From a phage, in NCBI GenBank assembly GCA_012178725.1, contig GCA_012178725.1_3030.1: a stretch of DNA of 64,000 nucleotides; one strand, written 5' to 3'. The position numbers and the translations under genes are program-made. The notes under the pieces are model-generated. The model searched no databases. It saw nothing but the letters and a program-made list of their open reading frames with translations, and had not been told where the DNA came from. Below are positions 1 through 64,000 of this stretch, one piece after another (positions within the stretch are counted from its first letter, which is position 1; each line of letters starts with the position of its first letter).

Positions 1-1
1 A

Positions 2-3000
2 ATGGCCGAGATTAAAAGAAAGTTCAGAGCAGAAGATGGTCTGGACGCAGGTGGCGATAAAATAATCAACGTAGCTTTAGCTGATCGTGCCGTAGGAACT
101 GACGGTGTTAACGTTGATTACTTAATTCAAGAAAACACAGTTCAACAATACGATCCAACTCGTGGATATTTAAAAGATTTTGTAATCATTTATGATAACC
201 GCTTTTGGGCTGCTATAAATGATATTCCAAAACCAGCAGGAGCTTTTAATAGCGTACGCTGGAGAGCGTTACGTACTGATGCAAACTGGACAACTGTTTC
301 ATCAGGACCTTATCAATTAAAATCGGGTGAATCAATTTCAGTTGATACTGCAGCTGGTAATGACATTACATTTACTTTACCATCTACCCCAATTGACGGT
401 GATACTATCGTTCTCCAAGATATTGGAGGAAAACCTGGAGTTAATCAAGTTTTAATTACAGCTCCGGTACAAAGCATTGTAAATTTTAGAGGTCAGCAAG
501 TACGTTCAGTACTAATGACTCATCCAAAATCACAGATAGTTTTAATTTTTAGTAATCGTCTGTGGCAAATGTATGTCGCTGATTATAGTAGAGAAGCTGT
601 AGTTGTAACGCCTGCGAGTCTCTATCAGGCGCAATCAAACGATTTTATCGTACGTAGATTTACTTCTGCTTCAGCAATTAATATTAAACTTCCAAGATTT
701 GCCAATCATGGCGATATTATTAATTTCGTTGATTTGGATAAATTAAATCCTCTTTATCACACAATTGTTACTACATATGATGAAACAACTTCAGTACAAG
801 AAGTTGGAACTCATTCCATTGAAGGTCGTACATCGATTGACGGTTTCTTGATGTTTGATGATAATGACAAATTGTGGAGATTGTTTGACGGGGATAGTAA
901 AGCACGTTTACGCATTATAACAACTAATTCTAATATTCGTCCAAATGAAGAAGTCATGGTATTTGGCGCGAATAATGGAACAACCCAAACAATTGAACTT
1001 CAGCTTCCGACTGATATTTCTGTTGGTGATACTGTCAAAATTTCCATGAATTACATGAGAAAAGGACAAACAGTTAAAATCAAAGCTGCCGGTGAAGATA
1101 AAATTGCTTCTTCAGTTCAATTGCTGCAATTTCCAAAACGTTCAGAATACCCACCTGAAACTAAATGGGTGACTGTTCAAGAATTAGTTTTTAATGGCGA
1201 AACCAATTATGTTCCAGTTTTACAGCTTGCTTATATCGAAGATTCCGATGGAAAATATTGGGTTGTACAGCAAAACGTTCCAACTGTAGAAAGAGTAGAC
1301 TCTTTAAATAATTCTACTAGAGCAAGATTAGGCGTAATTGCTTTAGCTACACAGGCTCAAGCTAATGCTGATCTAGAAAATTCTCCACAAAAAGAACTGG
1401 CAATTACTCCAGAAACGTTAGCTAATCGTACTGCTACAGAAACTCGTAGAGGTATTGCAAGAATAGCAACAACTGCGCAAGTAAACCAGGATACCACATT
1501 CTCTTTTGCAGATGACCTTATCATCACTCCTAAAAAGTTGAATGAAAGAACTGCTACAGAAACTCGTAGGGGTGTCGCTGAAATTGCTACGCAGCAAGAA
1601 ACTAATACAGGAACCGATGATACTACAATCATCACTCCTAAAAAGCTTCAAGCTCGCCAAGGTTCTGAATCATTATCTGGTATTGTAACCTTTGTATCTA
1701 CTGCAGGAGCTACTCCAGCTTCTAGCCGTGAATTAAATGGTACGAATGTTTATAATAAAAACACTAATAATTTAGTTGTTTCACCTAAAGCTTTGGATCA
1801 GTATAAAGCTACTCCAACACAGCAAGGTGCAGTAATTTTAGCAGTTGAAAGTGAAGTAATTGCTGGACAAAGTCAGGAAGGATGGGCAAATGTGGTTGTA
1901 ACGCCAGAAACGTTACATAAAAAGACATCAACTGATGGAAGAATTGGTTTAATTGAAATTGCTACGCAAAGTGAAGTTAACACAGGAACTGATTATACTC
2001 GTGCAGTCACTCCTAAAACTTTAAATGACCGTAGAGCAACTGAAAGTTTAAGTGGTATAGCTGAAATTGCTACGCAAGTTGAATTCGACGCAGGCGTCGA
2101 CGATACTCGTATCTCTACACCATTAAAAATTAAAACTAGATTTAATAGTACTGATCGTACTTCTGTTGTTGCTCTATCTGGATTAGTTGAATCAGGAACT
2201 CTCTGGGACCATTATACCCTTAATATTCTTGAAGCAAATGAGACACAACGTGGTACACTTCGTGTAGCTACACAGGTCGAAGCTGCTGCAGGAACATTAG
2301 ATAATGTTTTAATAACTCCTAAAAAGCTTTTAGGTACTAAATCTACTGAAGCGCAAGAAGGTGTTATTAAAGTTGCAACTCAGTCTGAAACTGTGACTGG
2401 AACGTCAACAAATACTGCTGTATCTCCAAAAAATTTAAAATGGATTGTGCAGAGTGAACCTACTTGGGCAGCAACTACTCTGATAAGAGGTTTTGTTAAA
2501 ACTTCATCTGGTTCAATTACGTTCGTTGGTAATGATACAGTAGGTTCAACACAGCCATTAGAATCATATGAGAAAAATGGTTATGCAGTATCACCATATG
2601 AATTAAACCGTGTATTAGCAAATTATTTGCCGTTAAAAGCAAAAGCTGCTGATACAAATTTATTGGATGGTCTAGATTCATCTCAGTTCATTCGTAGGGA
2701 TATTGCGCAGACAGTTAATGGTTCACTAACCTTAACCCAACAAACGAATCTGAGTGCCCCTCTTGTATCATCTAGTACTGCTACGTTCGGTGGATCAGTT
2801 TCAGCAAATAGTACATTAACTATTTCTAATACTGGAACAGCAACTCGATTGATTTTTGAGAAAGGACCTCAAACTGGAACAAACCCAGCCCAAACGATGA
2901 CTGTTAGAGTGTGGGGAAATCAATTTAGTGGGGAATTAGATACAACACGTTCTACCGTATTTGAAGTTAGTGATGAAACATCTAGTCATTTTTATTCTCA

Positions 3001-3871
3001 GCGCAATAAAGCCGGAAATATAACATTTAATATCAACGGTACAGTAACACCGATAAATGTTAATGCTTCAGGAACATTGAATGCAAATGGCGTAGCAACA
3101 TTTGGTAATTCAGTCACTGCAACTGGTGAAATTATTTCTCGAAGCGCAAATGCTTTCCGTGCTATTAACGGAAATTATGGTTTCATTGTTCGCAACGATG
3201 GATCAGTAACGAATTTTATGCTTACTGCATCGGGTGATCAGACTGGTGGATTCAATGGATTACGTCCTTTAGCTATCAATAATGCATCTGGTCAAGTAAC
3301 AATTGGCGAAAGTTTAATTATTGCCAAAGGTGCTACTATAAATTCAGGCGGTTTGACTGTTAACTCGAGAATTCGTTCTCAGGGTACTAAAACATCTGAT
3401 TTATATACCCGTGCACCAACATCTGAAACTGTAGGATTCTGGTCAATTGATATTAACGATTCAGCCACTTATAACCAGTTCCCGGGTTATTTTAAAATGG
3501 TTGAAAAAACTAATGAAGTGACTGGACTTCCATACTTAGAACGTGGCGAAGAAGTTAAATCTCCTGGTACACTGACTCAGTTTGGTAACACACTTGATTC
3601 GCTTTACCAAGATTGGATTACTTATCCAACGACACCAGAAGCGCGTACTACTCGCTGGACACGTACATGGCAGAAAACCAAAAGCTCTTGGTCAAGTTTT
3701 GTTCAGGTATTTGACGGAGGTAACCCTCCTCAACCATCTGATATCGGTGCTTTACCATCTGATAATGCTACAATGGGGAATCTTACTATTCGTGATTTCT
3801 TACGAATTGGTAATGTTCGCATTATTCCTGACCCAGTGAATAAAACTGTTAAATTTGAATGGGTTGAATAA
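2..3871 (+). CDS. 34: Long tail fiber proximal subunit gp34
   Basis: 1289-aa ORF starting MAEIKRKFRAEDGLDAGG; length and sequence match T4 gp34 as recalled; followed by 35-36-37-38. Confidence 0.95.
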   Translation: MAEIKRKFRAEDGLDAGGDKIINVALADRAVGTDGVNVDYLIQENTVQQYDPTRGYLKDFVIIYDNRFWAAINDIPKPAGAFNSVRWRALRTDANWTTVSSGPYQLKSGESISVDTAAGNDITFTLPSTPIDGDTIVLQDIGGKPGVNQVLITAPVQSIVNFRGQQVRSVLMTHPKSQIVLIFSNRLWQMYVADYSREAVVVTPASLYQAQSNDFIVRRFTSASAINIKLPRFANHGDIINFVDLDKLNPLYHTIVTTYDETTSVQEVGTHSIEGRTSIDGFLMFDDNDKLWRLFDGDSKARLRIITTNSNIRPNEEVMVFGANNGTTQTIELQLPTDISVGDTVKISMNYMRKGQTVKIKAAGEDKIASSVQLLQFPKRSEYPPETKWVTVQELVFNGETNYVPVLQLAYIEDSDGKYWVVQQNVPTVERVDSLNNSTRARLGVIALATQAQANADLENSPQKELAITPETLANRTATETRRGIARIATTAQVNQDTTFSFADDLIITPKKLNERTATETRRGVAEIATQQETNTGTDDTTIITPKKLQARQGSESLSGIVTFVSTAGATPASSRELNGTNVYNKNTNNLVVSPKALDQYKATPTQQGAVILAVESEVIAGQSQEGWANVVVTPETLHKKTSTDGRIGLIEIATQSEVNTGTDYTRAVTPKTLNDRRATESLSGIAEIATQVEFDAGVDDTRISTPLKIKTRFNSTDRTSVVALSGLVESGTLWDHYTLNILEANETQRGTLRVATQVEAAAGTLDNVLITPKKLLGTKSTEAQEGVIKVATQSETVTGTSTNTAVSPKNLKWIVQSEPTWAATTLIRGFVKTSSGSITFVGNDTVGSTQPLESYEKNGYAVSPYELNRVLANYLPLKAKAADTNLLDGLDSSQFIRRDIAQTVNGSLTLTQQTNLSAPLVSSSTATFGGSVSANSTLTISNTGTATRLIFEKGPQTGTNPAQTMTVRVWGNQFSGELDTTRSTVFEVSDETSSHFYSQRNKAGNITFNINGTVTPINVNASGTLNANGVATFGNSVTATGEIISRSANAFRAINGNYGFIVRNDGSVTNFMLTASGDQTGGFNGLRPLAINNASGQVTIGESLIIAKGATINSGGLTVNSRIRSQGTKTSDLYTRAPTSETVGFWSIDINDSATYNQFPGYFKMVEKTNEVTGLPYLERGEEVKSPGTLTQFGNTLDSLYQDWITYPTTPEARTTRWTRTWQKTKSSWSSFVQVFDGGNPPQPSDIGALPSDNATMGNLTIRDFLRIGNVRIIPDPVNKTVKFEWVE
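1380..2460 (+). repeat. Tandem ~40-aa coding repeats in the gp34 shaft (TPxxL..RxATExxxG..IATQ motif, at least 6 copies)
   Basis: Motif RTATETRRG(I/V)A(R/E)IAT and ITPKKL recur in the translation; the repeats also generate the spurious antisense ORFs at 1357-1660. Confidence 0.8.
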
Positions 3872-3879
3872 GAGGTATT

Positions 3880-4995
3880 ATGGAAAAATTTATGGCAGAG
3901 TTTGGACAAGGATATGTCCAAACGCCATTTTTATCGGAAAGCAATTCAGTAAGATACAAAATAAGCATAGCGGGTTCTTGCCCGCTTTCTACAGCAGGAC
4001 CATACGTTAAATTTCAGGATAATCCTATCGGAAATCAAACATTTAGCGCAGGCCTTCATTTAAGAGTTTTTGACCCTTCCACCGGAGCATTAGTTGATAG
4101 TAAGTCATATGCTTTTTCGACTTCAAATGATACTACATCAGCTGCTTTTGTTAGTTTCATGAATTCTTTGACGAATAATCGAATTGTCGCTATATTAACT
4201 AGTGGAAAGGTTAATTTTCCTCCTGAAGTAGTATCTTGGCTAAGAACCGCCGGAACGTCTGCTTTTCCATCTGATTCTGTATTGTCAAGATTCGACGTAT
4301 CATATGCTGCTTTTTATACTTCTTCTAAAAGAGCTATTGCATTAGAGCATGTTAAATTAAGTAATAGAAAAAGCACAGATGATTATCAAACTATTTTAGA
4401 TGTTGTATTTGACAGTTTAGAAGACGTCGGAGCTACCGGGTTTCCAAGAAGAACGTATGAAAGTGTTGAGCAATTCATGTCGGCGGTTGGTGGAACTAAT
4501 AACGAAATTGCGCGTCTACCAACTTCAGCTGCTATAAGTAAATTATCTGATTATAATTTAATTCCTGGTGATGTTCTTTATCTTAAAGCACAGTTATATG
4601 CTGATGCTGATTTACTTGCTCTTGGAACTACAAATATATCTATCCGTTTTTATAATGCATCAAATGGATATATTTCTTCAACACAAGCTGAATTTACTGG
4701 GCAAGCTGGGTCATGGGAATTAAAGGAAGATTATGTAGTTGTTCCAGAAAACGCAGTAGGATTTACGATATATGCACAAAGAACTGCACAGGCTGGTCAA
4801 GGCGGCATGAGAAATTTAAGCTTTTCTGAAGTATCAAGAAATGGCGGAATTTCAAAACCTGCAGAATTTGGCGTCAATGGTATTCGAGTTAATTATGTCT
4901 GTGAATCCGCTTCACCTCCGGATATAATGGTACTTCCTACACAAGCATCGTCTAAAACTGGTAAAGTGTTTGGACAAGAATTTAGAGAAGTTTAA
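3880..4995 (+). CDS. 35: Long tail fiber hinge connector gp35
   Basis: 371-aa ORF 8 nt after gene 34; sequence matches T4 gp35 as recalled. Confidence 0.93.
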   Translation: MEKFMAEFGQGYVQTPFLSESNSVRYKISIAGSCPLSTAGPYVKFQDNPIGNQTFSAGLHLRVFDPSTGALVDSKSYAFSTSNDTTSAAFVSFMNSLTNNRIVAILTSGKVNFPPEVVSWLRTAGTSAFPSDSVLSRFDVSYAAFYTSSKRAIALEHVKLSNRKSTDDYQTILDVVFDSLEDVGATGFPRRTYESVEQFMSAVGGTNNEIARLPTSAAISKLSDYNLIPGDVLYLKAQLYADADLLALGTTNISIRFYNASNGYISSTQAEFTGQAGSWELKEDYVVVPENAVGFTIYAQRTAQAGQGGMRNLSFSEVSRNGGISKPAEFGVNGIRVNYVCESASPPDIMVLPTQASSKTGKVFGQEFREV

Positions 4996-5000
4996 ATTGA

Positions 5001-5027
5001 GGGAGCCTTCGGGTTCCCTTTTTCTTT
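5001..5027 (+). terminator. Intrinsic terminator after gene 35 (UUCG-loop hairpin plus T-run)
   Basis: gggagcc-ttcg-ggttccc followed by ttttttcttt, 6 nt after the gene 35 stop. Confidence 0.7.
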
Positions 5028-5034
5028 ATAAATA
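5027..5034 (+). promoter_or_regulatory. T4-type late promoter (TATAAATA) for genes 36-37-38
   Basis: Exact TATAAATA about 24 nt upstream of the gene 36 ATG. Confidence 0.7.
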
Positions 5035-5057
5035 CTATTAAAATAAAGGGGCATACA

Positions 5058-5735
5058 ATGGCTGATTTAAAAGTAGGTTCAACAACTGGAGGCTCTGTCA
5101 TTTGGCATCAAGGAAATTTTCCATTGAATCCAGCCGGTGACGATGTACTCTATAAATCATTTAAAATATATACAGAATATAATAAACCACAAGCAACTGA
5201 TAACGATTTCGTTTCTAAAGCATCAGGTGGCACATATTTAAACAAAGTATCATTTAATGCAGGTGTACAAATCCCGTTTTCTAAAGACGGCGTAATTCAA
5301 ACAGGGAACATTAATGGTATTTTTCCTGGAGTTGATGATGGGGCCGATTTTACAGCAAACAACCTAGATATCGTTTCTTGGTATGGTGTTGGATTTAAAT
5401 CTTCATTAGGTAATTCAGGATATACGATATCCATTAATACTCGTACAGGCACAATTAATACTAAAGGCGGTGTTTACGCCTCTGGACAAGTTCGTTCAGA
5501 CATGGCTGCACCTGTTGCGGTTAACGATCTTACTCGTAAAGATTATGTTGATGGAGCAATAAATATTGTTACAGCAAACGCAAACTCTAGGGTATTACGC
5601 TCTGGAGACACTATGACAGGAAATTTAACTGCGCCAAACCTTTTTTCACAGAATCCTGCATCTCAACCCTCACATGTTCCACGATTTGACCAAATTGTTA
5701 TTAAGGATTCTGTTCAAGATTTCGGCTATTATTAA
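5058..5735 (+). CDS. 36: Long tail fiber distal connector gp36
   Basis: 225-aa ORF; N- and C-terminal sequence matches T4 gp36 as recalled. Confidence 0.93.
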   Translation: MADLKVGSTTGGSVIWHQGNFPLNPAGDDVLYKSFKIYTEYNKPQATDNDFVSKASGGTYLNKVSFNAGVQIPFSKDGVIQTGNINGIFPGVDDGADFTANNLDIVSWYGVGFKSSLGNSGYTISINTRTGTINTKGGVYASGQVRSDMAAPVAVNDLTRKDYVDGAINIVTANANSRVLRSGDTMTGNLTAPNLFSQNPASQPSHVPRFDQIVIKDSVQDFGYY

Positions 5736-5743
5736 GAGGACTT

Positions 5744-8700
5744 ATGGCTACTTTAAAACAAATACAATTTAAAAGAAGCAAAACTGCAGGAGCACGTCCT
5801 GCCGCTTCAGTATTAGCCGAAGGTGAATTGGCTATAAACTTAAAAGACCGTGTACTTTTTACTAAAGATGACCAAGGAAATATTATTGATCTGGGTTTTG
5901 CTAAAGGCGGTAGTATTGACGGGAATGTTATTCATACAGGCAATTATAACCAAACTGGCGATTATACTTTAAATGGCGTCTTCACTCAGACTGGTAATTT
6001 TAATTTAACTGGTATTGCTCGAGTAACTCGCGATATTATTGCCGCTGGGCAGATTATGACTGAAGGCGGAGAACTTATTACAAAAAGTTCAGGTACAGCG
6101 CATGTTCGTTTTTTCGATGGCAATAGTCGCGAACGTGGAATCATTTATGCCCCGGCTAATGACGGTTTAACTACACAAGTACTTAATATCAGGGTTCAAG
6201 ACTATGCCGCTGGCAGCGAAAGCACTTATGCATTTTCAGGCAGTGGCCTATTTACTTCACCTGAAGTATCAGCATGGAAATCTATTTCGTCTCCACAAAT
6301 TCTGACCAACAAAGTCATTACTAATAATAAATCTACGGGTGATTATGACATCTATTCGATGGCAGACAATGTTCCATTGTCTGAAAGCACTACTGCTATT
6401 AATCATCTTCGTGTCATGCGTAATGCCGTTGGTTCTGGTATTTTCCATGAAGTTAAAGATAATGATGGAATAACTTGGTATGCAGGTGATGGACTTGACA
6501 CCTATCTTTGGTCATTTACTTGGAGCGGCGGAATTAAATCAAGTCACTCAATTTCTATTGGTTTAACATCTGGTAGTAAAGATTATTCAATATTAGGACC
6601 ATCTAGTATTGCTTTAGGAGATAATGATACTGGATTTAAATGGCATCAAGATGGATATTATTTTAGCGTTAATAATGGAACAAAAACGTTTTTATTTAGT
6701 CCTAGCGAAACAACTAGCCTAAGAAAATTTGTAGCTGGATATTCTACTAACGGAACCGATTTAACTACTCCTCCAACTGAAAATTATGCTCTTGCTACTG
6801 TCGTGACATATCACGATAATAACGCGTTTGGAGATGGTCAGACTCTTTTAGGATATTATCAAGGCGGTAACTATCATCACTATTTCCGCGGCAAGGGTAC
6901 TACAAACATTAATACTCACGGCGGTTTGTTAGTTACTCCTGGTAATATTGACGTTATTGGTGGTTCTGTTAATATTGATGGTAGAAATAATGCTTCTACA
7001 CTGTTGTTTAGAGGTAACACAACTGGTAGTAGTTCAGTTGATAATATGACAATTTCCGTTTGGGGCAATACGTTTACTAATCCTAGTGAAGGCACCCGTA
7101 AAAATGTCATGGAAATTTCTGACGCAACTAGCTGGATGAGTTATATTCAAAGACTTACTACTGGTGAAGTAGAAATGAACGTTAACGGTTCATTTGAATC
7201 ATCCGGTGTTACTGCTGGAAATAGAGGAGTTCACACAACAGGCGAAATTTCATCTGGAGCAGTGAATGCTCTTCGCATTTGGAATGCAGATTATGGAGCT
7301 ATTTTTAGACGTTCAGAAGGTAGTCTTCATATTATTCCAACTGCTTATGGTGAAGGCAAAAATGGTGATATCGGTCCACTTCGTCCATTTAGTATTGCTT
7401 TGGATACTGGTAAGGTTGTTATTCCAGATTTAGAATCAAGTTATAACACGTTTGCTGCAAATGGCTACATTAAATTTGCTGGTCATGGCGCTGGCGCTGG
7501 TGGTTATGATATTCAGTATTCACAAGCTGCTCCTATTTTCCAAGAAATTGATGACGACGCTGTAAGCAAATATTATCCTATTGTTAAACAGAAGTTTCTA
7601 AACGGTAAATCCGTTTGGTCTTTAGGTACTGAAATTAATTCGGGTACATTCGTTATTCATCATCTGAAAGAAGATGGATCGCAGGGCCATACATCTCGTT
7701 TTAATCAAGACGGTACTGTTAACTTCCCGGATAACGTTCAGGTCGGCGGCGGTGAAGCTACTATTGCTCGTAATGGTAACATCTGGTCTGATATCTGGAA
7801 AACGTTTACTTCAGCAGGCGACGTAACTAATATTCGCGATGCTATTGCTACTCGCGTTGCCAAAGAAGGCGACACGATGACCGGCACTCTTTGGATTAAT
7901 AAAGATGCCGCTGGAATAGTTCTTAATCCTCCTTTGACCAGTGATTCATCATTTATTCGTTCTGATACGGCCGGGGCCAATAATTGGTATATTGGTAAAG
8001 GCGGTGCCGACAATGGTCTAGGTTTTTACAGTTACATTACACAAGGCGGTGTATACATAACAAATACCGGTGAAATATCGCTTTCTCCTCAAGGACAAGG
8101 AACATTTAATTTTAATAGAGACCGCCTTTATATAAATGCTAGTCAATGGGTTGCACATAAATCTGGCGCTTGGGGCGACCAATGGGGCTTAGAAGCTCCT
8201 GTATTTGTGGATTTTGGTAGTGTCAGTAATGACTGCTATTATCCTATTATTAAAGGAAAATCTGGTATTACTAACGAAGGATATTTTTCCGGCGTAGATT
8301 TTGGTATGCGACGCATTACTAATACATGGGCACAAGGTATTATTCGTGTAGGTAATCAGGAAAACGGTTCAGACCCACAAGCCATCTATGAATTCCACAG
8401 TAACGGTACTTTTTATGCCCCTAGCCTACTTAAGAGCAACAGAGTATCAGCAGGTGGCGGTGACCCTGTATGGGCCGGGCCATGTATTGTTCTTGGCGAT
8501 AATGACACAGGTCTAGTTTGGGAAGCAGATGGTATTTTCAACGCATATGCAAACGGCCAAGGTGTATTCAGTTTTAGAGCTGGTCTCGCACAAACATTCG
8601 GTAACGTAGCGTTAAACGTTAACGCAGGTATGTATGTTCGTGATAACATTGATGTTAACGACGTTTATATCCGTTCTGATATTCGTTGTAAGTCAGAAAT

Positions 8701-8995
8701 TAAGCTTATTAAGAACGCTCAAGAGAAATCTAAACTCTTAGGCGGCTATACTTATCTGCTTAAAAACTCTGTTACAGACGAAGTTAAACCATCTGCAGGT
8801 TTAATTGCTCAGGAAGTTCAAGAAGTATTGCCTGAACTTGTTTCTGAAGATAAAGAGACCGGACTGCTTCGTTTGAACTATAACGGTATTATCGGTTTAA
8901 ATACTGCTACAATCAACGAGCATACAGATGAAATCAAGGAATTGAAATCTGAAATTGCCGAATTGAAAGCATTAATTAAATCATTGATAAAATAA
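5744..8995 (+). CDS. 37: Long tail fiber distal subunit gp37 with C-terminal intramolecular chaperone domain
   Basis: 1083-aa ORF in the gene 37 position; last ~106 aa carry an SDxRxK autocleavage motif and a coiled-coil tail. Confidence 0.93.
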   Translation: MATLKQIQFKRSKTAGARPAASVLAEGELAINLKDRVLFTKDDQGNIIDLGFAKGGSIDGNVIHTGNYNQTGDYTLNGVFTQTGNFNLTGIARVTRDIIAAGQIMTEGGELITKSSGTAHVRFFDGNSRERGIIYAPANDGLTTQVLNIRVQDYAAGSESTYAFSGSGLFTSPEVSAWKSISSPQILTNKVITNNKSTGDYDIYSMADNVPLSESTTAINHLRVMRNAVGSGIFHEVKDNDGITWYAGDGLDTYLWSFTWSGGIKSSHSISIGLTSGSKDYSILGPSSIALGDNDTGFKWHQDGYYFSVNNGTKTFLFSPSETTSLRKFVAGYSTNGTDLTTPPTENYALATVVTYHDNNAFGDGQTLLGYYQGGNYHHYFRGKGTTNINTHGGLLVTPGNIDVIGGSVNIDGRNNASTLLFRGNTTGSSSVDNMTISVWGNTFTNPSEGTRKNVMEISDATSWMSYIQRLTTGEVEMNVNGSFESSGVTAGNRGVHTTGEISSGAVNALRIWNADYGAIFRRSEGSLHIIPTAYGEGKNGDIGPLRPFSIALDTGKVVIPDLESSYNTFAANGYIKFAGHGAGAGGYDIQYSQAAPIFQEIDDDAVSKYYPIVKQKFLNGKSVWSLGTEINSGTFVIHHLKEDGSQGHTSRFNQDGTVNFPDNVQVGGGEATIARNGNIWSDIWKTFTSAGDVTNIRDAIATRVAKEGDTMTGTLWINKDAAGIVLNPPLTSDSSFIRSDTAGANNWYIGKGGADNGLGFYSYITQGGVYITNTGEISLSPQGQGTFNFNRDRLYINASQWVAHKSGAWGDQWGLEAPVFVDFGSVSNDCYYPIIKGKSGITNEGYFSGVDFGMRRITNTWAQGIIRVGNQENGSDPQAIYEFHSNGTFYAPSLLKSNRVSAGGGDPVWAGPCIVLGDNDTGLVWEADGIFNAYANGQGVFSFRAGLAQTFGNVALNVNAGMYVRDNIDVNDVYIRSDIRCKSEIKLIKNAQEKSKLLGGYTYLLKNSVTDEVKPSAGLIAQEVQEVLPELVSEDKETGLLRLNYNGIIGLNTATINEHTDEIKELKSEIAELKALIKSLIK

Positions 8996-9000
8996 TAAAA

Positions 9001-9014
9001 GGGCCTTCGGGCCC
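9001..9014 (+). promoter_or_regulatory. GC hairpin with UUCG loop between genes 37 and 38
   Basis: gggcc-ttcg-ggccc directly followed by the GGAGG ribosome-binding site and ATG of gene 38. Confidence 0.5.
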
Positions 9015-9025
9015 TGGAGGTTTTT

Positions 9026-9805
9026 ATGGCAGTAGTAGGAATTCCTGGTTGGATTGGGACTTCAGCCGTCGCTGAAACAGGCCAGCGCTGGATGTCAGCG
9101 GCCTCTAGAGAATTGCGTCTAGGGAACCCATCTTGGATGTCACAATTCGCTGGACGCTCAAGAGAAATTATTCACACGCTTGGAGCAGACCATAACTTCA
9201 ATGGTCAATGGTTTCGTGACCGTTGTTTTGAAGCCGGCGGTGCTCCTATAGTGTTTAATATCACAGGCAACTTAGTATCATATTCTAAAGACGTTCCTTT
9301 ATTCTTCATGTATGGTGATACTCCTAACGAATATGTTACTTTGAATATTCATGGTGGTGTTCATATGTGGGGCCGAGGTGGTAATGGTAGCGTAAATGGA
9401 AGCCCAGGCACTAATGGTGGCGACGTAATCCAAAATGATATTGGTGGACGACTTCGTATTTGGAACTATGGCGTTATTGCATCAGGCGGCGGCGGTGGTG
9501 GTGCAGTGTCATTACAGAATAGCTGGGCACCAAATGCTACAGCAGGTGGCGGTGGTGGTAGACCGTTTGGCATCGGCGGAGGCGGCGTTAATTGGCCGGG
9601 TGGTAATGCTAGTTATGACGCGCCTGGCGGTGCCGGTTACACTTCCCAATTCGGCGGAGGCAATGGCGGTGATGCTGGAGGTCGGGGTGGAGATGGATGG
9701 GGTAATCACTTATCTAGATCCGGCGGTGGTGCTCCAGGTAGAGCGGTATTCGGTTCTTCACCATCATGGGGTGCAACAGGCACGATCTACGGTTCCTGGA
9801 TTTAA
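9026..9805 (+). CDS. 38: Tail fiber adhesin gp38, T2-type with glycine-rich motifs
   Basis: 259-aa ORF with several poly-Gly runs ([20 protein letters not shown]); T4 gp38 is a shorter chaperone without these. Confidence 0.85.
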
Positions 9806-9824
9806 ATGGTAATACCTCTCAGCA

Positions 9825-9832
9825 TATAAATA
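9825..9832 (+). promoter_or_regulatory. T4-type late promoter (TATAAATA) for holin gene t
   Basis: Exact TATAAATA about 19 nt upstream of the t ATG, followed by AAAGGAGGG. Confidence 0.7.
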
Positions 9833-9850
9833 TCCTTAAAAGGAGGGTCT

Positions 9851-10507
9851 ATGGCAGCACCTAGAATATCATTTTCGCCCTCTGATATTCTATTTGGTGT
9901 TCTAGATCGCTTGTTCAAAGATAACGCTACCGGGAAAGTTCTTGCTTCCCGGGTAGCTGTCGTAATTCTTTTATTTATGATGGCGATTGTTTGGTATAGG
10001 GGAGATAGTTTCTTTGAGTACTATAAGCAATCAAAGTATGAAACATACAGTGAAATTATTGAAAAGGAAAGAAATGCACGCTTTGAATCTGTCGCCCTGG
10101 AACAACTCCAGATAGTTCACATATCATCTGAGGCAGACTTTAGTGCGGTGTATTCTTTCCGCCCTAAAAACTTAAACTATTTTGTTGATATTATAGCATA
10201 CGAAGGAAGATTACCTTCAACAATAACTGAAAAATCACTTGGAGGATATCCTGTTGATAAAACTATGGATGAATATGCAGTTCATTTAAATGGACGTCAT
10301 TATTATTCTGACTCAAAATTTGCTTTTTTACCAACTAAAAAGCCTACTCCCGAAATAAACTACATGTACAGTTGTCCATATTTTAATTTGGATAATATCT
10401 ATGCTGGAACAATAACCATGTACTGGTATAGAAATGATCATATAAGTAATGACCGCCTTGAATCAATATGTGCTCAGGCGGCCAGAATATTAGGAAGGGC
10501 TAAATAA
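9851..10507 (+). CDS. t: Holin
   Basis: 218-aa ORF matching T4 holin T in length and sequence as recalled; hydrophobic segment near N-terminus. Confidence 0.93.
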   Translation: MAAPRISFSPSDILFGVLDRLFKDNATGKVLASRVAVVILLFMMAIVWYRGDSFFEYYKQSKYETYSEIIEKERNARFESVALEQLQIVHISSEADFSAVYSFRPKNLNYFVDIIAYEGRLPSTITEKSLGGYPVDKTMDEYAVHLNGRHYYSDSKFAFLPTKKPTPEINYMYSCPYFNLDNIYAGTITMYWYRNDHISNDRLESICAQAARILGRAK

Positions 10508-10780
10508 TTATTTGTTTGTATACATTTCTAAATATCTATATACACCCTCAAAACCCTCGTTGAATTCGTCGATGAGGGTTTTCTTATCTTCTTGAGTTAA
10601 TTCAGAAACAATTTTACGGAATGAATTCTGATTTAATTTTCTACCTTCATGCGTTACTCCAATCTCATTCAGAAATGCAATAAAATTAGCACGATTCTCA
10701 ACAATATCTTCTCTGGAAAATTTAATCAAAATAGACGCAACAGTAATAATTTCACGAACTGTATCAATGTTTTTATTCAT
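10508..10780 (-). CDS. asiA: Anti-sigma70 protein AsiA
   Basis: 90-aa ORF MNKNIDTVREIITVASILIKF..., matches T4 AsiA as recalled. Confidence 0.93.
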   Translation of the reverse strand: MNKNIDTVREIITVASILIKFSREDIVENRANFIAFLNEIGVTHEGRKLNQNSFRKIVSELTQEDKKTLIDEFNEGFEGVYRYLEMYTNK

Positions 10781-10792
10781 TAACTATACCAC

Positions 10793-10945
10793 TCAATTAG
10801 TTGACTTTGTTATAATATCATCAGACGCTTGATTTGTAAACTGGTCTGTGTTATTTTCTTCAAAAATTTTTTCTGCGAATTCCTTGAACGACTCACGTTC
10901 CTGAGCTACATTGTGCTCGATTACCTTTTCAAGATTATGACTCAT
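10793..10945 (-). CDS. Small ORF (50 aa) in the asiA.1 position
   Basis: Hand-called; its ATG overlaps the arn stop (ATGA); too short for the ORF track. Confidence 0.35.
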   Translation of the reverse strand: MSHNLEKVIEHNVAQERESFKEFAEKIFEENNTDQFTNQASDDIITKSTN

Positions 10946-11220
10946 TCGAAATAATCTTCAATTTCGTAATCATGGACATAAATCATTATAGTTTTTAATA
11001 CATCATCAATACTTTTTCCTGGAGCTGGAATTACGTAAAAATATCCTGCTTTTGAGAGGTCTTTATAAGTTCCAACCAAGAAATCATTATTCTCGAGATG
11101 TAATTCTTCAACTAATTCATTAACAATTGAATGGTATAAATTTGGTAGAAACTTATATAGCTTTTCTAGAGTATCAATTTTGATTGTGTATTGAACCACG
11201 GACTGAGAATCAATAATCAT
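10942..11220 (-). CDS. arn: Arn, anti-restriction (McrBC inhibitor)
   Basis: 92-aa acidic ORF between asiA and motA; size and position as T4 Arn. Confidence 0.8.
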   Translation of the reverse strand: MIIDSQSVVQYTIKIDTLEKLYKFLPNLYHSIVNELVEELHLENNDFLVGTYKDLSKAGYFYVIPAPGKSIDDVLKTIMIYVHDYEIEDYFE

Positions 11221-11303
11221 AGACCTTCCCCTTATGTTTCTGTTTGCGATTAGATTCTTTAAACGCTTTCTTCTTATCCTTATGAACAGAAGCTTTATTA
11301 AAA

Positions 11304-11522
11304 TTATGTTTTGCGACTAAATTGTTCATAGTGCTGAATTACCTCTCTTAAGCATTTACATGTGAATGAAAACTTTTTAGCTACACCACATTCAAATATA
11401 TGTTCTCTTAAATCACGTGTATCGGTATATCCCATCTCAACAATAAAATGCCGTATTAGATTTTTATCTTTATCATTGAGAGAATTAAAATAATCAGATT
11501 TTGAATTAATTTCCCTGGCCAA
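11304..11522 (-). CDS. Hypothetical protein (72 aa), arn.x region
   Basis: ORF in operon orientation; no recognisable motif. Confidence 0.55.
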   Translation of the reverse strand: MAREINSKSDYFNSLNDKDKNLIRHFIVEMGYTDTRDLREHIFECGVAKKFSFTCKCLREVIQHYEQFSRKT

Positions 11523-11802
11523 ATTGAATCACCTTCAGTTGACGTTTTAGCTCTTTTATCATCTCTTCGTTCATCGCAATATAAAGATCGCGTAAAGCAG
11601 GTTTTAGCATTCCATTTACTGGAGAACTAAATGGGCACACATAATCTTTTCCTACAAGCTTTTTAGTTAATTCCATATCACAGAACTGAAATGCCGGTTC
11701 ATTGGCATAAATTCCCCAATTAGTTGACATCATTTTATTGGCATATTCCAACGCCTGGATTTGATTCATAATTCCATCAATTTGAAACTTTTTAATATTC
11801 AT
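11506..11802 (-). CDS. Hypothetical protein (98 aa), arn.x region
   Basis: ORF overlapping its neighbours, typical T4 packing. Confidence 0.55.
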   Translation of the reverse strand: MNIKKFQIDGIMNQIQALEYANKMMSTNWGIYANEPAFQFCDMELTKKLVGKDYVCPFSSPVNGMLKPALRDLYIAMNEEMIKELKRQLKVIQFGQGN

Positions 11803-12263
11803 TAGTAAAGGTCCTCAGAGTAAAGTTCTTTTTCACTACCACCACGTTCAATACGTACTTGTCCAGCGTAAGTTGCAATAATCATTGCTTCTTCACGTGT
11901 CCAATAATTACTATATTGGTCAATAAATCCTTGGTCATCATCGCAAACTTGCTGAGTAACTAATTGAGGTTTAACTACATCTAAAACTTCTGCCATATCT
12001 TTAGAATAATGACGAGCACCTGGAATAATAAGAGTTCGTCCATCTTTTAATTTAAAACGATTGGCTGCGCAAACAATCCGTCGTTGATACTTTTGGTTTT
12101 CATCCCAATATGCAGTCTGCCAACAGATTTCAGGAACTTCTTTCAGAATATCTTCTTCTGTGCATTTATAACCATGCGCTTTAAATTTTTCAACAAGACT
12201 TTCTGGAGTCTCACGAGATAAAGGAACATTCAGCATTTTTAAACGATTAATAAATGGGTTCAT
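11802..12263 (-). CDS. Hypothetical protein (153 aa), arn.x region
   Basis: ORF with overlapping start/stop junctions. Confidence 0.6.
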
Positions 12264-12589
12264 TTAAACCATCCTTTAATACGCTGCCACAAAGTTTTCT
12301 GTTGAGCTTTGTTAACACCAATTGAACGAATAACTGGTTGAGATTCCTGGAATTCTTTATAATCAGCAAGGTAAATTTCGTAAGCTGCATCCGTAAATGA
12401 ACTTATCGCTGCCATAAAATTATTGCGAATACCTACTGGAGCATCTTTACTTTCACGAATAATCATGTATTTACCAGTCTTAATCTTTACGATAGTTCCA
12501 AGATAAGCTCCATGGTACCAGATGTCCCATCCCTCTTGAGTGGGTTCTGCGCAACGACGAAGTTCATTGACAATTTCTAACTTGTTCAT
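12260..12589 (-). CDS. Hypothetical protein (109 aa), arn.x region
   Basis: ATGA overlap with upstream gene. Confidence 0.6.
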
Positions 12590-12599
12590 TATTTATTCC

Positions 12600-13235
12600 T
12601 CACAGTTCAGATGCTACAGTGATTACAGCTTCAATGTTTTCTGCCGAGCGTTTAATGTCAAGATACACATTACCGTTTTTAGCGATTTTACATGACATTC
12701 CGATGTCAGTAAATTTCTGAATATGATGTTCCATCATTTTGTATCCAAAAATTCGCATATTTCCATTATTGTTAATTTCAAAATTACGAATTCCGTGAGT
12801 ACGTTTTTCTAAAATAGCGAGATAGTTACTGCGATAAGTTTCAACCTTTTTAAGAACAAATCCATTTTCATCTAAAAGTTTTAACATGAGGTCTTTATCT
12901 TCTTCCATATCAGAAGTAATTTCACGAGCTTTACGAGTTGCTCGTTTTTTCAGTAGTTCCGGAGCATTTTCCTGTGCATATAAAGTTGCTGCGTTTGAAA
13001 TAATATCCTGAGCTTCACCTGTAATGATTAATCCATCACCAGATTTCTCCACCAGGCCTTTTTTAATCAATACCCCAATATTACTATTAACTACTGCGTT
13101 ACCTAAATCTGGATGTACCTCACGAACTTCTACAGCTGTAATGAAATCTTTCTTAGCAATGGTAATTAAAATCGCAGCAGTTTTTTCATTCAGAACATCG
13201 TTAGAAGCTTTGATGATATAAGTTACTTTAGACAT
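12600..13235 (-). CDS. motA: Middle-promoter transcription activator MotA
   Basis: 211-aa ORF; length and sequence as T4 MotA. Confidence 0.93.
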   Translation of the reverse strand: MSKVTYIIKASNDVLNEKTAAILITIAKKDFITAVEVREVHPDLGNAVVNSNIGVLIKKGLVEKSGDGLIITGEAQDIISNAATLYAQENAPELLKKRATRKAREITSDMEEDKDLMLKLLDENGFVLKKVETYRSNYLAILEKRTHGIRNFEINNNGNMRIFGYKMMEHHIQKFTDIGMSCKIAKNGNVYLDIKRSAENIEAVITVASEL

Positions 13236-13276
13236 TTTCTAATCTCCGTAATTCTGTATCAGTAGTTGATAGTTGT

Positions 13277-13306
13277 ATAGTACCACAGTATGCTTTGGTT
13301 GTAAAC
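13277..13306 (-). promoter_or_regulatory. Early promoter (GTTTAC-N18-TACTAT) upstream of motA
   Basis: Reverse strand reads GTTTACaaccaaagcatactgtggTACTAT with an A/T-rich upstream tract. Confidence 0.6.
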
Positions 13307-13321
13307 CGTTTTGTGAAAAAA

Positions 13322-13357
13322 TTTTTAAAATAAAAAAGGGAGAGCCTCGGCTCTCCC
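13322..13357 (-). terminator. Intrinsic terminator after gene 52/motA.1
   Basis: gggagagc/gctctccc stem, then TTTTTTATTTT on the - strand. Confidence 0.65.
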
Positions 13358-13362
13358 TAAAA

Positions 13363-13512
13363 TTACTGCATGACTGTGATAACTGTCATGATAACACGTT
13401 GAATTCCGAACGCAAGAAGACCTCCTGCTATGGCTGGAACAACGCCTAAACCCGCCAGTAAAATGCTACCAGATACTAATGCAGCGCTTGTAATACCAAT
13501 GAATGGACTCAT
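13363..13512 (-). CDS. Small hydrophobic ORF (49 aa) in the motA.1 position
   Basis: Hand-called MSPFIGITSAALVSGSILLAGLGVVPAIAGG...; ATGA overlap with the gene 52 stop. Confidence 0.4.
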   Translation of the reverse strand: MSPFIGITSAALVSGSILLAGLGVVPAIAGGLLAFGIQRVIMTVITVMQ

Positions 13513-14837
13513 TTGATTTCCTCTAAATCTTTGGTGTATTCGGTAACTACATCAGTAGTTTTCCAATATTCGTTTTCTTCTTTTTTAGCTTTAGCTTCTT
13601 CAGCAAGTTTCTTTGCTTCATCGGAAGTCATATGAAAAATATTCATTCCAACTAGTTTATCAACATAAGAAGAATACATATCGATTTTCGAAAGTTCTTC
13701 GGTCAGTTCTTTACGAGTTTTACCCTGTACAACAATTTCACCTGAAATTACTTTCTTAATGAAATGTGCCTTGGCAAAGGCTAAACGAAAAGCTGACTCA
13801 GTTTCTTTGATTTTGTTATCAATTCGTTTTTGGACATAAGTTTTACGAACTTCAACAAAGTCTTTAATTAAATCAACTACGTTATCGTAAACTTGTAGTT
13901 TTCCTTTCTCATTAATAACCGTAATATTCTGAGAACGACGCTCAATCAACCCGAAGTCTTTCATAATTTTTGCGTGGCGTTCTTCTTCATTATCGCTCAA
14001 AGAATATTCTTTACGGAATTTAACTTTGAATCCAAAACCGTGCTCACCGCAAGCATCATCCCATGTAATGAAGCCTTTATCTTCAAGTGGGTCTAAAATT
14101 TTACTCACATAAGTTTCACGATCATACTTATACGGAATCTCAGTGATATGCATTTGAGTTCGTGAAGTAAACTTATATGTTCCACGAATTTCATATTGCC
14201 CATCAATTTCAACGACTTCACCACGAAATTCTGGGAATTCTACCTTCGGTTTAGTTACTTTCTTTCCTTGAAGAGCTTGCAGTACAGCTTTCTTAACAGA
14301 AGAAACACTATGAGGAAGAATGTAAGTTGCATAACCAGTTGCAATACCGGAAACACCATTAAGAAGAACAGTAGGAATAATAGGCAAATAGAAAGCAGGC
14401 GGAATGTGTTCTTTATCTTGATGTACCGGAGCATATTCAGTATCTTTATATACGTTATAGAAATTTTTACTTACACGAGCAAAAATATAACGACTTGCTG
14501 CTGCTTTTTGGACGGTACGAGAACCAAAGTTTCCTTGACCATCTAACAGAGGAAAGTTATTATTCCAAGTGTTAGCCATCAAAGCACCTGCGTCTTGCGC
14601 AGAGTTTTCACCATGATGATATCCAAGGTCCGCTACACCGCCTGCGATAGAAGCGAGTTTGTGAAACTTATCTTTATTTCCTCGTGCCAAATCAAGAGCT
14701 CGAGCAATAACAAATCGTTGAACTGGCTTAAATCCATCAATCATATTTGGAATGGCACGATTTTCAACCGTGTACATAGCATAAGCCAATGCTTCATTAT
14801 CAATGATACTTTTTAAATCGCGATTATTCAGTTGCAT
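13509..14837 (-). CDS. 52: DNA topoisomerase II medium subunit gp52
   Basis: 442-aa ORF matching T4 gp52 (GyrA-like) in length and sequence as recalled. Confidence 0.95.
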   Translation of the reverse strand: MQLNNRDLKSIIDNEALAYAMYTVENRAIPNMIDGFKPVQRFVIARALDLARGNKDKFHKLASIAGGVADLGYHHGENSAQDAGALMANTWNNNFPLLDGQGNFGSRTVQKAAASRYIFARVSKNFYNVYKDTEYAPVHQDKEHIPPAFYLPIIPTVLLNGVSGIATGYATYILPHSVSSVKKAVLQALQGKKVTKPKVEFPEFRGEVVEIDGQYEIRGTYKFTSRTQMHITEIPYKYDRETYVSKILDPLEDKGFITWDDACGEHGFGFKVKFRKEYSLSDNEEERHAKIMKDFGLIERRSQNITVINEKGKLQVYDNVVDLIKDFVEVRKTYVQKRIDNKIKETESAFRLAFAKAHFIKKVISGEIVVQGKTRKELTEELSKIDMYSSYVDKLVGMNIFHMTSDEAKKLAEEAKAKKEENEYWKTTDVVTEYTKDLEEIK

Positions 14838-14841
14838 AAAT

Positions 14842-14982
14842 TTACCATACTAGTGAATGTAGTGCCATAATAACATCAGAAATGAAAAGCACGACTTGAA
14901 TTAATCCGAACATTACTCCATAATATAGTGCTACTAATAAAGTAGCAAGGGCTAATGAATAGCCCAAGATTTTCTTAATCAT
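14842..14982 (-). CDS. Small membrane ORF (46 aa) in the 52.1 position
   Basis: Hand-called MIKKILGYSLALATLLVALYYGVMFGLIQ...; start overlaps the ac stop. Confidence 0.4.
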   Translation of the reverse strand: MIKKILGYSLALATLLVALYYGVMFGLIQVVLFISDVIMALHSLVW

Positions 14983-15133
14983 TAGTAGATAACAACACAA
15001 ATGTTAAATATGCACACATACCCTGGGCTAAAGCTTGCGAAAACACGCTGCTGGCATCAATACAGATAGTTAAAACACATGCTACTATCCAACAAATAAA
15101 TGAAATAACTCCTAATAATTTTGCAATATTCAT
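14975..15133 (-). CDS. ac: Small membrane protein in the ac position (52 aa)
   Basis: Hand-called MNIAKLLGVISFICWIVACVLTIC...; GAGGAAA ribosome-binding site; size and position as T4 ac. Confidence 0.5.
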   Translation of the reverse strand: MNIAKLLGVISFICWIVACVLTICIDASSVFSQALAQGMCAYLTFVLLSTND

Positions 15134-15140
15134 ATTTTCC

Positions 15141-15221
15141 TCACTGGCGTCCGAAGACGCCTTTAGTTTTAAGATTATTACGATAGAACTGCATCACATG
15201 TTCGTTATGGAAATTACTCAT
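15141..15221 (-). CDS. stp: Stp-position 26-aa peptide
   Basis: Hand-called [26 protein letters not shown]; ATG overlaps the ndd stop (TAATG); T4 Stp is 26 aa in this position. Confidence 0.6.
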
Positions 15222-15679
15222 TAATATGCCTGCAAAACAAATTTAAAGTTATCAGCCAACATACGGTTCATTTCTTCAAGTGTTTGATACTCAGAATGAT
15301 GATTACGAGTAAACGCCAAAGCTAACTGACCTTTACCAAATCCTGTCGTCAGAGGTTTCATCTTAGAAGCAGGCAGATAAAATACTGTGTATGGAACATT
15401 GTTATTTGCAATAGTACGTGCAAGCTGAGACCGACGTTGACGAATATGACTTAGAACTGCACTGAATCCTTGCTTAGAACGCTGATTACCTACATAAAAT
15501 CGTGCAGACACACATGGATTACTAAATGGACGACCATCTAATTTACTTACTAAAAAGTAAAATCCAGGTTTAGATAAAATGTCTTTATGCGGAGTTCCCA
15601 AAAACCATTCACCGCCCTTGATTGTGCCAATAACAGTTGCGCCTGCATTATTCAGATCAGTAACAGTCATGTATTTCAT
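15221..15679 (-). CDS. ndd: Nucleoid disruption protein Ndd
   Basis: ORF-track frame trimmed to the [13 protein letters not shown] start (152 aa, GAGGAAA ribosome-binding site); matches T4 Ndd. Confidence 0.9.
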
Positions 15680-15739
15680 ATTAATTTCCTCTAAATTATT
15701 TTCTACTCCAAGGCCGCATGAATACACGCGGCCATTAAA

Positions 15740-15955
15740 TTAATCGTCGCAGTCGACGCTCAATTCCCAAAACTCTTCTACGGTATAAGTTTCAATATCA
15801 TTTTCAATACAGAAACGTTCATTACTATTGTTTGCTAAAGTAGCGTTAACTGTCATTTTCTCGCTGGTACTCTTAAGAGGTGAAATACGAATTAACTGAT
15901 CACCGTTATCTAAACAAAAAATTTCACCAACTTTTACATCTTTAAAACTTTTCAT
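15740..15955 (-). CDS. Hypothetical protein (71 aa), ndd.x region
   Basis: ORF in operon orientation. Confidence 0.55.
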   Translation of the reverse strand: MKSFKDVKVGEIFCLDNGDQLIRISPLKSTSEKMTVNATLANNSNERFCIENDIETYTVEEFWELSVDCDD

Positions 15956-15963
15956 AATTCACC

Positions 15964-16074
15964 TCAAGGAGTATAAAATCCGAATGCAGTTGTTGACCAT
16001 CCCATCCAGTATGGGAAATTTGCACCAATGTAAAACATAAGAATATAAAACCAACCGCTCAGCAAATTCATCAT
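15964..16074 (-). CDS. Hydrophobic micropeptide (36 aa)
   Basis: Hand-called MMNLLSGWFYILMFYIGANFPYWMGW...; ATGA overlap with upstream stop. Confidence 0.35.
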   Translation of the reverse strand: MMNLLSGWFYILMFYIGANFPYWMGWSTTAFGFYTP

Positions 16075-16268
16075 TTTACACCGTTCCAAATTGTTTCAAC
16101 CACGGATTTTAAGCCATTTTGATGAATGTCCATTCCAACTACCGCCATCAAATAGATTCCAACTACAACTGAACCTAAGGCAAAAATCAGCATGAAAATG
16201 AATAAAGCCGGAAAAATATTATCGAAAAACCATTCAATAAATGTAAAAGCACTGCGTTTACGCTTCAT
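16071..16268 (-). CDS. Small membrane protein (65 aa)
   Basis: ORF-track frame trimmed to MKRKRSAFTF start, which has a GAGGA ribosome-binding site; one predicted membrane helix. Confidence 0.5.
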   Translation of the reverse strand: MKRKRSAFTFIEWFFDNIFPALFIFMLIFALGSVVVGIYLMAVVGMDIHQNGLKSVVETIWNGVK

Positions 16269-16275
16269 ATTTTCC

Positions 16276-16389
16276 TCACATAAATCCAAAGTAAACGTTT
16301 AATACATCAATCATTAAAACGATTGGGAATATACTCAAAACAACTAAAATTATAATTATATTCCATATAGCTTTAATAATCTTTTTCAT
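16276..16389 (-). CDS. Hydrophobic micropeptide (37 aa)
   Basis: MKKIIKAIWNIIIILVVLSIFPIV...; GGAGGA 7 nt upstream; the track's 82-aa version begins at a TTG inside the promoter. Confidence 0.45.
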   Translation of the reverse strand: MKKIIKAIWNIIIILVVLSIFPIVLMIDVLNVYFGFM

Positions 16390-16417
16390 TTTGTGTTCCT
16401 CCGTGGTTGATAGGGTA

Positions 16418-16447
16418 ATAATACCACAGAGGAACAGTCTTGTAAAC
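16418..16447 (-). promoter_or_regulatory. Early promoter (GTTTAC-N18-TATTAT)
   Basis: Canonical T4 early promoter architecture directly upstream of the 37-aa ORF. Confidence 0.6.
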
Positions 16448-16696
16448 AACTTTTTTAAAAATATTCGTAATAAATGTGAATACCAATCACTACTGCCGAA
16501 ACTTGCGCAACCCACCACGCACAAGCAATAAGTACAGAATTAAAAATTTTCATAATAACCTCATCACAAAAGTAAATGTTAAACAAATTACTGGAATACT
16601 AATTAACCAAACAAAACACCACCACAATGAACTCATAGTTCAATCTCAGCGATTTTCATTTTATTCTCCAAATCTGTATCAGTATTTGATAGTTGT

Positions 16697-16726
16697 ATAG
16701 TACCACGGTCCTTGTGGTATGTAAAC
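16697..16726 (-). promoter_or_regulatory. Early promoter (GTTTAC-N18-TACTAT) downstream of denB
   Basis: Same architecture and conserved leader CAACTATCAAATACTGATACAGA. Confidence 0.6.
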
Positions 16727-16741
16727 CATTTTGTGAAATTT

Positions 16742-17299
16742 TTAAATGGAAAGATACCATCCATTGTAGTTGCTTTTTCTTACAACCTTACGAAGGTCTT
16801 CTCTATCACCGATGAACTTCGGAGTGTACTGGATGACACCTGGATGAATTTCTTTAGTGTTGAATATAATTATACAGTCCGCGACCTGGTGATTTAGAAT
16901 GGGCCCTAGATTTATTCCAGAACCATATGGATACTCTCCGCTGCATCCTGTTGTTACAGAAATCCAACGTGAGTCAGTTTGATGTGTCTTAACTTCTACA
17001 CGGAGCCCGCAATATTTTGGATGTGCTAAAACATCCCATGCATATGTGTACGGATCATTGACATCTTCTTGGCCTTTATTGACATATCCGCTTAGCCAAT
17101 CTGCTACAAAAAACTCTGCGTACACAGCGATACGGCATCTTTCGATAACTTCTGTCTTATCCTGATTTGGGTTTTGTTTTAAAGAGTATCTTGCAGTATC
17201 AGCAATTTTGACCTTCATTTCACCAGTCAAGTCACTGTTCGATAGGGTAAATGTCGGAATCTGAAATAGTCTCTGTAGCCCCGGATTCGTTTTCTGCAT
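16742..17299 (-). CDS. denB: Endonuclease IV DenB
   Basis: 185-aa ORF in the denB position next to rIIB; size as T4 DenB. Confidence 0.85.
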   Translation of the reverse strand: MQKTNPGLQRLFQIPTFTLSNSDLTGEMKVKIADTARYSLKQNPNQDKTEVIERCRIAVYAEFFVADWLSGYVNKGQEDVNDPYTYAWDVLAHPKYCGLRVEVKTHQTDSRWISVTTGCSGEYPYGSGINLGPILNHQVADCIIIFNTKEIHPGVIQYTPKFIGDREDLRKVVRKSNYNGWYLSI

Positions 17300-17344
17300 T
17301 TAAACTTTCCTTTATGTCGGAATCACTGATATTCATATAATAAA

Positions 17345-17369
17345 TCATAAAACAAAAGGGCCGAAGCCC
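17345..17369 (-). terminator. Intrinsic terminator (GGGCUUCGGCCC plus U-run)
   Basis: On the - strand gggcttcggccc followed by TTTTGTTTTAT, between denB.1 and denB. Confidence 0.65.
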
Positions 17370-17374
17370 TTATT

Positions 17375-17569
17375 TTATTTGAATTGTGCAATTCTTTTCT
17401 CTAGACATTCAGCATAAGATTTCATTGAGATGAACTGTGAAAGCAGCAGTTCTTGCTCAACTGCACTAACCGTTAGAAACTTTGTGCTTTCTAAAAATTT
17501 GCTCAGTGCATTAATTTTGAGCATTAATTGATCGTATTCTTCTTTTACTCGTGCTTGATAACCTAACAT
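17375..17569 (-). CDS. Hypothetical protein (64 aa), denB.1 position
   Basis: ORF with AAGGAAA ribosome-binding site. Confidence 0.55.
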   Translation of the reverse strand: MLGYQARVKEEYDQLMLKINALSKFLESTKFLTVSAVEQELLLSQFISMKSYAECLEKRIAQFK

Positions 17570-17585
17570 AATTTTCCTTAGTTAA

Positions 17586-17597
17586 GGGCCGAAGCCC
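17586..17597 (-). promoter_or_regulatory. Intercistronic CUUCGG hairpin at the rIIB 3' end
   Basis: gggccgaagccc overlapping the rIIB stop; no U-run on the transcribed strand. Confidence 0.4.
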
Positions 17598-18536
17598 TTA
17601 TTTAAATTGTTCAGTAACGTCTTCAACTACTTCATATTGGCAGGTACGCATTTTAGCATCATTGTAATCAATCGGAATTGATACTACATCACGTGGATGT
17701 ACTTTAACTTTTACAACTCGGCTGGTTGAACTGCCAAAGTGACGAATATAAGATTTAGAACACACATGCAGACCACGAGAACAAGTTTGTGTATCATCGT
17801 CATTCACACGAGTACGCGGCATTTTAACTACTTTACCAGGACTGTTATCAAAGGTATTTGAGTGACAGTCAAAGTAATTGCTGCGAACTACTTTCCAAGC
17901 ATAGAAGTAACCATCTTCTGTAATTTCAATATCGTTTGCTACCAAGAAATCAAAAAGTCGAGATACCGCTTTCTGGCTTGGGTTTTCCAGCAGATTTTCC
18001 AAGAACGGAAAATAAAATTCAAAGTTTTCGCCTTTTTCCATCGAATCAAGAATACGATCAACCAAACCAGACCGCAATTCAATATTTTGATAGAATAAGC
18101 TTCCACCTTCAATTCGAACATCACCGGAAATATATTTTTCAACAGCGCGACGAACATTAATTTTTTGTGCCGCTTCTTCCAACTTATCCGCTACAAGCAG
18201 ATTAAGAATTTCCTGGAAGTTTGAATGAGTATTAGGAGTTGCGTTATAAGTTACACCGTCAACAGTAATTGAAATGAATTTTTTAGATGCATTCCAAATA
18301 ATGTCAGATTTAGCAACTGGAGCAATAACTGCATCGCTATTAACTTTAACTGTAATATCACCACTAATAGTAACTTTAGGGCGTTTAGCTTCTTCAGCAT
18401 TTTTCAAAACACGACGGATTGTGTCAACCGATACACCTTGCCAATCAGCCAATTCCTGTTGAGTGTAATTACCACTTGAATACAGTTTAACAATTTCAGC
18501 TTGTTCGTTTTTGGTCAGGCATTTAATATTGTACAT
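17598..18536 (-). CDS. rIIB: rIIB protein
   Basis: 312-aa ORF, length and synteny as T4 rIIB. Confidence 0.95.
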   Translation of the reverse strand: MYNIKCLTKNEQAEIVKLYSSGNYTQQELADWQGVSVDTIRRVLKNAEEAKRPKVTISGDITVKVNSDAVIAPVAKSDIIWNASKKFISITVDGVTYNATPNTHSNFQEILNLLVADKLEEAAQKINVRRAVEKYISGDVRIEGGSLFYQNIELRSGLVDRILDSMEKGENFEFYFPFLENLLENPSQKAVSRLFDFLVANDIEITEDGYFYAWKVVRSNYFDCHSNTFDNSPGKVVKMPRTRVNDDDTQTCSRGLHVCSKSYIRHFGSSTSRVVKVKVHPRDVVSIPIDYNDAKMRTCQYEVVEDVTEQFK

Positions 18537-18547
18537 AATTTTCCTTA

Positions 18548-20725
18548 TTAGGCCGCAAGGGCCTTCATAGTTTTAGCGATTTGGGAAACTTCATCATCAC
18601 TTAAAGAGTTGCGATAACCGATGAAGTCGGAAACAATACGGAATTTCTTGGTAAACTCAGCAACCATTTTATCACTGTTTTTTGAAGCATTATTTGATAA
18701 TACATCAAAAAGATTAGTTACTGTCCAGATGTCATGACCGATGGTATCTTTTCCACCATTAAAATATACACCGCGCAATGAACTAACTATATTAGCGAGT
18801 CGTGTATATTCTTCAGAAACTTCATCTGTACTGAAGTACTTCATCATAAAATCTAGTTCAGGATACTTGATAATTTTATCAATATATCGTTGAGCTGAAC
18901 TTGAATAACCTACGTACTTATCATAATCTACATCATCAAAAGCATCTACATATAAATCACGCAAAGCTTCAAAAATACATTGGCACTGACCGAGTTCTTT
19001 TACCTTTTTCTGTAAAAGCGGACGAATAACATAAAATTCATTAATGCCAATAAGATTAGCCATACGAATCAAAATATTCATAGATGGATGACAAAGAGAT
19101 GTAGTACCATCCATAGAGAAAATATCAGAACGATGCATATACGCTACATAACCAGTAATTTCATCTGCTTCTGATGTGAGCGTAAATAGTTCCTCTTTTT
19201 CCCATCGCCCATCTTTAATTTCAAATTTAAATGCTGTAGCAGCTTTAGGACGAGGAGCTTTACTTTTAACTACCTTTGGAATATAGCTTTTAACTAAAGC
19301 TTCAATTTCTGACAAATAATGAATGTTAACTTCATCACTTTCAAACATCGCCATAATATCAGGAAGTAAATCAATCTGCGATTCTACTTCCGGATTAATA
19401 AACAGAAGACGCTCATTGTGATGAATATTCAAAGTGTTATTAAATTCACTATCATCTAACGCGTGTGCTAATCCACGGACAATATTAACACGATTTTTAA
19501 TATTATCAATAACGATATTAATTTTTGTTGCATTAATACCAAACAGACGATAACTTGATGCAACGGCTGAAGTTTCATGACTTTGCTTAATGCGCTTCAG
19601 TCGAGGGTCAAGATTTACTTCATACACAACTCCTGCATTACATAACTTACTATCAGGTTCAAACATGCTTTGCATCTTCTTATATGACAGATTTTTAGTC
19701 GTAAATTTGACTGAATTACTAATCATATAATCTCGAGCAGAATATCCCATCTTCATCAATTCACGATATGTGTGACGAGGAGATGTAGATTCTTTAAATC
19801 GTTTTACATCTTCATTAAATGCTTTCTCACTGAGTTCTTTAACTCGTTCAATAATATTTTTACGAGTGCGATCATCCAGTGAAAGAGCCTCGCGAGATGG
19901 AGCAATATCAAGTGAACCCATTGGAAACTTAATGTAATTCACTTCATTGCGAATGCTTAGCCAGTTACGGTCTCTAATAACACCATCGATAGGATAAACA
20001 ATACCGCCATAGATAGCATACAATCCGCCGCGATCAGGCCAGTATCTTTCTGGATTTACACCGTAATAGTCATCAAAATCTGGAAAATAATCAATTTCGC
20101 GGTCAAGACCATTAATGATAGCCAAATCTTTGAATGGTCGCATGATATAAGAAACTTCATAAGCAAAGTTTCTAAAGTCTTTTTCTTCAACTGGAACTAC
20201 AATTTCAATACCAGTTTTATCATCTGGACCCATTTCTTTTACGAATGTAGGTTTAATCTGTGGACCATCACCATCCATATAAGCTACATAACCACGAATT
20301 TCACCTTTATGATACGAAGTAATACTAAATGTATCAGTATAACTAAACGGAGATTTAGAACCTAAACCAAATCCGCCAATGAAATCGTTAGATTCAGCCT
20401 TAGATGAACTGAAGTATGAATTATACAACCCAGGAGAATTATCATCACCTTGAATATCAAAATCACTCATACCCGGACCAAAATCTCGACAAACAAATCG
20501 TGGGTCTAAACGTCCAGGAATTTGTATGATAAATTTTTCAGGATTTCCATTAAGTGCATGAGCATCAATCATGTTAGTAATCAATTCACGGACTACTGCG
20601 CGAATCTTGTTTGTATACAAATCAGATGATAGAATTTTAAATACTTTAGGATTTGCTGCGATGCTAAATGCTTTTGATTTAGAACCATTACCAAGAATTG
20701 TTTCTTTTTCAGTGGTGATAATCAT
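18548..20725 (-). CDS. rIIA: rIIA protein
   Basis: 725-aa ORF, length, sequence and synteny as T4 rIIA. Confidence 0.95.
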
Positions 20726-20735
20726 AATTTCCTCA

Positions 20736-20939
20736 TTAATTCATATTACGTTTAATAACTTCGGCAACTTCTAGTAGTTCATCTTTAGTTGCAGTGTCGG
20801 ATTGAATTTTATCTCTAATATCTTTAAAGCGGTTTTTAAATTCTTCGGCTTCTCCCATATCGAAAAAGCGTTGAATGATTCTATATTCTCGATGAACTGC
20901 TTTATCAAAAAGTTCTAAATTTACTTTATATGATTTCAT
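20736..20939 (-). CDS. Hypothetical protein (67 aa), rIIA.1 position
   Basis: ORF immediately upstream of rIIA. Confidence 0.6.
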
Positions 20940-20964
20940 TTCAATATCCTCATTTGCCCAATTA

Positions 20965-20994
20965 ATTATACCACATCCTTGTGGTAAAGTAAAC
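20965..20994 (-). promoter_or_regulatory. Early promoter (GTTTAC-N18-TATAAT) upstream of rIIA.1/rIIA
   Basis: Reverse strand reads GTTTACtttaccacaaggatgtggTATAAT; the -35 overlaps the gene 39 stop. Confidence 0.65.
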
Positions 20995-22811
20995 TACTGG
21001 CTCATCCATTCTTTACGAAGGTCAGCATTATCTCCCATGAGCATTTCAAAAAGCTCTTTCCAGTTCTCAGGAAGTTTAACAACATCATATACTGGATTTT
21101 GAATCATCTCACGATATTCAGATTTTTCCAAAGAGCCAAGTCCTTTAATATAACGGATGCTATGTTTAGGTAGAGCATCTTTGGCACTCTCATATTCAGC
21201 GACTGTATAAAACCATTCTTGTTTTTTACCGACCTGAGCGATGATTACAGGAGTTTTGACAAAGCGAATTCGTCCTTGCTCAAACAGTTCTGGCCAATTA
21301 CTAAAAAATCCAAGAAGAGAAGGATAAATGCTTCCTAGACCATCATGGTCAGCATCAGTCATAATAGCAATATTATGATAATTCAAGTTTTCAGCTTTTT
21401 CACCAAGAACTAGACCAGTGATTGCGCAAATATCAAACAGTTCTTTGTTTTTAAGCATATCTGCATAAGACATACCCCAGCTATTAAGAACTTTACCACG
21501 CAATGGATAACCACCGTGAAGTTCTTTATCACGAACATCAATAAGATATCCGATAGCAGAATCACCCTCAGTCAAGAAAAGAGTAGTGTCAGCATCTTTA
21601 CCGCAAAGATTCGCTTTGATATGTTTATGAACCTTAGCTTTAGAAGCCTTTTTAGCTGCTTTAGTTTCTGCTGCTTTTTCTGCCGCCAATTTACGAGCCA
21701 AAGCAGCTTCAATAATCGGCATTAGAATTGCTTCATTATTTAGAATAGCACGTGAAATCTTTTTAGCATCAAGTTGAATATGACTACGGATTTCACCAAA
21801 TGGAGAAGTCAAACGCTCTTTAGTTTGAGAATCAAATCGCATGTTTTTCATATCACGAACAAACATAACGATAGTCAAACATTCTTTGACACGCGCTTTG
21901 GTTACATCAATTTTGAACTTACGTTTGATTTGTGGAATAAGGTCTTCACAAATATCATCCATAACACAGTCAATGTGATGGCCACCATTCTTAGTATGAA
22001 TGTTATTCACATAAGTTAATTGACGAAAACCATCCGGTGAACGACCAACTGCAATAGAACAATTTTCTTGTTCTTGAACGATAGCATGCTCATCATATTG
22101 GCGTGCATATTTCTTAAAATTACCCTGAACCTTTTTACCATTAAAGGTAAATTGAATATCAGGATAAACAACAGCAAGTGTCTGGAGACGATCTAGTGTA
22201 ATGTCAAGATAAACTTGGGACAGCTCATTAGTTTCAAATGACATAAAATCAGGAATGAAAGTAACACGAGTTCCTTTCCATTTTCCTGGAATAGTTTCCC
22301 ATGATTTATTTTCCATGCCATTTGAACAACGAACTACAATATTATTTTGACCATCGCCAGTTTCACCAACAAACATCACAGAAAAAATGTTAGTTAAACT
22401 AGAACCAACACCGTTCATACCGCCGGTGACGCGTTCTTTATCATCACCGAAGTTACCACCTGCTTTTGGAATAGTCCATGCAGCAACAGGACCAGGAATT
22501 TCTTCACCGGTAGGTGTTTTAACCATCGCTTGTGGAATACCGCGACCGTTATCTTCAACTGTTACTTGATTGTTTTTAATAGTAACGTTAATTTTATTTG
22601 CGAATTTAAACTTAGTACGAATACCTTCATCTACTGAGTTATCGATAATTTCATCAATAAGCTTAACAAGACCAGGTACATACTGAACACTTTCCCATTT
22701 ACCAAACAGAAAGCGCTCATGCATTTCATTAGCAGAAGAACCAATGTACATGCCGCTACGCTTTTTGATATGTTCAATATCGCTCAGAATTTTAATTTCA
22801 TTCTTAATCAT
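20994..22811 (-). CDS. 39: DNA topoisomerase II large subunit gp39, uninterrupted
   Basis: 605-aa ORF from MIKNEIKIL (the track's first M is a GTG one codon upstream) with GyrB ATPase and Toprim regions in one frame. Confidence 0.93.
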   Translation of the reverse strand: MIKNEIKILSDIEHIKKRSGMYIGSSANEMHERFLFGKWESVQYVPGLVKLIDEIIDNSVDEGIRTKFKFANKINVTIKNNQVTVEDNGRGIPQAMVKTPTGEEIPGPVAAWTIPKAGGNFGDDKERVTGGMNGVGSSLTNIFSVMFVGETGDGQNNIVVRCSNGMENKSWETIPGKWKGTRVTFIPDFMSFETNELSQVYLDITLDRLQTLAVVYPDIQFTFNGKKVQGNFKKYARQYDEHAIVQEQENCSIAVGRSPDGFRQLTYVNNIHTKNGGHHIDCVMDDICEDLIPQIKRKFKIDVTKARVKECLTIVMFVRDMKNMRFDSQTKERLTSPFGEIRSHIQLDAKKISRAILNNEAILMPIIEAALARKLAAEKAAETKAAKKASKAKVHKHIKANLCGKDADTTLFLTEGDSAIGYLIDVRDKELHGGYPLRGKVLNSWGMSYADMLKNKELFDICAITGLVLGEKAENLNYHNIAIMTDADHDGLGSIYPSLLGFFSNWPELFEQGRIRFVKTPVIIAQVGKKQEWFYTVAEYESAKDALPKHSIRYIKGLGSLEKSEYREMIQNPVYDVVKLPENWKELFEMLMGDNADLRKEWMSQ

Positions 22812-22838
22812 CACTTATCCTCGTTTGGTTTCGGGAAT

Positions 22839-22866
22839 ATTATACTCCGGTAATCATAAAGCTAAA
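22839..22866 (-). promoter_or_regulatory. Middle promoter (MotA box GCTTTA plus -10 TATAAT) upstream of gene 39
   Basis: Reverse strand reads tttaGCTTTAtgattaccggagTATAAT, 12-nt spacing typical of MotA-dependent promoters. Confidence 0.55.
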
Positions 22867-22880
22867 GGCCCGAAGGCCTT
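22867..22880 (-). terminator. CUUCGG hairpin (possible terminator) after the lipoprotein gene
   Basis: aggcccgaaggcct; downstream sequence only moderately U-rich. Confidence 0.45.
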
Positions 22881-23153
22881 TTATTTAAAACGGATAGTCG
22901 AATCCTTGAAGAATAGACCAGAACATACGGTTCCTTCTACTTTCTGCCCGGTAGGTCCAATAGCGCGAAATCCAGTATGTTGGAAATCATTTTCAGAGCA
23001 ACCGAACCAATTGTATCCAGTGATTTCAATATTAGTAAAACCGCTTGATGACAAAATTTTGGTTGCATTATCAGCATCAGTACATCCTGCTAAAGACACT
23101 GCTAATACTAATGCTGCGATAGAACGATTAATATATTTCATAATTTCACTCAA
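22881..23153 (-). CDS. Predicted lipoprotein (90 aa)
   Basis: Signal peptide with lipobox LAGC; alternative start at MKYINR. Confidence 0.6.
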   Translation of the reverse strand: MSEIMKYINRSIAALVLAVSLAGCTDADNATKILSSSGFTNIEITGYNWFGCSENDFQHTGFRAIGPTGQKVEGTVCSGLFFKDSTIRFK

Positions 23154-23517
23154 ATTTAATGGCTTGAAGAAGACTAATAATTCTCAAGCGACTTCTTTCA
23201 TCTTTAACTGTAAAAGAAAGAGGGTCACCAGATTTCATAGTGATGGTGCATCCAAAATCAAAATCTTCTGTAACTTCTTCGAAGAAGTCAAATTCTTCAT
23301 CATAAATTAGAACATTACTCTGAAAGCTGTGAAGAATTTTTCCATCATTTCCAGATGCTGTACTAATCATTGTAACATTATGACCTTTCATATCTTCAAC
23401 GATAAATTCGCTTGTAGATATTACTGCATTAATAGAACCGTTCCTATGAATAGCAGAAAATAGATATTTCTTTTCTTCACCTTCGCGAACACGATATTTC
23501 TTACCGATTTTAAACAT
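23146..23517 (-). CDS. Hypothetical protein (123 aa)
   Basis: ORF in operon orientation. Confidence 0.55.
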   Translation of the reverse strand: MFKIGKKYRVREGEEKKYLFSAIHRNGSINAVISTSEFIVEDMKGHNVTMISTASGNDGKILHSFQSNVLIYDEEFDFFEEVTEDFDFGCTITMKSGDPLSFTVKDERSRLRIISLLQAIKFE

Positions 23518-23519
23518 AA

Positions 23520-23696
23520 TTACCCTTTAAGTAAGTCGTAAAATCCACCATTCACATGCTTAGGAGCAGAAGGCCGACGAGTAGACAAACGATGACATTT
23601 AGGGCAAACATCATTTTCTCGTTCAGAAATCTTTTTAATTTTTTCATATTCATGCCCGCAATCTTCGGATTGGCATTTATAATCATACATTGGCAT
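23520..23696 (-). CDS. Zinc-ribbon protein (58 aa)
   Basis: Hand-called MPMYDYKCQSEDCGHEYEKIKKISERENDVCPKCHRL...; two CxxC pairs; below ORF-track cutoff. Confidence 0.4.
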   Translation of the reverse strand: MPMYDYKCQSEDCGHEYEKIKKISERENDVCPKCHRLSTRRPSAPKHVNGGFYDLLKG

Positions 23697-23698
23697 AA

Positions 23699-24124
23699 TT
23701 ATTCCTTAAAGTGTGCTTTCAACATCTGATACAAGGACCATGCCTGTTCATTATTTTCAATAGTAACTTTCATGACCGGGAATTCTGTGAAATCTTCTAT
23801 TTGTTCTTGCTCTTTCTCTTCCTGCTCTTGCTCTTCAGCTGCCTGGTATGGATTTTCAACTTCATCAAAGAACCCAGCTTCGCTAGTAGAAAGCCAGATA
23901 AAGTTTTCGTCAAGGATATCACCATGTGTTGCATATCCAACTGTGCCAGTAGATGTCACAATTTTAGTAGGACGACCAAGATGGTCAACATCTAAAATTT
24001 TAAAAGGATGCATACCTAAACGGCGCGCATAGATTCCGTTATCAGTATGATCTTTAATAAAATTTTCTTGAGCTTGTTTATTTTTAAATTGATACCATTT
24101 ATTAACTTCAAATTTAATAGCCAT
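23699..24124 (-). CDS. Hypothetical acidic protein (141 aa), goF position
   Basis: Size and position as T4 goF; sequence identity not verified. Confidence 0.55.
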
Positions 24125-24339
24125 TAATAAGTTTCCTTCCAGTAAGTTGTGCCATCTTCAGTAATTTCACGAAATACACCGTAAATTGGTTGTTTATCAC
24201 CAACCTTTTCATACACATAAACCGAAGTCAAGTGAGTAAACTTAACGGTATGTTCTTTTTGAACTACTACCAAATCTGGATCGAATAGTACATCTTCAAA
24301 TTCGTCATTAGTGCAATTCTGAACAATTTTACGTTTCAT
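24124..24339 (-). CDS. Hypothetical protein (71 aa), cef position
   Basis: Size and position as T4 cef; not verified. Confidence 0.5.
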
Positions 24340-24352
24340 TACAATTTCCTCA

Positions 24353-24634
24353 TTAATTGAACAGTGGAGCGATGCGTTTCAGAAGAGTAGCAGCACCTTT
24401 AGCGAATTTTACATCATGAAAAACAGTTTCTTCTTCCGTTACAACACGAGCTTTAATGTTTTCACAATCCCAATTTTTGCGAACAATCTTCAAAAGCTGC
24501 AGTAAATCTTTACATTCAGCAATATCGATAACACATCCACGAGAATCTTCCATTATCGCACGATAACCGTAAGCCATACCATAATCATTGAAAGATTGCT
24601 CGATGATAATTAAATTTTCCATTTTATTCTCCAA
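24353..24634 (-). CDS. Hypothetical protein (93 aa)
   Basis: ORF downstream of a promoter-like element. Confidence 0.55.
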   Translation of the reverse strand: MENKMENLIIIEQSFNDYGMAYGYRAIMEDSRGCVIDIAECKDLLQLLKIVRKNWDCENIKARVVTEEETVFHDVKFAKGAATLLKRIAPLFN

Positions 24635-24719
24635 GTTGTTTTCTGTATCAGTAGTTGATATTGATATAGTACCATAATCAACTACTGATGTATATAGTTT
24701 TATGAAAAAATTTTAAACT

Positions 24720-25211
24720 TTATGCATAGCGAGCTTTGCTATAGTGTTTAATCCAACTTTCAGGAATGACTTTGTATGTTCCTAAAAATACCGCGTTGTA
24801 TAACTTAACGCCATCTTCTACCCATTGATCAGTAATGTATGCACACATAGCGCGAGTACGGTTAACAACACCTTCCTCACCTTCAGTAAATTCAAACTCA
24901 TAAGGAGCAACGAACTTAATAGCCTGACCGAGTTTCCACTTAAAGTCTACACCTACATGCGAAGTATCAATCGTTTCAATTCCTTTAGCGGGAACAGCTT
25001 TCAAAAACGCAGGCTCAAGAAATTTCCATCGAACATAACCAAACTGAGGTTTAGACATTCCATCTTTAGGAATGATACGCACTTTTACTTCAGAATCTTC
25101 ATCTTTAACACCATGTTTAAGCTGAATGCTTACGACTTCAACCAATTTTCCTGCTGCTTTAGAACGGGATTTATCAGATACACGAGCAATTTCACCGATA
25201 TTAATATTCAT
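24720..25211 (-). CDS. motB: MotB-like DNA-binding protein
   Basis: 163-aa ORF in the motB position upstream of dexA. Confidence 0.75.
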   Translation of the reverse strand: MNINIGEIARVSDKSRSKAAGKLVEVVSIQLKHGVKDEDSEVKVRIIPKDGMSKPQFGYVRWKFLEPAFLKAVPAKGIETIDTSHVGVDFKWKLGQAIKFVAPYEFEFTEGEEGVVNRTRAMCAYITDQWVEDGVKLYNAVFLGTYKVIPESWIKHYSKARYA

Positions 25212-25255
25212 AATTATCTCTCACTTGTTAAAAAGATTTTATACTCCGCAGGACC

Positions 25256-25285
25256 ATTATACTCTGGTCCCAAGAGTTTGTAAAC
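25256..25285 (-). promoter_or_regulatory. Early promoter (GTTTAC-N18-TATAAT) upstream of motB
   Basis: Reverse strand reads GTTTACaaactcttgggaccagagTATAAT. Confidence 0.6.
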
Positions 25286-25785
25286 TAGCTTACACGAACA
25301 TTAATCACTGCGCTGCGAGGAACTACAGAGTACTCTCCAGCATGAACTACGTTCAGAAGTTCAACACCATCTTCAATCCACTGATCAGTTACCCAACCGC
25401 CAATCGGATTCGCGAATGGACGACGAATATAAACTGCCTTACACAACAAATCAGTCGGGTCTTCAATTTTTTCAACTGGTGTTACATACATAGAAACTAA
25501 ATCCATATCAATATGGGATTTTTCTTGTTCTTCTTTTTCAATTTCTGTCAATAAATTGAAATCTTCTTCATAGATGATGAATGATGATACCCTTCCATAA
25601 TAGTTTCTAATTTCCATGTACACTGTACCAATGAGAATTCCGCTATTAACACTAATAACAGTAAAAGGATATCCGCCAGTTGTACCAAGAAGTTCCCAAA
25701 ACTTGCTATCAGTCGTATTCGACATTGTCTGGAAATCAATTTCAGATGGTTTTTTCATTTGATACGTAGTATTAATTTTAATCAT
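25285..25785 (-). CDS. MotB paralog (166 aa)
   Basis: C-terminus GGWVTDQWIEDGVELLNVVHAGEYSVVPRS aligns with the MotB C-terminus YITDQWVEDGVKLYNAVFLGTYKVIPES. Confidence 0.6.
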   Translation of the reverse strand: MIKINTTYQMKKPSEIDFQTMSNTTDSKFWELLGTTGGYPFTVISVNSGILIGTVYMEIRNYYGRVSSFIIYEEDFNLLTEIEKEEQEKSHIDMDLVSMYVTPVEKIEDPTDLLCKAVYIRRPFANPIGGWVTDQWIEDGVELLNVVHAGEYSVVPRSAVINVRVS

Positions 25786-25794
25786 AATTTTCCT

Positions 25795-26307
25795 TTAATC
25801 TAAGGTAATAAAGCCTTTTAATTCGGCATGCGATTTGCGAAACATTACTTGATGCCCACCAATGATAACTTGATCATCTGGCACTTCATAAATCGCAATG
25901 TACATTCCACGATCTTTTAAGTCTTCACGCTCTTCTCGAGTAAACCATCTCATTATATCATATTCACTAGCGAAAGCAAAATGATATAATGCAATAAACC
26001 ACAATGGAATATAATTTTCAATTCGTGAATAATCTTTATTCCATTTAGTTTTAATAGCATCATTAGCATTTTCAACTAATAACTTATCATCGTGCGGAAT
26101 AGGAATACTTTCATGACTTTCATAATTATCGCTATGATGATGAAATGACGATGAATTAATACCGCAAAATTTTAGCCAAGTTCGAGTTTTCATAGAATCA
26201 AATCCACGATAAGGAGTTGATTGAACACATAACTCTTGCCTAATTTTCATTATACCACTATCATCATTTAATGCGCTAAACGATGATTCAACACGATAAA
26301 TTTTCAT
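25795..26307 (-). CDS. Hypothetical protein (170 aa)
   Basis: ORF-track frame trimmed to MKIYRVESSF, which has a GAGGA ribosome-binding site; the longer start lies upstream of the promoter. Confidence 0.55.
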   Translation of the reverse strand: MKIYRVESSFSALNDDSGIMKIRQELCVQSTPYRGFDSMKTRTWLKFCGINSSSFHHHSDNYESHESIPIPHDDKLLVENANDAIKTKWNKDYSRIENYIPLWFIALYHFAFASEYDIMRWFTREEREDLKDRGMYIAIYEVPDDQVIIGGHQVMFRKSHAELKGFITLD

Positions 26308-26334
26308 TTTATTATCCTCAGTAGCTATGGTGTT

Positions 26335-26364
26335 ATAATACCACAACTGACCGAGGAAGTAAAC
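26335..26364 (-). promoter_or_regulatory. Early promoter (GTTTAC-N18-TATTAT) downstream of dexA
   Basis: Reverse strand reads GTTTACttcctcggtcagttgtggTATTAT. Confidence 0.6.
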
Positions 26365-26370
26365 AACTTT

Positions 26371-27054
26371 TTATCGTTTAGTTGGAAGAGATAGAGGATC
26401 GCATTCTTCCTCTGATGGAGCGTCTTCTAGACCCATAGCGTATCGCAAAGCATACTTCATCATCAGGATGTCTTTCGCACAGTCATGAATAGAATCATGT
26501 GCAACGAATCCATCTAAAGTTCCCTTTGGAAGAGGACATGTGGTCATATCACGAACAAGCAGAAGTGCTTCAATTCTGGTACGAATATCACGCTGATTCC
26601 AGAATTTACACGGTTCTAACTTAAATGTGTCAAGCTCATTCTCAGAAACACCATTAAGACGTTGAATATCACGAATGAGATCGACTAAAATTGGAAAATC
26701 AAACGACATTCCACGGCACCAGCCTTGAGATTTCCAAGGATCGATATTATGCGCATTGATGTAATCATTAAATTTTGCAATACCATCGATAGTGCTTACA
26801 TCTTCATCTGATGGTGCAATATTTTTTCTAGCTTCAGGTGATTGATTTTTCCACCATTCGATAGTGCTTTTAGTAAAAAGACGATGTCCTTTTTGGCTTT
26901 TTAAATCAAATTTGATTTTAATGCCGCGTGAAACTAATTCATCAAATGTTTCAACAACTTCCGGGTTAGGGTCAAAAGCAATTACAGCCAAATCAATAAC
27001 AGCTGCTTTTTCACCACTTCCCATCGTTTCAAAATCTATAATAAAATCAAACAT
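26371..27054 (-). CDS. dexA: Exonuclease A DexA
   Basis: 227-aa ORF with DEDD-type exonuclease N-terminus; length as T4 DexA. Confidence 0.9.
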   Translation of the reverse strand: MFDFIIDFETMGSGEKAAVIDLAVIAFDPNPEVVETFDELVSRGIKIKFDLKSQKGHRLFTKSTIEWWKNQSPEARKNIAPSDEDVSTIDGIAKFNDYINAHNIDPWKSQGWCRGMSFDFPILVDLIRDIQRLNGVSENELDTFKLEPCKFWNQRDIRTRIEALLLVRDMTTCPLPKGTLDGFVAHDSIHDCAKDILMMKYALRYAMGLEDAPSEEECDPLSLPTKR

Positions 27055-27311
27055 TAAATTTTCCTTGCTAAATCGCGAATTTGACCTACAGTATAGTCTT
27101 GAATATAAACTTTATTGATAGGCTCATCAATAAATTTTGCCATAGATTCAATGTCTTTTTGTATTTCTTCAAGACTGTATACTATCTTTAAAGCTTTTTC
27201 GCGAATAGTAATATTTTCAGGACCCTGATTTTCTTTAATGACAGCTTTAACATTTGCCATAAGAGATTTAAATTGGTACCAACTTAATTCAATCATTAAT
27301 AATCGCCTCAT
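27054..27311 (-). CDS. Hypothetical protein (85 aa), dexA.1 position
   Basis: ORF overlapping the dexA start. Confidence 0.6.
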   Translation of the reverse strand: MRRLLMIELSWYQFKSLMANVKAVIKENQGPENITIREKALKIVYSLEEIQKDIESMAKFIDEPINKVYIQDYTVGQIRDLARKI

Positions 27312-27549
27312 AAAGATAGCTAATTTCGCCTAAAACATAATCATTAATTGTAACAGTTTTCACTTCACCGCAAAAGAATTCTAACGCAATTAAATCTCGT
27401 TCAATTTCTTCTAATTGAAGCATCAACTTATTAGATTCAATTTTTACAGTTTCACGATTTTTACCATGAGCAATTTCATAAATTTCGCTAATTTTATCCT
27501 GAAGAAAATAAAACTGATCTTTAGTTATTTCCACGAATAGCTTCCTCAA
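27289..27549 (-). CDS. Hypothetical protein (86 aa), dexA.2 position
   Basis: ORF in operon orientation. Confidence 0.55.
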   Translation of the reverse strand: MRKLFVEITKDQFYFLQDKISEIYEIAHGKNRETVKIESNKLMLQLEEIERDLIALEFFCGEVKTVTINDYVLGEISYLYEAIIND

Positions 27550-27588
27550 ATTTAATCAATAATTTACAGACACTTTCATCTAGTGTAA

Positions 27589-27780
27589 TTACCGTATCTG
27601 TATTACTGTGATATGATTGTTTTCAATTCGTTTAATTGCTAATATAGTATCACTTATAAGATAAAGCTTATGAAGGAGCTCAGCTCCTGTTACCATAACA
27701 TTAAGATTATCTTGCTTATTAGTATGCTTCCTTATACCATCTATTAGACGATTTAAATATTTTGAATTGATGTTAATCAT
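27589..27780 (-). CDS. Hypothetical protein (63 aa)
   Basis: Short ORF between dda and dexA.2. Confidence 0.4.
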   Translation of the reverse strand: MININSKYLNRLIDGIRKHTNKQDNLNVMVTGAELLHKLYLISDTILAIKRIENNHITVIQIR

Positions 27781-27786
27781 ATATCC

Positions 27787-29106
27787 TCACACATAAAACA
27801 CATCATAACGACCACGAGTGACACCAACATAAAGAAGCTGCTGAGCTAATTCAGCATCTGCATAATGAATACAAGGCGTATAAATGAAAGCACGGTCTAC
27901 AGACATACCCTGCGCTTTATGGAATGTTGATGCAGGAAGTGCTTTCACTTTACTAAACTGTGATTTAGCATCCCAAAAATCGCTCCACGGAGCTTTTCCG
28001 CCTTTGTTCCAATTTTTATAAGTTTCTGCTGTTTTACCTAAAAATAGGTTAAACTTATACAATTCTTCATCAGATGAAATTATTTTAATCTTTTCACGAT
28101 AATATTCATCATCGCCATAAGTTTCTACTGTTAAATCCCAATGACGAATTAAGTATTCCCCAGAAACACCACGAGCTTTAACAAACGTTGATGTATACTC
28201 TGCTTCTATAATACGAACTAATTGTCCGTTATTAAAAATAATTTCTGACACAGGCTTTCCATCAATTTTATATGTTTTAATTAATGGTTCCTGCATTACA
28301 ATAATTTCACCGACAATAAAATCTTTATCAGTTTCAAAAATCTTTTTACGAATGATGTTATTTAACTTGTCAACAGATTTATTCGTAAATGCCATTACGC
28401 GATTTTCAAACAAATCATCTAGTGATTTTACGATTGAAAAATAATTTACCATAAAATCGCGTAAAGCAGTATCACCAGTAAATCCACGTACTCCATGCCC
28501 GTCAACAACTTTGTCATAAATCCACTTACCGTTGCGAACGTCAGTAGCTACATCAATAATAGGAGCATTACTGCGTTTAACTTCAGTGAGTTCACACTGA
28601 TAAAAATCTTTATGTGTAAAGAATGGACTGATATAAGCAGTATTTTCTCCTGGGTCAACAGGTCTAATTTGCTTATTATCACCTATTCCAATTATAGTAC
28701 ACCACGGCGGGATAGTTGAAAGCAGAATTTTAAATAGCTTTCTATCATACATTGACACTTCATCGCAGATTAATACCCTGCATTTAGCTAAATCTGGTAC
28801 TTCCTTCTGCTCAAAAAGAACGTTTTCTTCATATGTTACTGGGTTAATTTTAAGAATACTATGAATAGTACTTGCTTCTTTCCCTGATAGTTTTGAAAGA
28901 ATCTTTTTAGCTGCATGAGTAGGAGCTGCTAAAATAATACCAGTTTCACCCGTAGATATTAAAGCTTCAATGATGAATTTGGTAAGAGTAGTCTTACCGG
29001 TGCCAGCAGGTCCATTAATAGTTACATGATGTTTCTTTTCTTTAATAGCCTTCATAACAATGTTAAAGGCATTTTTCTGGCCTTCGGTCAAATCATCAAA
29101 TGTCAT
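27787..29106 (-). CDS. dda: DNA helicase Dda
   Basis: 439-aa ORF with Walker A GPAGTGKTT; length as T4 Dda. Confidence 0.95.
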   Translation of the reverse strand: MTFDDLTEGQKNAFNIVMKAIKEKKHHVTINGPAGTGKTTLTKFIIEALISTGETGIILAAPTHAAKKILSKLSGKEASTIHSILKINPVTYEENVLFEQKEVPDLAKCRVLICDEVSMYDRKLFKILLSTIPPWCTIIGIGDNKQIRPVDPGENTAYISPFFTHKDFYQCELTEVKRSNAPIIDVATDVRNGKWIYDKVVDGHGVRGFTGDTALRDFMVNYFSIVKSLDDLFENRVMAFTNKSVDKLNNIIRKKIFETDKDFIVGEIIVMQEPLIKTYKIDGKPVSEIIFNNGQLVRIIEAEYTSTFVKARGVSGEYLIRHWDLTVETYGDDEYYREKIKIISSDEELYKFNLFLGKTAETYKNWNKGGKAPWSDFWDAKSQFSKVKALPASTFHKAQGMSVDRAFIYTPCIHYADAELAQQLLYVGVTRGRYDVFYV

Positions 29107-29414
29107 CGTAAATTCCCTGCAATTGGTATACTAACAATACGCCCAGTATCTAAAATTCGCTGATATAATCTTTGTGTGTCTACGTCAGGCTTAACATGTT
29201 TAACTTCTATTTTATTAAACCAAAACTTACGTGGAGTCTCAACTAATCTTGGAATTCCCTTACCTAAAGCTAGTCGATACTGTTCTTTAAGAGTAGTAAA
29301 TACTTTATCAGCAATCTTCCATTCAAAAAATACAGCAGGACGATGTTCATCAAGCGGAACTGGCGCCGTAAATCCGTCTTTGTCTCGGTAAACTATCGCA
29401 TATACATAAACCAT
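29103..29414 (-). CDS. Hypothetical protein (103 aa), dda.1 position
   Basis: ATGA overlap with dda. Confidence 0.6.
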   Translation of the reverse strand: MVYVYAIVYRDKDGFTAPVPLDEHRPAVFFEWKIADKVFTTLKEQYRLALGKGIPRLVETPRKFWFNKIEVKHVKPDVDTQRLYQRILDTGRIVSIPIAGNLR

Positions 29415-29415
29415 A

Positions 29416-30162
29416 TTATCCTCGGATAAGTTTAAAAATTGAACAATTTAGCGGGTATCCTCTTTTCAGTTTAAGTTTATCAATAAAAGACAAGTTTTGA
29501 TACCGCTCTACACCTTGAATAATTTTATCACACATATCATATTGCATTTCTGCTTCTGACAACTTTTTCACAATTTTCCAATCCGAGCCTTTAAGAAGAA
29601 CGTTCAGTTTAACAACTTCAGCGCCTTCTGCTATGCGAGAACCATCAATACGAGCTTTAAGTGCTATAATCCTTAGCTTAATGTCAGAGGTCTGTTTTGA
29701 TTTAGAAAGCTGAGAAATGTGTTCAATTCGATTTTCACGTTTTTTCTGTATAGCTTTAATTTGATTATAAGTCTTTTTGATTTTAGCCCATTTCTTTTCA
29801 TCTAAATTTAGTTTATGAACTTTTTTCGCAGATGAACGACCAATTCGCAAAGCAAATAAATCCCGTTTTTCAATTAACTCCTCTAAAGTATAATCAGAAC
29901 GAAATGTATTATACTTTTTCTTTACTGCAATAACATTCCCTTTAATGTATCCAACGTTATTATCAAAACGTTCTAATGATAATTTCTCTCCTTCAATACG
30001 ATTATCAAAAGGTTCTCCCGAGTAAGCACAAACTTTTTGATCTAAAATGTTCTTAATGTAATTGAAGTCTAAGTTAAAATCTTTAGAACGTCTTTTTGCA
30101 GATGCCTGAGTATGCTCTAAACGACGTTTAATTTTACGAATTTGGTTATTAGACAGCTTCAT
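29416..30162 (-). CDS. srd: Srd-position protein (248 aa)
   Basis: Basic ORF between dda.1 and modA as in T4; identity by synteny and size only. Confidence 0.6.
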   Translation of the reverse strand: MKLSNNQIRKIKRRLEHTQASAKRRSKDFNLDFNYIKNILDQKVCAYSGEPFDNRIEGEKLSLERFDNNVGYIKGNVIAVKKKYNTFRSDYTLEELIEKRDLFALRIGRSSAKKVHKLNLDEKKWAKIKKTYNQIKAIQKKRENRIEHISQLSKSKQTSDIKLRIIALKARIDGSRIAEGAEVVKLNVLLKGSDWKIVKKLSEAEMQYDMCDKIIQGVERYQNLSFIDKLKLKRGYPLNCSIFKLIRG

Positions 30163-30198
30163 ATTTTTCTCACATCTTACGGACGGTTAACTACTTAT

Positions 30199-30228
30199 AC
30201 TATAACATTTTTACTTCAGCTTGTAAAC
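30199..30228 (-). promoter_or_regulatory. Early promoter (GTTTAC-N18-TATAGT) upstream of srd
   Basis: Reverse strand reads GTTTACaagctgaagtaaaaatgtTATAGT. Confidence 0.55.
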
Positions 30229-30285
30229 AACTTTATGTAAAAATGCTTTAAAAATTTCATGGTATAATGAATCTAAGTCCTTCCA

Positions 30286-30888
30286 TTATAGATTAAATCC
30301 TTCAAAATCAAGAGTATAGATAGTGTATGTTGAATACTTTTTGTACTCATATCTATCTGCAATTCTAAATACACTTCCAGCTGGTATCATTACTTCTTGT
30401 TCATCTGAAACTAATTCCATATTACGATAACGATGGCTATCCGGAAACTTAAAGTTTGGATTGTATTCTTTACAGCGCAGAGCTTTTATAGCATACTCCT
30501 GGAAATTGAATACCATAGGAGCTTTGAATTCAAAAATAACTTGTGTGTTATACTCTAAACCAGAAGCAAAATGTAGAGCTATATTTTTATCATATGAAGC
30601 TGATACGACTTTATCAAATGTAATAATATCAATTCCTTGATTTAACACCTGCTTAGTCTCAGCTGGAACACCTCTCCAAAGAGGTTTATCGTTTGGAACC
30701 AAACGAGATTTGATTATTTCATTTAACCAAGTATGGTCATCTGGCTTATTAGTAATACAATGAATTAAAAGTTCAATTTCAGATAAATTAAACCCTTCAG
30801 AAAGTAATTCTTCACGAATAGAAGCACGCACCGATGCATCCATTGATTTTATTTTAAAATCTTTTAGTTGCATTACTGAGTATTTCAT
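30286..30888 (-). CDS. modA: ADP-ribosyltransferase ModA
   Basis: 200-aa ORF with R-S-E motifs (LWRG, SAS, EQEVMIPAGS); length as T4 ModA. Confidence 0.88.
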   Translation of the reverse strand: MKYSVMQLKDFKIKSMDASVRASIREELLSEGFNLSEIELLIHCITNKPDDHTWLNEIIKSRLVPNDKPLWRGVPAETKQVLNQGIDIITFDKVVSASYDKNIALHFASGLEYNTQVIFEFKAPMVFNFQEYAIKALRCKEYNPNFKFPDSHRYRNMELVSDEQEVMIPAGSVFRIADRYEYKKYSTYTIYTLDFEGFNL

Positions 30889-31508
30889 TCAACTACCTCA
30901 ATATCATAAACTTTAAATGTTCCAAATGAATCGTGTAATTTTTCTTTTGAAATAGAAGTTATTCTATACTTTCCAATTGGAATCATCCATTCTTGTTCAC
31001 GCACAATCATCATTAAGTTATCAGTACGCTCTGAATCTAATCCATCAGTATCTTCATACGTGTACTTAAACTCAGTATTAGGAGAAGAAAGTATAATATC
31101 GCTGATATGGTCAGAATAATTAAAAGCTTTATTAGTTTTTAAGCGAAGTATTATTTTAGTAAAATATTCAGCATAAGAAAAAGAACATGCTGTGAGCAAA
31201 CTAGTAGTAAATGAATCTACTCTATTCGTTGAAAACACTTCTCCAACTTGTAAATCTTTAATAAGTTCTTCTGTTGATTTTGATATACCACGATATAGCT
31301 GATAAGGAGATTTAGTTAAATGCTTTTTAATGATTTTATTCAACTGCCTATGAAGAGCTTCATTCTTTTTGGCTTCCATACATTGCCAAAGAATTGACTG
31401 TTCAAAGTCAGTAAATTTTTCACAGACCTTTTTATACATATCATATTGAAAATCAACGCTTTCAGCTTTTATAGATAACTGTTCAACATCTGCAAGATTA
31501 ATAATCAT
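30885..31508 (-). CDS. modB: ADP-ribosyltransferase ModB
   Basis: 207-aa ORF with LYRG and EQEWMIPIG motifs; ATGA overlap with modA. Confidence 0.88.
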   Translation of the reverse strand: MIINLADVEQLSIKAESVDFQYDMYKKVCEKFTDFEQSILWQCMEAKKNEALHRQLNKIIKKHLTKSPYQLYRGISKSTEELIKDLQVGEVFSTNRVDSFTTSLLTACSFSYAEYFTKIILRLKTNKAFNYSDHISDIILSSPNTEFKYTYEDTDGLDSERTDNLMMIVREQEWMIPIGKYRITSISKEKLHDSFGTFKVYDIEVVE

Positions 31509-31534
31509 GATAGCCTCCGTATACTTCAGAAGCT

Positions 31535-31564
31535 ATCATATCATTGTTAGAAAGGAAAGTAAAC
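31535..31564 (-). promoter_or_regulatory. Early promoter (GTTTAC-N18-TATGAT) upstream of modB
   Basis: Reverse strand reads GTTTACtttcctttctaacaatgaTATGAT. Confidence 0.55.
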
Positions 31565-31575
31565 AACTTTTTGAA

Positions 31576-31758
31576 TTATTTTGCCCAGGGAGCCCAAGGC
31601 GGAGGGTCAAGATGGTATGAAGCTAGTTCTTCTAGAAGAGCATCTGGGGCTTCAATTCCATAATTCTGTAATACTATACGGTACTCTTTCTTATAATCAC
31701 TAGAATCATTCTGGATATTCGTAGAATGATTATCTTCTAACATCTCAAATAAATCCAT
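31576..31758 (-). CDS. Hypothetical protein (60 aa)
   Basis: Short acidic ORF. Confidence 0.45.
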   Translation of the reverse strand: MDLFEMLEDNHSTNIQNDSSDYKKEYRIVLQNYGIEAPDALLEELASYHLDPPPWAPWAK

Positions 31759-31766
31759 ATTAATTC

Positions 31767-32237
31767 CTAGCGATAAAAACCAAAGTGACGATTAGCTTCA
31801 ACAATCTTTCTTTCTTCTTCAGACATTCTCCAGCGTAGTCCAACATCAAAATGAGCCCAGACCATCCTAACAAATGCATTTATATCTTTAATATCTTCAA
31901 TAATGAATGTTTTACTTTTAAAAGGTTGACTCGCTAATTTAACTTTATCGTCTTCAAACATGTCAAAAAGACCATATTCATGAGCTCTTTTATAGCCTTT
32001 AATAGTTAAAGCTTCAGAAGAAGAAAATGGTGAATCTGTATTCTGCAAAATATCTTCAGTATGCTTTATAATTAGAATAACATTTTCTGGATATTTTCTT
32101 TCTTTTATATCTTTAATTAAAATATCCGGATTTTCTGCTAAAGGAATAATTAACGAGCATTTTTTATCAAGTGTATTTACTGATTTACCTTCTTTAGACA
32201 TAAATTCTATTGAATAATGTTTTGCTACTTCAATCAT
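31767..32237 (-). CDS. Hypothetical protein (156 aa), mrh region
   Basis: ORF in operon orientation. Confidence 0.55.
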
Positions 32238-32394
32238 GTGATTTCCTTTTGCCTACTAATGGACCATCAGGAATTTTGTTTTCCTGGATATATTTCTCAT
32301 TTTCTTCCATCATTTTACTGCCAATTTTAAGAAGCAAATCCAAGGCTTCATTTGCTTTAGCCTTTGCCTCTTCTAACGTCATATCTTTGGTCAT
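32230..32394 (-). CDS. Small ORF (54 aa)
   Basis: Hand-called [25 protein letters not shown]...; ATGA overlap with upstream stop. Confidence 0.35.
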
Positions 32395-32594
32395 GATTTA
32401 TCACCATAGATGTCTCTCATCAATTTAAGCGCTGAGCGTTCTAATTTCTTTTCTTTCTCAGCACTAATCATTGATTTCATCCATTCTTCTGACTCGTTCT
32501 GCATTTCTTTATTTGCCTGTTCAACCCAACCATCATCAATATACATTGAGTTTGGTCTATTGAACCATTCAAGAATCTTCTTGAGAGCTTTCAT
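32391..32594 (-). CDS. Hypothetical protein (67 aa)
   Basis: ORF in operon orientation. Confidence 0.5.
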
Positions 32595-33063
32595 TTATTT
32601 TACCTAAAACAATAGTAGGAGCATCGTCAAATTTATGAATTTTTAGCAAATTTGGATTTAACTTATTCCATAAAGAGGTAATAAAATATGATAGCGCACT
32701 TTCGTCCGTAATTATAAATTTATTTCCTTTATCTATTTTCCAATCATATATTGAATCATATGAATAGAAGGATAACGGTTTATTATAATATGCTTCACTA
32801 ACATCAATATAGTTAGATTTAGTAAATGCTTGAATTGCCATAAATGGAGAATTTTGTACAGTTTCAATAATTCCGATCTTTTTAAGTTTTATTTCAACAT
32901 CTTCTGGAATTGGCATTGAAATAAAATCTTCTACTAGATACATATTATTGTCATATCTTTTATCAATCATTACTGCTACGGTAATTGGAACATCCTTAAC
33001 AAACGCCATACTAATACTATTGATAGACATTTCAAACAAAATTGCTTCCATAATTTTCCTCAA
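32569..33063 (-). CDS. Hypothetical protein (164 aa), mrh position
   Basis: Size and position similar to T4 mrh; not verified. Confidence 0.55.
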
Positions 33064-33401
33064 TCACAAGATGTAGATGAACAACTAGAATCACAAGAAC
33101 TTCCACATGAATCGCCCGCCCATACATGAATAGGAACATTAGTATCATATGAATCAGAACTAGACTGTGTTTTCTGTGTGTTAGATGATGTAGTAGGTAC
33201 TGACCAGCGCCAAGGATTTTTATAATATTCTTGGGCTTCTTCATAAGTCATAGTAACTGCTTCTACTGTTCCATCTCCCATATAAACATACTCAACTACA
33301 GTTAAAGGAAGATAGTCATTTGAAATAGGAACTACACCTTCTCCCGGAGTTGTAGAGAAAAAATCTGTAAAGAAATTTTTAAACCAATTAAAGATAAACA
33401 T
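33060..33401 (-). CDS. Hypothetical protein (113 aa) with Cys/Ser-rich C-terminal tail
   Basis: C-terminus [20 protein letters not shown]. Confidence 0.55.
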
Positions 33402-33607
33402 TACAAAAAGCCTCTTTTGAATTCGACTTGCTTCTTACCATAATCATACCGAATCTCTGCATTAAATTCGACAGAACCATCTGCGTACATCATAAATGAA
33501 TGCACAACAACTTCTGTAGACCATGGCTGTAGTTCATATTTCTTCATTACATGCCGTGAAATGATAATATCTAAATCTTCATTTGGTTTAATCCAACGAT
33601 TTAACAT
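33401..33607 (-). CDS. Hypothetical protein (68 aa)
   Basis: First gene after an early promoter. Confidence 0.5.
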   Translation of the reverse strand: MLNRWIKPNEDLDIIISRHVMKKYELQPWSTEVVVHSFMMYADGSVEFNAEIRYDYGKKQVEFKRGFL

Positions 33608-33633
33608 AGCGCTCTCCTCTATAAGATAATTTT

Positions 33634-33663
33634 ATTATACCATACTCATTTTGGAAAGTAAAC
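33634..33663 (-). promoter_or_regulatory. Early promoter (GTTTAC-N18-TATAAT)
   Basis: Reverse strand reads GTTTACtttccaaaatgagtatggTATAAT. Confidence 0.6.
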
Positions 33664-33698
33664 CATTTAAATGAAAAAAGGACTCCCGAAGGAGTCCT
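33664..33698 (-). terminator. Intrinsic terminator after soc
   Basis: aggactcc-UUCG-ggagtcct then TTTTTTCATTT on the - strand. Confidence 0.65.
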
Positions 33699-33703
33699 TA
33701 AAT

Positions 33704-33949
33704 TTATTCACCAGTTACTTTCCACAAATCTTCATTTGCAGCAATCCATTCAGTACGTTGATTTTCTTCATATACTGTAGAATATGCTGCTTTTTCTGAA
33801 GGGAATGTCTGGTAATGTGCACCAGAAATTTTGTGAACGTCAGAATAAAGAGGGAAAGCTACAGAAATTTCCTTTCCTTCAATTTTCTTATTTCCATCTA
33901 ATTTCTGCTCAAATGTTTTGATATTAACATAACCGCGAGTACTAGCCAT
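33704..33949 (-). CDS. soc: Small outer capsid protein Soc
   Basis: 81-aa ORF MASTRGYVNIKTFEQKLDGNKK..., matches T4 Soc. Confidence 0.93.
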   Translation of the reverse strand: MASTRGYVNIKTFEQKLDGNKKIEGKEISVAFPLYSDVHKISGAHYQTFPSEKAAYSTVYEENQRTEWIAANEDLWKVTGE

Positions 33950-33979
33950 GTAATTCTCCTTTTATTTAAATTACATGAT

Positions 33980-33987
33980 TATTTATA
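33980..33987 (-). promoter_or_regulatory. Late promoter (TATAAATA) for soc
   Basis: Exact TATAAATA on the - strand about 30 nt upstream of the soc ATG. Confidence 0.7.
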
Positions 33988-34032
33988 ATAAATTCTCGCG
34001 GCTTTTAAGTCGTCGTTTATTTAAACGAGCTA

Positions 34033-34551
34033 TTAATAGCCTCGGTCTTGACGAGCGAAATTTTCAGCATTTTTCAGATAATAAAGTTTAAATATTTCTT
34101 CAGCTGACATTCCAAGAGCAATAAATTTATTCATGAAAAAGTGAAATTGGTCAATCAGTTCAAATTTAATTTCAAGCTGATCTTCAGGAGATAAGTCTTG
34201 AATTTTCTTGGATTGCATTTCAGAATAACGTTTCTTCCAAGGTTTCCATACGGCAGAAGCTTCTTTTTCACCATTACTCATACCACCAAGAGAAGTATAT
34301 AGCTCGCGAGTTTCATCTGCGATATAATCGTCTTGGTTTCGCAACCAAGCAAGAACTTCTCCTGCAGTTTCAAGTGAATCAGGATGACGATTTGTTTCTG
34401 GTTTATCATTAGCCAAACGAATCTGTAAATGCCGCTGCATATCAAGCATAACCTGCAGTGGGTCAATATTGTGCATAATATTCTCAGCATATGCACGAGT
34501 TGCTTTATCAACACCTTCGATCAAATGAGCGCATTCATTAAAGTGAGCCAT
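34033..34551 (-). CDS. 56: dCTPase/dUTPase gp56
   Basis: ORF-track frame trimmed to MAHFNECAHLIEGVD (172 aa, AGGAAA ribosome-binding site); matches T4 gp56. Confidence 0.9.
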   Translation of the reverse strand: MAHFNECAHLIEGVDKATRAYAENIMHNIDPLQVMLDMQRHLQIRLANDKPETNRHPDSLETAGEVLAWLRNQDDYIADETRELYTSLGGMSNGEKEASAVWKPWKKRYSEMQSKKIQDLSPEDQLEIKFELIDQFHFFMNKFIALGMSAEEIFKLYYLKNAENFARQDRGY

Positions 34552-34622
34552 TATTTTTCCTTTCAATTCATGGGTTAGTAGATTAATTATACAATAAATA
34601 TATAAAGCAATAAGGAGGACAT

Positions 34623-34823
34623 ATGGTACAAAAATTAATGGCACTTGTTAATGCCATAAAAGGTAATAAAAAACGTATAGCTTTTACTATTTCTGCTATG
34701 GTAGGAATTTTACTCTGGAACTTTATTCTATCACCTGTTGCAATTGCACATGGTATTAATATTCCAGTAGTTACTCTTGATACATTTGTAGATTTAGCAT
34801 TTGCTTTAGTTGGGTTGATTTAA
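34623..34823 (+). CDS. Small membrane protein (66 aa), divergent orientation
   Basis: AAGGAGG ribosome-binding site 5 nt before ATG; two hydrophobic segments; stop overlaps the gene 61 stop (TTAA). Confidence 0.55.
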   Translation: MVQKLMALVNAIKGNKKRIAFTISAMVGILLWNFILSPVAIAHGINIPVVTLDTFVDLAFALVGLI

Positions 34824-35848
34824 ATCTTAGCATATTTAGATAGCCGCATTTTAGCCATCAACCCCTGGGCAATATTATTTTTCATATATTCCATAATTTG
34901 TTCAGGGGTTGCACCTTCCTTTCTAATCATATCATTAACATCTTTTGATTTCCAGGGAGATTTATCCCAAAACATAACCCTTTCTCCTGCATCAACTAAT
35001 TTAGTCATTCGCTTAATAGTGTCAGGATGACGAGGTTCATTATCTAAAACCCACACTCGTCTATCTTTAAATGGAACAACTTCTAGGTCTAATTGACCAC
35101 CCGTAATAGCTATACCATTTTCAATAAAAAGTGAATCTATAGGTCCTTCTAGAACATATACATCACCATCTTTAACTCGTTCGACTCCATAGATTTTTGT
35201 TGCTTCAGGATAAGCTTTGATGGTGATATATTTTTGGGGAGCATCTTTCTTTAATGCACGTCCTTGAAAAGACTCAGCTTTTCCATTAGCATTATAAATT
35301 GGAATAACAAGACGAGGCTCAGGTATTTCCTTTTTATATGTTCCCGGTGCTATACTATTAACTAATTTAGGCCATTCGGTTGTAAACCAAAGATATTTCC
35401 ATTTATCCTTTGGAATACAACGAGCTTTTACATATTTTATAATTGGATGGTCTTCCGCCAATTTATCTAATCTAACACATGACAGAAGAGATTTAATTAT
35501 TTTCTTCTCAGGTTGTTTAGGAAGTTCTTTAGGTTTTTCTACTGGACGACTTTTACCTTTTTCTTTTCTTATTTCAAAGATATACTCACGATATAAATCG
35601 GGTTCAAACTCCTTTAAATATATTCCGATTGGCGCATGATAGTTACAGTTATAACAATGAATATTTCCTTCATTATTATCGCCATAATACCATCCACGAG
35701 CTTTATTCTGGTCGGTTTTTGAATCTCCACAAACAGGGCATCTAAACCGTAATTTAAAAGTTGAACTATTATTTACTTGTGTGAATTTAGGTAAATGAGC
35801 TAATGCACGGTATGCAAACTCATTATCAATCCAAGGTATTGATGACAT
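34820..35848 (-). CDS. 61: DNA primase gp61
   Basis: 342-aa ORF with zinc ribbon (CPVC...CYNC) and Toprim region; length as T4 gp61. Confidence 0.95.
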   Translation of the reverse strand: MSSIPWIDNEFAYRALAHLPKFTQVNNSSTFKLRFRCPVCGDSKTDQNKARGWYYGDNNEGNIHCYNCNYHAPIGIYLKEFEPDLYREYIFEIRKEKGKSRPVEKPKELPKQPEKKIIKSLLSCVRLDKLAEDHPIIKYVKARCIPKDKWKYLWFTTEWPKLVNSIAPGTYKKEIPEPRLVIPIYNANGKAESFQGRALKKDAPQKYITIKAYPEATKIYGVERVKDGDVYVLEGPIDSLFIENGIAITGGQLDLEVVPFKDRRVWVLDNEPRHPDTIKRMTKLVDAGERVMFWDKSPWKSKDVNDMIRKEGATPEQIMEYMKNNIAQGLMAKMRLSKYAKI

Positions 35849-35850
35849 TT

Positions 35851-36015
35851 TTACTCTTCTTTTTCTTTAGATTCCTCTTTTTTCTTTTTAGGAATCTGTT
35901 CAGGACCTTTATTTACTACAGCGCCTGATGTTGTTCCAGTAGAGATATTTTCAGGATTACCACCTGAATCTCCAGCGACCATATCTTCTTTGATAAATTC
36001 TTTATATGTTTTCAT
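35851..36015 (-). CDS. Small ORF (54 aa), 61.1 position
   Basis: Hand-called MKTYKEFIKEDMVAGDSGGNPENIS...; start inside a 49-bp repeat. Confidence 0.4.
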   Translation of the reverse strand: MKTYKEFIKEDMVAGDSGGNPENISTGTTSGAVVNKGPEQIPKKKKEESKEKEE

Positions 36016-36061
36016 ATTAACCTCTATTCATAAAAGCATTAAAAATTTGGTCATCAATAGA
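36013..36061 (-). repeat. Direct repeat copy 1 (49 bp): gene tail, stop and next ATG
   Basis: catattaaCctctattcataaaagcattaaaaatttggtcatcaataga; 48/49 identical to 36371-36419. Confidence 0.85.
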
Positions 36062-36373
36062 TGGTGCAGTAATATTTTCTGCATCATTTAGCAAATCATT
36101 AATTTCATCAAATAGCATAACACATGTACCTTTATTTCCTGTAATTGTTACTGCGCAATTACGAACGTTTTCTTTATTAAATTTTAGGTTAATATTTTCG
36201 TAATGAAAATCCTTTAATGCTGAATATATTTTTAAAATAAAATTGTCTTTTACTACAATAAACCCAACCTCACTATTAAAACGTGGTTCATGGAAACTGT
36301 AATAAACCTTTTCATCTATAAAATCGTATGAAATTTTTTCCATTTTTAAATATGAAAATTCAGAACTATACAT
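36017..36373 (-). CDS. Hypothetical protein (118 aa), paralog A
   Basis: Ends SIDDQIFNAFMNRG, the same tail as the neighbouring 208-aa protein. Confidence 0.55.
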   Translation of the reverse strand: MYSSEFSYLKMEKISYDFIDEKVYYSFHEPRFNSEVGFIVVKDNFILKIYSALKDFHYENINLKFNKENVRNCAVTITGNKGTCVMLFDEINDLLNDAENITAPSIDDQIFNAFMNRG

Positions 36374-36419
36374 ATTAATCTCTATTCATAAAAGCATTAA
36401 AAATTTGGTCATCAATAGA
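36371..36419 (-). repeat. Direct repeat copy 2 (49 bp)
   Basis: See copy 1. Confidence 0.85.
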
Positions 36420-37001
36420 AACATTTACTTTAGACTGTTTTTCAGATGGCAATTCATATCCACATATTACAATTTTATGATCAATATCAAAATACACAGA
36501 AGCAATATGATTAATGATATTTTCAGTGAAGTCTAAATCGACATCAATATCTTTTTGACCAAAGCCCAAAGGATAAATAATGCGAGTAATTCGATTATCT
36601 TTAACAAAGATTCCACCGACATACTCTGTACTGCGTTTAAAGTCTACACGCCGACGAAATGAAAAATATTCAGGCTCTTTATGAGCTCGGCTCATAGGAC
36701 ACAACGAATAACTAGAATAAGAGATGTCAAATCCTACGCCTTCGATATGAGCCAAAGTGTCATGATTAAACCAATTATAATCGTACGCCAAATCCATTAG
36801 ATTATAATATGTAAAAGGCACCGGATTAACATCATTAGTCACAAGCATGTAATTAGCAACTGCTATAATTTCATTGTTTTTAACGAATACAAACCGTGAT
36901 TGATGCGAATGACCTGGACCCGCGTTTTCACGATTAATGATATAACACTGGGCACCTTTATATTTGTATGTATCTTTGCACTTGTGCATTTGATAGAGCA
37001 T
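36375..37001 (-). CDS. Hypothetical protein (208 aa), paralog B
   Basis: Ends SIDDQIFNAFMNRD; 61.2 position. Confidence 0.6.
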   Translation of the reverse strand: MLYQMHKCKDTYKYKGAQCYIINRENAGPGHSHQSRFVFVKNNEIIAVANYMLVTNDVNPVPFTYYNLMDLAYDYNWFNHDTLAHIEGVGFDISYSSYSLCPMSRAHKEPEYFSFRRRVDFKRSTEYVGGIFVKDNRITRIIYPLGFGQKDIDVDLDFTENIINHIASVYFDIDHKIVICGYELPSEKQSKVNVSIDDQIFNAFMNRD

Positions 37002-37294
37002 TATTCACCTACCACTTCAGCGATGATATTTTTGTTATTAAAGTTTTTATCGCAATACAGAACATAATTATACTGCATTACACCACCAGACTTAAGCTGT
37101 TTTTGCACTTCAGCTTTCATTTCAGGACGATCGCGCTTAACGATATTCATAATATCTGCTTCAATTTGAGTTTCAACCTCAGTCTGATCAGCAGTCATAG
37201 ACCATTCGCACAAATCTTTATCATAACCTGCCATAGCAGGCTGAGCAGCACAAGAAGCTAAAGCAAAAATTGTAGCAAAAATAAATTTTTTCAT
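37001..37294 (-). CDS. sp: Spackle periplasmic protein
   Basis: 97-aa ORF with signal peptide MKKFIFATIFALASCAAQPAMA; size and position as T4 sp. Confidence 0.85.
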   Translation of the reverse strand: MKKFIFATIFALASCAAQPAMAGYDKDLCEWSMTADQTEVETQIEADIMNIVKRDRPEMKAEVQKQLKSGGVMQYNYVLYCDKNFNNKNIIAEVVGE

Positions 37295-37322
37295 GATAAT
37301 CTCCTCAGTAGTTTATGTTTAT

Positions 37323-37352
37323 ATAGTATCTCAATTTCCAACAAAAGTAAAC
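37323..37352 (-). promoter_or_regulatory. Early promoter (GTTTAC-N18-TACTAT) upstream of sp
   Basis: Reverse strand reads GTTTACttttgttggaaattgagaTACTAT. Confidence 0.55.
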
Positions 37353-37354
37353 AG

Positions 37355-37654
37355 CTATTTTAAAACTTCTGCGTAATCACATGTTACAAACTGTTTCTCT
37401 AGCTTAACGATCTTACGAAAGTATCTTTTACATTGACGAATCTGTCGCTTAGTAGGGCGCACAGCAAACTTAATAAATTCCACTCGACCAAATGGAGGGC
37501 TTTCTTCTGATGGAATATCTAACACCAATTCCCACGTATCTGCAATAAGTGCTTTGAATTGCGTATTTTTCCTGACGTTATACGGAGTAGGTTTAAATAA
37601 AACAATATGCATATTATCCTCGGCAATCCACTTCACATACTTTCTTGTCATCAA
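37355..37654 (-). CDS. Hypothetical protein (99 aa), 61.4 position
   Basis: Basic ORF. Confidence 0.55.
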   Translation of the reverse strand: MMTRKYVKWIAEDNMHIVLFKPTPYNVRKNTQFKALIADTWELVLDIPSEESPPFGRVEFIKFAVRPTKRQIRQCKRYFRKIVKLEKQFVTCDYAEVLK

Positions 37655-37796
37655 TGAAAGCTTTAACTAATGCTTTATTAACTTCAGCATACTGAGTAGT
37701 AGCCCATTGAACGTCATCTTTCATCATTGTGATTTCTTTAGTAAACATGCTTTCATTCTTAAACCATCCCATAAAAACTACCTTTACCAATTCCAT
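37614..37796 (-). CDS. dmd: Dmd-position 60-aa protein (antitoxin against RnlA/LsoA)
   Basis: 60-aa ORF immediately downstream of gene 41, as T4 dmd; identity by synteny and size. Confidence 0.7.
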   Translation of the reverse strand: MELVKVVFMGWFKNESMFTKEITMMKDDVQWATTQYAEVNKALVKAFIDDKKVCEVDCRG

Positions 37797-37825
37797 AACA
37801 ATCTCCTCATTTAACCAACAAGACT

Positions 37826-37855
37826 ACTATACCATAGTCTCGTCAGCTTGTAAAC
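37826..37855 (-). promoter_or_regulatory. Early promoter (GTTTAC-N18-TATAGT) upstream of dmd
   Basis: Reverse strand reads GTTTACaagctgacgagactatggTATAGT; the -35 overlaps the gene 41 stop. Confidence 0.55.
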
Positions 37856-39282
37856 TAAAATTTTAATTCATTCGCCAAAGCATCTAACTGAGCTCGAGTG
37901 GATTCATTTCTTTGATAGCGATTCTGCTCAGCCTGAATCTGTTGTGAACCTGCTACTTCGTTCACTTCAGTTGGAGTAGAATCTTGTTCAATTTCTACCC
38001 ATTTCTGATTTCCCTTTTGAACACCCATCAAAAACTTATTCCACTTATTCTTATCGCCATATCGTGATTTGATTTGCTTAATGAGTTGTTGTTCAGCAGC
38101 TGCTAGCTCCTCGGTTTCAATGACCGCAAGCATAAAATCGGCTGTTGCTGGAAGACCGGCAGATTCTGCAATATCGCTCATGTTAACATCAGAAGAGTCC
38201 CAAGCTTGTTTACCGACCTGTGCTGCAGTCCAAAGAACAGTTTCGGTTTCAACAGCCAGAGCACGCAATTCCTCTGCAATAGCTTTAACAGTTGTGTAAC
38301 TATTTTCTGAATAAACTCGGATGCGACAAGATTTACAAATACCCAGATAATCTACAATAATGATTGTTGGAACAAAATTCTTCTTGAGCTTCAATTCATT
38401 CAAGAGAGACCTGAATGTATTAGCGTCTGCTCCACCAGTAGGATACTGTTTAACGATTAAACGACCAAGAGTAGATTTCTCACGCCATTTTTCCATTTTT
38501 CCTTTATACTCAGCGTAAGAAATATGCCCATCATCAATGTCATCAAGAGAAACATCAAGCATATTAGCATCAATACGCTTAGCACAGACTTCTTCTGCCA
38601 TTTCCATGGAAATGTAAAGAACATTATGTCCGAGCTGCAAATAATCTGCTGCCAATGAACACAGACCTAATGACTTACCAACGTTAACGCCAGCCATTAA
38701 AACGTTCAGTGTTCCAGTCTCAGCTCCGCCTTTAGTAATTTTATTTAGAATTCTGAGTTTAAATGGAACTTTACGAGCTTTATTCATATAAGATAGCCAG
38801 CGTGCTTCGTAGTCATCCATCCAATCATGACCAACGTAGCTATCAAATGAAATTGATAATGCTTGGCGCATGATGTCAGGAATAGCACCAACATCCGGCA
38901 TTTTCTTATTTCGTTTTTCCGGAGGAAGCTCAGCATTAGTTTGAATTTCGATTATTTTAGACGTAGCATTAAACATCGCCCTTTGCTGAACATATTTTTC
39001 TGTTTCTTTTACTAACCAGCTGTGGTCTTCTGGAGAATCAGCCAGTTTTGAAATAAGTGTTTTTACACCAGAATATTCTGTTTCAGTAAATGAACTATTT
39101 TCTAATGCAACATTTAACGCATTAATAGATGGAACGCTATGGTACTCATTAACATGAGATTTAATTAATTTGAATGTATTTTTAGCTGGACCACTTTCAA
39201 AATATTCTGAATCCATATATGGCCAAACTTTTGAAAAATAAGCTTGATCAAATATAAGATGAGAAAGAATAATTTCTACCAC
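37855..39282 (-). CDS. 41: Replicative DNA helicase gp41
   Basis: 475-aa ORF, DnaB-like; length as T4 gp41. Confidence 0.95.
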   Translation of the reverse strand: MVEIILSHLIFDQAYFSKVWPYMDSEYFESGPAKNTFKLIKSHVNEYHSVPSINALNVALENSSFTETEYSGVKTLISKLADSPEDHSWLVKETEKYVQQRAMFNATSKIIEIQTNAELPPEKRNKKMPDVGAIPDIMRQALSISFDSYVGHDWMDDYEARWLSYMNKARKVPFKLRILNKITKGGAETGTLNVLMAGVNVGKSLGLCSLAADYLQLGHNVLYISMEMAEEVCAKRIDANMLDVSLDDIDDGHISYAEYKGKMEKWREKSTLGRLIVKQYPTGGADANTFRSLLNELKLKKNFVPTIIIVDYLGICKSCRIRVYSENSYTTVKAIAEELRALAVETETVLWTAAQVGKQAWDSSDVNMSDIAESAGLPATADFMLAVIETEELAAAEQQLIKQIKSRYGDKNKWNKFLMGVQKGNQKWVEIEQDSTPTEVNEVAGSQQIQAEQNRYQRNESTRAQLDALANELKF

Positions 39283-39291
39283 ACTTACTCC

Positions 39292-39654
39292 TTAAAAGAA
39301 TTTAAATTTTTTCTTTGACCTTTTATTAAATGCATCTTGCAGTTGCATTGTAATACATTTTTCTACATGAGGAGCTAACTCAGCTTTTCTTTCTTGGTCA
39401 AGAACAGCAAAGTCCATTACGACTTTTCCATCAACCCAATCTAATTTTGTCACATACACAATGTGTGTAGAACCATCTTCTAGTTTAATGACAATCTCCT
39501 GGATAACATTTTCCATGGCAGATTTAATTATCTTAAGAGATTCATTAAAAAGACGTTCTTTTCTTTCTTCTTCCCCCTCCGAAGAGGGGGATTCATCGAT
39601 AATTTCTAGATCTAAATCTAAATCATCTTTATTCATTAAATTCTTCCATATCAC
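39292..39654 (-). CDS. 40: gp40-position protein
   Basis: 120-aa ORF between uvsX and 41; contains an in-frame UUCG hairpin (ccccctccgaagaggggg). Confidence 0.6.
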   Translation of the reverse strand: MIWKNLMNKDDLDLDLEIIDESPSSEGEEERKERLFNESLKIIKSAMENVIQEIVIKLEDGSTHIVYVTKLDWVDGKVVMDFAVLDQERKAELAPHVEKCITMQLQDAFNKRSKKKFKFF

Positions 39655-40810
39655 TTAACTGTTCGAGGTCAGTTTCTAAATCAGCAGCTGATTTACTTTT
39701 ACTTTCTGGAGATTTAAATTTTTCAACCTTTGAGTTAATCAATTCATCAACTTCAGCTTCAACAATTTCATTACTATCAATAGCACCTAACTGATAAGCA
39801 CGTTTAATAGCATCTCGGAATGGTTGATGCTTAAATAAAGGACCCCAGAATGTAGTGCAGTTGGTATCTTTTGCACGCCAAGATTTTTCTTCGCGAATCA
39901 TCTCGCCGGTTTCTTCGTCAAGAAATTCACGAGCATACCAACCATTCTTAGGTTTTACTACAAATCCTAATTCTAGAGCCATATCTAACAATCCAGAATA
40001 AGGATCGATACCACCGTCAAATTTAACATCAATAAAGAATTTACTTTTTTCTTTAACGGTACGAGATTTTTCTACATTTAGAACAAATTGATACCCTTGA
40101 AGATCAGAACCATCTTTAATCTGACGCTTACCGATAATGAATACGGTATCAGCCGAATACATTACGCCTGTACCACCTGTCATCACGGTTTTACTAAACA
40201 TTTCAATTGTTTCAATTGTATGGTTAACCGCAACACATGGAATATTTTTAATGCTAAAGTAAGGAGTAACAATACGGAATAATGACTTCAGTGATTTAGC
40301 ACGAGTCATATCTGCCACAGATTTTTCATTCAAGGCATCTTCCGTTTCTTTCTTAGAAGCCATATTACCAATTGAGTCGATGAATACTATAACCTTTTCA
40401 CCACGCTCAATAGCTTCAAGCTGATTCACCATATCAATTTTCAGCTGTTCAACTGATTGAATTGGCGTATGAATTACACGTTCCGGGTCAACTCCCATGG
40501 ATCGCAAATAAGCTGGAGTAATACCAAATTCGCTATCATAGAATAGACAAACTGCGTCAGGATATTTGTTCAAATATGCCGCAACCATAGTCAAAGACAT
40601 ATTTGATTTAAAGTGTTTAGAAGGCCCTGCGAAAATAGTTAAACCAGACTGCATACCGCCATCAATCGCACCAGAAATAGCAATATTAAGCATTGGGATT
40701 TTTGTACGGATTACATCCTTTTCATTAAAGAATTTAGATGTAGTCAGTTCAGCAGTCATTTTAGAAGTGGAAGCTTTAATCAAACGGGATTTTAAATCTG
40801 CAATAGACAT
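39629..40810 (-). CDS. uvsX: Recombinase UvsX (RecA-like)
   Basis: 393-aa ORF with Walker A GPSKHFKS; matches T4 UvsX. Confidence 0.95.
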   Translation of the reverse strand: MSIADLKSRLIKASTSKMTAELTTSKFFNEKDVIRTKIPMLNIAISGAIDGGMQSGLTIFAGPSKHFKSNMSLTMVAAYLNKYPDAVCLFYDSEFGITPAYLRSMGVDPERVIHTPIQSVEQLKIDMVNQLEAIERGEKVIVFIDSIGNMASKKETEDALNEKSVADMTRAKSLKSLFRIVTPYFSIKNIPCVAVNHTIETIEMFSKTVMTGGTGVMYSADTVFIIGKRQIKDGSDLQGYQFVLNVEKSRTVKEKSKFFIDVKFDGGIDPYSGLLDMALELGFVVKPKNGWYAREFLDEETGEMIREEKSWRAKDTNCTTFWGPLFKHQPFRDAIKRAYQLGAIDSNEIVEAEVDELINSKVEKFKSPESKSKSAADLETDLEQLSDMEEFNE

Positions 40811-40887
40811 TCATTTTTTCCATAGGCATCATTATATTTTCCTCACTGGTTAAAGATAGAGTAATTATAACACAATAAATTTAGGCA

Positions 40888-41736
40888 TTAATCAACTGCT
40901 ATTGGATGAATAGCATTAAACTTATGAAATGCTTCTGATTTTTCTTTACGAGAAACACACATGCGAAGAACCTTTAATGGCTCGTCTTCTTCACCCAACG
41001 ATTTTCGTTTTTCAATATTAGAAGTTTTCCAACGAGCTTGCTCTGGAAACTCTCTATTGATTTGCTCAAGCGCTCTATTATGTTTAGAATTACTACGAAT
41101 TGAACTGCACCCGCCAGGAGCTTGTGCTTTTCCAGATACAACCAGATATTTGAACAAGGCCAAATGCGGATAACCTTGATTAATTAAATTGAGAAATGCA
41201 TACATATCTTCGCATAAATCAATTTTTCCATACCCAATTTGTTCTGTCGTAAGTTTTCCGAGATCATACCATGTATTCGTGAATCCATATGAATTTTCAC
41301 GATAATTACCCCAAGATGAAGTAATTTTAAAAATAGGTAGACGAGCATGGCCATGATAATACCCACAATCCATGGCATCCTCAACATATTGAATCAATTC
41401 ATAGAACTGTTCACGAGTCAATTGATTGACTTTATCCACACAACGACGATCATCTCTTTTTCGCATTGAACTCATACGAATAGTAGTATCATCGTCAATC
41501 ATCCAGATTCGTTGACCTGCATACATATCAGTAATTGCTTTACGAGTACCAGCAATTCCATTTACATCATCAGGAATAGTTATAATTTTAGCTCTAGACC
41601 CATAGGCATCATAATAAGCTTTTTCTTCGTGTTCACGCACTACAATATGGGGTTCATAATCAGTCGGAAACATATCAAGGGCAGAAACTGCCCCAACACG
41701 CTGATAACTTGGAATTACGAATTGAATCATTTCCAC
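40888..41736 (-). CDS. Glycosyltransferase at the beta-gt locus (not T4 beta-gt)
   Basis: 282-aa ORF with DxD-like motif (WMIDDDTT); T4 beta-gt is 351 aa and unrelated in sequence. Confidence 0.6.
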   Translation of the reverse strand: MEMIQFVIPSYQRVGAVSALDMFPTDYEPHIVVREHEEKAYYDAYGSRAKIITIPDDVNGIAGTRKAITDMYAGQRIWMIDDDTTIRMSSMRKRDDRRCVDKVNQLTREQFYELIQYVEDAMDCGYYHGHARLPIFKITSSWGNYRENSYGFTNTWYDLGKLTTEQIGYGKIDLCEDMYAFLNLINQGYPHLALFKYLVVSGKAQAPGGCSSIRSNSKHNRALEQINREFPEQARWKTSNIEKRKSLGEEDEPLKVLRMCVSRKEKSEAFHKFNAIHPIAVD

Positions 41737-42467
41737 TCACCGTTATAATCTTTTTTCACAATATGAGTTTCGCCAGTATTCCACCAATGATCAACCAAGT
41801 AAAAATGACGAGAATATACATGAAGACTTCCAACATTCCATATAATAGAACCTGCTTTATACTGACGAGTTGAATCGCCTGCATTCAAATCAGATACTAA
41901 TTTATCTAATACGTATTTTTGCCATGCATAATCATTACGGAATCCGAAGACCACGTCATTTGAGCGCATGTTAACAACCGCATTGATTTTCTTGTCACGA
42001 ATCAGATACTGTACGGTATTCGTACACATGAAATCTGACATGCCATCTTTATTGTAGTCAAATTGCATGGATGGACGAGTATAAATCATGATACCACGTC
42101 GAGAATCAGGATTTTGACCAAGTTCAGCTAAACACATATCATATTGAGCATAGTTATCTTCTGACCAGATAGCCCAACCATAATTCGAGTTAATTTCACC
42201 TTTAGAAGATGCTACTTGTTGCCAAATCTTCGGTGTTTCACCCGGAATATCTTTAACGAACAAGCTCTTAGATTTATACCATTCAAGTTCACGCTGAATG
42301 TATTCATCATTAAGAGCGCCAAAAATAAACGGTTCATCTGCTATAAATGATGCGCCAATAATTTCAATAGTTTTAACGCCAGTTTTATCAACTACGAAAT
42401 CTTTTTCTTTTAATGCAAGCCCCAAATGAAGACGGATTTCTTCAACTGTCATAGAGTCACTAATCAT
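41727..42467 (-). CDS. 42: dCMP hydroxymethylase gp42
   Basis: 246-aa ORF; thymidylate-synthase-like; length as T4 gp42. Confidence 0.93.
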   Translation of the reverse strand: MISDSMTVEEIRLHLGLALKEKDFVVDKTGVKTIEIIGASFIADEPFIFGALNDEYIQRELEWYKSKSLFVKDIPGETPKIWQQVASSKGEINSNYGWAIWSEDNYAQYDMCLAELGQNPDSRRGIMIYTRPSMQFDYNKDGMSDFMCTNTVQYLIRDKKINAVVNMRSNDVVFGFRNDYAWQKYVLDKLVSDLNAGDSTRQYKAGSIIWNVGSLHVYSRHFYLVDHWWNTGETHIVKKDYNGEWK

Positions 42468-42620
42468 TTAAACCTCAATTGATACATTCATATTTAACTT
42501 GTAACAGTAATAAACCCCAACCTAAAATAATAGTTGGAATCATAAGAGGAACCGTTACACTATAGTATATACTTATTATAACCATCAAGATTAAAAGCAA
42601 CACTGCTATAATTTTGCTTT

Positions 42621-42872
42621 TCATTCTTTCTCTCTGATGATAATTACCTGATTTGGATGTGCAGACTTTTTGGTTTCACCCGCAATTGACCAAATGAATG
42701 TAATAAACCAACCAATAATTGACCAATTAAACAGTAAAGATGTGAAAAAGATTCCTACTGTCGATTTTGACCCACGCATCAAGGCGATAAACCATGGAAG
42801 CATGTATATAATAATAGCCAACACACCTGAAACTAAAACCATAAAAATTGAACCTGCTACTAAAGTTTCCAT
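42621..42872 (-). CDS. imm: Superinfection immunity protein Imm
   Basis: 83-aa ORF with two membrane helices; size and position as T4 Imm. Confidence 0.75.
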   Translation of the reverse strand: METLVAGSIFMVLVSGVLAIIIYMLPWFIALMRGSKSTVGIFFTSLLFNWSIIGWFITFIWSIAGETKKSAHPNQVIIIREKE

Positions 42873-42879
42873 GTTTTCC

Positions 42880-43260
42880 TCACTTAGTCAAATTTTTTAC
42901 ACATGAATTATAAGAATTCACTACATACTCCATCGGAGCATTTTTACCAGTACGCCATTGGTAATTATTAGCCCAATTAGCCCAAAGCTCGGCGCAGTAG
43001 TTTTCAATTTTTTCTTCGCGTGTAATTACATCCGAATTACGATATGCTTGAGCAGATTCATCTGGACGAATAGCTTCGTCAAAATTCGCCTGCATTTGTT
43101 CGACTGTTTGCTTTGGAGCTTCTTTATAACACTTGACATTAGGATTATAAAACTTGCTTGAACAGTTTACAATTTTTCCTGCATCAGACTGATTTACTAC
43201 CGGTCCTTGATCTACACAACCAGTAAGACCTAATGCAATAACCAAAATAGTGATTTTCAT
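42880..43260 (-). CDS. Predicted lipoprotein (126 aa)
   Basis: Signal peptide with lipobox LTGC. Confidence 0.55.
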   Translation of the reverse strand: MKITILVIALGLTGCVDQGPVVNQSDAGKIVNCSSKFYNPNVKCYKEAPKQTVEQMQANFDEAIRPDESAQAYRNSDVITREEKIENYCAELWANWANNYQWRTGKNAPMEYVVNSYNSCVKNLTK

Positions 43261-43272
43261 AATAATTTCCTC

Positions 43273-43524
43273 TTAAAACTTAACAAATAACTTTAAAGCA
43301 TCTTCAGTTTTAATTCCTTTTCTTACACCCATAACAGAAATTGGCTGTGACTGAAATTTTCCTTTACCATTATAAATTTCTAATCCAGTCACCATTCCAT
43401 TTTGTTCTATAATACCGTAAGTGTTACCTTCATTTTCAAATTCTTTAACTTTAAAAAGTTTATTCGCTTTTTCTGCGTTAACAACTTTTAAATTTTGAAT
43501 AAAATTAGTTTGAATATTTTTCAT
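43273..43524 (-). CDS. Hypothetical protein (83 aa)
   Basis: First gene after a duplicated promoter-leader cassette. Confidence 0.55.
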   Translation of the reverse strand: MKNIQTNFIQNLKVVNAEKANKLFKVKEFENEGNTYGIIEQNGMVTGLEIYNGKGKFQSQPISVMGVRKGIKTEDALKLFVKF

Positions 43525-43582
43525 TTTGTGTTCCTCCGTAGTTGATAGTTGTATAGTACCACAGAGGAACGGTCTTGTAAAC
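43524..43582 (-). repeat. Promoter-leader cassette copy 2
   Basis: About 55 bp nearly identical to 16389-16447, including -35, -10, ribosome-binding site and ATG. Confidence 0.75.
43552..43581 (-). promoter_or_regulatory. Early promoter (GTTTAC-N18-TACTAT)
   Basis: Reverse strand reads GTTTACaagaccgttcctctgtggTACTAT. Confidence 0.6.
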
Positions 43583-43654
43583 AGTTTTGTGAAAAAATTT
43601 TTAATGAATCCAAAAGGTCCAGAATCATCTGTTTTTCATAAGTATAGATTTATA

Positions 43655-43686
43655 TTACTTGTATGAAAAAGGGACCCGGAGGTCCC
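43655..43686 (-). terminator. Intrinsic terminator after gene 43
   Basis: gggacc-UCCG-ggtccc then TTTTTCATAC on the - strand. Confidence 0.65.
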
Positions 43687-43699
43687 CAGATTTATTCTA

Positions 43700-46396
43700 T
43701 CAGCCAAACAGGAAGTCTAACGAAGCTTTTTCTTCATAGTCCATACCAGCCGATTCACACATACCCGCAAGCGGTTTAACAAACGATTTTTGGAACAAAG
43801 TTGAGTAGTCAATCCAAGACAGTACGTCAGAACGAATTTCTTTTGGAAGTTCTGTGCCCGACGGCCAAGCAATACACTTGTCACCAAATGGATTTCCTTC
43901 ACGTAATGGAAGAACCATTACCTTATTTCCATCCAAAATTGGAGCTACACCTAAACCGCTAACAGCTCGACGATAAGTTAGCACACCACGAATATGGAAC
44001 GGGCATTTAAATCCTGGCCAACCTTTATCATCATATTTCGCTATATCGTTCGCAGTTTTTACTTCAGCAATAACTTTATAGTCAAGTTGACGATATTCTT
44101 TCTCGAAGTTCTTGTAATATTCTTGGACAGACTCTTCACCTTCCTGAAGAATACGACGAATACTTTCTTCAAGAGCTTCTTGGACCGCTTTAGGCGTTGA
44201 ACTTTGCTGAGTTTCCATACCCATGATTTTTAGATGCGGTTCAGCAAATCGCTTATCTTCCATATCATAAACATTCAGAGCATAACGCTTTTTCGCTTTC
44301 CAAAATCCACCAACGCCCTTTGAACCAAGCGGAGGGCAAGAAATAGCTTCACGGTCCATATGCATCAGATGCTCGCGGTTATTCATATAATCACATAACT
44401 CACGATATGCAACATCAATCATAGGTTCCATCTTTTTCTTACCGAACTGATTCATAAATTCAACTAAATCGTTCTGCTCTTTGAATCGGTCAAGACCAAC
44501 TTTTTCAATAACTTTATCTACACAAACATATACCGAATCAGTATCACCTGCTGCAATGAAATCTTCACCATTAGTTCCGCATACTTTATTCAGATATTCA
44601 TTAATTTTACGAGCAATCCACTGAATACCGACTTGGCCAAAAATTGTGATAGCAGTAGCATTTCGCAAATCATAGTAACGGAAATGAATATTACCAAGAG
44701 CACCATAAAGACTGTTAATGAGAATTTTACGGTTCAGCTGATTTGTGTTAGCAAGTGTAGCAGCTTTTTCACATTCCTCAATCAGACTATTGAGAACAGA
44801 TTCAGTATAATTCGATAGCTCATTTAAGAAATCATCACTGAACTTAACATATCGTTCAACTTCTGGTTTAGTTGAACAGGACCCTGCGCCTTTCATAATA
44901 ATCTTTTTAATAGCTTCGGCATTCATTTCTTCAGCGAACATTTTCTTTTTCCAATCTTTACGCTGGAAAAATACTTTAGCGATTTCCTTTGGAATGATAC
45001 CTTCTTGATGCTTATCATACATCCATCCATTCGGAGAACAAGAATATTCATCACTTGGTTTAGGAGCTGTTCCTGCGATATATTCATGAATTGGATGAAC
45101 TTTAAACTGTCCACGAATAGTCTCAGGACTAATGTTAACCTGACGAATAATGCTCGGATACAGAGACGTCAAGTCAAAACTCATAATATATCGACGAGCA
45201 ATTGGTTTAGGTTCAAACACAAATGCACCCGGAAAACTCTGTTTAACGTGCGAACCTTGTTGAGGAATAACCTTATGTTCACCTTTCAATGAGTTAAAAA
45301 TAATAGCATCCCAAGTTTTAATAGGACTCATTACACCAGAAAAAGGCATTTTAGCGTAATAAGACATACTTAAAACTAGATCGATAAACCCGCGAATTTT
45401 ATCAATTGCTTGAACTGATTCTACGTCAATGATGTTATAACTAATGTATCGTTGATGATTAGTCTCACGAAGTTTATTAATAGGACCGTCGTATGGTAAT
45501 TTACCTTTTTTGGTTTCATGTTGAGCAACTGATTCCAAAGAGAATGACGGCAAATTAGTAAAAGCGAATTTCTTGTACAAATCTAAATAATCAAGAATAG
45601 ATACGCCATCAATAGAATAAATTTCTTTGCTACCGTACATATTTTGAATTAGTTTAGATTTTACTCGACCGATTGGAGAGAAACGTTTCATACTGCGTTC
45701 GCCCAGAATCATTTTAACACGATTCATGATATACGGAACGTCAAATCCCTCAATATTCCAACCAGTAAAAATAGCAGGTCGTTTCTGTTCCCAGAGATTG
45801 ATATATTCCATGAGCATATCACGCTCATTATCGAATGGCATATAAATTACTCGGTCAAGAATTTCTTGAGGAACTTCATCACCACCTTCACAGTCAAGCT
45901 TAGCAGCTAACTTTGCATCCCATTTTGATACTGAACCGTACATTGAATTCAAAAGGTCGAAAACATAAAAACGATCGTCAATTGAATCGTAATGAGTGAT
46001 AGCATCAATTTCATATTCAGCTTTCATTGGGTCAGGAAATTTATCACCAGTAACCTCAATGTCACAGTTAGCTACACGAACAAATTTTCGGTCATAAACA
46101 ATTTCTGAACCATATGTATCACTGATATAAGCGAGTTTAAAATCGTTCATACCGAGAGCTTCAAGACCGATGTCTTCCATTCGCTTCATCCAATCTCGAG
46201 CATCTTTCATTGATGGAAATTTTTGAGGAGCACAGTTTTTACCATAGATGTCTTTGTATTTTGACTCTTCCTTACAATGCCTAAACATAGTCGGAAGATA
46301 TTCTACTTCACGGGTACGTTCCTTTCCATTTTCATCAATATAACGTTCAACAATGTTATTTCCGACTGTTTCAATAGAGATATAAAATTCTTTCAT
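43700..46396 (-). CDS. 43: DNA polymerase gp43
   Basis: 898-aa ORF with family B polymerase motifs (DTDS, YGDTDS-like); length as T4 gp43. Confidence 0.97.
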   Translation of the reverse strand: MKEFYISIETVGNNIVERYIDENGKERTREVEYLPTMFRHCKEESKYKDIYGKNCAPQKFPSMKDARDWMKRMEDIGLEALGMNDFKLAYISDTYGSEIVYDRKFVRVANCDIEVTGDKFPDPMKAEYEIDAITHYDSIDDRFYVFDLLNSMYGSVSKWDAKLAAKLDCEGGDEVPQEILDRVIYMPFDNERDMLMEYINLWEQKRPAIFTGWNIEGFDVPYIMNRVKMILGERSMKRFSPIGRVKSKLIQNMYGSKEIYSIDGVSILDYLDLYKKFAFTNLPSFSLESVAQHETKKGKLPYDGPINKLRETNHQRYISYNIIDVESVQAIDKIRGFIDLVLSMSYYAKMPFSGVMSPIKTWDAIIFNSLKGEHKVIPQQGSHVKQSFPGAFVFEPKPIARRYIMSFDLTSLYPSIIRQVNISPETIRGQFKVHPIHEYIAGTAPKPSDEYSCSPNGWMYDKHQEGIIPKEIAKVFFQRKDWKKKMFAEEMNAEAIKKIIMKGAGSCSTKPEVERYVKFSDDFLNELSNYTESVLNSLIEECEKAATLANTNQLNRKILINSLYGALGNIHFRYYDLRNATAITIFGQVGIQWIARKINEYLNKVCGTNGEDFIAAGDTDSVYVCVDKVIEKVGLDRFKEQNDLVEFMNQFGKKKMEPMIDVAYRELCDYMNNREHLMHMDREAISCPPLGSKGVGGFWKAKKRYALNVYDMEDKRFAEPHLKIMGMETQQSSTPKAVQEALEESIRRILQEGEESVQEYYKNFEKEYRQLDYKVIAEVKTANDIAKYDDKGWPGFKCPFHIRGVLTYRRAVSGLGVAPILDGNKVMVLPLREGNPFGDKCIAWPSGTELPKEIRSDVLSWIDYSTLFQKSFVKPLAGMCESAGMDYEEKASLDFLFG

Positions 46397-46404
46397 AGAT
46401 ATTC

Positions 46405-46435
46405 CTTAGTTTATAGCCCGAGTTATTAGGCTCTT
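46405..46435 (-). promoter_or_regulatory. Putative gp43 translational operator hairpin next to the ribosome-binding site
   Basis: Leader GAGCCUAAUAACUCGGGCUAUAAACUAAGGAAUAUCU-AUG; hairpin immediately 5' of AAGGAA. Confidence 0.4.
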
Positions 46436-46444
46436 GATATATTA

Positions 46445-46470
46445 TACTCCAAATAAGGGGCCGAAGCCCC
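46445..46470 (-). terminator. GGGGCUUCGGCCCC hairpin after regA (terminator-like), with TATAAT just downstream
   Basis: Hairpin followed by UUAUUUGGAGUAUAAU on the - strand. Confidence 0.55.
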
Positions 46471-46474
46471 TTGC

Positions 46475-46843
46475 TTAATTACCAATCGTATATTTAGGAA
46501 CGAGTTTCCATTCATGTTTTTGTTTAAAAGAAATAACTCGGAAGTTATTAGTTAAATCTTTCATAAAAGTTCTTTGACCAGGAACGATTTCAATCAGTCC
46601 CCAATCTTCTAACAACCATGCAATCGAATCACGACGAACTTCATCTTCTTCTGTCATTTCAACTTGGCGACCATCCATACGAAGCATTTCTTTAAAATGA
46701 ACGATATAGTATAGTCCTTTTTTCTGAAGAATATGACAGGACTGATACAGAACTTTATCTTTATTATTAGCAATTCCCATACGAGTCAAAGTTTCTTTTA
46801 CTTTCAGAAAATCTTCAGGTTTTTTAAGAGTAATTTCAATCAT
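46475..46843 (-). CDS. regA: Translational repressor RegA
   Basis: 122-aa ORF matching T4 RegA as recalled. Confidence 0.93.
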   Translation of the reverse strand: MIEITLKKPEDFLKVKETLTRMGIANNKDKVLYQSCHILQKKGLYYIVHFKEMLRMDGRQVEMTEEDEVRRDSIAWLLEDWGLIEIVPGQRTFMKDLTNNFRVISFKQKHEWKLVPKYTIGN

Positions 46844-46844
46844 T

Positions 46845-47408
46845 TTACCATTCCAATGCTAGTTTTTTGAGTTGTTTCTGTTCTTTTACGTTCTTAGTCA
46901 CTTCTTTCAAAAAATCATCCGTGACTAAACCTTTTAGTTCTTTTAATACTAAAGGAAGTTTTCCATTTTTAGTAAGAATTGATTTATAGTTAATTGCATC
47001 ATTTGTATTAACTTGATACCGTTTAGCAAGTAACTTAATAATCAATACTTCGGTGGAATCTTCAACCAGTTTTGCCCATTTACCATATCTTTTACCACGA
47101 GGAACTGCAGCCATTAGATAATTAAAATGAGCTTCATCACTTAAGCCTGATCCAATTAAATTCATAGCATATACAGCTGGCATGCACTCTGGAAATTGTG
47201 ATAATGCATTTTCGACCATGAATTTTGAATAATCTTTTTGAGCAATAGAGCATTTAGTTTTATTATTGATAGCTCCAATTATTTCAAAAAATTCATTTTC
47301 AGCTTTTTCTTTAAAAGAATCAGCAGCGGATTGGACAGCTGTCCAATCTTTTGAATACCAAGCAACTTGATGCTCGTTTAATTGAATATCATCTTCAAAT
47401 AAGCTCAT
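46845..47408 (-). CDS. 62: Clamp loader small subunit gp62
   Basis: ORF-track frame trimmed to [14 protein letters not shown] (187 aa), start overlapping the gene 44 stop. Confidence 0.9.
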
Positions 47409-47409
47409 A

Positions 47410-48369
47410 TCACTTCCACTGCATTTCACATGCTAATTGAATGAAAAGATAAGCTAAATGTAATTCAGTGTTAGCTGCAATACCATGATACTGATTATTT
47501 TCGCCGACAATTTCGTACATACGAATAATACTCTGTGGAGTTACACGTGAATAGATTTCTTCGGCAAGTTTACCCACGAACCACGAATAATCGGCTGCAT
47601 ATTTTGGTGCTAAAGCTCTGAGTTGTTTAACATCTTTATTTTTGAGAGACTCAAGAACATCATCAATAGCACCACGATCGTTAGTAACCAGTGATAAAAT
47701 ACCAGCATCCAAAACACCTTTAGATGAATAACTATCGAGCTCGCCAATAGTTTTACGAAAATCAGGAAAATTCTTTTTAACCAAAGCTGCTACAACTTTC
47801 ATATCAGCTATAGCAATTCCTTCATGCTTACAGATTTCAGTCAATCGACGAATCATCTGCTTCATCATTTCAATTTTATCTTCATCGGTCGGTTGACCGA
47901 ATGTAATAACTCGGCAGCGTGACTGGAGAGGTTTAATAATACCATCAATATTGTTAGCAGTAATAATAATACTACAGTTTGAACTATAAGCTTCCATAAA
48001 GGAACGAAGATGTCGCTGAGACTCTGCTAACCCTGAGCGGTCAAATTCATCAATAACGATTACTTTTTGACGACCATCAAATGAAGCTGCGCTGGCAAAA
48101 TTAGTCAAAGGACCACGAACGAAATCAATTTTACAATCTGATCCATTCACAAACATCATATCAGCATTTACATCATGACACAATGCTTTTGCTACAGTTG
48201 TTTTACCTGTTCCTGGAGAAGGAGAATGAAGAATAATATGTGGAATCTTACCTTTACTTGTAATAGATTTAAAGGTTTCTTTATCAAAGGCGGGAAGAAT
48301 ACATTCATCGATAGTAGATGGACGATATTTCTGTTCAAGAATGTGTTCTTTTTCATTTACGGTAATCAT
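47410..48369 (-). CDS. 44: Clamp loader large subunit gp44
   Basis: ORF-track frame trimmed to [17 protein letters not shown] (319 aa, GAGGAA ribosome-binding site); AAA+ Walker A GTGKTT. Confidence 0.93.
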
Positions 48370-48401
48370 AATTTCCTCATTCAAGTTTTAGTGTAAATTA
48401 T

Positions 48402-48419
48402 AAAGGGCCGAAGCCCTTT
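48402..48419 (-). promoter_or_regulatory. Intercistronic CUUCGG hairpin between genes 45 and 44
   Basis: taaagggccgaagcccttta; identical 20-mer also at 53981-54000. Confidence 0.45.
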
Positions 48420-48420
48420 A

Positions 48421-49107
48421 TTAAAAATCGTGGGTAGAATCAGCTTCAAGAGCTACTACATAATTCGCGTGTTCACCTTCAAATTTAGCAGCACCTTGTT
48501 TACCTTTTGCCCAGAGCAGAAGTTTATAATTTCCTGGTTGCATTTTCATATTTGCCATATTGATAATGAAATTAAATGTATTTTCACCATCATAATCACC
48601 AAGAGTCAAAGAATATTTAACACGGGTCAAAGCAGAATCTTCTACTTTATTAAAACCGTTAATTACGATTTTACCTTCTTTTACTGTGATAGCAATTGTA
48701 TCAATCTGCAGACCACGAGATACACGCAACAGTTGTTGAAGGTCTTCAGCTTTAATTTCAGTAACAACAGATGCTACCGGGAATGGAATCGGTTTATTAG
48801 GAGCAACTACTGTACTCGGATCGGCTGCTGGCCAAAAAATTGTTGAGCGGGCATCAGCAATTTTAATATTTCCATCTTCTGACTGGGAAATTTCTGCATC
48901 ATCATTAACTAGAGACAGAATACCGAGAAAACCGTTCAAATCGTAAATCGCTACATCAAAATCAATAACGTCAGAAATATTTGCTTCCGCATAAGTTGTA
49001 CCATTAACTGCACGAGTCATAATAAATTGACCTGATTTAAGCATAATACCGGAGTTAATAGTAGCGAAATTTTTAAGCAGAGCAGTAGTATCTTTAGACA
49101 GTTTCAT
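48421..49107 (-). CDS. 45: Sliding clamp gp45
   Basis: 228-aa ORF; length as T4 gp45. Confidence 0.93.
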   Translation of the reverse strand: MKLSKDTTALLKNFATINSGIMLKSGQFIMTRAVNGTTYAEANISDVIDFDVAIYDLNGFLGILSLVNDDAEISQSEDGNIKIADARSTIFWPAADPSTVVAPNKPIPFPVASVVTEIKAEDLQQLLRVSRGLQIDTIAITVKEGKIVINGFNKVEDSALTRVKYSLTLGDYDGENTFNFIINMANMKMQPGNYKLLLWAKGKQGAAKFEGEHANYVVALEADSTHDF

Positions 49108-49162
49108 GTAATTTCCTTCAATTCAAATGAGATTTAATTTTATAACTAATTTAATAAAGCAA

Positions 49163-49552
49163 TTAACGATTAAAATCAGCCGCAATTGTTTCAGCGACAA
49201 TTTGAGCAGCAACAATTAGACGTTCATCTGCATTACCGCAATAATCATCTTCAAGGCGTTCACCACATGAAGTCATAATAAATTTAGCACCGGCGTTTAG
49301 GGATTCTGTAGTATGTTTGCGCATTAGTTCAATCCATTTATTACTTACTTCACGATCGATAGCTTCATAATACGCATGACGAGCAGGTGCAGATTTAATT
49401 TTGTTCTGAATAACTTCCATTGCGTTATCAGAAAGAGACAAAACCCATGCTCGACGAATTTTATTTTGATTTTGTGGATTTGATTCAGAACGCACGTGTT
49501 TTGGCTGAATATCTTTTACATCAACAGTATAATTCACAGTAATTTTAGTCAT
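49163..49552 (-). CDS. rpbA: RNA polymerase binding protein RpbA
   Basis: 129-aa ORF between 46 and 45 as in T4. Confidence 0.8.
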
Positions 49553-49561
49553 AATACACCT

Positions 49562-49750
49562 TTAATCATAATAATCAGTAACAGTCCAAGCTTCATTTCT
49601 ATTGGACATTATTTTTGTATATTCTGCTTTAAATGCATTCTTAAGCATAGATTCAGTAACTATATGCTCTTCATTAGAAAAATTATTTCTCAGAATATAT
49701 CGTTTTATTTCAGGAATAGTTAATAGATGCTGTCCAGTTGAATATTCCAT
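49562..49750 (-). CDS. Hypothetical protein (62 aa), 45.2 position
   Basis: Short ORF downstream of gene 46. Confidence 0.5.
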   Translation of the reverse strand: MEYSTGQHLLTIPEIKRYILRNNFSNEEHIVTESMLKNAFKAEYTKIMSNRNEAWTVTDYYD

Positions 49751-49805
49751 GTTTTTCCTCCATAGAGATTATACTCTAATAAATTAAAGCATAATCTCTT
49801 ATAAA

Positions 49806-51488
49806 TTAAACCATTACAGTAAATCGACCAACTTTCTTCATTTGAAGATGCTGACCATATTCTTGCGGGTCATGGTCTTTATGTGAAATTATAAAAACAT
49901 TAGTGTTTTTCATTGAATTTATAATATTAGCTACACCTTTAATACCTTCGGCATCAAATGACCCATCAAACACTTCATCGAGTATTAATGTACTAATACT
50001 AACACCAGATACAATAGAAGCAATATCACGCCAAGTAAATAAAAGAGCAATATCAATTCGTGCTTTTTCACCTTCACTAAATGAAGCATAACTAAAATCT
50101 TCACGACCACGGGATTTAATTGTCTCATTAAATTCTTCATCTAATGTAAACACATAATCCGCTTCCATTATTTTAAGATAATGGTTAATCTGCTTATTAA
50201 ATAATGGAATGTACTTTTTAATAATAGCACCTTTAATACCAGAATCTTTGAGCATATCAGTCAAAATTCCTCTGTGGTATTTTTCCATTACTAAATTAGT
50301 TTTTGTCTTAACAATTTTATCAAGTTCTTCTTGAAGCAGTGCTATTTCATCAGCATGGTCAATAAACTCAGAAGATGCTTTTTCTATAGCCGCTTTAACC
50401 TTTTTAGCTTTATCTACCGTCGTGATTAGAGATTGCTTTTTATTGCGAATATCATTTGCCAACGACTGTTGGGTTTTAATATTATCTCGGTATTCATCAA
50501 CAAGAACTTTTAAATTATCACGGTGTGTTGAAAGCTGTTCAAACGAATGCGTACATTCAGAAACTTTATCTTTAATTTTAGAAACAACTTTATCACCGGA
50601 ACTTAATTGTGACAAGCAGGTTGGACATAATCCACCTTCGTGATACATATTAATGACTTTATTATACGAGTCAATTTTTGATTTAATTAAAACTGCTTCT
50701 TGACCGATTTTATTAAATGCATCAGTCGGGTCTTCATCTAAAACAATATTAACTAATCTTTCATTAGCTTCTTCTATTTCCGATTTTAGCGTTCTAGCTT
50801 CTTTTGCCAAATCATCATACATATTTTGAAGACGAGTAAGGTTGTCACCCGTTAATTTTTTCTGGCGTTCAACGTTATCATTATATATTTTAATTTGTTG
50901 GATAATACTATCTTTTTTAACATCAAGCACTTGGTTTTGTGAATTTAATTCACGTATTAGTGCTTTATTAAGCTTATCCATTTCAGCTAATGTTCCTACC
51001 TCAAGCAGGTCTTCCACAAGCTTTCTTCGCGCAGGGGTCGACAAACCCATGAAAGGGGTATACCCTGCTGTACCAAGGACAACAATCTGCTTGAAACTGG
51101 CATATGACATTCCGATAAGCTGTTCAAATTCTGCTTGGAAATCTTTACTGCTGGCAGATTCATTAAGACGTGTACCGTTAACGGTGATTTCGAAAACGTT
51201 CGGTTTTTGTCCTCTTTTGATATAGTACTTTTTCTCATCATATTCCATCCACAGTTCAACTAAAAGTTCTTTCTTATTTGTGCTGTTTATTAATTGACCT
51301 TTCTTTACATCACGAAATGGCTTACCAAAAAGCCCAAATGTGATGGCTTCTAACATAGTAGACTTACCACCGCCATTTCGGCCAGTAATAAGAGTTTTTT
51401 GAACCTTATCTAATTGAATGTCAACTCCATTTTGACCAACTGACATTATATTTTTATATTTTACTCTATTAAGTTTAAATGATTTCAT
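49806..51488 (-). CDS. 46: Recombination nuclease subunit gp46 (SbcC/Rad50-like)
   Basis: 560-aa ORF with Walker A GRNGGGKST and coiled coil; length as T4 gp46. Confidence 0.93.
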   Translation of the reverse strand: MKSFKLNRVKYKNIMSVGQNGVDIQLDKVQKTLITGRNGGGKSTMLEAITFGLFGKPFRDVKKGQLINSTNKKELLVELWMEYDEKKYYIKRGQKPNVFEITVNGTRLNESASSKDFQAEFEQLIGMSYASFKQIVVLGTAGYTPFMGLSTPARRKLVEDLLEVGTLAEMDKLNKALIRELNSQNQVLDVKKDSIIQQIKIYNDNVERQKKLTGDNLTRLQNMYDDLAKEARTLKSEIEEANERLVNIVLDEDPTDAFNKIGQEAVLIKSKIDSYNKVINMYHEGGLCPTCLSQLSSGDKVVSKIKDKVSECTHSFEQLSTHRDNLKVLVDEYRDNIKTQQSLANDIRNKKQSLITTVDKAKKVKAAIEKASSEFIDHADEIALLQEELDKIVKTKTNLVMEKYHRGILTDMLKDSGIKGAIIKKYIPLFNKQINHYLKIMEADYVFTLDEEFNETIKSRGREDFSYASFSEGEKARIDIALLFTWRDIASIVSGVSISTLILDEVFDGSFDAEGIKGVANIINSMKNTNVFIISHKDHDPQEYGQHLQMKKVGRFTVMV

Positions 51489-51503
51489 TTTGTATCCAAT
51501 TGT

Positions 51504-52358
51504 TCACAATGAAGAAAATTCTTTAACTAAAGCCTGTAATGAAGCCTCTATTGGATATCCATTCTTAACTAACATTTTCCTAAACATTACATGTTTAGGA
51601 CGATTATATGATATCCACAATTCATACAATTTATCTTTATTATCCCAATGATAGCCTTTTCGTCGAGATGCTATATGAGCTTTTCTAATCTCCGGATTTT
51701 TCCAACTAGCAGCTACTGAATTTGATATAGCTATTTTATATTCAGGTTTTGATAAAGCAGCACGAACAGCCTTTTGGTGTTTAATTTTATTTTCTTCGTT
51801 ATTAAACCATTCCCTTGAAGCCATTGAAATTTTTTGTTTTGTTTTAAAATTATTTAATCTTTCTTTATTATCTTTCCTATTTTTTGCTACTGAAAAATAT
51901 TTTAATGCCCTTTCTCTAGCAGCATTTCTATTTTGCGGATTTGAATAATACTGTTGAAGCCTTTTTGATATTGTGTCACTTACATCTTGTTTTATAAAAC
52001 TATATTCAGCAGCTATTAAATCAACTTCGGCTAAAGATAAATTTTTATATGTTTTTCCTGACATCATTCTATTTAAAGCATTTAGCATTTTTCCATTTTT
52101 ACCTTTTGCTAATAAGAAGTGTGCTTTAAAATGATTAAAATGACTTAAATTAACTAAATTCCATGTAGATTTTAAATATTCAGGAAATATTGATTTAGGA
52201 AGCACGTGGTGTGCTTCCGTTTTACCTGGAGTTTTAACAGTTGAATTCACAGAAATAAAATTAATGTAAGACTTGGCGTCTTCTTCACTCAACGCTAATT
52301 TTTCAACTAATTCCTTTATTAAAAATTCATCATTAATGTCAAGTTTAAAATTCTTCAC
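51504..52358 (-). CDS. Free-standing HNH homing endonuclease with C-terminal basic repeats
   Basis: 284-aa ORF with EAHHVLPKS...WNLVNLSHFNHFKAH HNH-like motif; GTG start overlapping upstream stop (GTGA). Confidence 0.7.
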   Translation of the reverse strand: MKNFKLDINDEFLIKELVEKLALSEEDAKSYINFISVNSTVKTPGKTEAHHVLPKSIFPEYLKSTWNLVNLSHFNHFKAHFLLAKGKNGKMLNALNRMMSGKTYKNLSLAEVDLIAAEYSFIKQDVSDTISKRLQQYYSNPQNRNAARERALKYFSVAKNRKDNKERLNNFKTKQKISMASREWFNNEENKIKHQKAVRAALSKPEYKIAISNSVAASWKNPEIRKAHIASRRKGYHWDNKDKLYELWISYNRPKHVMFRKMLVKNGYPIEASLQALVKEFSSL

Positions 52359-52570
52359 AAAAGATTCCTTTTAATGTATCTTTTAGACCATTCTATCATA
52401 TCATCATAATCTAAAAAGTATTCATCAAATTCAGCCATGCAAACAACACCTTGTGCTGCTTTTGATGTGATATAAATTATTCCAACATATCTAGAATCTT
52501 CTTCGGTGTAATCAATATTTGCTATGAATTCATCGTTAATGTCAAATGTCGAAAACTTCACAGTATGCAT
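52355..52570 (-). CDS. Hypothetical protein (71 aa from ATG)
   Basis: ORF-track frame trimmed to MHTVKFSTFDINDEF; N-terminus homologous to the HNH ORF N-terminus. Confidence 0.45.
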   Translation of the reverse strand: MHTVKFSTFDINDEFIANIDYTEEDSRYVGIIYITSKAAQGVVCMAEFDEYFLDYDDMIEWSKRYIKRNLL

Positions 52571-52805
52571 CCTTAATACAAGATACAGCCATATCTCGCA
52601 ATGATTTAGGTGTGTCATTATCTAAAATGTTGAAGTTAAAGGATACAGCCCAGTCAGTGCAGACCGTAACCTTTTTAATACAATTATCTTCAACCTCTAG
52701 CGGTTCAAACCAATATTCAATAATTTCTTTATGACCAATATCATCTTTTACTTCGCATTCAAAATGCTGACTCATCATAACATTTTTAAATTCATCAAAA
52801 GTCAT
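52542..52805 (-). CDS. Hypothetical protein (87 aa)
   Basis: ORF whose start overlaps the gene 47 stop. Confidence 0.5.
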   Translation of the reverse strand: MTFDEFKNVMMSQHFECEVKDDIGHKEIIEYWFEPLEVEDNCIKKVTVCTDWAVSFNFNILDNDTPKSLRDMAVSCIKDAYCEVFDI

Positions 52806-53821
52806 TGTGTTGCCTCTACATATAGCTGATTTGCATATTGAATAAGTGCTTCACGATCAGAATCAGTGATGTCTGGAATTGCATTAATATACTCTTCCAT
52901 TAATGTCTGAAGCGATTGAACTTCAACTTCTTCACTGTCATCTGACTCGACAGAGTTATCAATCTTTGACACAACTCGTAATGAATGCACAACTTTTTCT
53001 AGTTCAGATTCGAACTTCGTTAGATTTTTGTCTACTTCAGTTACTATAACACGTACTGATAGATTTGTAAAATCTTTATAGTCAATTTTTCCCTTAAATG
53101 GATATTGAATTCGACGATGCCAGGTAGTGTTGTTTGGAATAAATTCCATTCGTTCTGTTTCTGTATCAAACATCCAGAACCCGCGAGGGTCATTCTCGTC
53201 ACCTGCAGTTAGTGTCCATGGTGTCCCAATATATCTGACGTTAGCAGCCTCAGAGATAGTATGGAAGTGACCAGACCACACCTCTTTATAAGTCTTAAGG
53301 AAATCAGGTTCAAGACCGTGAGATTTCATTCCTTTATAAAAATAAAATCCATTCAGTTCCCAGTGACCAACGCAAAAAGAAGCAGATGAAGTTTTGATGT
53401 GTTCAAGAATTTCACCAGTATTTTCTTCACACATCCAAGGAATTAAATCAATCAAACATCCGTCAAAATCTACTGTAGTAGGCTTATCATATACTTTAAC
53501 ATTAGGATATTTAGCCAAAAGCTCAGTAGAAGCATTTGGAGTTAAAGTATTTTTAAAGTGCATATCATGGTTTCCTACAACAGTATGCAGGGTAATACCA
53601 GCATCATCAAGCATTTGAACTATTTCACGGGCGAATTCCATAGTTTTATGTGTGATTGCTTTTCGCACATCAAAAATATCGCCGTATTGAATCCATGTAG
53701 TAATTCCATTTTTCTTAGAATATTCTATTGCCTGTTTAATTCCATCCAACTGAATGGATTGAACCCACTCATCATCGGCTTTAACACCTAAATGCCAATC
53801 ACCTAAATTTAAAATTTTCAT
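52802..53821 (-). CDS. 47: Recombination nuclease subunit gp47 (Mre11-like)
   Basis: 339-aa ORF with phosphoesterase motifs (GDWH, GNHD); length as T4 gp47. Confidence 0.93.
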   Translation of the reverse strand: MKILNLGDWHLGVKADDEWVQSIQLDGIKQAIEYSKKNGITTWIQYGDIFDVRKAITHKTMEFAREIVQMLDDAGITLHTVVGNHDMHFKNTLTPNASTELLAKYPNVKVYDKPTTVDFDGCLIDLIPWMCEENTGEILEHIKTSSASFCVGHWELNGFYFYKGMKSHGLEPDFLKTYKEVWSGHFHTISEAANVRYIGTPWTLTAGDENDPRGFWMFDTETERMEFIPNNTTWHRRIQYPFKGKIDYKDFTNLSVRVIVTEVDKNLTKFESELEKVVHSLRVVSKIDNSVESDDSEEVEVQSLQTLMEEYINAIPDITDSDREALIQYANQLYVEATQ

Positions 53822-53981
53822 ATATCAAGAACCGTCATTGAAATGCAAAATAAAATTATTGAAATAAATCCATCTGGAGTGCTAAAGAACCCAATCCAAC
53901 ATGCTCTAGTGAATAGATAAAATGCGAGAAAAAGTATCACATATCCAAGAAATATCATTATATCAAACTCCGTATAAAGCT

Positions 53982-53999
53982 AAAGGGCCGAAGCCCTTT
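53982..53999 (-). promoter_or_regulatory. CUUCGG hairpin at the alpha-gt 3' end, followed by TATAAT
   Basis: taaagggccgaagcccttta overlapping the alpha-gt stop; same 20-mer as at 48401. Confidence 0.5.
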
Positions 54000-55200
54000 A
54001 TTTTGTAATAATGTCAAACTGTTCTTTAAAGCAGAAGCTTGAATCTTGATGCTGATACAAAAATTCATAAGCTTTTTCGCGTTCGCGGTCATAAAGAGTT
54101 CGATCAGATGACAGTTCTTTAATACGTTCAAATGTTGATTCCATGTCATTTTCATCAAACCAAATGATACCGCTATCATGCGAGGTCAAAGGAGTATTAT
54201 CAACACGGAATTTTAAATTTTCGCCAGTAGATTTCCAAAATACCGGAATTGTTCCACATGCACCAAGCTCGAGATGAGTATATTCTAAAGAACGTTGTAG
54301 ATATTTTTTATCCAACTTACTCAACTGATAACCAAAACCGGATTTACTCATACGTTCAAGCATTTCGCTATTTACATAACGGTCAAGAATTTGCGTTGGC
54401 AAATTAGGAGCAATTTTAATTTGGTCTACTTGATGAAGACGATAATACTCGTATGGAATTCCTTTTTCTTTAATAGGAATGAACGCTGGAGAACGTTCCA
54501 GACCTTCCATAATAGTACTTAGTCCTGCAGGTTTAAGATGTTTTTCATGAAAATCAAACATCTGATAAAAACCTTTCCATGTAGTCGTACGACCAATCCA
54601 ACGGTTGATATTCATGTTAATTTCAGAAACATCTTTCCAGTAGGTTGATCGAACCTTCGCAATATCCATCGGAGGTTGAAAGTTATATACTGTCGGTGCT
54701 TCTTCAATATCATCAAACAGAGAAACTGTTTCAGGATACCATTCTTTCATCAGAACTTTATTAAAATCACCATTATCAGAATGGCTAAAAATAACATCAG
54801 CTCGACGAACAGTTTCTTCTAATCCCAAATTTCGGCGCAAAGAAAGAGAAGAATGGTCATGTTGATAAACTACAACACGAACAGAAGGTTTAATGTTATC
54901 AATAATTTTTTTATAGTTATTAATAGTGTCTTCTTCAACCGAAGTAGCAGGAACTGAATTGATAATTAGAATATCACAATCATTTACCAGCTTAAGTGTT
55001 TTATCATATTCTTTTGCCAATAAAACCGGAATTGAAAATGATTTATAATCATGCGCGCAATTACGAGTAAATGATTTATCTTTAGCATAAACCAAAGTTA
55101 CTTCATGACCATTCTTAATAAACCAATCACGTTGCTCAAGAGAAAATTTAGTTACACCACAACCTTCAAGACCTCGAGCCATAAAAATACATACTTTCAT
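53998..55200 (-). CDS. agt: DNA alpha-glucosyltransferase
   Basis: 400-aa ORF MKVCIFMARGLEGCGVTKFSLEQRDWF...; matches T4 alpha-gt. Confidence 0.95.
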   Translation of the reverse strand: MKVCIFMARGLEGCGVTKFSLEQRDWFIKNGHEVTLVYAKDKSFTRNCAHDYKSFSIPVLLAKEYDKTLKLVNDCDILIINSVPATSVEEDTINNYKKIIDNIKPSVRVVVYQHDHSSLSLRRNLGLEETVRRADVIFSHSDNGDFNKVLMKEWYPETVSLFDDIEEAPTVYNFQPPMDIAKVRSTYWKDVSEINMNINRWIGRTTTWKGFYQMFDFHEKHLKPAGLSTIMEGLERSPAFIPIKEKGIPYEYYRLHQVDQIKIAPNLPTQILDRYVNSEMLERMSKSGFGYQLSKLDKKYLQRSLEYTHLELGACGTIPVFWKSTGENLKFRVDNTPLTSHDSGIIWFDENDMESTFERIKELSSDRTLYDREREKAYEFLYQHQDSSFCFKEQFDIITK

Positions 55201-55224
55201 TTAATATCCTCTTTGTTTTGGTTT

Positions 55225-55270
55225 ATTTTACCAAAAATTTATAAAGCAATATAGGAGCCGAAGCTCCTAT
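55225..55270 (-). promoter_or_regulatory. UUCG hairpin plus putative MotA-box middle promoter upstream of alpha-gt
   Basis: Reverse strand reads ataggagcUUCGgctcctat then attGCTTTAtaaatttttggTAAAAT. Confidence 0.4.
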
Positions 55271-55443
55271 CCACATAATACGCCATACAGAGGCTCGTTA
55301 GAACTTTTAAATTTTATGCGCTTATATTTTATAGTTCCTTCTGCTTTAGCTTTATCATGAGACTCTTTAAAGCGTCTCATCATTTCCTCTTTAGAGGAAC
55401 GAATTTTATTATAATCTATTTCAGAAGTCTGGGTGTTCATCTT

Positions 55444-55650
55444 TCATAACTGCCACCATTTTTTGACTTGATAAGAATCAACCCACACTTTCATATTAGG
55501 GTCTGCTCTTACAATAGGAGGATTAACTTCTTTAATTGAACTATCATGGTATTCTTTTTCAGAAATTTTCACACAAAGATGACCATTCAAAGATTCAGTA
55601 AATCCTGCATTAATTTTAAGACGCTTGAATTTTACGTGTGTAAGCATCAA
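55444..55650 (-). CDS. Hypothetical protein (68 aa)
   Basis: ORF between alpha-gt and 55. Confidence 0.45.
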   Translation of the reverse strand: MMLTHVKFKRLKINAGFTESLNGHLCVKISEKEYHDSSIKEVNPPIVRADPNMKVWVDSYQVKKWWQL

Positions 55651-55933
55651 TCATATCCTCAATTTGCGATCTAGTAGTCTTCCAAAGAATACTGATGAGT
55701 TCATCGTTATATGGCTGTTTTAGAATATCCCGACTTTTCTTGATAGCATATTCGTATTGAGCAAAATTATTATTTTCAGCTGCAATCTGAGCGTGCTTAT
55801 AAAGACGATTCAGTTCGCGTTTGTTTTTAGACAATAACTTATTTGCTTTTCTTTCTGCTTCAAGACGGTTCTTTTCTTCAATAGAAGAAATAAGCTTTTC
55901 CACTTCATCATTAATTTCGGGTTTATCAGTCAT
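55616..55933 (-). CDS. Hypothetical protein (105 aa)
   Basis: ORF in operon orientation. Confidence 0.5.
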   Translation of the reverse strand: MTDKPEINDEVEKLISSIEEKNRLEAERKANKLLSKNKRELNRLYKHAQIAAENNNFAQYEYAIKKSRDILKQPYNDELISILWKTTRSQIEDMIDAYTRKIQAS

Positions 55934-55934
55934 A

Positions 55935-56153
55935 TTATTTCTCTAATATAAAATAAAAATCATCATCTGTTAAATGATACCGATAGTTTAATTCTACACC
56001 ATTAGATTTAAAAGCGGTATCATACGGATTTTCTGGATCAATATCAATGTCAAGAGCTAAAACTTCCCTGAGATACATTTTAAGTAAATAGGGAATAGCT
56101 TCAACTTCAGGTATTTCTTCCAAGAATCCGGAGAGGTTAATCGTTAGCCTCAT
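55935..56153 (-). CDS. Hypothetical protein (72 aa)
   Basis: Start overlaps the gene 55 3' end. Confidence 0.5.
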
Positions 56154-56694
56154 ATAAAAAATCCAAACTAGGAGAATCGTCTACAACACTTTTCTTTTCA
56201 GCCCCCGGTGTTCTATAGGTTGATTCTTCGTAATGCGTCATTTTATCGTAGATGTCTTGAATAAAAGTTTCATCTACTAACGCAACCATATCGTCGTCAC
56301 GACTGTCATAGACATTGTGAACGAAGTAACTATATTTCTTTGCAACTTCCTTACGTTCTTTTTTAATACGCTGGACGAATGCATTAAAACAAGCTTGAGT
56401 TATATATGCATGTGGGTTTTTATATTTCGTTTCATCAAAATTATGAAGCCCCTTAATAGAAGCTTCTATACCATCTGCAATCATTTCTTGTTTCCAAGAC
56501 TGGGTGTATCCTGAAAAGTTGAAACGTTTAGATAAGCCTTCTGCAATAAGCATAATGGCTAATCCGATAGTATCATTTTGACGAACTACTTTATTTGGGT
56601 CTTTATTATTTGCTAATTCTGTTTTCCAATCAATAATAGCTTGTAAAAGCTCTTTATTGTTTACGTAATTATATTTAGGCTTAGTTTCTGACAT
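56137..56694 (-). CDS. 55: Late-transcription sigma factor gp55
   Basis: ORF-track frame trimmed to [17 protein letters not shown] (185 aa, GAGGTGAAA ribosome-binding site); matches T4 gp55. Confidence 0.93.
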
Positions 56695-56772
56695 TTTCAC
56701 CTCTTAGCTCAATTCATAGATCTATTATATCATAATATTTGAAGATCTATCTTAAAGCATAGAGGATATCAG

Positions 56773-57042
56773 TTATCTAAGTAAACAGTATGCTTGGAAT
56801 ACTTTCTCCATCATCTTTTTAAATTCATGAATATCTATATAATGACTAGTTAGATCAGCATGATATAAAAAGTCTAAAAACTTTTCATGTGTACTAACAT
56901 ATTCACTTTCATTTAATTCAGAAACATGGCTTTCCCAATATCCAACACCAGTCTTATTTGGGAAAAATGAAATTTTCATGTATTGGTCAACATAGAAAAT
57001 GCCATAATTTTCAATAGTAATAGAAATATTAATAAATTTCAT
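56773..57042 (-). CDS. Hypothetical protein (89 aa)
   Basis: ORF. Confidence 0.5.
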   Translation of the reverse strand: MKFINISITIENYGIFYVDQYMKISFFPNKTGVGYWESHVSELNESEYVSTHEKFLDFLYHADLTSHYIDIHEFKKMMEKVFQAYCLLR

Positions 57043-57260
57043 ACATTCATCAACTTAGCCGCTTCAAGAGCTGCATCTAGTGAATCAAATTGGTCAACGT
57101 ATTCAATCAATTCACCATAATTGGCATATAACCACCATTGGCTAAATTCATACTCAAGGATGAATCCGTTTCCTTCAATTTGAGTTAAACCAATGCCATT
57201 TGTATTTACTTCATATCCAGCAAGACGCAAATCGTTAATAAGAGCTTCGTTCATATTCAT
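57039..57260 (-). CDS. Hypothetical protein (73 aa)
   Basis: ATGA overlap with neighbour. Confidence 0.5.
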   Translation of the reverse strand: MNMNEALINDLRLAGYEVNTNGIGLTQIEGNGFILEYEFSQWWLYANYGELIEYVDQFDSLDAALEAAKLMNV

Positions 57261-57583
57261 ACCTTAGCAATTTTCAGGTCAGCAAATTTTTTCTTGCGTT
57301 GATTTTTCATACGACGAATAGTTTTATCGGAAATTTCATGCTTTTGATAAGCTTTAGATTCTACGCCAAAAGCTTTAACATCAAATTCCGACAAGATATA
57401 TTGAACCAGCAATTCACGGACAGTATTACGTCCAATTTTCTGATCATTCTGTTTCATCGTCTGATGAAGCTCTTTTTCCCATTTATCCAAAATTTGAGGA
57501 GTTACAATATCGCCTTTTTCTAGCAAAGAAACTACTTTATCATATGCGTAAGAATTGATGGCGTTTTTAATTTGAATAGTCAT
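57257..57583 (-). CDS. Hypothetical protein (108 aa)
   Basis: ORF. Confidence 0.55.
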   Translation of the reverse strand: MTIQIKNAINSYAYDKVVSLLEKGDIVTPQILDKWEKELHQTMKQNDQKIGRNTVRELLVQYILSEFDVKAFGVESKAYQKHEISDKTIRRMKNQRKKKFADLKIAKV

Positions 57584-57604
57584 ACATTATCCTCAATTGC
57601 GTTA

Positions 57605-57635
57605 AAATTTTATTATCCAAAAAGGGCCGAAGCCC
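57605..57635 (-). terminator. Intrinsic terminator (GGGCUUCGGCCC plus U5)
   Basis: gggccgaagccc followed by TTTTTGGATAAT on the - strand. Confidence 0.6.
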
Positions 57636-57836
57636 TTAGCTAAACTTTTTGGCACCCTTCCAGCCTTCATACATCATTGCGGCTGATATTAATATTGCTC
57701 CTGAGCAACTTGAATATTTGTGATTCCAAAACCAGTTTAGAAAAACTTCGTCATCAATACCTTGTGCTATCATATTTTCAAAGAACTGACGACGAGCTTC
57801 GGCAATTCGCTGCGATAATTTAGATTCAGGATTCAT
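57636..57836 (-). CDS. Hypothetical protein (66 aa)
   Basis: ORF. Confidence 0.5.
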   Translation of the reverse strand: MNPESKLSQRIAEARRQFFENMIAQGIDDEVFLNWFWNHKYSSCSGAILISAAMMYEGWKGAKKFS

Positions 57837-57968
57837 TTAAATTTTCCAATTACCATTTTCATCAATAAATTTAATCCAGTCATTTACTGACCACTTAGTT
57901 GTATCGCCTTTTGGAGTAACATTTAAAGTGTATAACCCCTGCTTAAAAAGCATTCGTTTAATATTCAT
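57837..57968 (-). CDS. Small ORF (43 aa)
   Basis: ORF-track frame trimmed to MNIKRMLFKQ, which has a GAGGAAAA ribosome-binding site. Confidence 0.35.
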   Translation of the reverse strand: MNIKRMLFKQGLYTLNVTPKGDTTKWSVNDWIKFIDENGNWKI

Positions 57969-57975
57969 ATTTTCC

Positions 57976-58269
57976 TCAGCTGTAACGATAACATTCGTTT
58001 GATTTGCGCTTAGCAACTCGTTGAGATGTATTATAATCAAAATCATCGTCAATGTAAACTGATTTTTTCAACTTTCTTACTTCACCACGCAGTTGACGAT
58101 TCAATTCATTCTTAACCTCTGAATCAACACCTCGCATACGTCGCCATTTATCTGAACGAAAAATGTTTTCAACCATATCTTTATGACTTACCCCATCAGG
58201 AGCTTTACGCTTTCCGAAATAGTCATAATCACGAACTTTCAAGTCTTTACGACGATACGTTTTACCCAT
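57976..58269 (-). CDS. Highly basic protein (97 aa)
   Basis: ORF-track frame trimmed to MGKTYRRKDLKVRDYDYFGKRK; Lys/Arg-rich. Confidence 0.5.
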   Translation of the reverse strand: MGKTYRRKDLKVRDYDYFGKRKAPDGVSHKDMVENIFRSDKWRRMRGVDSEVKNELNRQLRGEVRKLKKSVYIDDDFDYNTSQRVAKRKSNECYRYS

Positions 58270-58444
58270 GGAGTTTAATTTCCTTAGCAACTGAACTAAA
58301 TACAGCACGATCACAAATCATGTGTTTATGTAACTTAAGTATAAGATAATAAACATCATAACCATTTACGTAAGTAACACGAACAACATTACCATTAATA
58401 AAATAATATTGTCCCTTTTTAATTTCTTTATCAACCACAACCAT
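58262..58444 (-). CDS. Hypothetical protein (60 aa)
   Basis: ORF just downstream of an early promoter. Confidence 0.4.
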   Translation of the reverse strand: MVVVDKEIKKGQYYFINGNVVRVTYVNGYDVYYLILKLHKHMICDRAVFSSVAKEIKLHG

Positions 58445-58474
58445 ATCAAATCCTCAAAGGCAATTCATATGTTA

Positions 58475-58504
58475 ATAATACCACGGTTTGAACTTGTTGT
58501 AAAC
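58475..58504 (-). promoter_or_regulatory. Early promoter (GTTTAC-N18-TATTAT)
   Basis: Reverse strand reads GTTTACaacaagttcaaaccgtggTATTAT. Confidence 0.6.
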
Positions 58505-58564
58505 AACTTTGTGAAAAATATTTTAGGGAATGATAAGAAGGGAACGATAGCTTAGAATGGTAAT

Positions 58565-58597
58565 ATACAGAATGTAAGAAAGAAAGGCCCAGAGGGC
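58565..58597 (-). terminator. Intrinsic terminator after the nrdH-like gene
   Basis: GC stem ggccc/gggcc then TTTCTTTCTTAC on the - strand. Confidence 0.55.
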
Positions 58598-58602
58598 CCA
58601 TC

Positions 58603-58926
58603 TTAGTCTTCTATGATATCTCTATCATATCCAAGTGAAATGAGAGTTTCTTTGAAGTGTTTAATGTTCTTTTGTCTGGAATCATTAATGAAAATGACTG
58701 GATAACGAATGTTAAGAGATGTGAATCCAGCGCGTTTAGCAAGAGATACAATCAGTTGACGATCATACTCAATCTTACCATTATTAGTAAGAACTTTATA
58801 AAAAGTAAAAGGAACATTGAGCTCCTTTAGAAGTTTTGTAACTGATTGACATCCAGGACAACGACCTACTTCATCTGGAATTCCATAGACTTCAATCTTA
58901 TTCTTTAAGTTCGAGTTTTGTTCCAC
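58603..58926 (-). CDS. NrdH/glutaredoxin-like redoxin, putative GTG start
   Basis: ORF-track frame with VYGIPDEVGRCPGCQS redox motif; ATG-initiated version has an implausible hydrophobic N-extension. Confidence 0.5.
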   Translation of the reverse strand: MEQNSNLKNKIEVYGIPDEVGRCPGCQSVTKLLKELNVPFTFYKVLTNNGKIEYDRQLIVSLAKRAGFTSLNIRYPVIFINDSRQKNIKHFKETLISLGYDRDIIED

Positions 58927-59209
58927 GAGAAATAATTCCTTGGTAAGCCCAATAAGGAGGATTAACAGAATCCTCACCAGAGTTTTCTTCAGGAAAATAA
59001 ACCTGGATAACGAAGCCGGATTCATCAAAGGTAAAATAAACCGTAGGCAGTTCACCTAACAAATCGGCACGAGCGTTGATTTCTTCGAGGTCTTGTTCAC
59101 GTCCAGCCCAGAAGCTTGGGTTCAGACTACATTCATAGAAATAATAGTCATTACCGAACATATCAAAACCATTCCAACTCTCTACTACATACCGCTCAAA
59201 ACTAATCAT
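58898..59209 (-). CDS. Hypothetical protein (103 aa)
   Basis: ORF. Confidence 0.5.
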   Translation of the reverse strand: MISFERYVVESWNGFDMFGNDYYFYECSLNPSFWAGREQDLEEINARADLLGELPTVYFTFDESGFVIQVYFPEENSGEDSVNPPYWAYQGIISRGTKLELKE

Positions 59210-59211
59210 AA

Positions 59212-59427
59212 TTAATCCTTTTTATCAAGAACCGCATTCAGCTTGTTAGTAATTTTATCCAGACGCTCATTGAACTCACTAGAAGATAAGCCCTTTTCTG
59301 GAGAAATTAAACTAATCACGAAAAATATAGCAATAAAAGGAATAAGGAAAATAGCTCCAACTGCCATAAACAGAAAGAATGTTACAGTTGTAAGAAAATC
59401 AGCTAAACCTTTACGAAATTTATACAT
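59212..59427 (-). CDS. Small membrane protein (71 aa)
   Basis: One strongly hydrophobic helix. Confidence 0.5.
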   Translation of the reverse strand: MYKFRKGLADFLTTVTFFLFMAVGAIFLIPFIAIFFVISLISPEKGLSSSEFNERLDKITNKLNAVLDKKD

Positions 59428-59542
59428 ATTTTACCCTTAATTGATTAACCAAGCATTGATAAGCACTAAACTATATTGCGAATAAAATTCTGGACCAAAA
59501 TGAAAAATCATATCATTTATAGTGTCCATAATATAATTCAAT

Positions 59543-60013
59543 TTAATCATGTTTCCACACCCCATCGGTATTTGACCAAAGTCGCTGATTATCTGATCCT
59601 CGCCACAGCTTTTTAGTCGGAAGATTTTTCTCATACTTCCCATCAATAATAACATCAACATATTTAAGCATTTCTAGTTGTTTAATATCTTCAAACTTAT
59701 ATCCTGTCCACAACCAAATGCTTTTATTGGGATAAAGATTTTTTACTGTTTGAACCACAGAGTGAATCACGTCTCTGTTATCAGGATAAAGAGGGTCACC
59801 TCCGGTTATAGTTAATCCTTCTATATAATCATTATTCAAACATTCAATCAATTGTTCTAGTGTTTCACCAGTAAATGGAATACCATTTCTAGCATTCCAT
59901 GTTGATTTATTATAACACCCTTCGCATTTATGCAAACAACCTGTAACGAAAAGAACGACCCTGCATCCAGGGCCATTCACAAAATCACAGGGATAAAATC
60001 TATCGTAATTCAT
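59543..60013 (-). CDS. nrdG: Anaerobic ribonucleotide reductase activase NrdG
   Basis: 156-aa ORF with radical-SAM cluster motif CLHKCEGC; length as T4 NrdG. Confidence 0.93.
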   Translation of the reverse strand: MNYDRFYPCDFVNGPGCRVVLFVTGCLHKCEGCYNKSTWNARNGIPFTGETLEQLIECLNNDYIEGLTITGGDPLYPDNRDVIHSVVQTVKNLYPNKSIWLWTGYKFEDIKQLEMLKYVDVIIDGKYEKNLPTKKLWRGSDNQRLWSNTDGVWKHD

Positions 60014-61827
60014 TGGTGTTTAACCCTATGCATGATTTCTTTATTTTTACCGAGATTAAATCCGCGTTCGTTCGGATTTCCCAAATAACCACATGTTCTT
60101 CTTATTGTGTTCATCTTTTTAGGATCAGTTTCTCCACAAATAGAACAAACAAATCCGTTTTCAGTAGGAGTCATTTCATGGGTACTTCCACATGTAAAAC
60201 ATTTATCTACTGGCATATTAACACCAAAATAATCTAAATGTTGTGCAGCATAATCCCATACGGCCTCAAGACCCTTTAAGTTATTTTTCATATCAGGAAG
60301 TTCAACATAAGAAATGTGACCACCTGTCGCAATGAAATGATATGGCGCTTCACGAGAAATCTTTTCAAACGGAGTAATATTTTCTTCTACTGAAACGTGG
60401 AAACTGTTAGTGTACCAGCCTTTATCGGTAACATCTTTTACACTTCCATATTTTTCTGTATCAAGTTTACAGAAGCGATAACAAAGGTTTTCAGCAGGAG
60501 TAGAATACAAACTAAAAGCAAACCCAGTTCTTTCAGTCCACTGTTTAAGACGAGCATTCATTTTAGTTAAAATTTCTCGTCCAATATCACGACCTACAAG
60601 AATATTCAATTCGTGAATACCAATGTATCCTAGAGACACTGAACTTCTGCCATTTTTAAATAACTCAATTATATCGTCATCAGGTTTAAGACGAACCCCG
60701 AATGCACCTTCTTGGTAAAGAATAGGAGCAACAGTTGCTTTAACTCCTTTTAAGGAACTAATTCTACACATCAAAGCTTCAAAACACAAATCCATTCGCT
60801 CATTGAACAATTCGATAAATTTCTGTTCATTGAACTGTGTTCCAATATAAGAATCTAATGCGATACGAGGAAGATTCAGTGTTACAACACCAAGATTATT
60901 ACGTCCATCAAGAATTTCATTACCAGTCGAATCTTTCCATACGCTCAAGAAACTACGGCAACCCATCGGAGAAACAGGAACAGATGAACCAGTGATAGCT
61001 TTATTGTTCTTAGCTGAAATAATATCAGGATACATCCTTTTGCTTGCGCACTCTAGAGCAAGCTGTTTAATATCATAGTTTGGATCGTCTTTATAAAGAT
61101 TAACACCTTCTTCAACAAACATAACAAGCTTAGGGAAAATAGGAGTTATCCCATCACGACCAAGACCTTTAATACGATTTTTCAGAATTGCTTTCTGAAT
61201 CATTCGTTCAGTCCAGTCAGTTCCCGTACCAAATGTAATTGTTACAAAAGGTGTTTGCCCGTTTGAACTAAAGAGAGTATTTACTTCATATTCATAAGCT
61301 TGGAATGCATCGTATACGTCTTTTTCTGTTTTAGATTGAGCATAATTCAGTGCATCGGCGATTTGCCATTTTTCTGCATCCTCAATATGTTTTGCATAGG
61401 TGCGTTTAACATAAGGAGAAAGTACTTTATCTACATTAGCAAAAGTCGTTCCGCCATATTGATGGGAAGCAACCTGTGCAGTAATTTGTGCCATAATTGC
61501 AGTAGCAACGCCAATTGATTTAGGAGTTTCAATCTGTGCATTACCAAGCTTAAATCCGTTCTCAAGCATTCCTTTTAAATCTACTAAACAGCAATTAGTA
61601 AATGGAAGAGCAGGGGAATAATCAATATCATGGAAATGAATAATTCCGCTTTCATGCGCTTTCATAATAAAAGACGGGACCATATTTTTGGCAATGTGTT
61701 TAGACACAATACCAGCCATAAGGTCCCGTTGAGTTGGAAAAACACGAGAATCTTTATTAGCATTCTCGTTTAAAAGGTCTTTATTAGTTTTATGAATCAA
61801 TCCTTCAATTTCTTTTTCAATTGTCAT
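60010..61827 (-). CDS. nrdD: Anaerobic ribonucleotide reductase NrdD, uninterrupted
   Basis: 605-aa continuous ORF with C-terminal glycyl-radical motif RRTCGYLG and CxxC zinc site. Confidence 0.95.
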   Translation of the reverse strand: MTIEKEIEGLIHKTNKDLLNENANKDSRVFPTQRDLMAGIVSKHIAKNMVPSFIMKAHESGIIHFHDIDYSPALPFTNCCLVDLKGMLENGFKLGNAQIETPKSIGVATAIMAQITAQVASHQYGGTTFANVDKVLSPYVKRTYAKHIEDAEKWQIADALNYAQSKTEKDVYDAFQAYEYEVNTLFSSNGQTPFVTITFGTGTDWTERMIQKAILKNRIKGLGRDGITPIFPKLVMFVEEGVNLYKDDPNYDIKQLALECASKRMYPDIISAKNNKAITGSSVPVSPMGCRSFLSVWKDSTGNEILDGRNNLGVVTLNLPRIALDSYIGTQFNEQKFIELFNERMDLCFEALMCRISSLKGVKATVAPILYQEGAFGVRLKPDDDIIELFKNGRSSVSLGYIGIHELNILVGRDIGREILTKMNARLKQWTERTGFAFSLYSTPAENLCYRFCKLDTEKYGSVKDVTDKGWYTNSFHVSVEENITPFEKISREAPYHFIATGGHISYVELPDMKNNLKGLEAVWDYAAQHLDYFGVNMPVDKCFTCGSTHEMTPTENGFVCSICGETDPKKMNTIRRTCGYLGNPNERGFNLGKNKEIMHRVKHQ

Positions 61828-62297
61828 TTTAAACTCTTTCTAAGCTGCTTCTTAAATGAAGCTATTAACTGTGTTTTGGTGTCAGATTCATTATATTCAA
61901 ATCCTCTTTGAAGCATCTCGGCCATCATTTCCTCTTTTCCTAAACGAGAAAATTCCTTTGATTTATCTCCAACAAAGTTAGGGTGAATATTATTTTGGGT
62001 GTAATCGGATTTTAAATAAGTAAGTAAATTTTCTAACCATTCAAGATAATCAACACCTTGTCCCTTTAAGCCAGAACGATTAAATTTGTGCTTCATTTGA
62101 CCTTCTGCGGCATTGCAGAGATTACAAAGCAATCCACGTACCTTTCCTGCTTTTGGTCCATTTAATTCATGGTCATGATCGAGGTGATTAGCTTGAACAT
62201 CAGGATTTAGTTCTCGTTGGCAAATTAAGCATTTACCGTTTTGTGCATCATAAAATTTCTGTTTTTCTTCTTTATATAATTTGCCAGTCAATAACAT
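61824..62297 (-). CDS. 49: Endonuclease VII gp49
   Basis: 157-aa ORF with zinc-binding cysteines; length as T4 gp49. Confidence 0.93.
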   Translation of the reverse strand: MLLTGKLYKEEKQKFYDAQNGKCLICQRELNPDVQANHLDHDHELNGPKAGKVRGLLCNLCNAAEGQMKHKFNRSGLKGQGVDYLEWLENLLTYLKSDYTQNNIHPNFVGDKSKEFSRLGKEEMMAEMLQRGFEYNESDTKTQLIASFKKQLRKSLK

Positions 62298-62337
62298 AAT
62301 AAACCCTTACCTTAAATAGATAAGGGTATTTATTATT

Positions 62338-62514
62338 TCAAGTATTGTAAAACATTCGATGCAATCGCTTATATTGTCGAATCATCTTTTTAGTAGGACG
62401 AGAATAAGTTCCTATACAAGTGGTCATATTAGGGTCAGTAGGACTTCCTTTAATAAAAAGTTTCCAAACCTTACCACCATTTAACTTTTCAGTATAAATT
62501 AATTCGGTTTTCAT
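62338..62514 (-). CDS. Small basic ORF (58 aa)
   Basis: Hand-called MKTELIYTEKLNGGKVWKLFIKGSPTDPNM...; TAATG overlap with upstream stop. Confidence 0.35.
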   Translation of the reverse strand: MKTELIYTEKLNGGKVWKLFIKGSPTDPNMTTCIGTYSRPTKKMIRQYKRLHRMFYNT

Positions 62515-62978
62515 TAAAATGCTCGGTCAGAAAAAGAAATTTGAGTTTCAAGCCATTCAATATATTCTGCCGCGGCTTGCATTAAATTTCCTTCATAATC
62601 ATCAATATCTTTTTTCAACGCCGATTTAGATAATGCGTATGAAATGCGTTCACCCTGAAATCCAGCTTTAGGTTTATGAAGAACTTGATCAATTCGTTCT
62701 ACAACTTCTTCAATTTCGCCATTTTCTGCGGATTCAGTATTCCACAAGCACCAATACGTAATTGGCTTATCATAGATGTTAATAATCTTTCCATCAGAAA
62801 GTTCAATTTCAATAATTCCAGTATCAGGTTCTATGTCATCTTCACATTCTTTTGCAAGTTCACGAACTTTAAAGACAGTACCTGCACTAAGTTCCGGCCA
62901 GTAATTACACAACCCTTTATCAACACGATTAATTCTAAACCACTTATCTACTGCAATCATGTCCCATCTCCATATCAA
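62514..62978 (-). CDS. Hypothetical protein (154 aa), pin-region
   Basis: ORF between 49 and nrdC. Confidence 0.55.
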   Translation of the reverse strand: MIWRWDMIAVDKWFRINRVDKGLCNYWPELSAGTVFKVRELAKECEDDIEPDTGIIEIELSDGKIINIYDKPITYWCLWNTESAENGEIEEVVERIDQVLHKPKAGFQGERISYALSKSALKKDIDDYEGNLMQAAAEYIEWLETQISFSDRAF

Positions 62979-63083
62979 TTAAGTCATTTATTGTTGGTTC
63001 ATTATATACTGTTTCTTCATCAGTGTAAACCGGTTCTTCCGGCTCTGGCTCTACAGTTTCCCATCTAGCCGCCCACCAAGGTT

Positions 63084-63404
63084 TTATAGCGTAATCCATT
63101 CTCGTACTATCTGAGTTACTACACGTTCACGGGGCTCGACTAGTTCAACAGTCGGAACTGCATAATACCAGTCAGAATGATAAGAACCTGACCGAGATTC
63201 ATTTACCGCTACATGTACATTATGTTTTGGACTAAAGTAAACACACTGACGATATTGGCATTTACCATCTTGCACCCAGTCTTCTATTTCGATAGGTTTA
63301 AGATAGTCGGAAAAATCGAAATCATAGTTTTCCGAAAATGCATCATGGTCTTCGATGATTTCGCTCAGAACTGCATCAACATCTAATTTATTTTCAATAG
63401 TCAT
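63084..63404 (-). CDS. Hypothetical protein (106 aa)
   Basis: ORF. Confidence 0.5.
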   Translation of the reverse strand: MTIENKLDVDAVLSEIIEDHDAFSENYDFDFSDYLKPIEIEDWVQDGKCQYRQCVYFSPKHNVHVAVNESRSGSYHSDWYYAVPTVELVEPRERVVTQIVREWITL

Positions 63405-63414
63405 TTTTCACCAA

Positions 63415-63624
63415 TTAATTTCGCAATTTATTAAGTTCTTCATAATCAATCCAGGATTCTAATCCTGATGGCAAATCAGATTCAATTTCCCAAAGAAGTT
63501 CTTCAATTTTATGAAGACGATCTAGTTCTTCAGCAGGAATAGTAACCATTGACGGAGCTCTTGCTACATTAATATCGTAAATCATATTTACCCCAGTTTG
63601 ACCATACAATCGCCGTATTTCCAC
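63415..63624 (-). CDS. Hypothetical protein (69 aa)
   Basis: ORF. Confidence 0.5.
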   Translation of the reverse strand: MEIRRLYGQTGVNMIYDINVARAPSMVTIPAEELDRLHKIEELLWEIESDLPSGLESWIDYEELNKLRN

Positions 63625-63803
63625 TTAGAAATAGACTTTTCACCGTTAGAATAATAAACTTCGAGTTTAGCACGATTATTTTTAATTTGAATAACCTTGG
63701 CTGTCATCAAAGTTCCATACCCATAATAAACTGCAACTTCATCACCTACATATACAGCGCTTCCGCGGTAATCGTGAATATAGTCAGTTCCTTCGAGCAT
63801 CAT
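63588..63803 (-). CDS. Hypothetical protein (71 aa)
   Basis: ORF. Confidence 0.5.
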   Translation of the reverse strand: MMLEGTDYIHDYRGSAVYVGDEVAVYYGYGTLMTAKVIQIKNNRAKLEVYYSNGEKSISKWKYGDCMVKLG

Positions 63804-64000
63804 TTAAAATATTCTCGCAGTTGGTCAAATCCACCAATATGACTTCCATCAGGAGCAAATACCTGAGGCATTGTCAAGCCGATTTGAGTATCACGACCTA
63901 GTTTAGTCAGAAGCTCAGCGATTTTCTCATCATCAAAAACACCTTTTTCCGGCATAATGTTGATAAATTCAAACGGCTGTTTCTTCACGGTCAAAAGACG
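63800..64000 (-). CDS. nrdC: Glutaredoxin/thioredoxin NrdC, 5'-truncated by window end
   Basis: C-terminal 64 aa TVKKQPFEFINIMPEKGVFDDEKIAELL...DQLREYFK match the T4 NrdC C-terminus; start lies beyond position 64000. Confidence 0.85.
   Translation of the reverse strand, partial: RLLTVKKQPFEFINIMPEKGVFDDEKIAELLTKLGRDTQIGLTMPQVFAPDGSHIGGFDQLREYFK

Follow-up and report, generated by a model that had tools for sequence, protein, structure and literature searches.

Two neighbouring minus-strand genes of a T4-like phage (Tequatrovirus, RB18/RB32 type) end in the same peptide, encoded by almost the same nucleotides, within the 64-kb window analysed here, by which the whole stretch of DNA under study is meant. 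This arrangement raises the questions of whether the two proteins are related beyond their endings, what preserves the ending itself, and whether the DNA encoding it takes part in the gain and loss of the genes that it joins. The explanation favoured here, to which we assign a probability of roughly 70%, combines three elements: the pair would consist of the anti-defence gene adfA and a short, single-module paralog of it, the common ending would be a docking tail of the entire family, and the tail DNA would act as a recombination joint.

The gene pair and its direct repeat

The left-hand neighbour of the array is the conserved gene sp (spackle; 37001..37294, minus strand), immediately after which come, in every locus examined, the one or two genes that carry the tail, and its right-hand neighbour in Tequatrovirus is gene 61.1 (54 aa; 35851..36015, minus strand), whose start codon belongs to the downstream copy of the repeat. 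Further context is provided by tifA (61.4, Pfam DUF7279) and dmd (61.5), located at 37355..37796 on the minus strand; tifA, dmd, and adfA have been published as the 'anti-TA island' of T4 (PMC9391042). At least 80% of the 1701-nt region is covered by 217 phage records, and its nucleotide identity to RB18 and other Tequatrovirus phages is 98%.

The longer of the two genes is the characterised anti-defence gene adfA (gene 61.2, anti-DarT factor A; 36375..37001, minus strand). Its 208-aa product matches PF23813 with 451.9 bits (E 3e-136, cutoff 27), residues 1-207 aligning with profile positions 1-210, and is 98% identical to T4-type gp61.2, the T4 ortholog found at the same locus after sp. Published reports describe AdfA as an inhibitor of the DarT1 DNA ADP-ribosyltransferase toxin, and R164H of RB69 AdfA as the DarT1-neutralising allele (PMC11257639, PMC9391042); deletion of T4-type adfA is reported to have no phenotype against DarTG1. 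In the window protein, His165 (ORF numbering, IINHIAS) aligns with R164 of the RB69-type protein (NINRIAS). The shorter gene, which encodes 118 aa, occupies 36017..36373 on the minus strand and matches phrog_4122 over its full length (E 8e-71), placing it in the RB32ORF033c family.

Both genes sit in the slot downstream of sp, and both carry the C-terminal tail. The initial annotation had described a near-identical 49-nt direct repeat and a shared 13-residue ending, and both descriptions hold: a repeat search of the window returns exactly the pair 36013-36061 and 36371-36419, identical at 48/49 positions (98%, one A/G difference) with a start-to-start spacing of 358 nt, and both copies lie inside the translated frames of minus-strand ORFs, the 118-aa ORF ending in ...SIDDQIFNAFMNRG and the 208-aa ORF in ...SIDDQIFNAFMNRD. 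The same annotation correctly included the stop and the next ATG in the repeat, but its figure of 12 terminal codons must be raised to 14, since each minus-strand copy is made up of an ATG (3 nt), 1 nt, a stop (3 nt), and 14 codons (42 nt). The upstream copy (36371..36419) contains the last 14 codons of adfA (final GAT = Asp), TAA, 1 nt, and the ATG of the 118-aa gene, with GAGA just before that ATG; the downstream copy (36013..36061) contains the last 14 codons of the 118-aa gene (final GGT = Gly), TAA, 1 nt, and the ATG of 61.1, with GAGG five nt ahead of the start. The repeat edges are sharp, with GTT versus CCA upstream and TATAGT versus AAAACA past the ATG. Searched with up to 3 mismatches, the 40-nt repeat core occurs at two sites only in the window and in 0/100 shuffles; given this uniqueness, and with the same layout in hundreds of independent genomes, chance and assembly artefact were ruled out as origins of the repeat.

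The position of the repeat across a gene junction suggests a different reading, which we consider improbable, namely that the 49 nt are kept as a nucleic-acid signal for ribosome binding or translational coupling, as a promoter, or as an RNA hairpin, the shared peptide being secondary. Such a role would fit the stop and the next ATG held within the repeat, the GAGG of the downstream copy, the GGT in which the last gene of an array always ends, and the weak hairpin that can be drawn by pairing UCUAUU with AAUAGA. However, the ribosome-binding region is limited to the last ~12 nt, and the remaining codons vary synonymously between genera while the peptide stays fixed. A scan of the coding strand of the repeat found no sigma-70-like promoter or terminator, counts for the region equalling those of shuffles, and the hairpin over the junction was rejected as a conserved element, being no better than shuffles (z 0.24 and -1.12) and not kept in Gaprivervirus, where its pairing codons differ. 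A MotA-box reading of TGCTTTT...TAATAT, made by eye, was likewise dropped because the box reads TGCCTTC in Gaprivervirus.

A short, single-module relative of AdfA

The two bodies had initially been described as apparently unrelated, a view that closer comparison does not support. In BLASTP, the 118-aa protein aligns with residues 109-207 of the 208-aa protein at 33% identity over 102 aa (E 3e-8), and PF23813 matches the full 118-aa protein with 30.8 bits (cutoff 27) over profile positions 113-211. The Pfam threshold is exceeded solely thanks to the tail: after removal of the last 14 residues PF23813 no longer matches the 118-aa protein, and the Gaprivervirus short ortholog reaches 21.7 bits against the cutoff of 27, on the tail alone. 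With tails removed from both sides, a profile of the short family matches AdfA proteins with 8.8-24.9 bits on both AdfA halves, scores that only 0-3 of 5,000 and 0-7 of 20,000 shuffled decoys attain. The two AdfA halves also align with each other in hhalign (N-half versus C-half, P 4e-4). That homology beyond the tail is weak is seen from the lost Pfam match and from the low tail-less hhalign probabilities of the comparison (P 0.002-0.004). By these sequence comparisons, the similarity of the short protein to the AdfA halves beyond the tail appears weak but significant.

Structure prediction is consistent with this relationship. The AF2 model of AdfA comprises two similar beta-rich modules followed by a linker and the tail, and that of the 118-aa protein (mean pLDDT 83.9, body above 90 from 15 sequences only) a single beta5-alpha-beta-alpha domain (8-101), a low-confidence linker (102-105), and a tail helix (106-115); the predicted secondary-structure orders of the two proteins agree. 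Searches of BFVD at E<1e-3 returned for each model the same four entries only, these being two AdfA forms, the 118-aa family, and the 145-aa family. The 146-aa family is tied to the others by the tail and by tail-including Foldseek matches only. Taken together, the BLASTP match and the tail-less profile matches bear out the initial designation of the two genes as neighbouring paralogs, and within the favoured explanation the 118-aa gene would be a short paralog of AdfA that differs from it in architecture: AdfA has two modules (~208-216 aa), whereas the short protein has one module plus the tail, with a Cys at the position aligned with the AdfA specificity residue. What it shares with AdfA (PF23813) is the tail, the weak but significant body similarity to each half, and the locus.

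Part of this was already on record. The gene adfA itself is known, though the initial annotation did not recognise it, and the likeness of the short gene to gp61.2 is stated in GenBank notes: the RB18 record remarks of the 118-aa gene 'some similarity to gp61.2; RB32ORF033c', and the KIT03 annotation places the label 61.2 on both genes. In our literature search, no paper was found linking RB32ORF033c or phrog_4122 to adfA, to the tail motif, or to a repeat-bounded indel, and one published paper regards T2 as being without an adfA homolog. What is new is that AdfA appears to belong to a small superfamily with single-module members, that T2 carries such a member, and that an almost invariant C-terminal helix, predicted and probably tethered, is common to every superfamily member.

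With regard to function, the short protein is a putative further anti-toxin (AdfA-like) factor. T2 carries the short gene, and published work reports that T2 without adfN forms no plaques on DarTG1 cells, which suggests that the short protein does not neutralise the DarT1 tested at its native level of expression. PADLOC and NCBIfam searches gave no matches. When 1.84 billion representative proteins were searched in full by HMMER with the profile of the short family, seven matched at E<=0.001, six of them phage family members or fragments and one a spurious repeat protein.

The same genetics could be taken to mean that the 118-aa ORF is a decaying, functionless remnant, a truncated adfA copy held by linkage alone. 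The short gene is missing from T4 and many relatives, copies in L041 and phage 121/2022-2B are frameshifted, and T2 without adfN gains nothing from it against DarTG1. Against this stand dN/dS values of the body of 0.21-0.39 in three within-genus comparisons and 0.31 between genera, the presence of the full-length gene in 332 phage records across two genera, Tequatrovirus and Gaprivervirus, the confident AF2 model of the body obtained from so few sequences, and the retention of the short gene by T2-type phages that lost adfA. We therefore regard a functionless remnant as very unlikely.

The shared tail peptide

The tail sequence DDQIFNAFM(N/K)RG hardly varies across about 70 protein clusters, which fall into three subfamilies, namely AdfA (208-216 aa), the short family (116-125 aa), and a third family (143-148 aa), and it constitutes the most conserved part of this small, phage-only protein family. 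The same tail is found on other gene bodies in other T-even genera, and in the loci read all tail-bearing genes occupy the slot directly after sp. A degenerate DNA pattern for the tail retrieved from IMG/VR 16 T-even contigs only, with one or two copies each; in the loci that were read, these copies are found at sp-61. The dN of the tail is 0-0.03, dS reaches 1.0-1.2 between genera, and dN/dS is about 0-0.03. Rather than reflecting just a recent duplication, the tail is thus a motif of long standing in the family on which selection acts strongly at the protein level, a point that the initial annotation did not make.

The initial annotation had further proposed that the tail might be an interaction peptide, and structure prediction fits that proposal. 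Following a linker of variable length, the tail is predicted by AF2 as a helix, amphipathic by prediction, with a pLDDT of 52-62 after a stretch below 50, although these low values could stem from the shallow alignments (15-16 sequences) rather than from real flexibility. Because a predicted helix follows a variable, low-confidence linker, the tail is probably a docking or interaction peptide common to bodies of differing specificity.

A bolder extension of this idea, which we put forward only tentatively and consider rather unlikely, is that the invariant tail serves as an adaptor that docks interchangeable AdfA-like specificity domains on one partner, the tail DNA being the recombination joint by which such domains are swapped, stacked, or dropped. 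The candidate partner would be either a surface conserved among DarT-family toxins or, at the site of DarT action, a component of the phage replication machinery. If this were true, the locus would be a natural set of cassettes through which anti-toxin specificity is diversified, and T2- and RB18-type phages would possess in the short protein a counter-defence factor that has gone unrecognised, directed against DarT variants or some other toxin. Conversely, if the short gene were inert and the tail merely structural, the finding would come down to an ordinary pair of paralogs within a hyperplastic region.

The T4 sliding-clamp-binding motif S-L-D-F-L-(F/Y) was also considered as the identity of the tail and rejected, surviving only as part of the bolder extension above. 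The C-terminal ends of gp43 and gp55, which we take to be gp45-binding motifs, have only S-(I/L)-D in common with the tail; in the window, gp43 ends in ...KASLDFLFG. Apart from the two genes discussed, no window protein has a tail-like ending.

Tail DNA as a probable recombination joint

Alignment of the two bodies yields identities of 26% for amino acids, 44% for nucleotides, and 35% for third positions, the last being about the random level, whereas the tails of the two genes are identical at 38/39 nt and 13/13 third positions; tail, stop, and next start together form the sole nucleotide homology between the neighbouring genes. Synonymous sites have reached saturation in the bodies yet do not differ between the tails, and the near-identity of the two tail copies therefore points to recent homologous recombination or gene conversion.

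These figures also bear on a simple alternative, in which adfA, or only its 3' half, was recently duplicated in tandem and then diverged in the ordinary way, tail identity being due to peptide selection alone. The genes are indeed adjacent, co-oriented, and distantly related, and purifying selection on the peptide is very strong. Nevertheless, the random level of third-position identity in the bodies contrasts with complete identity in the tail, and peptide selection cannot explain the nucleotide identity because the tail tolerates synonymous change, with dS of up to 1.2 between genera. Moreover, the short family adjoins a different upstream gene in Gaprivervirus and stands alone in other phages; we hold the duplication account to have little probability.

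Recombination at the joint is further indicated by comparison between genomes. What distinguishes the window from T4 is a clean 358-bp indel whose limits coincide with the repeat, and the same tail is joined to other bodies in other T-even genera, so that the conserved gene-end/gene-start junction, proposed from the beginning as a site of exchange, is upheld as a site of recombination, gain, and loss. Several architectures are found: AdfA only (T4, PE37), both genes (at least 217 records, counts of both-gene and one-gene genomes being bounds), the short gene only (T2, A6-6, L008), the 146-aa gene only, and the 146-aa gene with a 119-aa gene. Paralogous tails within one genome differ at 1-6 of 46 nt and tails of different genera at 4-11 of 46. 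The codon variants GAT GAC, GAC GAT, and GAT GAT occur in shuffled combinations across paralogs and AdfA body types, as do the endings NRD, NKG, and NRG.

In the favoured explanation, exchange between the two repeat copies would remove or add a 358-bp unit, which would account for the absence of the short gene from T4 exactly at the repeat; the same tail joint would let different bodies combine in different phages, and homologous recombination or gene conversion would keep the two tail copies nearly identical. Such homogenisation is evidently not continuous everywhere, because Gaprivervirus tails that share a genome resemble each other no more than those taken from different genomes of the genus, and the tail identity in Tequatrovirus could come from a single recent event. 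The deletion of adfA in T2-type phages, for its part, lies at a 6-nt microhomology. The locus is also a clear case, from natural genomes, of a conserved coding joint that acts as the recombination site at which counter-defence modules are gained, lost, or swapped.

Two known systems invite comparison. The PeSL cassettes of T4-type phages are promoter-early stem-loop repeats through which modules are shuffled and mini-circles form (PMC2839356, PMC4122927). As in those cassettes, short conserved direct repeats enclose an accessory ORF that some close relatives possess and others lack, here seen as the 358-bp indel between the window and T4, and the mechanism proposed for PeSL is likewise recombination between repeats. 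The PeSL repeat, however, is an intergenic sigma-70 early promoter with a stem-loop terminator, whereas the window repeat is coding (14 codons, stop, and start) and neither element was found on its coding strand.

Closer in position are the dmd-tifA events, in which T4 amplifies and deletes DNA via short homologies in the same region (PMC9391042). These share with the present locus the neighbourhood and the recombination-driven gain and loss of anti-toxin genes, but the laboratory events used microhomologies of 6-10 bp, whereas the joint described here is a near-perfect, standing repeat of 49 nt in natural genomes that coincides with a conserved peptide.

The tail repeat and its two copies

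The array is encoded by the minus strand of a T4-like genome, where the ORF list and comparison with T4 and RB18 give the order gene 41, dmd, 61.4 (tifA), sp (37001-37294), the 208-aa gene adfA (36375-37001), the 118-aa short gene (36017-36373), 61.1 (35851-36015) and primase gene 61 (34820-35848). A 1.7-kb region here is 98% identical to RB18, vB_EcoM_G10400, slur phages and further Tequatrovirus phages, and dmd, tifA and adfA have together been named the 'anti-TA island' (PMC9391042).

The near-identical direct repeat reported in the initial annotation was recovered by repeat search at 36013-36061 and 36371-36419 (49 nt, 48/49 identical, spacing 358 nt). Each copy spans 14 codons (SIDDQIFNAFMNR plus D or G), not the last 12 as first described, followed, as had been correctly noted, by the stop (TAA) and, after one base, the ATG of the next gene. 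The sole mismatch between the copies is GAT (Asp) closing the 208-aa gene versus GGT (Gly) closing the 118-aa gene. GGT is the invariable ending of an array's last gene and sets GAGG five nt upstream of the following ATG; in genes that precede a short-family gene the ending is GAT or AAAGGT. This pattern of endings may reflect a tuning of ribosome binding. The 40-nt core of the repeat has no further copy within the 64-kb window and gave zero matches in shuffles, and a scan of the repeat for a sigma-70-like promoter, a terminator or a significant hairpin found none.

When the two window genes are aligned by codon, their bodies (98 codons) share 26% amino acid, 44% nucleotide and 35% third-position identity, the last at random level, against 12/13, 38/39 and 13/13 in the tails (13 codons). 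Selection on the peptide cannot account for the identical third positions, since synonymous changes in its codons are tolerated between genera. On these identities, the tail copies have a much more recent common ancestor than the bodies, reached via gene conversion or recombination at the tail. Furthermore, only 1-6 of 46 nt separate the tails of a single genome, compared with 4-11 between Tequatrovirus and Gaprivervirus tails, and lineage-specific states are common to both paralogs (AAT AGA in Tequatrovirus; AAG CGA in two-gene Gaprivervirus genomes). Within Tequatrovirus, GAT GAC, GAC GAT and GAT GAT variants occur in varied combinations across the two paralogs and the AdfA body types, as do the endings NRD, NKG and NRG. 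Same-genome tails in Gaprivervirus are no closer than tails from different genomes in the genus, so homogenisation is episodic or population-level.

AdfA and the short gene

The larger gene has already been characterised as an anti-defence gene: its product is AdfA, corresponding to T4 gp61.2 and matching Pfam PF23813 'Anti-DarT factor A' at 451.9 bits, with His at the position aligned with RB69 R164. According to published work, RB69 escape mutants (R164H) led to the discovery of AdfA, AdfA binds DarT1 in a two-hybrid assay, and the T4 allele has His at the R164H position (PMC11257639 / PMC11825919). T4 without adfA shows no phenotype, since the chief anti-DarTG1 factor is AdfN (gp30.3; PMC11257639 / PMC11825919). 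AdfA is mosaic, as seen at Pinarejo (locus L007, 1358-1990), KIT03 (L048, 573-1199), L044 and phage 121/2022-2B (L046). In the 210-212-aa forms the N-terminal part is RB69-like and the C-terminal part T4-like, KIT03 pairs the T4-type length of 208 aa with an NKG tail, and the tail alleles NRD, NKG and NRG are reassorted relative to body type.

The smaller gene had already been tied to the larger one by database annotators. Its product belongs to phrog_4122 (E 8e-71), the RB18 record describes it as 'some similarity to gp61.2; RB32ORF033c', and KIT03 carries the label '61.2' on both genes. Full-length relatives are encoded in 332 phage records and ortholog bodies show dN/dS of 0.21-0.39; to judge from sequence, the 118-aa ORF is a real gene. 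Frameshifted short-family genes occur at L041 3437-3794 (split into 63-aa and 68-aa pieces, the tail changed to ...FNAFLKRGE) and at 1201-1558 in phage 121/2022-2B, copies which argue that the short gene is decaying in some lineages.

The N-terminal bodies had been described as looking unrelated, a view that tail-less profile matches and a shared predicted element order do not support. BLASTP aligns short-protein residues 21-117 with AdfA 109-207 (33% identity, E 3e-8), a score to which the identical tail adds, and the short protein reaches 30.8 bits against the Pfam AdfA model (cutoff 27); its Pfam match disappears without the last 14 residues, and the curated model thus responds mostly to the tail. 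A tail-less short-family profile scores 8.8-18.7 bits on tail-less AdfA sequences (equalled by 0-3 of 5,000 shuffles), and a more diverse tail-less profile 10.5-24.9 bits on AdfA (0-7 of 20,000). The short-family profile matches both AdfA halves (~35-74 and ~110-177), centred on a common (V/I)G-x-I-x-VKDN-x-I hairpin; tail-less hhalign probabilities are low. AlphaFold2 predicts the short protein confidently (mean pLDDT 83.9, body above 90) as five strands, helix, strand, helix, and AdfA more weakly (69.7) as two runs of strands plus helix in the same order. At E<1e-3 in BFVD, each model retrieves the same four entries and nothing more, namely two AdfA forms, the 118-aa family and the 145-aa family. 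Searches of solved structures and known folds yielded none matching, and a HMMER search through all 1.84 billion representative proteins gave no relatives beyond these phage families. The short gene is thus a probable, not proven, distant single-module paralog of two-module AdfA. The tie of the 146-aa family to the other subfamilies rests on the tail and on Foldseek matches that include it. AdfA itself (36375-37001, minus strand) looks like an internal duplication of a ~100-aa module of strands, helix and strand (N-half versus C-half, hhalign P 4e-4).

We infer that the short protein may be a further AdfA-like counter-defence factor. T2 has the short gene, yet T2 without adfN forms no plaques on DarTG1 cells (PMC11257639 / PMC11825919), so that published genetics argue against its acting on the DarTG1 that was tested. 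T4 without adfN likewise gains no protection from T4-type AdfA, and the authors suggest that these AdfA alleles are aimed at other DarT homologs (PMC11257639 / PMC11825919); this may apply to the short gene as well.

Gene gain and loss at the tail

T4 aligns with the window across adfA and 61.1 save for one clean 358-bp gap whose ends fall inside the repeat, and its single tail has the GGT ending, as in the downstream copy. The T4 state would be the expected product of exchange between two repeat copies or, alternatively, the substrate for insertion of a body-plus-tail unit. The proposed cassette-like exchange at a gene junction is partly supported.

Gene content varies: adfA alone (T4, PE37), adfA with the short gene (window, RB18, KIT03, Pinarejo; at least 217 records), the short gene alone (T2, A6-6, L008), the 146-aa gene alone (JS98 type) or with a 119-aa gene (SP18 type), a 216-aa AdfA alone (RB69 type) and a 120-aa single-module gene alone (L039). 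T2 is regarded in the literature as lacking an adfA homolog (PMC11257639 / PMC11825919); sp is followed directly by the 118-aa gene in T2 (AP018813, locus L043, 3026-3688), L008 (2195-2857) and A6-6 (L045, 895-1557). This T2-type loss of adfA runs between two TGA(A/G)TA microhomologies, located where sp ends and where the adfA tail ends, and leaves the junction GGTGA(A/G)TAAT|TAGAGGTTAGTATG.

T4 amplifies and deletes this neighbourhood via 6-10-bp homologies (PMC9391042), and in T4-type phages PeSLs, repeat-flanked ORFs, shuffle and form circles (PMC2839356). The tail joint works like both; however, it is not a PeSL, because it is coding sequence.

The tail peptide and neighbouring genes

IMG/VR was surveyed with the protein and a degenerate tail DNA pattern, a 5.8-billion-protein collection with the family profile, together with annotated phage records. 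The DDQIFNAFM(N/K)RG tail occurs in ~70 protein clusters, comprising three subfamilies and a few divergent members, and a tail-bearing gene lies directly 3' of sp in every locus examined. Body identity drops to ~20-25% or lower while the tail stays nearly invariant, with dN of 0-0.03 at dS ~1.0-1.2 between genera; by these rates, its conservation is selection on the peptide, not the DNA. The stretch before it varies in length and composition. Both AlphaFold2 models give the tail a helix of its own (pLDDT 52-62), preceded by a stretch that scores below 50, and this pairing of most conserved sequence with least confident packing suggests a tethered interaction or docking peptide; shallow alignments could also cause the low tail confidence.

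Gene identity, family, selection, predicted architecture and recombination pattern are established here. That the tail serves these proteins as one shared adaptor, with its DNA also providing the recombination joint by which anti-toxin modules are swapped, is a doubtful reading, at roughly one chance in five. The literature searched contained no description of the single-module nature of the 118-aa paralog, the short gene's presence in T2, a superfamily-wide invariant tail after a variable linker, or the tail's role as a recombination joint.

Among the neighbours, 61.1 (54 aa; 35851-36015, minus strand) is the counterpart of the C-terminal third of an RB69-type phage protein of 155 aa (L016, 3079-3546), matching phrog_2086 at profile positions 109-154 of 156. 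The gene 56/gene 61 interval (34551-34823) lacks the dam methyltransferase present there in T4 and T2; its slot is taken by a plus-strand ORF of 66 aa (34623-34823), which the RB18 record describes as similar to RB69ORF029w and for which a Pfam search returned zero matches. TifA (61.4; 37355-37651, minus strand) is Pfam DUF7279, with a second, 58-aa paralog in the window at 62338-62514 (minus strand), ~25 kb from tifA, and Gaprivervirus has a third, of 73 aa (L003, 2359-2580), directly 3' of its 119-aa AdfA-like gene.

Follow-up and report, generated by a model that had tools for sequence, protein, structure and literature searches.

The gene between uvsX and gene 42 in the phage DNA analysed here, a stretch of 64,000 nucleotides that we call the window, almost certainly encodes a beta-glucosyl-HMC-alpha-glucosyltransferase of the T2/T6 type (ba-gt, ggt or TAGT). 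The protein is identical to those of phages Solly, EH2, and KAW1E185 at all 280 residues and to T2 ggt at 278 of 280. It agrees with T6 at 258 of 261 residues over the annotated part of record MH550421 and differs from the T6 protein of record AP018814 at four positions. At the family level, the match to the Pfam profile PF20691 (TAGT) spans profile positions 2–205 of 205 and scores 38.9 bits, above the curated gathering threshold of 27.5, and PHROG 842, labelled ‘beta-glucosyl-HMC-alpha-glucosyltransferase’, is matched with E = 2e-89. The link from these sequences to an enzymatic activity was taken from GenBank annotation and later papers; the original cloning of the T2 and T6 genes was reportedly by Winkler and Rueger (NAR 1993).

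[quoted passage not shown] Both have now been carried out and bear out this reading, as do the GT-A fold of the structure model, the alpha-glucosyltransferase gene (a-gt) in the window, and the absence of segA and of a T4-type beta-glucosyltransferase gene (b-gt). We found no feature of the sequence that speaks against it. The features discussed below are collected in Table 1.

Table 1. Features of the window, with coordinates in window positions.
Feature	Coordinates	Strand	Basis or remarks
gp38, T2/T6-type tail-fibre adhesin	9026..9805	+	259 aa; PF05268 and PF21721
uvsX recombinase, downstream neighbour of ba-gt	39629..40810	-	PF21134 and PF00154
Replacement segment, 946 bp in place of the 1941-bp segA and b-gt segment of T4	40799..41744	-	blastn
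ba-gt (ggt, TAGT), beta-glucosyl-HMC-alpha-glucosyltransferase	40888..41730	-	280 aa from the most likely start; GT-A fold (model); DDD motif 79–81
Gene 42, dCMP hydroxymethylase	41727..42467	-	PF00303; T2 and T4 annotations concur
ORF between imm.1 and gene 43	43273..43524	-	83 aa; PHROG 18567 (function unknown)
Gene 46	49806..51488		
ORF between genes 46 and 47, probable mobile endonuclease	51504..52358	-	284 aa; PHROG 655 (homing endonuclease, E = 8e-45) and an HNH endonuclease PHROG
Gene 47	52802..53821		
a-gt, DNA alpha-glucosyltransferase	53998..55200	-	400 aa; PF11440, E = 4e-237

The ba-gt locus and gene

ba-gt occupies the place where T4 has b-gt and segA, with the gene order of T2 and T6. 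We compared window positions 39000–43700 with T4 positions 20000–30000 by blastn. Homology to T4 stops at window position 40798 (3556 in the T4 locus), just inside the start of uvsX, and restarts at 41745 (5498 in the T4 locus), in the 3′ end of gene 42; from this position on, the gene 42 DNA is 96.5% identical to T4. The break coincides exactly with the borders of the T4 segment that carries segA and b-gt. A tblastn search of the whole 64-kb window with T4 SegA and T4 beta-gt returned nothing significant, the best match for beta-gt having E = 1.4. Moreover, the gap between uvsX and the stop codon of ba-gt is only 77 nt, and there is therefore no room for segA. The original prediction was thus right both in placing the gene between uvsX and gene 42 and in stating that segA is missing.

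The gene lies within an uninterrupted minus-strand ORF at 40888–41736, which amounts to 282 codons when counted from a GTG. Judging from the sequence, translation most probably begins at the ATG at 41730, 6 nt downstream of this GTG, which would give a protein of 280 residues. This ATG shares the sequence ATGA with the stop codon of gene 42, and a Shine-Dalgarno-like sequence, GGTGAG, lies before it. The same ATG start and a length of 280 residues are annotated in every relative inspected, namely T2, Ptacy1496, Solly, EH2, and KAW1E185. Because of these annotations, the ATGA overlap, and the GGTGAG sequence, we took the gene as 40888–41730. The ORF originally predicted is real, and only its length has to be corrected, from 282 to 280 residues.

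The ORF is clearly a genuine gene under purifying selection and not a chance ORF. All 25 nucleotide differences from EH2 and all six from Solly are synonymous, as are 18 of the 20 codons changed with respect to T2. A scan of positions 40600–42700 for consensus promoters and terminators gave match counts not above those of shuffled sequence. Since its start overlaps the stop of gene 42, ba-gt is probably co-expressed with gene 42, presumably through translational coupling.

Several other genes of the window were recorded. T4 has no counterpart of the ~275-bp segment that holds the ORF between imm.1 and gene 43; in T2, this ORF carries the name RB51ORF048. A further ORF, between genes 46 and 47, has no Pfam match and, from its PHROG matches, is probably a free-standing mobile endonuclease; T2 has other small ORFs at this site. 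The gp38 of the window is the adhesin found in T2 and T6, whereas the gp38 of the T4 type is a shorter protein that serves as an assembly chaperone; the adhesin fits a T2/T6-like rather than a T4-like phage.

Fold and the DDD motif

A search of PDB sequences found no solved relative of ba-gt, the best match being at chance level (E = 1.6). We built a structure model with AlphaFold2 from an alignment of nine sequences. The model has a mean pLDDT of 72.5 and a pTM of 0.73, with residues 131–150, 203–211, and 243–251 below a pLDDT of 50. Its confidence is moderate because the alignment is shallow, which in turn reflects the small number of homologue clusters (11) in a large protein database. The structural matches of the model are exclusively GT-A nucleotide-sugar transferases. 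According to the model, ba-gt is a transferase of the GT-A fold, a Rossmann-like alpha/beta/alpha arrangement, and is most like the GT2 family.

The DxD-type motif on which the original prediction had relied, WMIDDDTT, is found at residues 76–83. Its three aspartates, Asp79, Asp80, and Asp81, are invariant in an alignment of nine homologues that reaches down to 32% identity, and in the model they follow a predicted central beta-strand (residues 74–79). The DDD motif is predicted to hold a divalent metal and UDP. GT2 enzymes are inverting, and we infer an inverting mechanism for ba-gt; acting on UDP-alpha-glucose, such a mechanism would yield a beta linkage, as gentiobiose requires. The roles assigned to individual residues are putative, given the moderate confidence of the model.

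Predicted DNA chemistry and alternative readings

The second enzyme of the predicted pathway, alpha-gt, is also encoded in the window, as had been stated originally. The window protein is identical to the alpha-gt of Solly, and likewise to that of T2, at 399 of 400 residues. Its identity is 92% to the T6 protein and 91% (365 of 400 residues) to the T4 protein. In the proposed mechanism, gene 42 would supply hydroxymethyl-dCMP, leading to 5-hmC in the replicated phage DNA. With UDP-glucose as donor, alpha-gt would attach an alpha-linked glucose to 5-hmC, and the product would be the acceptor of ba-gt. As judged from its sequence relatives, ba-gt would then use UDP-glucose to add a second glucose, beta-linked to the 6-OH of the first, giving alpha-gentiobiosyl-hmC. 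The pathway from gene 42 through alpha-gt and ba-gt (beta-1,6) to gentiobiosyl-hmC is established (PMC6024577, PMC13216743, bioRxiv 10.64898/2026.02.25.707755). The DNA of T6 without ba-gt behaves as alpha-glucosyl-hmC, not gentiobiosyl-hmC, and is degraded by Brig1 (PMC11078745), and BapA releases glucose from it (bioRxiv 10.64898/2026.02.25.707755).

The HPLC or mass-spectrometry check put forward with the original prediction is already published for two phages with an identical ba-gt, Solly and EH2. HPLC/MS of their DNA gave about one third 5-hmdC and two thirds alpha-5-gentiobiosyl-mdC, with low-background alpha-glucosyl-mdC and no beta-glucosyl-mdC, and the second glucose was assigned to the TAGT gene that is syntenic with T4 beta-gt (PMC13390438). 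The same composition is expected here, because ba-gt is identical and alpha-gt is one residue away from that of Solly. By this analogy, the DNA of the window phage is predicted to carry about one third of its 5-hmC bare and two thirds as gentiobiosyl-hmC, with little alpha-glucosyl-hmC and no beta-glucosyl-hmC. The reported gentiobiosyl content varies among phages, being ~5% in T2 and ~72% in T6, and a ratio of ~1:2:2 is given for the Durham phages EL, BGP, and Geo (PMC13390438). The di-glucosylated proportion is not readable from sequence alone, T2 having a near-identical gene pair and yet only ~5% gentiobiosyl-hmC.

The T2 value gives rise to the alternative that survives best, although we consider it unlikely: the ba-gt of the window could be a weak or inactive allele, and the DNA would then resemble that of T2, with mostly alpha-glucosyl-hmC and ~5% gentiobiosyl-hmC. 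T2 reaches only this level (PMC13390438, PMC11078745) with a ba-gt 99% identical to that of the window and an alpha-gt identical at 399 of 400 positions, so that the gentiobiosyl ratio does not follow from sequence identity alone. Against a weak allele, the window protein has neither of the two T2-specific substitutions, R11H and P251S, which are the only differences between T2 ba-gt and the common protein of the window, Solly, and EH2. The allele is instead that of Solly and EH2, phages with ~2/3 gentiobiosyl-hmC (PMC13390438), and the ORF is intact and under purifying selection. On these grounds we rejected the pseudogene or weak-allele reading in favour of an active T2/T6-type enzyme.

As a tentative explanation for the T2 value, we propose that the low gentiobiosylation of T2 may be due to R11H, which would be a hypomorphic allele found in the T2 lineage alone; the window would then carry the ancestral, fully active allele. 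The proposal is based on the invariance of Arg11, the nearly identical alpha-gt proteins, and the difference in gentiobiosyl content between T2 (~5%) and Solly and EH2 (~2/3). The window, T6, Solly, EH2, and KAW1E185 all have Arg11, which is also invariant in the nine aligned TAGT homologues. It follows closely on the first beta-strand, in a region through which enzymes of the GT-A fold contact the nucleotide. An exact search with 201 nt of the T2 allele retrieved eight records of T2 or SV76 (T2 or T2-derived) and no other record. The nearest non-T2 records inspected over these 201 nt, EH2 and KAW1E185, differ by one nucleotide and both encode Arg11. A literature search for the cause of the difference in gentiobiosyl content between T2 and T6 found no paper on this question.

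A second alternative, which we regard as very improbable, is that the protein shares the function of T4 beta-gt as well as its locus and glucosylates bare 5-hmC directly in beta linkage. Its syntenic position and the name ‘beta-glucosyltransferase’ in several GenBank records (for example, KRT47, SH7, and Sf22) would suit this reading. However, the two proteins show no sequence similarity (best BLASTP E = 2.2), in keeping with the original claim that they are unrelated. They also belong to different Pfam families: PF09198 has no match in the window ba-gt, whereas it scores 325 bits with T4 beta-gt itself. Their folds differ as well, GT-A in our model of ba-gt and GT-B in T4 beta-gt. Furthermore, phages with an identical ba-gt have no detectable beta-glucosyl-hmC (PMC13390438), and ~25–33% of the hmC is unglucosylated in T2, T6, and Solly, which is unexpected for an enzyme that acts on bare hmC. 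A T4-type identity was rejected because of the different sequence, Pfam family, and fold and the missing beta-glucosyl-hmC.

Least probable of all is the transfer of another sugar, such as arabinose as in RB69-type phages, or a non-DNA acceptor. The TAGT family is diverse, with many members that are not accompanied by alpha-gt or beta-gt and whose products are unknown (PMC13216743), and it includes uncharacterised homologues at 48–66% identity in phages of Klebsiella, Enterobacter, and Serratia. However, the identity of 99–100% to enzymes of phages with measured DNA chemistry makes a switch of donor or acceptor very improbable, and the ba-gt locus is not flanked by genes for sugar-nucleotide biosynthesis; this reading was rejected on both counts.

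The identification of a T2/T6-type ba-gt matters because it depends on the sugar pattern of the hmC which defences of the host are able to act against a T-even phage. Gentiobiosyl-hmC is resistant to the Brig1 glycosylase in vitro (PMC11078745) and to the BapA glucosidase (bioRxiv 10.64898/2026.02.25.707755), and GmrSD-family enzymes still cut gentiobiosyl-hmC DNA (PMC13216743, PMC13390438). An alpha-gt together with a Solly-type ba-gt thus permits a reasonable forecast of the DNA chemistry and of the sensitivity to defences, which helps annotation and the choice of therapeutic phages.

Distribution and comparison with known systems

A stretch of 1.2 kb around ba-gt is 100% identical to Escherichia phage Ptacy1496. 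This locus matches 575 phage records, nearly all of them Tequatrovirus, and in 473 phage records at least 80% of it is covered at a nucleotide identity of at least 80%. In most of these records the gene bears the name beta-glucosyl-HMC-alpha-glucosyltransferase. Among phages encoding these transferases, alpha-gt or beta-gt with TAGT is the usual pairing, and the T4-style pair of alpha-gt and beta-gt occurs in 6 of 753 phage genomes (PMC13216743). The arrangement of alpha-gt and ba-gt in the window is the common state of the genus, not an oddity. Publications already describe the gene together with its locus, fold class, and product, and the finding is correct but ordinary.

T4 b-gt (PF09198, CAZy GT63) has the syntenic locus next to gene 42, the use of UDP-glucose, and a beta linkage on phage DNA in common with the window gene. 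It differs from ba-gt in its unrelated sequence and fold and in its acceptor, which is bare 5-hmC and not alpha-glucosyl-hmC, and in T4 it comes together with segA, a homing endonuclease gene that the window lacks. The TET-associated glycosyltransferases of PF20691 (TAGT; GT-A, near CAZy GT2) resemble the window protein over the whole profile, including the DxD-type motif and the GT-A fold. The window protein extends beyond the Pfam domain by ~70 C-terminal residues (210–280). It also has no TET/JBP oxygenase nearby, the hmC of the window deriving from gene 42 at the nucleotide level.

T6 ba-gt (AP018814 BBF63468.1 = NC_054907 YP_010067197.1; MH550421 AXN58083.1) shares the locus and ~98.5% of the protein sequence with the window and differs by Y40N, D55G, and R106H. 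In addition, each of the two T6 records has a lesion from which the window is free. In MH550421, codon 10 reads TAG, and the annotated CDS begins at Met20. In AP018814/NC_054907, codon 10 is CAG, but one GAT of GAT-GAT-GAT is missing, which reduces DDD to DD. Stock variation, slippage, and sequencing error are possible origins of these lesions.

T2 ggt (AYD82639.1, MH751506) shares the length of 280 residues, the position between gene 42 and uvsX, and the ATGA overlap with gene 42. It has His11 in place of the arginine found in the window and in all nine aligned homologues, and Ser251 in place of Pro251. The ba-gt genes of vB_Eco_Solly and vB_Eco_EH2, two phages of the Durham collection with measured DNA, encode the same 280 residues and are separated from the window gene only by the synonymous differences given above.

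Follow-up and report, generated by a model that had tools for sequence, protein, structure and literature searches.

The C(UUCG)G hairpins of bacteriophage T4 are a textbook family, and it was through them that the UUCG tetraloop came to light. The family was reportedly set out by Tuerk et al. in 1988 (PNAS 85:1364). Its members carry a UUCG loop on a C-G closing pair, flanked by complementary segments of 2 to 8 or more nucleotides in which G-U pairs are allowed. As summarised in passages of Hall 2015 (PMC4371310) and of PMC8948821, the latter citing Tuerk et al. 1988, CUUCGG hairpins are abundant in T4 and lie predominantly between genes. A passage of PMC8948821, again citing Tuerk et al. 1988, adds that they stop reverse transcriptase.

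What marks an intrinsic terminator in E. coli and its phages is a G+C-rich hairpin with a U-tract immediately after it. In the PeSL and PmSL cassettes, a stem-loop, a promoter, a Shine-Dalgarno sequence and a start codon follow one another between small genes (PMC2839356; Comeau 2014, PMC4122927). The version with a Mot box (PmSL) was described for Vibrio phage nt-1. The T4 gene mobE contains an internal hairpin of 9 pairs with a 4-nt loop, located 27 nt into the gene. Experiments by 3′ RACE and RNase protection identified it as a 30-50% terminator (Wilson and Edgell 2009, PMC2790892).

The window, that is, the whole stretch of 64,000 nt analysed here, is a segment of a Tequatrovirus (T4-like) coliphage. 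It is a T-even mosaic, 93-99% identical to T4 (NC_000866) by BLAST. A 3-kb piece of it is matched by about 500 Tequatrovirus genomes at 95-99% identity, with Escherichia phage Ptacy1496 as the best match, and phage vB_EcoM_Maryam matches another piece at 100% identity. Position 1 of T4 corresponds to window position 18537 (BLAST against NC_000866). In window positions 1-18536, the + strand encodes late genes 34-38 and t, after which the - strand encodes asiA to rIIB; positions 18537-64000 carry rIIA to about nrdC, all on the - strand. The bypass hairpin of T4 gene 60 is missing from the window because the topoisomerase gene is unsplit here.

The hairpins of the window are real, functional and already described (Tuerk et al. 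1988). They agree with the T4 family in the loop, the closing C-G pair, the form (X)n CUUCGG (Y)n, the mostly intergenic location, the abundance and the presence on the transcribed strand. Nothing essential differs, and the window phage has lineage-specific variants. The initial annotation had assigned them to the extra-stable CUUCGG family first reported from T4 mRNA, in agreement with passages of PMC4371310 and PMC8948821.

Number, placement and tails of the C(UUCG)G hairpins

Every UUCG on both strands of the window was inspected, and a hairpin was counted if its C(UUCG)G sat on a stem of 6-9 contiguous pairs. The scan returned 13 hairpins, two on the + strand and 11 on the - strand. In 300 dinucleotide-preserving shuffles of the window, such hairpins averaged 0.13 and never exceeded 2. 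When only perfect stems with six or more pairs, three or more of them G-C, are counted, C(UUCG)G caps 12 (11 on the - strand and one on the + strand). Apart from the reverse complement of C(UUCG)G, every other tetraloop in this set occurs once, which leaves C(UUCG)G as the sole recurring tetraloop among the perfect stems of the window. The UUCG lies on the mRNA-sense strand, i.e. the strand of the local genes, in 13/13 hairpins.

The predicted minimum-energy fold with flanks contains the hairpin in all 13 cases, so the claim that these sequences form stable stems stands. Predicted energies lie between -8.8 and -15.9 kcal/mol. Against shuffles the folded segments stand out only modestly, with z-scores from -0.06 to -3.5, because dinucleotide shuffling retains the G/C runs. 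On the sense strand the internal wobble pairs are four G.U and no A.C. Rfam gave no match in the window at its gathering thresholds, since these hairpins are too small for curated families.

The scan thus recovered a real and well-understood signal, and three previously listed sites were corrected. The initial annotation had counted at least 14 UUCG hairpins at 16 coordinates; the family was recovered, and the count is reduced to 13, as three of the coordinates are stable hairpins with loops other than UUCG. The hairpin listed at 43671 lies at 43670..43687 (- strand) after the gene 43 stop and reads C(UCCG)G followed by UUUUU, placing it in the UNCG class and not the UUCG class. The one listed at 13338 lies after motA.1 at 13337..13358 (- strand) and has 9 pairs, AGGGAGAGC(CGAG)GCUCUCCCU, with the tail UUUUUUAUUUU. 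Both are followed by a U-run. The third, listed at 18551, is a 5-pair stem with a pentaloop, GGCC(CUUGC)GGCC, in the last codons of rIIA (18550..18564, - strand), and its fold energy is unremarkable against shuffles (z = -0.07).

The hairpins are tied to the 3′ ends of cistrons. Eleven of the 13 start no more than 6 nt from the upstream stop codon, which is part of the stem in six, and 11 are intergenic or overlap a stop codon. Two copies had been reported inside coding sequence, in stp and gene 40, and ORF analysis and translation bore this out. The stp hairpin (15146..15161, - strand) occupies the codons G-V-F-G-R-Q within the last six codons of stp and ends 5 nt short of the end of the stop codon, with the Shine-Dalgarno sequence of ac coming next. 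The uvsX/40 hairpin (39572..39591, - strand; 8 pairs, -15.9 kcal/mol) starts 37 nt past the uvsX stop and occupies the codons S-P-S-S-E-G-E of gene 40. It falls in coding sequence only through the overlap of the gene 40 AUG with the end of uvsX. These in-frame copies therefore do not deserve the special notice given to them, as both obey the placement of the other hairpins at the 3′ end of the upstream cistron, stp in one case and uvsX in the other.

The sequences downstream of the hairpins differ in their content of U, which was counted in the first 5 and the first 10 nt past the G+C core. Strong U-tracts, with 4-5 U of 5 and 6-8 of 10, follow four hairpins, at 35/36, denB.1/denB, soc and 55.3. 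The 35/36 hairpin (4999..5020, + strand; 9 pairs, -14.6 kcal/mol) continues into UUUUUCUUU and is terminator-like. The denB.1/denB hairpin (17356..17371, - strand) begins 3 nt past the denB.1 stop, runs into UUUUGUUUU and is likewise terminator-like. The soc hairpin (33678..33699, - strand; 9 pairs, -14.5 kcal/mol), 4 nt past the soc stop, is followed by UUUUUUCAUUU and is called a terminator. The 55.3 hairpin (57622..57637, - strand) overlaps the 55.3 stop and has the terminator-like tail UUUUUGG; its folded segment, 57602-57657, is the one with z = -0.06 against dinucleotide shuffles.

Broken or intermediate U-tracts (3-4 U of 5) follow another four. The 45/44 hairpin (48400..48421, - strand; 9 pairs, -12.1 kcal/mol), which contains the flagged copy of an identical 20-mer, is intercistronic at the gene 45 stop and has the tail UUUAUAAUUU. 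The 39.1/39 hairpin (22864..22881, - strand) is located at the 39.1 stop. The a-gt/47.1 hairpin (53981..54000, - strand), which is the second copy of the 20-mer, has a stem that starts with the a-gt stop UAA. The regA/43 hairpin (46455..46472, - strand), 2 nt past the regA stop, overlaps the upstream part of the promoter P43.

A U-tract is absent, with 0-2 U of 5, from the last group of four, namely 37/38, stp, rIIB/denB.1 and uvsX/40, the last of these continuing into AAGAAGAAAG. The 37/38 hairpin (9000..9015, + strand) lies 4 nt past the gene 37 stop and adjoins the GGAGG Shine-Dalgarno sequence of gene 38. The rIIB/denB.1 stem (17583..17600, - strand) opens with the rIIB stop UAA, and the denB.1 Shine-Dalgarno sequence comes next. 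The a-gt.2/a-gt hairpin (55251..55270, - strand), which holds the a-gt.2 stop UAG, has a weak tail. The U counts thus agree with the initial statement that some hairpins have U-runs and others lie between cistrons without them.

The terminator rule of the scanner picked out 5/13 hairpins on the sense strand, at 35/36, 37/38, denB.1/denB, soc and a-gt.2/a-gt. A terminator between genes 35 and 36 was predicted in all 6 T4-like genomes compared (PMC1524935). In phage DalCa two orthologous hairpins are annotated as terminators, by prediction only, the one at denB.1/denB as rho-independent. The hairpin and U-tract after a stop codon that define intrinsic terminators are found at 35/36, denB.1/denB, soc and 55.3, and also at the non-UUCG hairpins at 13337 and 43670. 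This feature is present in part of the family only. The family differs from intrinsic terminators in that five members have no U-tract, or a weak one, and four have a broken one; its members are not simply terminators.

Identical copies and conservation in relatives

The 20-mer TAAAGGGCCGAAGCCCTTTA is present exactly, as first noted, at 48401-48420 and 53981-54000, and no such match occurred in 100 shuffles. Its significance as a special pair was not upheld. A 16-mer, AAGGGCUUCGGCCCUU, is common to five hairpins in the window, and the extra identity of the two 20-mers amounts to one or two positions, which are lineage-specific. At the 45/44 junction, T4 has GAGGGC..GCCUUU and five IMG/VR relatives have AUAGAGGGC; the form UAAAGGGC was found only in the window and in Ptacy1496 among the genomes examined. 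The flanks of the two copies have no homology past the stop codon and the A/U runs. At least 4 phage lineages without DNA alignable to the window also have the exact 20-mer, with a stop codon on one side of it and a Shine-Dalgarno sequence on the other.

A duplication of the 20-mer was therefore rejected, as the flanks are unrelated, the identity is lineage-specific and the 20-mer recurs in unrelated phages. A mobile or duplicated palindromic repeat of the REP type would extend its homology past the palindrome or show shared descent, and neither was found, given the unrelated flanks and the non-aligning phages that carry the same 20-mer. The sequence is made up of UAA, a short G+C clamp, UUCG and the complement of the clamp, and convergence is therefore the simplest reading.

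Direct T4 orthologues exist for 12/13 sites. The T4 37/38 junction reads AGAGGGGC(UUCG)GCCCUUCU. At rIIB/denB.1, T4 has a 1-nt deletion in the stem, which is intact in the window, and the 45/44 stem is perfect in the window and wobble-paired in T4. The stp hairpin is invariant in T4 and 5 relatives, while the neighbouring codons carry synonymous changes. Stem variants occur among relatives at regA/43.

The 45/44 spacer carries a tetraloop hairpin in 16/16 loci around gene 45 (gp45 identity 53-100%), with 8 different stems, these loci, like the others compared here, being phylogenetically dependent. UUCG is the usual loop; two loci instead have UACG on a U.G closing pair, and UUUG and GAAA are found at a single locus each. 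In one close relative a compensatory G-C pair is present where others carry G.U. The denB.1/denB hairpin is kept at 51% rIIB identity as AAAGCCC(UUCG)GGGCUUU, in which GGGC/GCCC has been swapped to GCCC/GGGC. The rIIB/denB.1 hairpin was found in Tequatrovirus only; its loop is UUUG in two relatives, and relatives at 51% rIIB identity lack it. The change of stems while the hairpin is kept at the same junctions, taken with the other comparative results, indicates that selection acts on RNA structure and not on DNA sequence.

The uvsX survey covered 80 loci, 37 of them T-even-like; the 160 nt after the uvsX stop were folded at each locus and the best hairpin was chosen. The pairing percentages obtained at uvsX/40 (script counts) are circular, as the best hairpins were preselected, and the fair test is the comparison with background. 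A hairpin of -10.7 to -19 kcal/mol is present in 37/37 T-even-like loci, whereas windows drawn at random from the same loci contain one in 5.9% of cases. These hairpins comprise at least 10 different stems and loops, and the peptides they encode within the gene 40 homologue differ (for example SPSSEGE, EESSDEDS, SLAGETQPV and DAEGAKAPS). The hairpin after uvsX is intergenic in phages whose gene 40 does not overlap uvsX. The retention of a stable hairpin past uvsX across divergent T4-like phages, even when it is encoded in gene 40, is a modest addition to what has been described.

The sense-only bias of C(UUCG)G is also seen in 39 related loci. In those enterobacterial T4-like loci that reach 62% uvsX identity, C(UUCG)G ranks first or second among tetraloops and invariably reads in the sense direction; its enrichment is absent from the more distant, mostly environmental loci of the same survey.

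The one indel examined in detail, beside denB.1/denB, was considered as a possible hairpin-mediated event. This was rejected, as short A-rich repeats within an ORF border its junction, away from the hairpin.

Promoters joined to the hairpins

A promoter stands directly after the hairpin at six of the 13 sites. Four of these promoters are middle promoters with mapped T4 starts, one is early (soc) and one is late (35/36). The late promoter motif TATAAATA is located at 5027-5034 (+ strand) after the 35/36 hairpin, and an early-type promoter lies at 33634-33662 (- strand) after the soc hairpin.

MotA boxes have the consensus (a/t)(a/t)(a/t)TGCTTtA and lie 12 +/- 1 bp from the -10 element (PMC2988021). 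At P39, the 3′ arm of the 39.1/39 hairpin enters the MotA-box-like UUAGCUUUA (22857-22865), and 12 nt further on is TATAAT (22839-22844). The arrangement at P47 is the same, with the 3′ arm of the a-gt/47.1 hairpin entering UUAGCUUUA (53975-53983) and TATAAT 12 nt further on (53957-53962). These two modules are 87% identical over 31 nt, MotA box included. The match to PmobB/Pa-gt.1 has the MotA box AUUGCUUUA (55242-55250) after the a-gt.2 hairpin, followed after 11 nt by TAAAAT (55225-55230). At P43, TATAAT (46441-46446) lies 8 nt downstream of the regA/43 hairpin, and the GCTT of the hairpin loop is at -31 to -28 from the mapped start, where the core of the MotA box lies.

The mapped starts of the T4 middle promoters are 5349 for P39, 29933 for P43, 36576 for P47 and 38682 for PmobB (PMC2988021 Table 1). 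The orthologous T4 hairpins end at 5381 (P39), 29952 (P43, hairpin 29952-29969), 36607 (P47) and 38715 (PmobB), placing the starts of P39, P43, P47 and PmobB 32, 19, 31 and 33 nt downstream of them, respectively. A sigma-70 consensus scan of the window found no excess of promoter-like sites; therefore the promoter calls rest on the MotA-box and -10 motifs and on the mapped T4 starts.

At these six sites the hairpin leads straight into the promoter of the following gene, so one transcription unit is closed where the next one opens. Units closed and reopened within about 35 nt, by hairpins fused to mapped middle, early or late promoters, are another modest addition.

A stem-loop immediately before a promoter, and the order of stem-loop, promoter, Shine-Dalgarno sequence and start codon, are shared with the PeSL/PmSL cassettes. 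PeSLs, however, are long and near-identical whole modules in hyperplastic regions, whereas the window hairpins share the hairpin only, together with the Mot box in one pair. Many near-identical whole modules were not found in the window; there is the one pair of 31 nt, and the other flanks are unrelated. Many of the window hairpins also lie between core replication genes, and the stem consensus published for the PeSLs of the PST/T4 pair (AGNA-loop-TCNT) is unlike the window stems. Among the few junctions looked at, insertions adjoin the regA/43 and a-gt.2 modules, and the denB.1/denB indel junction is elsewhere.

A further, rather doubtful proposal is that the UUCG hairpin of T-even phages makes up, with the MotA-dependent middle promoter, a single portable unit that combines terminator and promoter. 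The hairpin DNA would then do double duty, its 3′ arm contributing the A/T stretch of the MotA box (at P39, P47 and PmobB) and its loop the GCTT at P43. Units with 20-31 nt of identity could serve as micro-homology for cassette swaps. The hairpin in gene 40, retained in many genera although the encoded peptides change, might for its part be an RNA element dedicated to uncoupling uvsX from genes 40 and 41.

Function at the ends of cistrons

The preferred reading, to which we give a probability of roughly 0.78, is that the hairpins are RNA elements at cistron 3′ ends and that their function is set by the downstream sequence, which makes them terminators, leaky attenuators or exonuclease barriers. 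The analysis itself establishes that the hairpins exist, are enriched, favour the sense strand, sit at cistron ends, adjoin promoters and are conserved while their stems change; termination efficiency and exonuclease protection are what we infer for them. Short G+C-rich stems with the extra-stable C(UUCG)G cap would be carried in the polycistronic early, middle and late mRNAs. The tetraloop would nucleate folding at once, and the hairpin would form once RNA polymerase and the terminating ribosome have gone by. Since six stems include the stop codon, a ribosome close behind the polymerase would delay their folding, so termination may be translation-dependent.

The sites with a U-tract (35/36, denB.1/denB, soc and 55.3) are predicted to be intrinsic terminators, and those with a broken tract (45/44, 39.1/39, a-gt/47.1 and regA/43) are predicted to be leaky terminators or attenuators. 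Five hairpins have no U-tract, a-gt.2 being the weak one among them, and termination therefore cannot be their role. These sites (37/38, stp, rIIB/denB.1, uvsX/40 and a-gt.2) are most likely barriers to 3′-to-5′ exonucleases. Such a barrier would fix a stable 3′ end of the upstream cistron after read-through and endonucleolytic cutting. The barrier role is drawn from general mRNA decay in E. coli, where PNPase, RNase II and RNase R act. PNPase, RNase II and RNase R are listed as acting on T4 mRNAs (PMC3014915). A search of the accessible literature for published T4 3′-end or Term-seq maps found none, and for most of the T4 hairpin sites it gave no 3′-end, half-life or termination data. The hairpins are also of use in the engineering of operons in phages or bacteria, as compact and context-independent caps for RNA ends.

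Dispersed inverted repeats could instead act in the DNA, alone or fused to promoters, as recombination linkers or protein-binding sites that shuffle cassettes in the manner of PeSL/PmSL, with the identical copies arising by copying. The fusion of six hairpins to promoters and the likeness of the 39.1/39 and a-gt/47.1 modules would suit such a role, as would a 26-nt direct repeat, 92% identical, on both sides of denB.1. T4 mobB, just downstream of the a-gt.2 module, and a 73-aa ORF of Ptacy1496 are inserted beside two hairpins (the a-gt.2 and regA/43 modules), yet indels and hairpins are both restricted to intergenic DNA, and their closeness is therefore expected. PeSL-mediated mini-circles have been reported (Arbiol 2010, PMC2839356), and a passage of the same paper, citing Mosig 1998, places T4 deletion endpoints at GGGC/GCCC motifs. 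A function of the duplex, however, predicts neither the 13/13 sense bias nor the swap to the RNA-stable UACG and GAAA loops in relatives, and the G.U pairs are on the sense strand only. The five copies of AAGGGCUUCGGCCCUU have non-homologous flanks, and the same 20-mer is found in unrelated phages. We consider a role at the DNA level improbable.

Tuning of translation as the main role, with the in-ORF copies slowing ribosomes, would draw on the hairpins at 37/38, stp/ac and rIIB/denB.1, which end 0-12 nt before the next Shine-Dalgarno sequence, and on the six stems that hold the upstream stop codon, so that a terminating ribosome must melt them. Many cases of translational control, by RegA and gp43, are also known in the region (PMC3014915). 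For most hairpins, however, the next start codon is 30-70 nt away with a promoter between, and none of the predicted folds sequesters a Shine-Dalgarno sequence or a start codon. The uvsX/40 hairpin lies about 45 nt past the gene 40 AUG, beyond the initiation footprint. Tuning of translation leaves the U-tracts and the link to stop codons unexplained, and has in our view a similarly small chance of being the main role. An artefact of composition, in an AT-rich genome with scattered G+C clusters, would fit those folded segments that do no better than dinucleotide shuffles, such as 57602-57657. It is refuted by the shuffle counts (13 hairpins against 0.13 expected, and no more than 2 in 300 shuffles) and by the conservation at 45/44, and is given next to no weight; the hairpins are all on the sense strand, nearly all at stop codons, and kept at orthologous junctions across genera.

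For the hairpin inside gene 40, the mobE terminator of T4 (Wilson and Edgell 2009, PMC2790892) has the same layout, a hairpin with a 4-nt loop tens of nucleotides into the 5′ coding region of the downstream gene. The mobE hairpin limits transcripts from the upstream gene and has a short poly(U) and mapped 3′ ends, whereas the gene 40 hairpin is followed by AAGAAGAAAG.

Hairpin DNA at the regA|43 junction

The mapped start of the T4 middle promoter P43 is only 19 nt past the C(UUCG)G hairpin of the regA|43 junction (T4 29933–29969, equivalent to window 46455–46472, minus strand, plus the downstream nucleotides). The hairpin DNA is therefore located at about −19 to −36 of P43. Its loop sequence, GCTT, falls at −31 to −28 from the mapped start, which is the position of the MotA-box core, and the distance from this GCTT to TATAAT is about 2 nt beyond the usual spacing of 12 ± 1. 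The same stretch of DNA could be used in two ways, as an RNA hairpin and as an element of the P43 promoter. Some close relatives harbor an extra ORF of 73 residues exactly between the regA stop codon and the hairpin (L001 nt 29557–29778 in Ptacy1496; also the related locus L009). In the relatives with this insertion, the hairpin is still joined to the gene 43 promoter.

The 20-mer in other phages

At least four phage lineages whose DNA cannot be aligned to the window (IMG/VR contigs L114–L135) also carry the exact 20-mer TAAAGGGCTTCGGCCCTTTA, which occurs in the window at 48401–48420 and 53981–54000. In these lineages, it separates a stop codon from a Shine-Dalgarno sequence. Twelve of the contigs form one group, with G+C contents from 36% to 43%.

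Reading frames beside the hairpins and differences from T4

A 38-residue ORF is encoded between the denB.1|denB hairpin and denB (17232–17348, minus strand). It is a remnant, produced by internal deletion, of a 109-residue ORF that Shigella phage JK38 shares with many other Tequatrovirus genomes. Short A-rich repeats flank the deletion junction, which is away from the denB.1|denB hairpin.

The 55.3 ORF of the window ends at the UAA that opens the stem of the hairpin at 57622–57637 (minus strand), whereas in the T4 annotation gene 55.3 continues through the orthologous hairpin (T4 40823–40838) and stops 24 nt later. Because the annotated gene reads through, either this hairpin would be a third coding-sequence copy in T4, in addition to those in stp and gene 40, or the annotated reading frame differs.

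The large topoisomerase subunit is a single unsplit ORF of 605 residues (20994–22811, minus strand), in contrast to the gene 60/mobA/gene 39 split of T4; the UUCG-capped translational-bypass hairpin of gene 60 (T4 2834–2857) is missing from the window. The region 5910–9825 aligns poorly to T4. It includes a 259-residue ORF after gene 37 (9026–9805, plus strand) with glycine-rich repeats of the GGCGGTGGTGGT type (9478–9733, repeat family D4), whose product looks like the gp38 adhesin of the T2/T6 type and not the assembly chaperone of the T4 type.

Other stable hairpins and the early-promoter repeat

Further very stable hairpins, with non-UUCG loops (−16 to −18 kcal/mol), were identified at 10550–10582 on the plus strand and at 15712–15733, 31506–31540, 37813–37848, 49764–49799 and 59953–59978 on the minus strand. 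A promoter region or Shine-Dalgarno sequence appears to lie within some of them, such as 49764–49799 and 31506–31540, and the one at 59953–59978, within the nrdD/nrdG region, is followed by a U-run.

The longest dispersed repeat of the window is a family of five copies in minus-strand sense (13252–13328, 16378–16461/16672–16748, 24641–24717, 43513–43604 and 58450–58526; repeat families D1, D5, D6 and D11), 77–84 nt long and 65–86% identical. The repeat spans T4-type early promoters, with the A/T-rich upstream region, GTTTAC and TATAGT/TATAAT, and about 25 nt of the transcribed leader are also similar among the copies.

Follow-up and report, generated by a model that had tools for sequence, protein, structure and literature searches.

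The window analysed here is a 64,000-nt stretch of phage DNA that belongs to a T6-like Tequatrovirus: the roughly 1.7 kb around the locus described below share 99.2% identity with KIT03, PhiZZ23 and CM8, and 98.8% with T6. On the minus strand the genes are ordered 47, 46.2, 46.1, a 284-aa open reading frame and 46. Gene 47 (52802-53821) is the most upstream of this five-gene series, and 46.2 (52542-52805) lies between 47 and 46.1 (DUF5487; 52355-52561). The 284-aa frame is a homing-endonuclease ORF (HEG; 51504-52358) with a GTG start and a TGA stop, assigned to a cluster of 85 members with 100% identical protein. It is followed by gene 46 (49806-51488), a Rad50/SbcC-like recombination nuclease subunit and the presumed target gene. 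As the initial annotation of this DNA had stated, the ORF is real and its GTG overlaps the stop of 46.1 as GTGA. A Shine-Dalgarno sequence AAGGA (52366-52370, minus strand) is located 7 nt upstream of this GTG; its T4 counterpart is the ribosome-binding site of gene 46. In T4 no gene lies between the two, the 46.1 stop overlapping the gene 46 start directly, so that T4 was correctly described as being without an endonuclease at this position. The length of 71 aa given earlier for the neighbouring gene has to be revised: it corresponds to a reading from an upstream ATG, while the Shine-Dalgarno-preceded GTG (52561) yields 68 aa, the same as in the T4 annotation.

Using T4 SegA, T4 MobB and 120 family members as queries, tblastn matched the 64-kb window at the HEG locus only (the first 18 kb being covered by tblastn alone), which agrees with the earlier statement that this is the only seg/mob gene present. 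Likewise, the annotation of KIT03, collinear with the window over 46 kb, contains no further homing endonuclease.

The protein had been described as an HNH endonuclease on the basis of a motif. Curated profile libraries speak against this: searches for HNH or NUMOD domains in the 284-aa protein gave no Pfam or NCBIfam match, with no HNH family at E<=1, so that for these libraries the assignment formally fails. The homologues of AV112 and AndreasVesalius likewise match no curated HNH profile, querying PDB with the single sequence returned no HNH or NUMOD match, and a family-profile search of PDB gave only a weak match to the DNA-binding domain of I-TevI (E 0.018). Other comparisons nevertheless favour the assignment. 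In PHROGs the protein falls in family 655 'homing endonuclease' (8e-45) and also matches an HNH family (4e-15), and in tblastn the HEG is 30% identical to MobD (2e-11) and matches MobE (2e-7). A profile built from 71 homologues aligns to T4 MobB over 223 columns (hhalign; 99.5% probability, E 1e-22), and in this profile-profile alignment the HH-x15-N-x8-H-x3-H pattern of the family is in register with the HH...N...H of MobB. Pfam HNH (PF01844) is matched by 12 of the 71 homologues, the more distant ones, and NUMOD3 by 37.

Across the 71 homologues H50, H51, H76 and H80 are invariant and N67 nearly so. The conserved positions coincide with the His (general base) that ends strand 1, the Asn before strand 2 and the metal-ligand His in the helix. 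AlphaFold predicts, at high confidence, a strand at residues 47-51, a second at 68-72 and a helix at 73-84, that is, in beta-beta-alpha order; the first helix of the predicted fold starts at residue 11, and the region C-terminal to the nuclease is predicted to be helical. The conserved residues, the MobB alignment and the predicted secondary structure place the HNH catalytic core at residues 48-80 (EAHHVLPKS...WNLVNLSHFNHFKAH; 52119-52217, minus strand). Within the HNH helix, residue 75 is E in the family consensus and N in the window protein (E75N). Because of the PHROG 655 assignment, the MobB profile match, the conserved H50/H51-N67-H76-H80 set and the predicted beta-beta-alpha core, the protein is assigned, as a prediction from sequence, to the Mob-family HNH homing endonucleases, despite the failed test against the profile libraries.

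The gene is also of the free-standing type proposed earlier: it has its own stop, gene 46 has its own start, and the HEG is located in neither an intron nor an intein. Rfam intron families and group I/II models gave no match at the HEG, and no LAGLIDADG or Hint family was found in its protein. An intein or intron-encoded endonuclease, considered since the insertion in gene 46 is in frame, was accordingly rejected, the HEG TGA being placed 15 nt before the separate start of gene 46. Scans for promoters and terminators near the HEG returned counts at chance level, with no T4 late promoter TATAAATA nearby, and RNA folding of both translation-initiation regions (HEG and gene 46) showed no significant structure. 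The HEG therefore appears to be expressed from the 47 / 46.2 / 46.1 / 46 transcript by translational coupling to 46.1. Gene 46 now relies on an ATG that follows the HEG stop by 15 nt and is preceded by a weaker GGA. A start codon that overlaps the upstream gene is known for mobE and 5 of the 12 T4 free-standing endonuclease genes (PMC2988022), and the coupled arrangement of mobE and other T4 endonuclease genes is reviewed in the same paper (PMC2988022).

The junctions of the insert were derived from an alignment of the window with T4 and T6. Homology between the window and T4 continues without a break from 46.1 over the AAGGA ribosome-binding site and the GTG to the end of the 15 nt that follow. 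It follows that the first six codons of the HEG (GTGAAGAATTTTAAACTT, VKNFKL; 52341-52358, minus strand) are the captured native start of gene 46 and do not derive from 46.1: HEG nt 1-18, which stand in register with the flank in 46.1, agree with the T4 gene 46 start at 18/18 positions, but with the start of 46.1 at 12/18. T4 gene 46 opens with GTGAAGAATTTTAAACTT followed by AATAGAGTA, the window HEG with GTGAAGAATTTTAAACTT followed by GACATTAATGATGAATTT. Because the insert (870 nt) is placed in frame after gene 46 codon 6, the HEG inherits the Shine-Dalgarno sequence, the GTG and the first six codons of gene 46. No ATG occurs in the HEG before codon 91, well beyond the HNH motif, and the first helix of the fold begins at residue 11; the captured GTG is most likely required for a functional protein.

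At its 3' end the insert shows the TGA, a 15-nt spacer ACAATTGGATACAAA (51489-51503, minus strand) that now supplies gene 46 with a weak ribosome-binding site (GGA), and ATGAAATCATTTAAACTT, after which T4-like gene 46 resumes at AATAGAGTA. The 18 nt of ATGAAATCATTTAAACTT (MKSFKL; 51471-51488, minus strand) form a replacement gene 46 5' end that does not vary among the 71 HEG-carrying records. On either side of the insert there is thus a copy of the first 18 nt of gene 46; the two copies form an imperfect duplication, 13/18 identical, in which the 9-nt exact direct repeat TTTAAACTT is included (51471-51479 and 52341-52349, minus strand). The left-hand copy starts with GTG, the diverged right-hand copy with ATG (form ATGAAATCA), and in 4/4 HEG-less Tequatroviruses sampled the gene 46 start reads GTGAAGAATTTTAAACT. 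Gene 46 is restored by a diverged duplicate of its own first 18 nt, provided with an ATG start. An insertion with duplication or fusion of the neighbour's 5' end had been suggested before; the HEG 5' end is indeed built from neighbouring genes, but the flank that was duplicated comes from the start of gene 46 (GTGAAGAATTTTAAACTT ... ATGAAATCATTTAAACTT) and not from that of 46.1.

Homologues at the corresponding locus were found in two further genera. In Mosigvirus (AV112, F2; 10 of 163 records) the gene takes the position of 46.1, with 46.2 before it and 46 after it, and the AV112 protein is 45% identical to that of the window. Over the first 22 nt (MTKTDYE) the gene is identical to the RB69 46.1 start, and its stop lies inside gene 46. 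Here 46.1 has been replaced and its first 7 codons are used, whereas in the window 46.1 is intact. In Gelderlandvirus (Melville, CF-SP2; 5 of 16 records, identified as homologues by alignment) the gene immediately follows 47 and precedes 46. Its ATG and the stop of gene 47 overlap exactly where HEG-less relatives have the start of gene 46 or 46.1, and the protein begins about 10 residues later than the window HEG, without the leader and without captured codons. Both genera have in common with the window the locus immediately upstream of gene 46 and a HEG-linked patch in gene 46, but their HEG C-terminus overlaps the gene 46 start whereas the window ORF ends 15 nt earlier. Since the window spacer GGATACAAAATG resembles CGGATATTAAATG of Melville and CF-SP2, and the AV112 HEG stops inside gene 46, the 15-nt spacer is probably a relic of an ancestral HEG C-terminal coding region, left behind by an earlier stop. 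Two other origins were considered for these 3' ends. The spacer as a relic of an RB69-type 46.1 3' end was dropped, as the ancestral endonuclease C-terminus matches better, and the AV112 HEG 3' end as a relic of a T4-type 46.1 was rejected, as the C-terminal extension over gene 46 is conserved in Gelderlandvirus.

A more distant paralogue (AndreasVesalius, KK4; P0003), with a 35% identical protein, is located between nrdD and nrdG. It opens with 13 nrdG codons, 36/39 nt being identical to the native nrdG start (window 59975-60013); its start overlaps the nrdD stop, and a recoded nrdG start overlaps its own stop. The window HEG and this paralogue also have a 45/48-nt identical stretch at the HH motif in common, a hairpin included. 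The start-capture architecture is alike in both, but the paralogue has another target gene, a longer leader and no second leader segment from a further gene. As the Mosigvirus, Gelderlandvirus and nrdD-nrdG cases show, members of this clade have repeatedly captured the start position of a resident gene, taking some of its codons along or none.

The distribution of the HEG is sporadic. Within Tequatrovirus it is present in 72 of 519 records (about 14%), including T6, T2, RB51, PP01 and KIT03 and not T4; with the 10/163 Mosigvirus and 5/16 Gelderlandvirus records, this scattered presence between conserved genes extends over three genera. Independent frameshifts are seen in T2 (2-nt deletion), in RB51 and RB68 (1-nt deletion) and in CF-SP2. 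In the window and in T6 the ORF is intact and all invariant catalytic residues are present.

A second indication of mobility comes from gene 46 itself. When HEG-carrying and HEG-less alleles are compared within each genus, nt 67-480 of gene 46 are nearly the same (99% identity in Tequatrovirus, 99% in Mosigvirus, 98% in Gelderlandvirus; overall range 98-100%), whereas nt 10-66 (51423-51479 in the window, minus strand) have diverged to 75%, 79% and 61%, respectively (range 61-79%). Over these 57 nt the HEG-carrying Gelderlandvirus allele (Melville) is 82% identical to HEG-carrying Tequatrovirus and 61% to the HEG-less alleles of its own genus, while downstream it is only 71% identical to HEG-carrying Tequatrovirus. 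All HEG-carrying alleles share TAT(AAA/TCT)AATATAATGTC-GTTGG-CAA, and HEG-less alleles carry TAYCARAAYATHATGTCRGTRGGYGG with one exception, T4, which has the HEG-type patch without the HEG, as have about 70-85 other records; the other patch occurs in about 360 (counts approximate). A foreign patch of about 57 nt is the footprint expected of repeated homing with co-conversion and points to the first 60 bp or so of gene 46 as the putative recognition and cleavage region, with a co-conversion tract. The patch could also be a hitch-hiking, linked marker and not the recognition site itself. Because a deletion between the TTTAAACTT repeats would recreate the T4 allele exactly, save for two nt at positions 63-64, the T4 allele may have arisen by loss or may be the empty site in its ancestral form, and it is predicted to be resistant.

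It might be argued that the HEG was never mobile here, or is no longer so, being an inactive relic or a domesticated nuclease that, for example, excludes co-infecting relatives. The tight association with gene 46 in three genera fits such a view, as do the frameshifted copies of T2, RB51 and CF-SP2, which mark the gene as dispensable, and the E75N substitution in the HNH helix. Yet the ORF has been kept intact in the window and in T6 with every invariant catalytic residue, the cluster holds 85 identical members, and linkage of the flanking patch across genera is what repeated homing predicts; moreover, exclusion and homing are compatible for T4 seg/mob genes, as is generally known for segF and segG. 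We therefore regard an immobile HEG as unlikely, though it is the most credible of the alternatives.

The initial annotation had proposed that the HEG was inserted beside 46.1 and that its first ~12 codons (about 35 bp) arose as one degenerate copy of the start of 46.1. The similarity on which this was based is genuine and far above chance: the first 36 nt of the HEG match those of 46.1 at 28/36 positions, the top score among about 128,000 36-mers of the window on both strands (runner-up 24/36), and both genes open with GTGAAG after an AAGGA Shine-Dalgarno sequence. However, HEG nt 1-18 follow gene 46 at 18/18 positions instead of the 12/18 of 46.1. The flanking direct repeat is likewise the gene 46 5' end, all four sampled HEG-less relatives have GTGAAGAATTTTAAACT as gene 46 start, and the 46.1-like part is confined to nt 19-36. 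A single 46.1 duplicate is accordingly improbable, and of the proposed copy codons 7-12 hold up while codons 1-6 are those of gene 46.

Those codons 7-12 (GACATTAATGATGAATTT, DINDEF; 52323-52340, minus strand) agree with codons 7-12 of 46.1 at 16/18 positions in the window (52526-52543) and at 17/18 in the 46.1 of T4 and T6. The 18-mer has no other non-self match with two mismatches or fewer, all further positions reaching 15/18 at most. A motif F-x-[IL]-x-D-x-[FYW] is conserved in the 46.1 of RB69, Gaprivervirus and S16; F-x-I-x-D-x-F is therefore native to the 46.1 family. That the likeness to 46.1 would be coincidental or due to constraint on initiation regions, with DINDEF native to the endonuclease, is very improbable: 'DRF' in the nrdD-nrdG paralogue and 'MDIN' in Kha5h do occur near the N-terminus, but 'MNYDRF...' was itself captured from nrdG and 'MDIN' is imposed by the overlap with the gene 56 stop, while the 17/18-nt match falls on equal codon numbers in both genes, with no second match of two mismatches or fewer in 128 kb, the Gelderlandvirus homologue begins about 10 residues later without this leader, and the motif is conserved in 46.1 of genera outside the comparison. 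Codons 7-12, and only these, are thus the segment of the HEG that is derived from 46.1, judging from these alignments.

As the simplest origin of this chimeric leader we infer a cassette that replaced the body of 46.1 after codon 12, combined with an unequal crossover of the 46.1 and 46 initiation regions, which resemble each other (AAGGA, 7-8 nt, GTGAAG; 12/18 over the first 18 nt). The cassette would first have replaced 46.1 downstream of codon 12, similar to the present Mosigvirus arrangement, and the crossover between the two initiation regions would then have moved it downstream of an intact 46.1, although either order of these events is possible. The in-frame product would consist of intact 46.1, gene 46 codons 1-6, 46.1 codons 7-12 and the endonuclease body. 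Among 50,697 phage records we found no Tequatrovirus HEG that replaces 46.1 or is fused to 46.1 codons 1-12, and no tandem duplication of 46.1. Pattern scans of IMG/VR and metagenomes for intermediates were negative and carry no weight, as IMG/VR does not contain the real T6-type junction either (a failed positive control).

Taken as a whole, we consider it quite probable that a Mob-type HEG was inserted after gene 46 codon 6 with capture of the gene 46 start, that it brought a replacement start for gene 46, that it acquired its 46.1-derived codons through unequal crossover and that it homes into gene 46. In a mixed infection the enzyme would nick or cut gene 46 of HEG-less alleles in its first ~60 bp, and repair off the HEG-carrying genome would copy both the cassette and the gene 46 patch next to it. 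Three features would make the HEG-carrying allele immune: the insertion, the rewriting of codons 1-3 and the variant patch.

A broader generalization is more tentative, and we hold it at somewhat less than even chances. The HEG could represent a clade of Mob-like HNH homing endonucleases with a recurrent 'start-capture' cassette, which would integrate in frame, either at the target's start codon or shortly behind it, and take over the ribosome-binding site, the start codon and up to 13 codons of the target, so that expression is slaved to the host operon. At its 3' end the cassette would carry a recoded, presumably cleavage-immune 5' end of the target from one phage genus to another, and the 46 + 46.1 leader would reflect one relocation by unequal crossover.

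The existence of the HEG is already on record: in KIT03, the T6 RefSeq entry, F2, Melville and many other public records the gene is called 'homing endonuclease', 'mobD' or 'MobD-like'. Of interest are the anatomy of the insertion (start capture) and the patch linked to the gene across genera; we found no paper on this HEG or its architecture. In several pipelines the gene is labelled 'hypothetical', and the frameshifted copy of RB51 is left unannotated; that copies are missed or named in this way is a warning for annotation. The HEG provides a case that can be read from sequence, in which translation would be secured by a stolen initiation region of the target and the essential target gene spared by a rewritten one. 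In addition, the 57-nt patch places the probable recognition site within the first ~60 bp of gene 46 and predicts sensitive alleles (RB5/DalCa type, RB69 and S16) as well as immune ones (T6 and probably T4), by which homing at this locus becomes testable in classical T-even crosses.

Several known systems can be compared with the present one. SegF and SegG are GIY-YIG enzymes for which 'intronless homing' was demonstrated experimentally in T4 x T2 crosses. Like these, the window HEG is free-standing, would target the adjacent conserved gene of HEG-less relatives, would co-convert flanks and would owe donor immunity to polymorphism; unlike these, it is no GIY-YIG enzyme and its homing is a prediction from sequence patterns. 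The general mechanism of intronless homing is reviewed in PMC2988022. T4 MobA-E are free-standing HNH homing endonucleases, of which MobE has been characterised (PMC2790892; review PMC2988022). The window HEG resembles them in its homologous catalytic and putative DNA-binding architecture, its intergenic position between conserved genes of DNA metabolism, its sporadic occurrence and a start that overlaps the upstream gene. It differs in that its locus is empty in T4, in that Pfam HNH and NUMOD give no match, and in that its reading frame, besides overlapping the upstream stop, incorporates the opening codons of the downstream or target gene. In Aeromonas phage Aeh1, mobE is inserted in nrdA, whose product is split into two polypeptides (PMC3045599). 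There, as in the window, a Mob-type gene resides inside a host coding sequence while the function of the host gene is preserved; the window HEG, however, takes six codons only, and a duplicate of the 5' end restores its host gene.

A GC-rich hairpin of 8 bp (GGAAGCAC...GUGCUUCC) is present in the minus-strand mRNA at window 52198-52218, within codons 47-54 of the 284-aa Mob-type HNH homing-endonuclease gene that lies between 46.1 and gene 46 (window 51504-52358, minus strand). It covers the catalytic TEAHHVLP codons and has a dG of -13.6 kcal/mol (z -4.7). The same hairpin is found in the paralogous endonuclease located between nrdD and nrdG in other phages, inside a stretch in which 45 of 48 nt are identical, despite the fact that the two proteins share only about 35% identity; none is found in the homologues of Mosigvirus, Gelderlandvirus and phage Kha5h. 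Gene conversion between the paralogues, or a control element acting at the RNA level, are possible explanations for this shared structure.

In AndreasVesalius, KK4 and BF15 the first 13 codons of the nrdD-nrdG endonuclease copy the native nrdG start segment. The corresponding segment of the window (MNYDRFYPCDFVN, 59975-60013, minus strand) overlaps the nrdD stop, and the nrdD-nrdG junction here does not carry the endonuclease of these three phages. Another paralogue of the 284-aa endonuclease, 30% identical to it and unannotated, is situated between gene 56 and soc in phage Kha5h (1486-2337); it is apparently intact, and its ATG is embedded in the final codons of gene 56.

Several copies of the endonuclease are inactivated by indels that are independent of each other: 2 nt are deleted in T2 and 1 nt in RB51 and RB68, and the CF-SP2 copy is frameshifted when compared with that of Melville. 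The endonuclease region is left without annotation in RB51, where the annotated gene 46 is also two codons too long.

The record of phage Ac3 (GenBank OK040907.1) matches RB51 exactly as far as the endonuclease start, after which a block of approximately 3.3 kb begins (record coordinates ~31,950-35,228; GC 0.47 against 0.35 for the genome). This block takes in both the frameshifted endonuclease and gene 46, runs on for about 0.7 kb more, and is synonymously recoded: for gene 46 the DNA is 75% identical to RB51 whereas the protein is identical at 442 of 442 residues, third codon positions hold 281 of the 330 differences, and the changes include codons preferred by E. coli and TCN/AGY serine swaps. 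The 15-nt spacer between endonuclease and gene 46 is unaltered, and the 1-nt frameshift of RB51 is still present. The block looks like synthetic codon-optimised DNA within a 'natural' phage record.

The exact T6-type left junction was found in 71 isolate genomes using a 33-nt pattern, but the same pattern gave no matches in the IMG/VR viral_contigs; negative pattern scans of IMG/VR are therefore uninformative on T-even alleles.

Tequatroviruses lacking the endonuclease show two haplotypes at gene 46 nt 18-64 (window 51423-51479 compared), which are otherwise 99-100% identical downstream: a T4-type (KYK...GQNG) in about 70-85 records, and an RB5/DalCa-type (RYQ...GGNP), which is RB69-like, in about 360.
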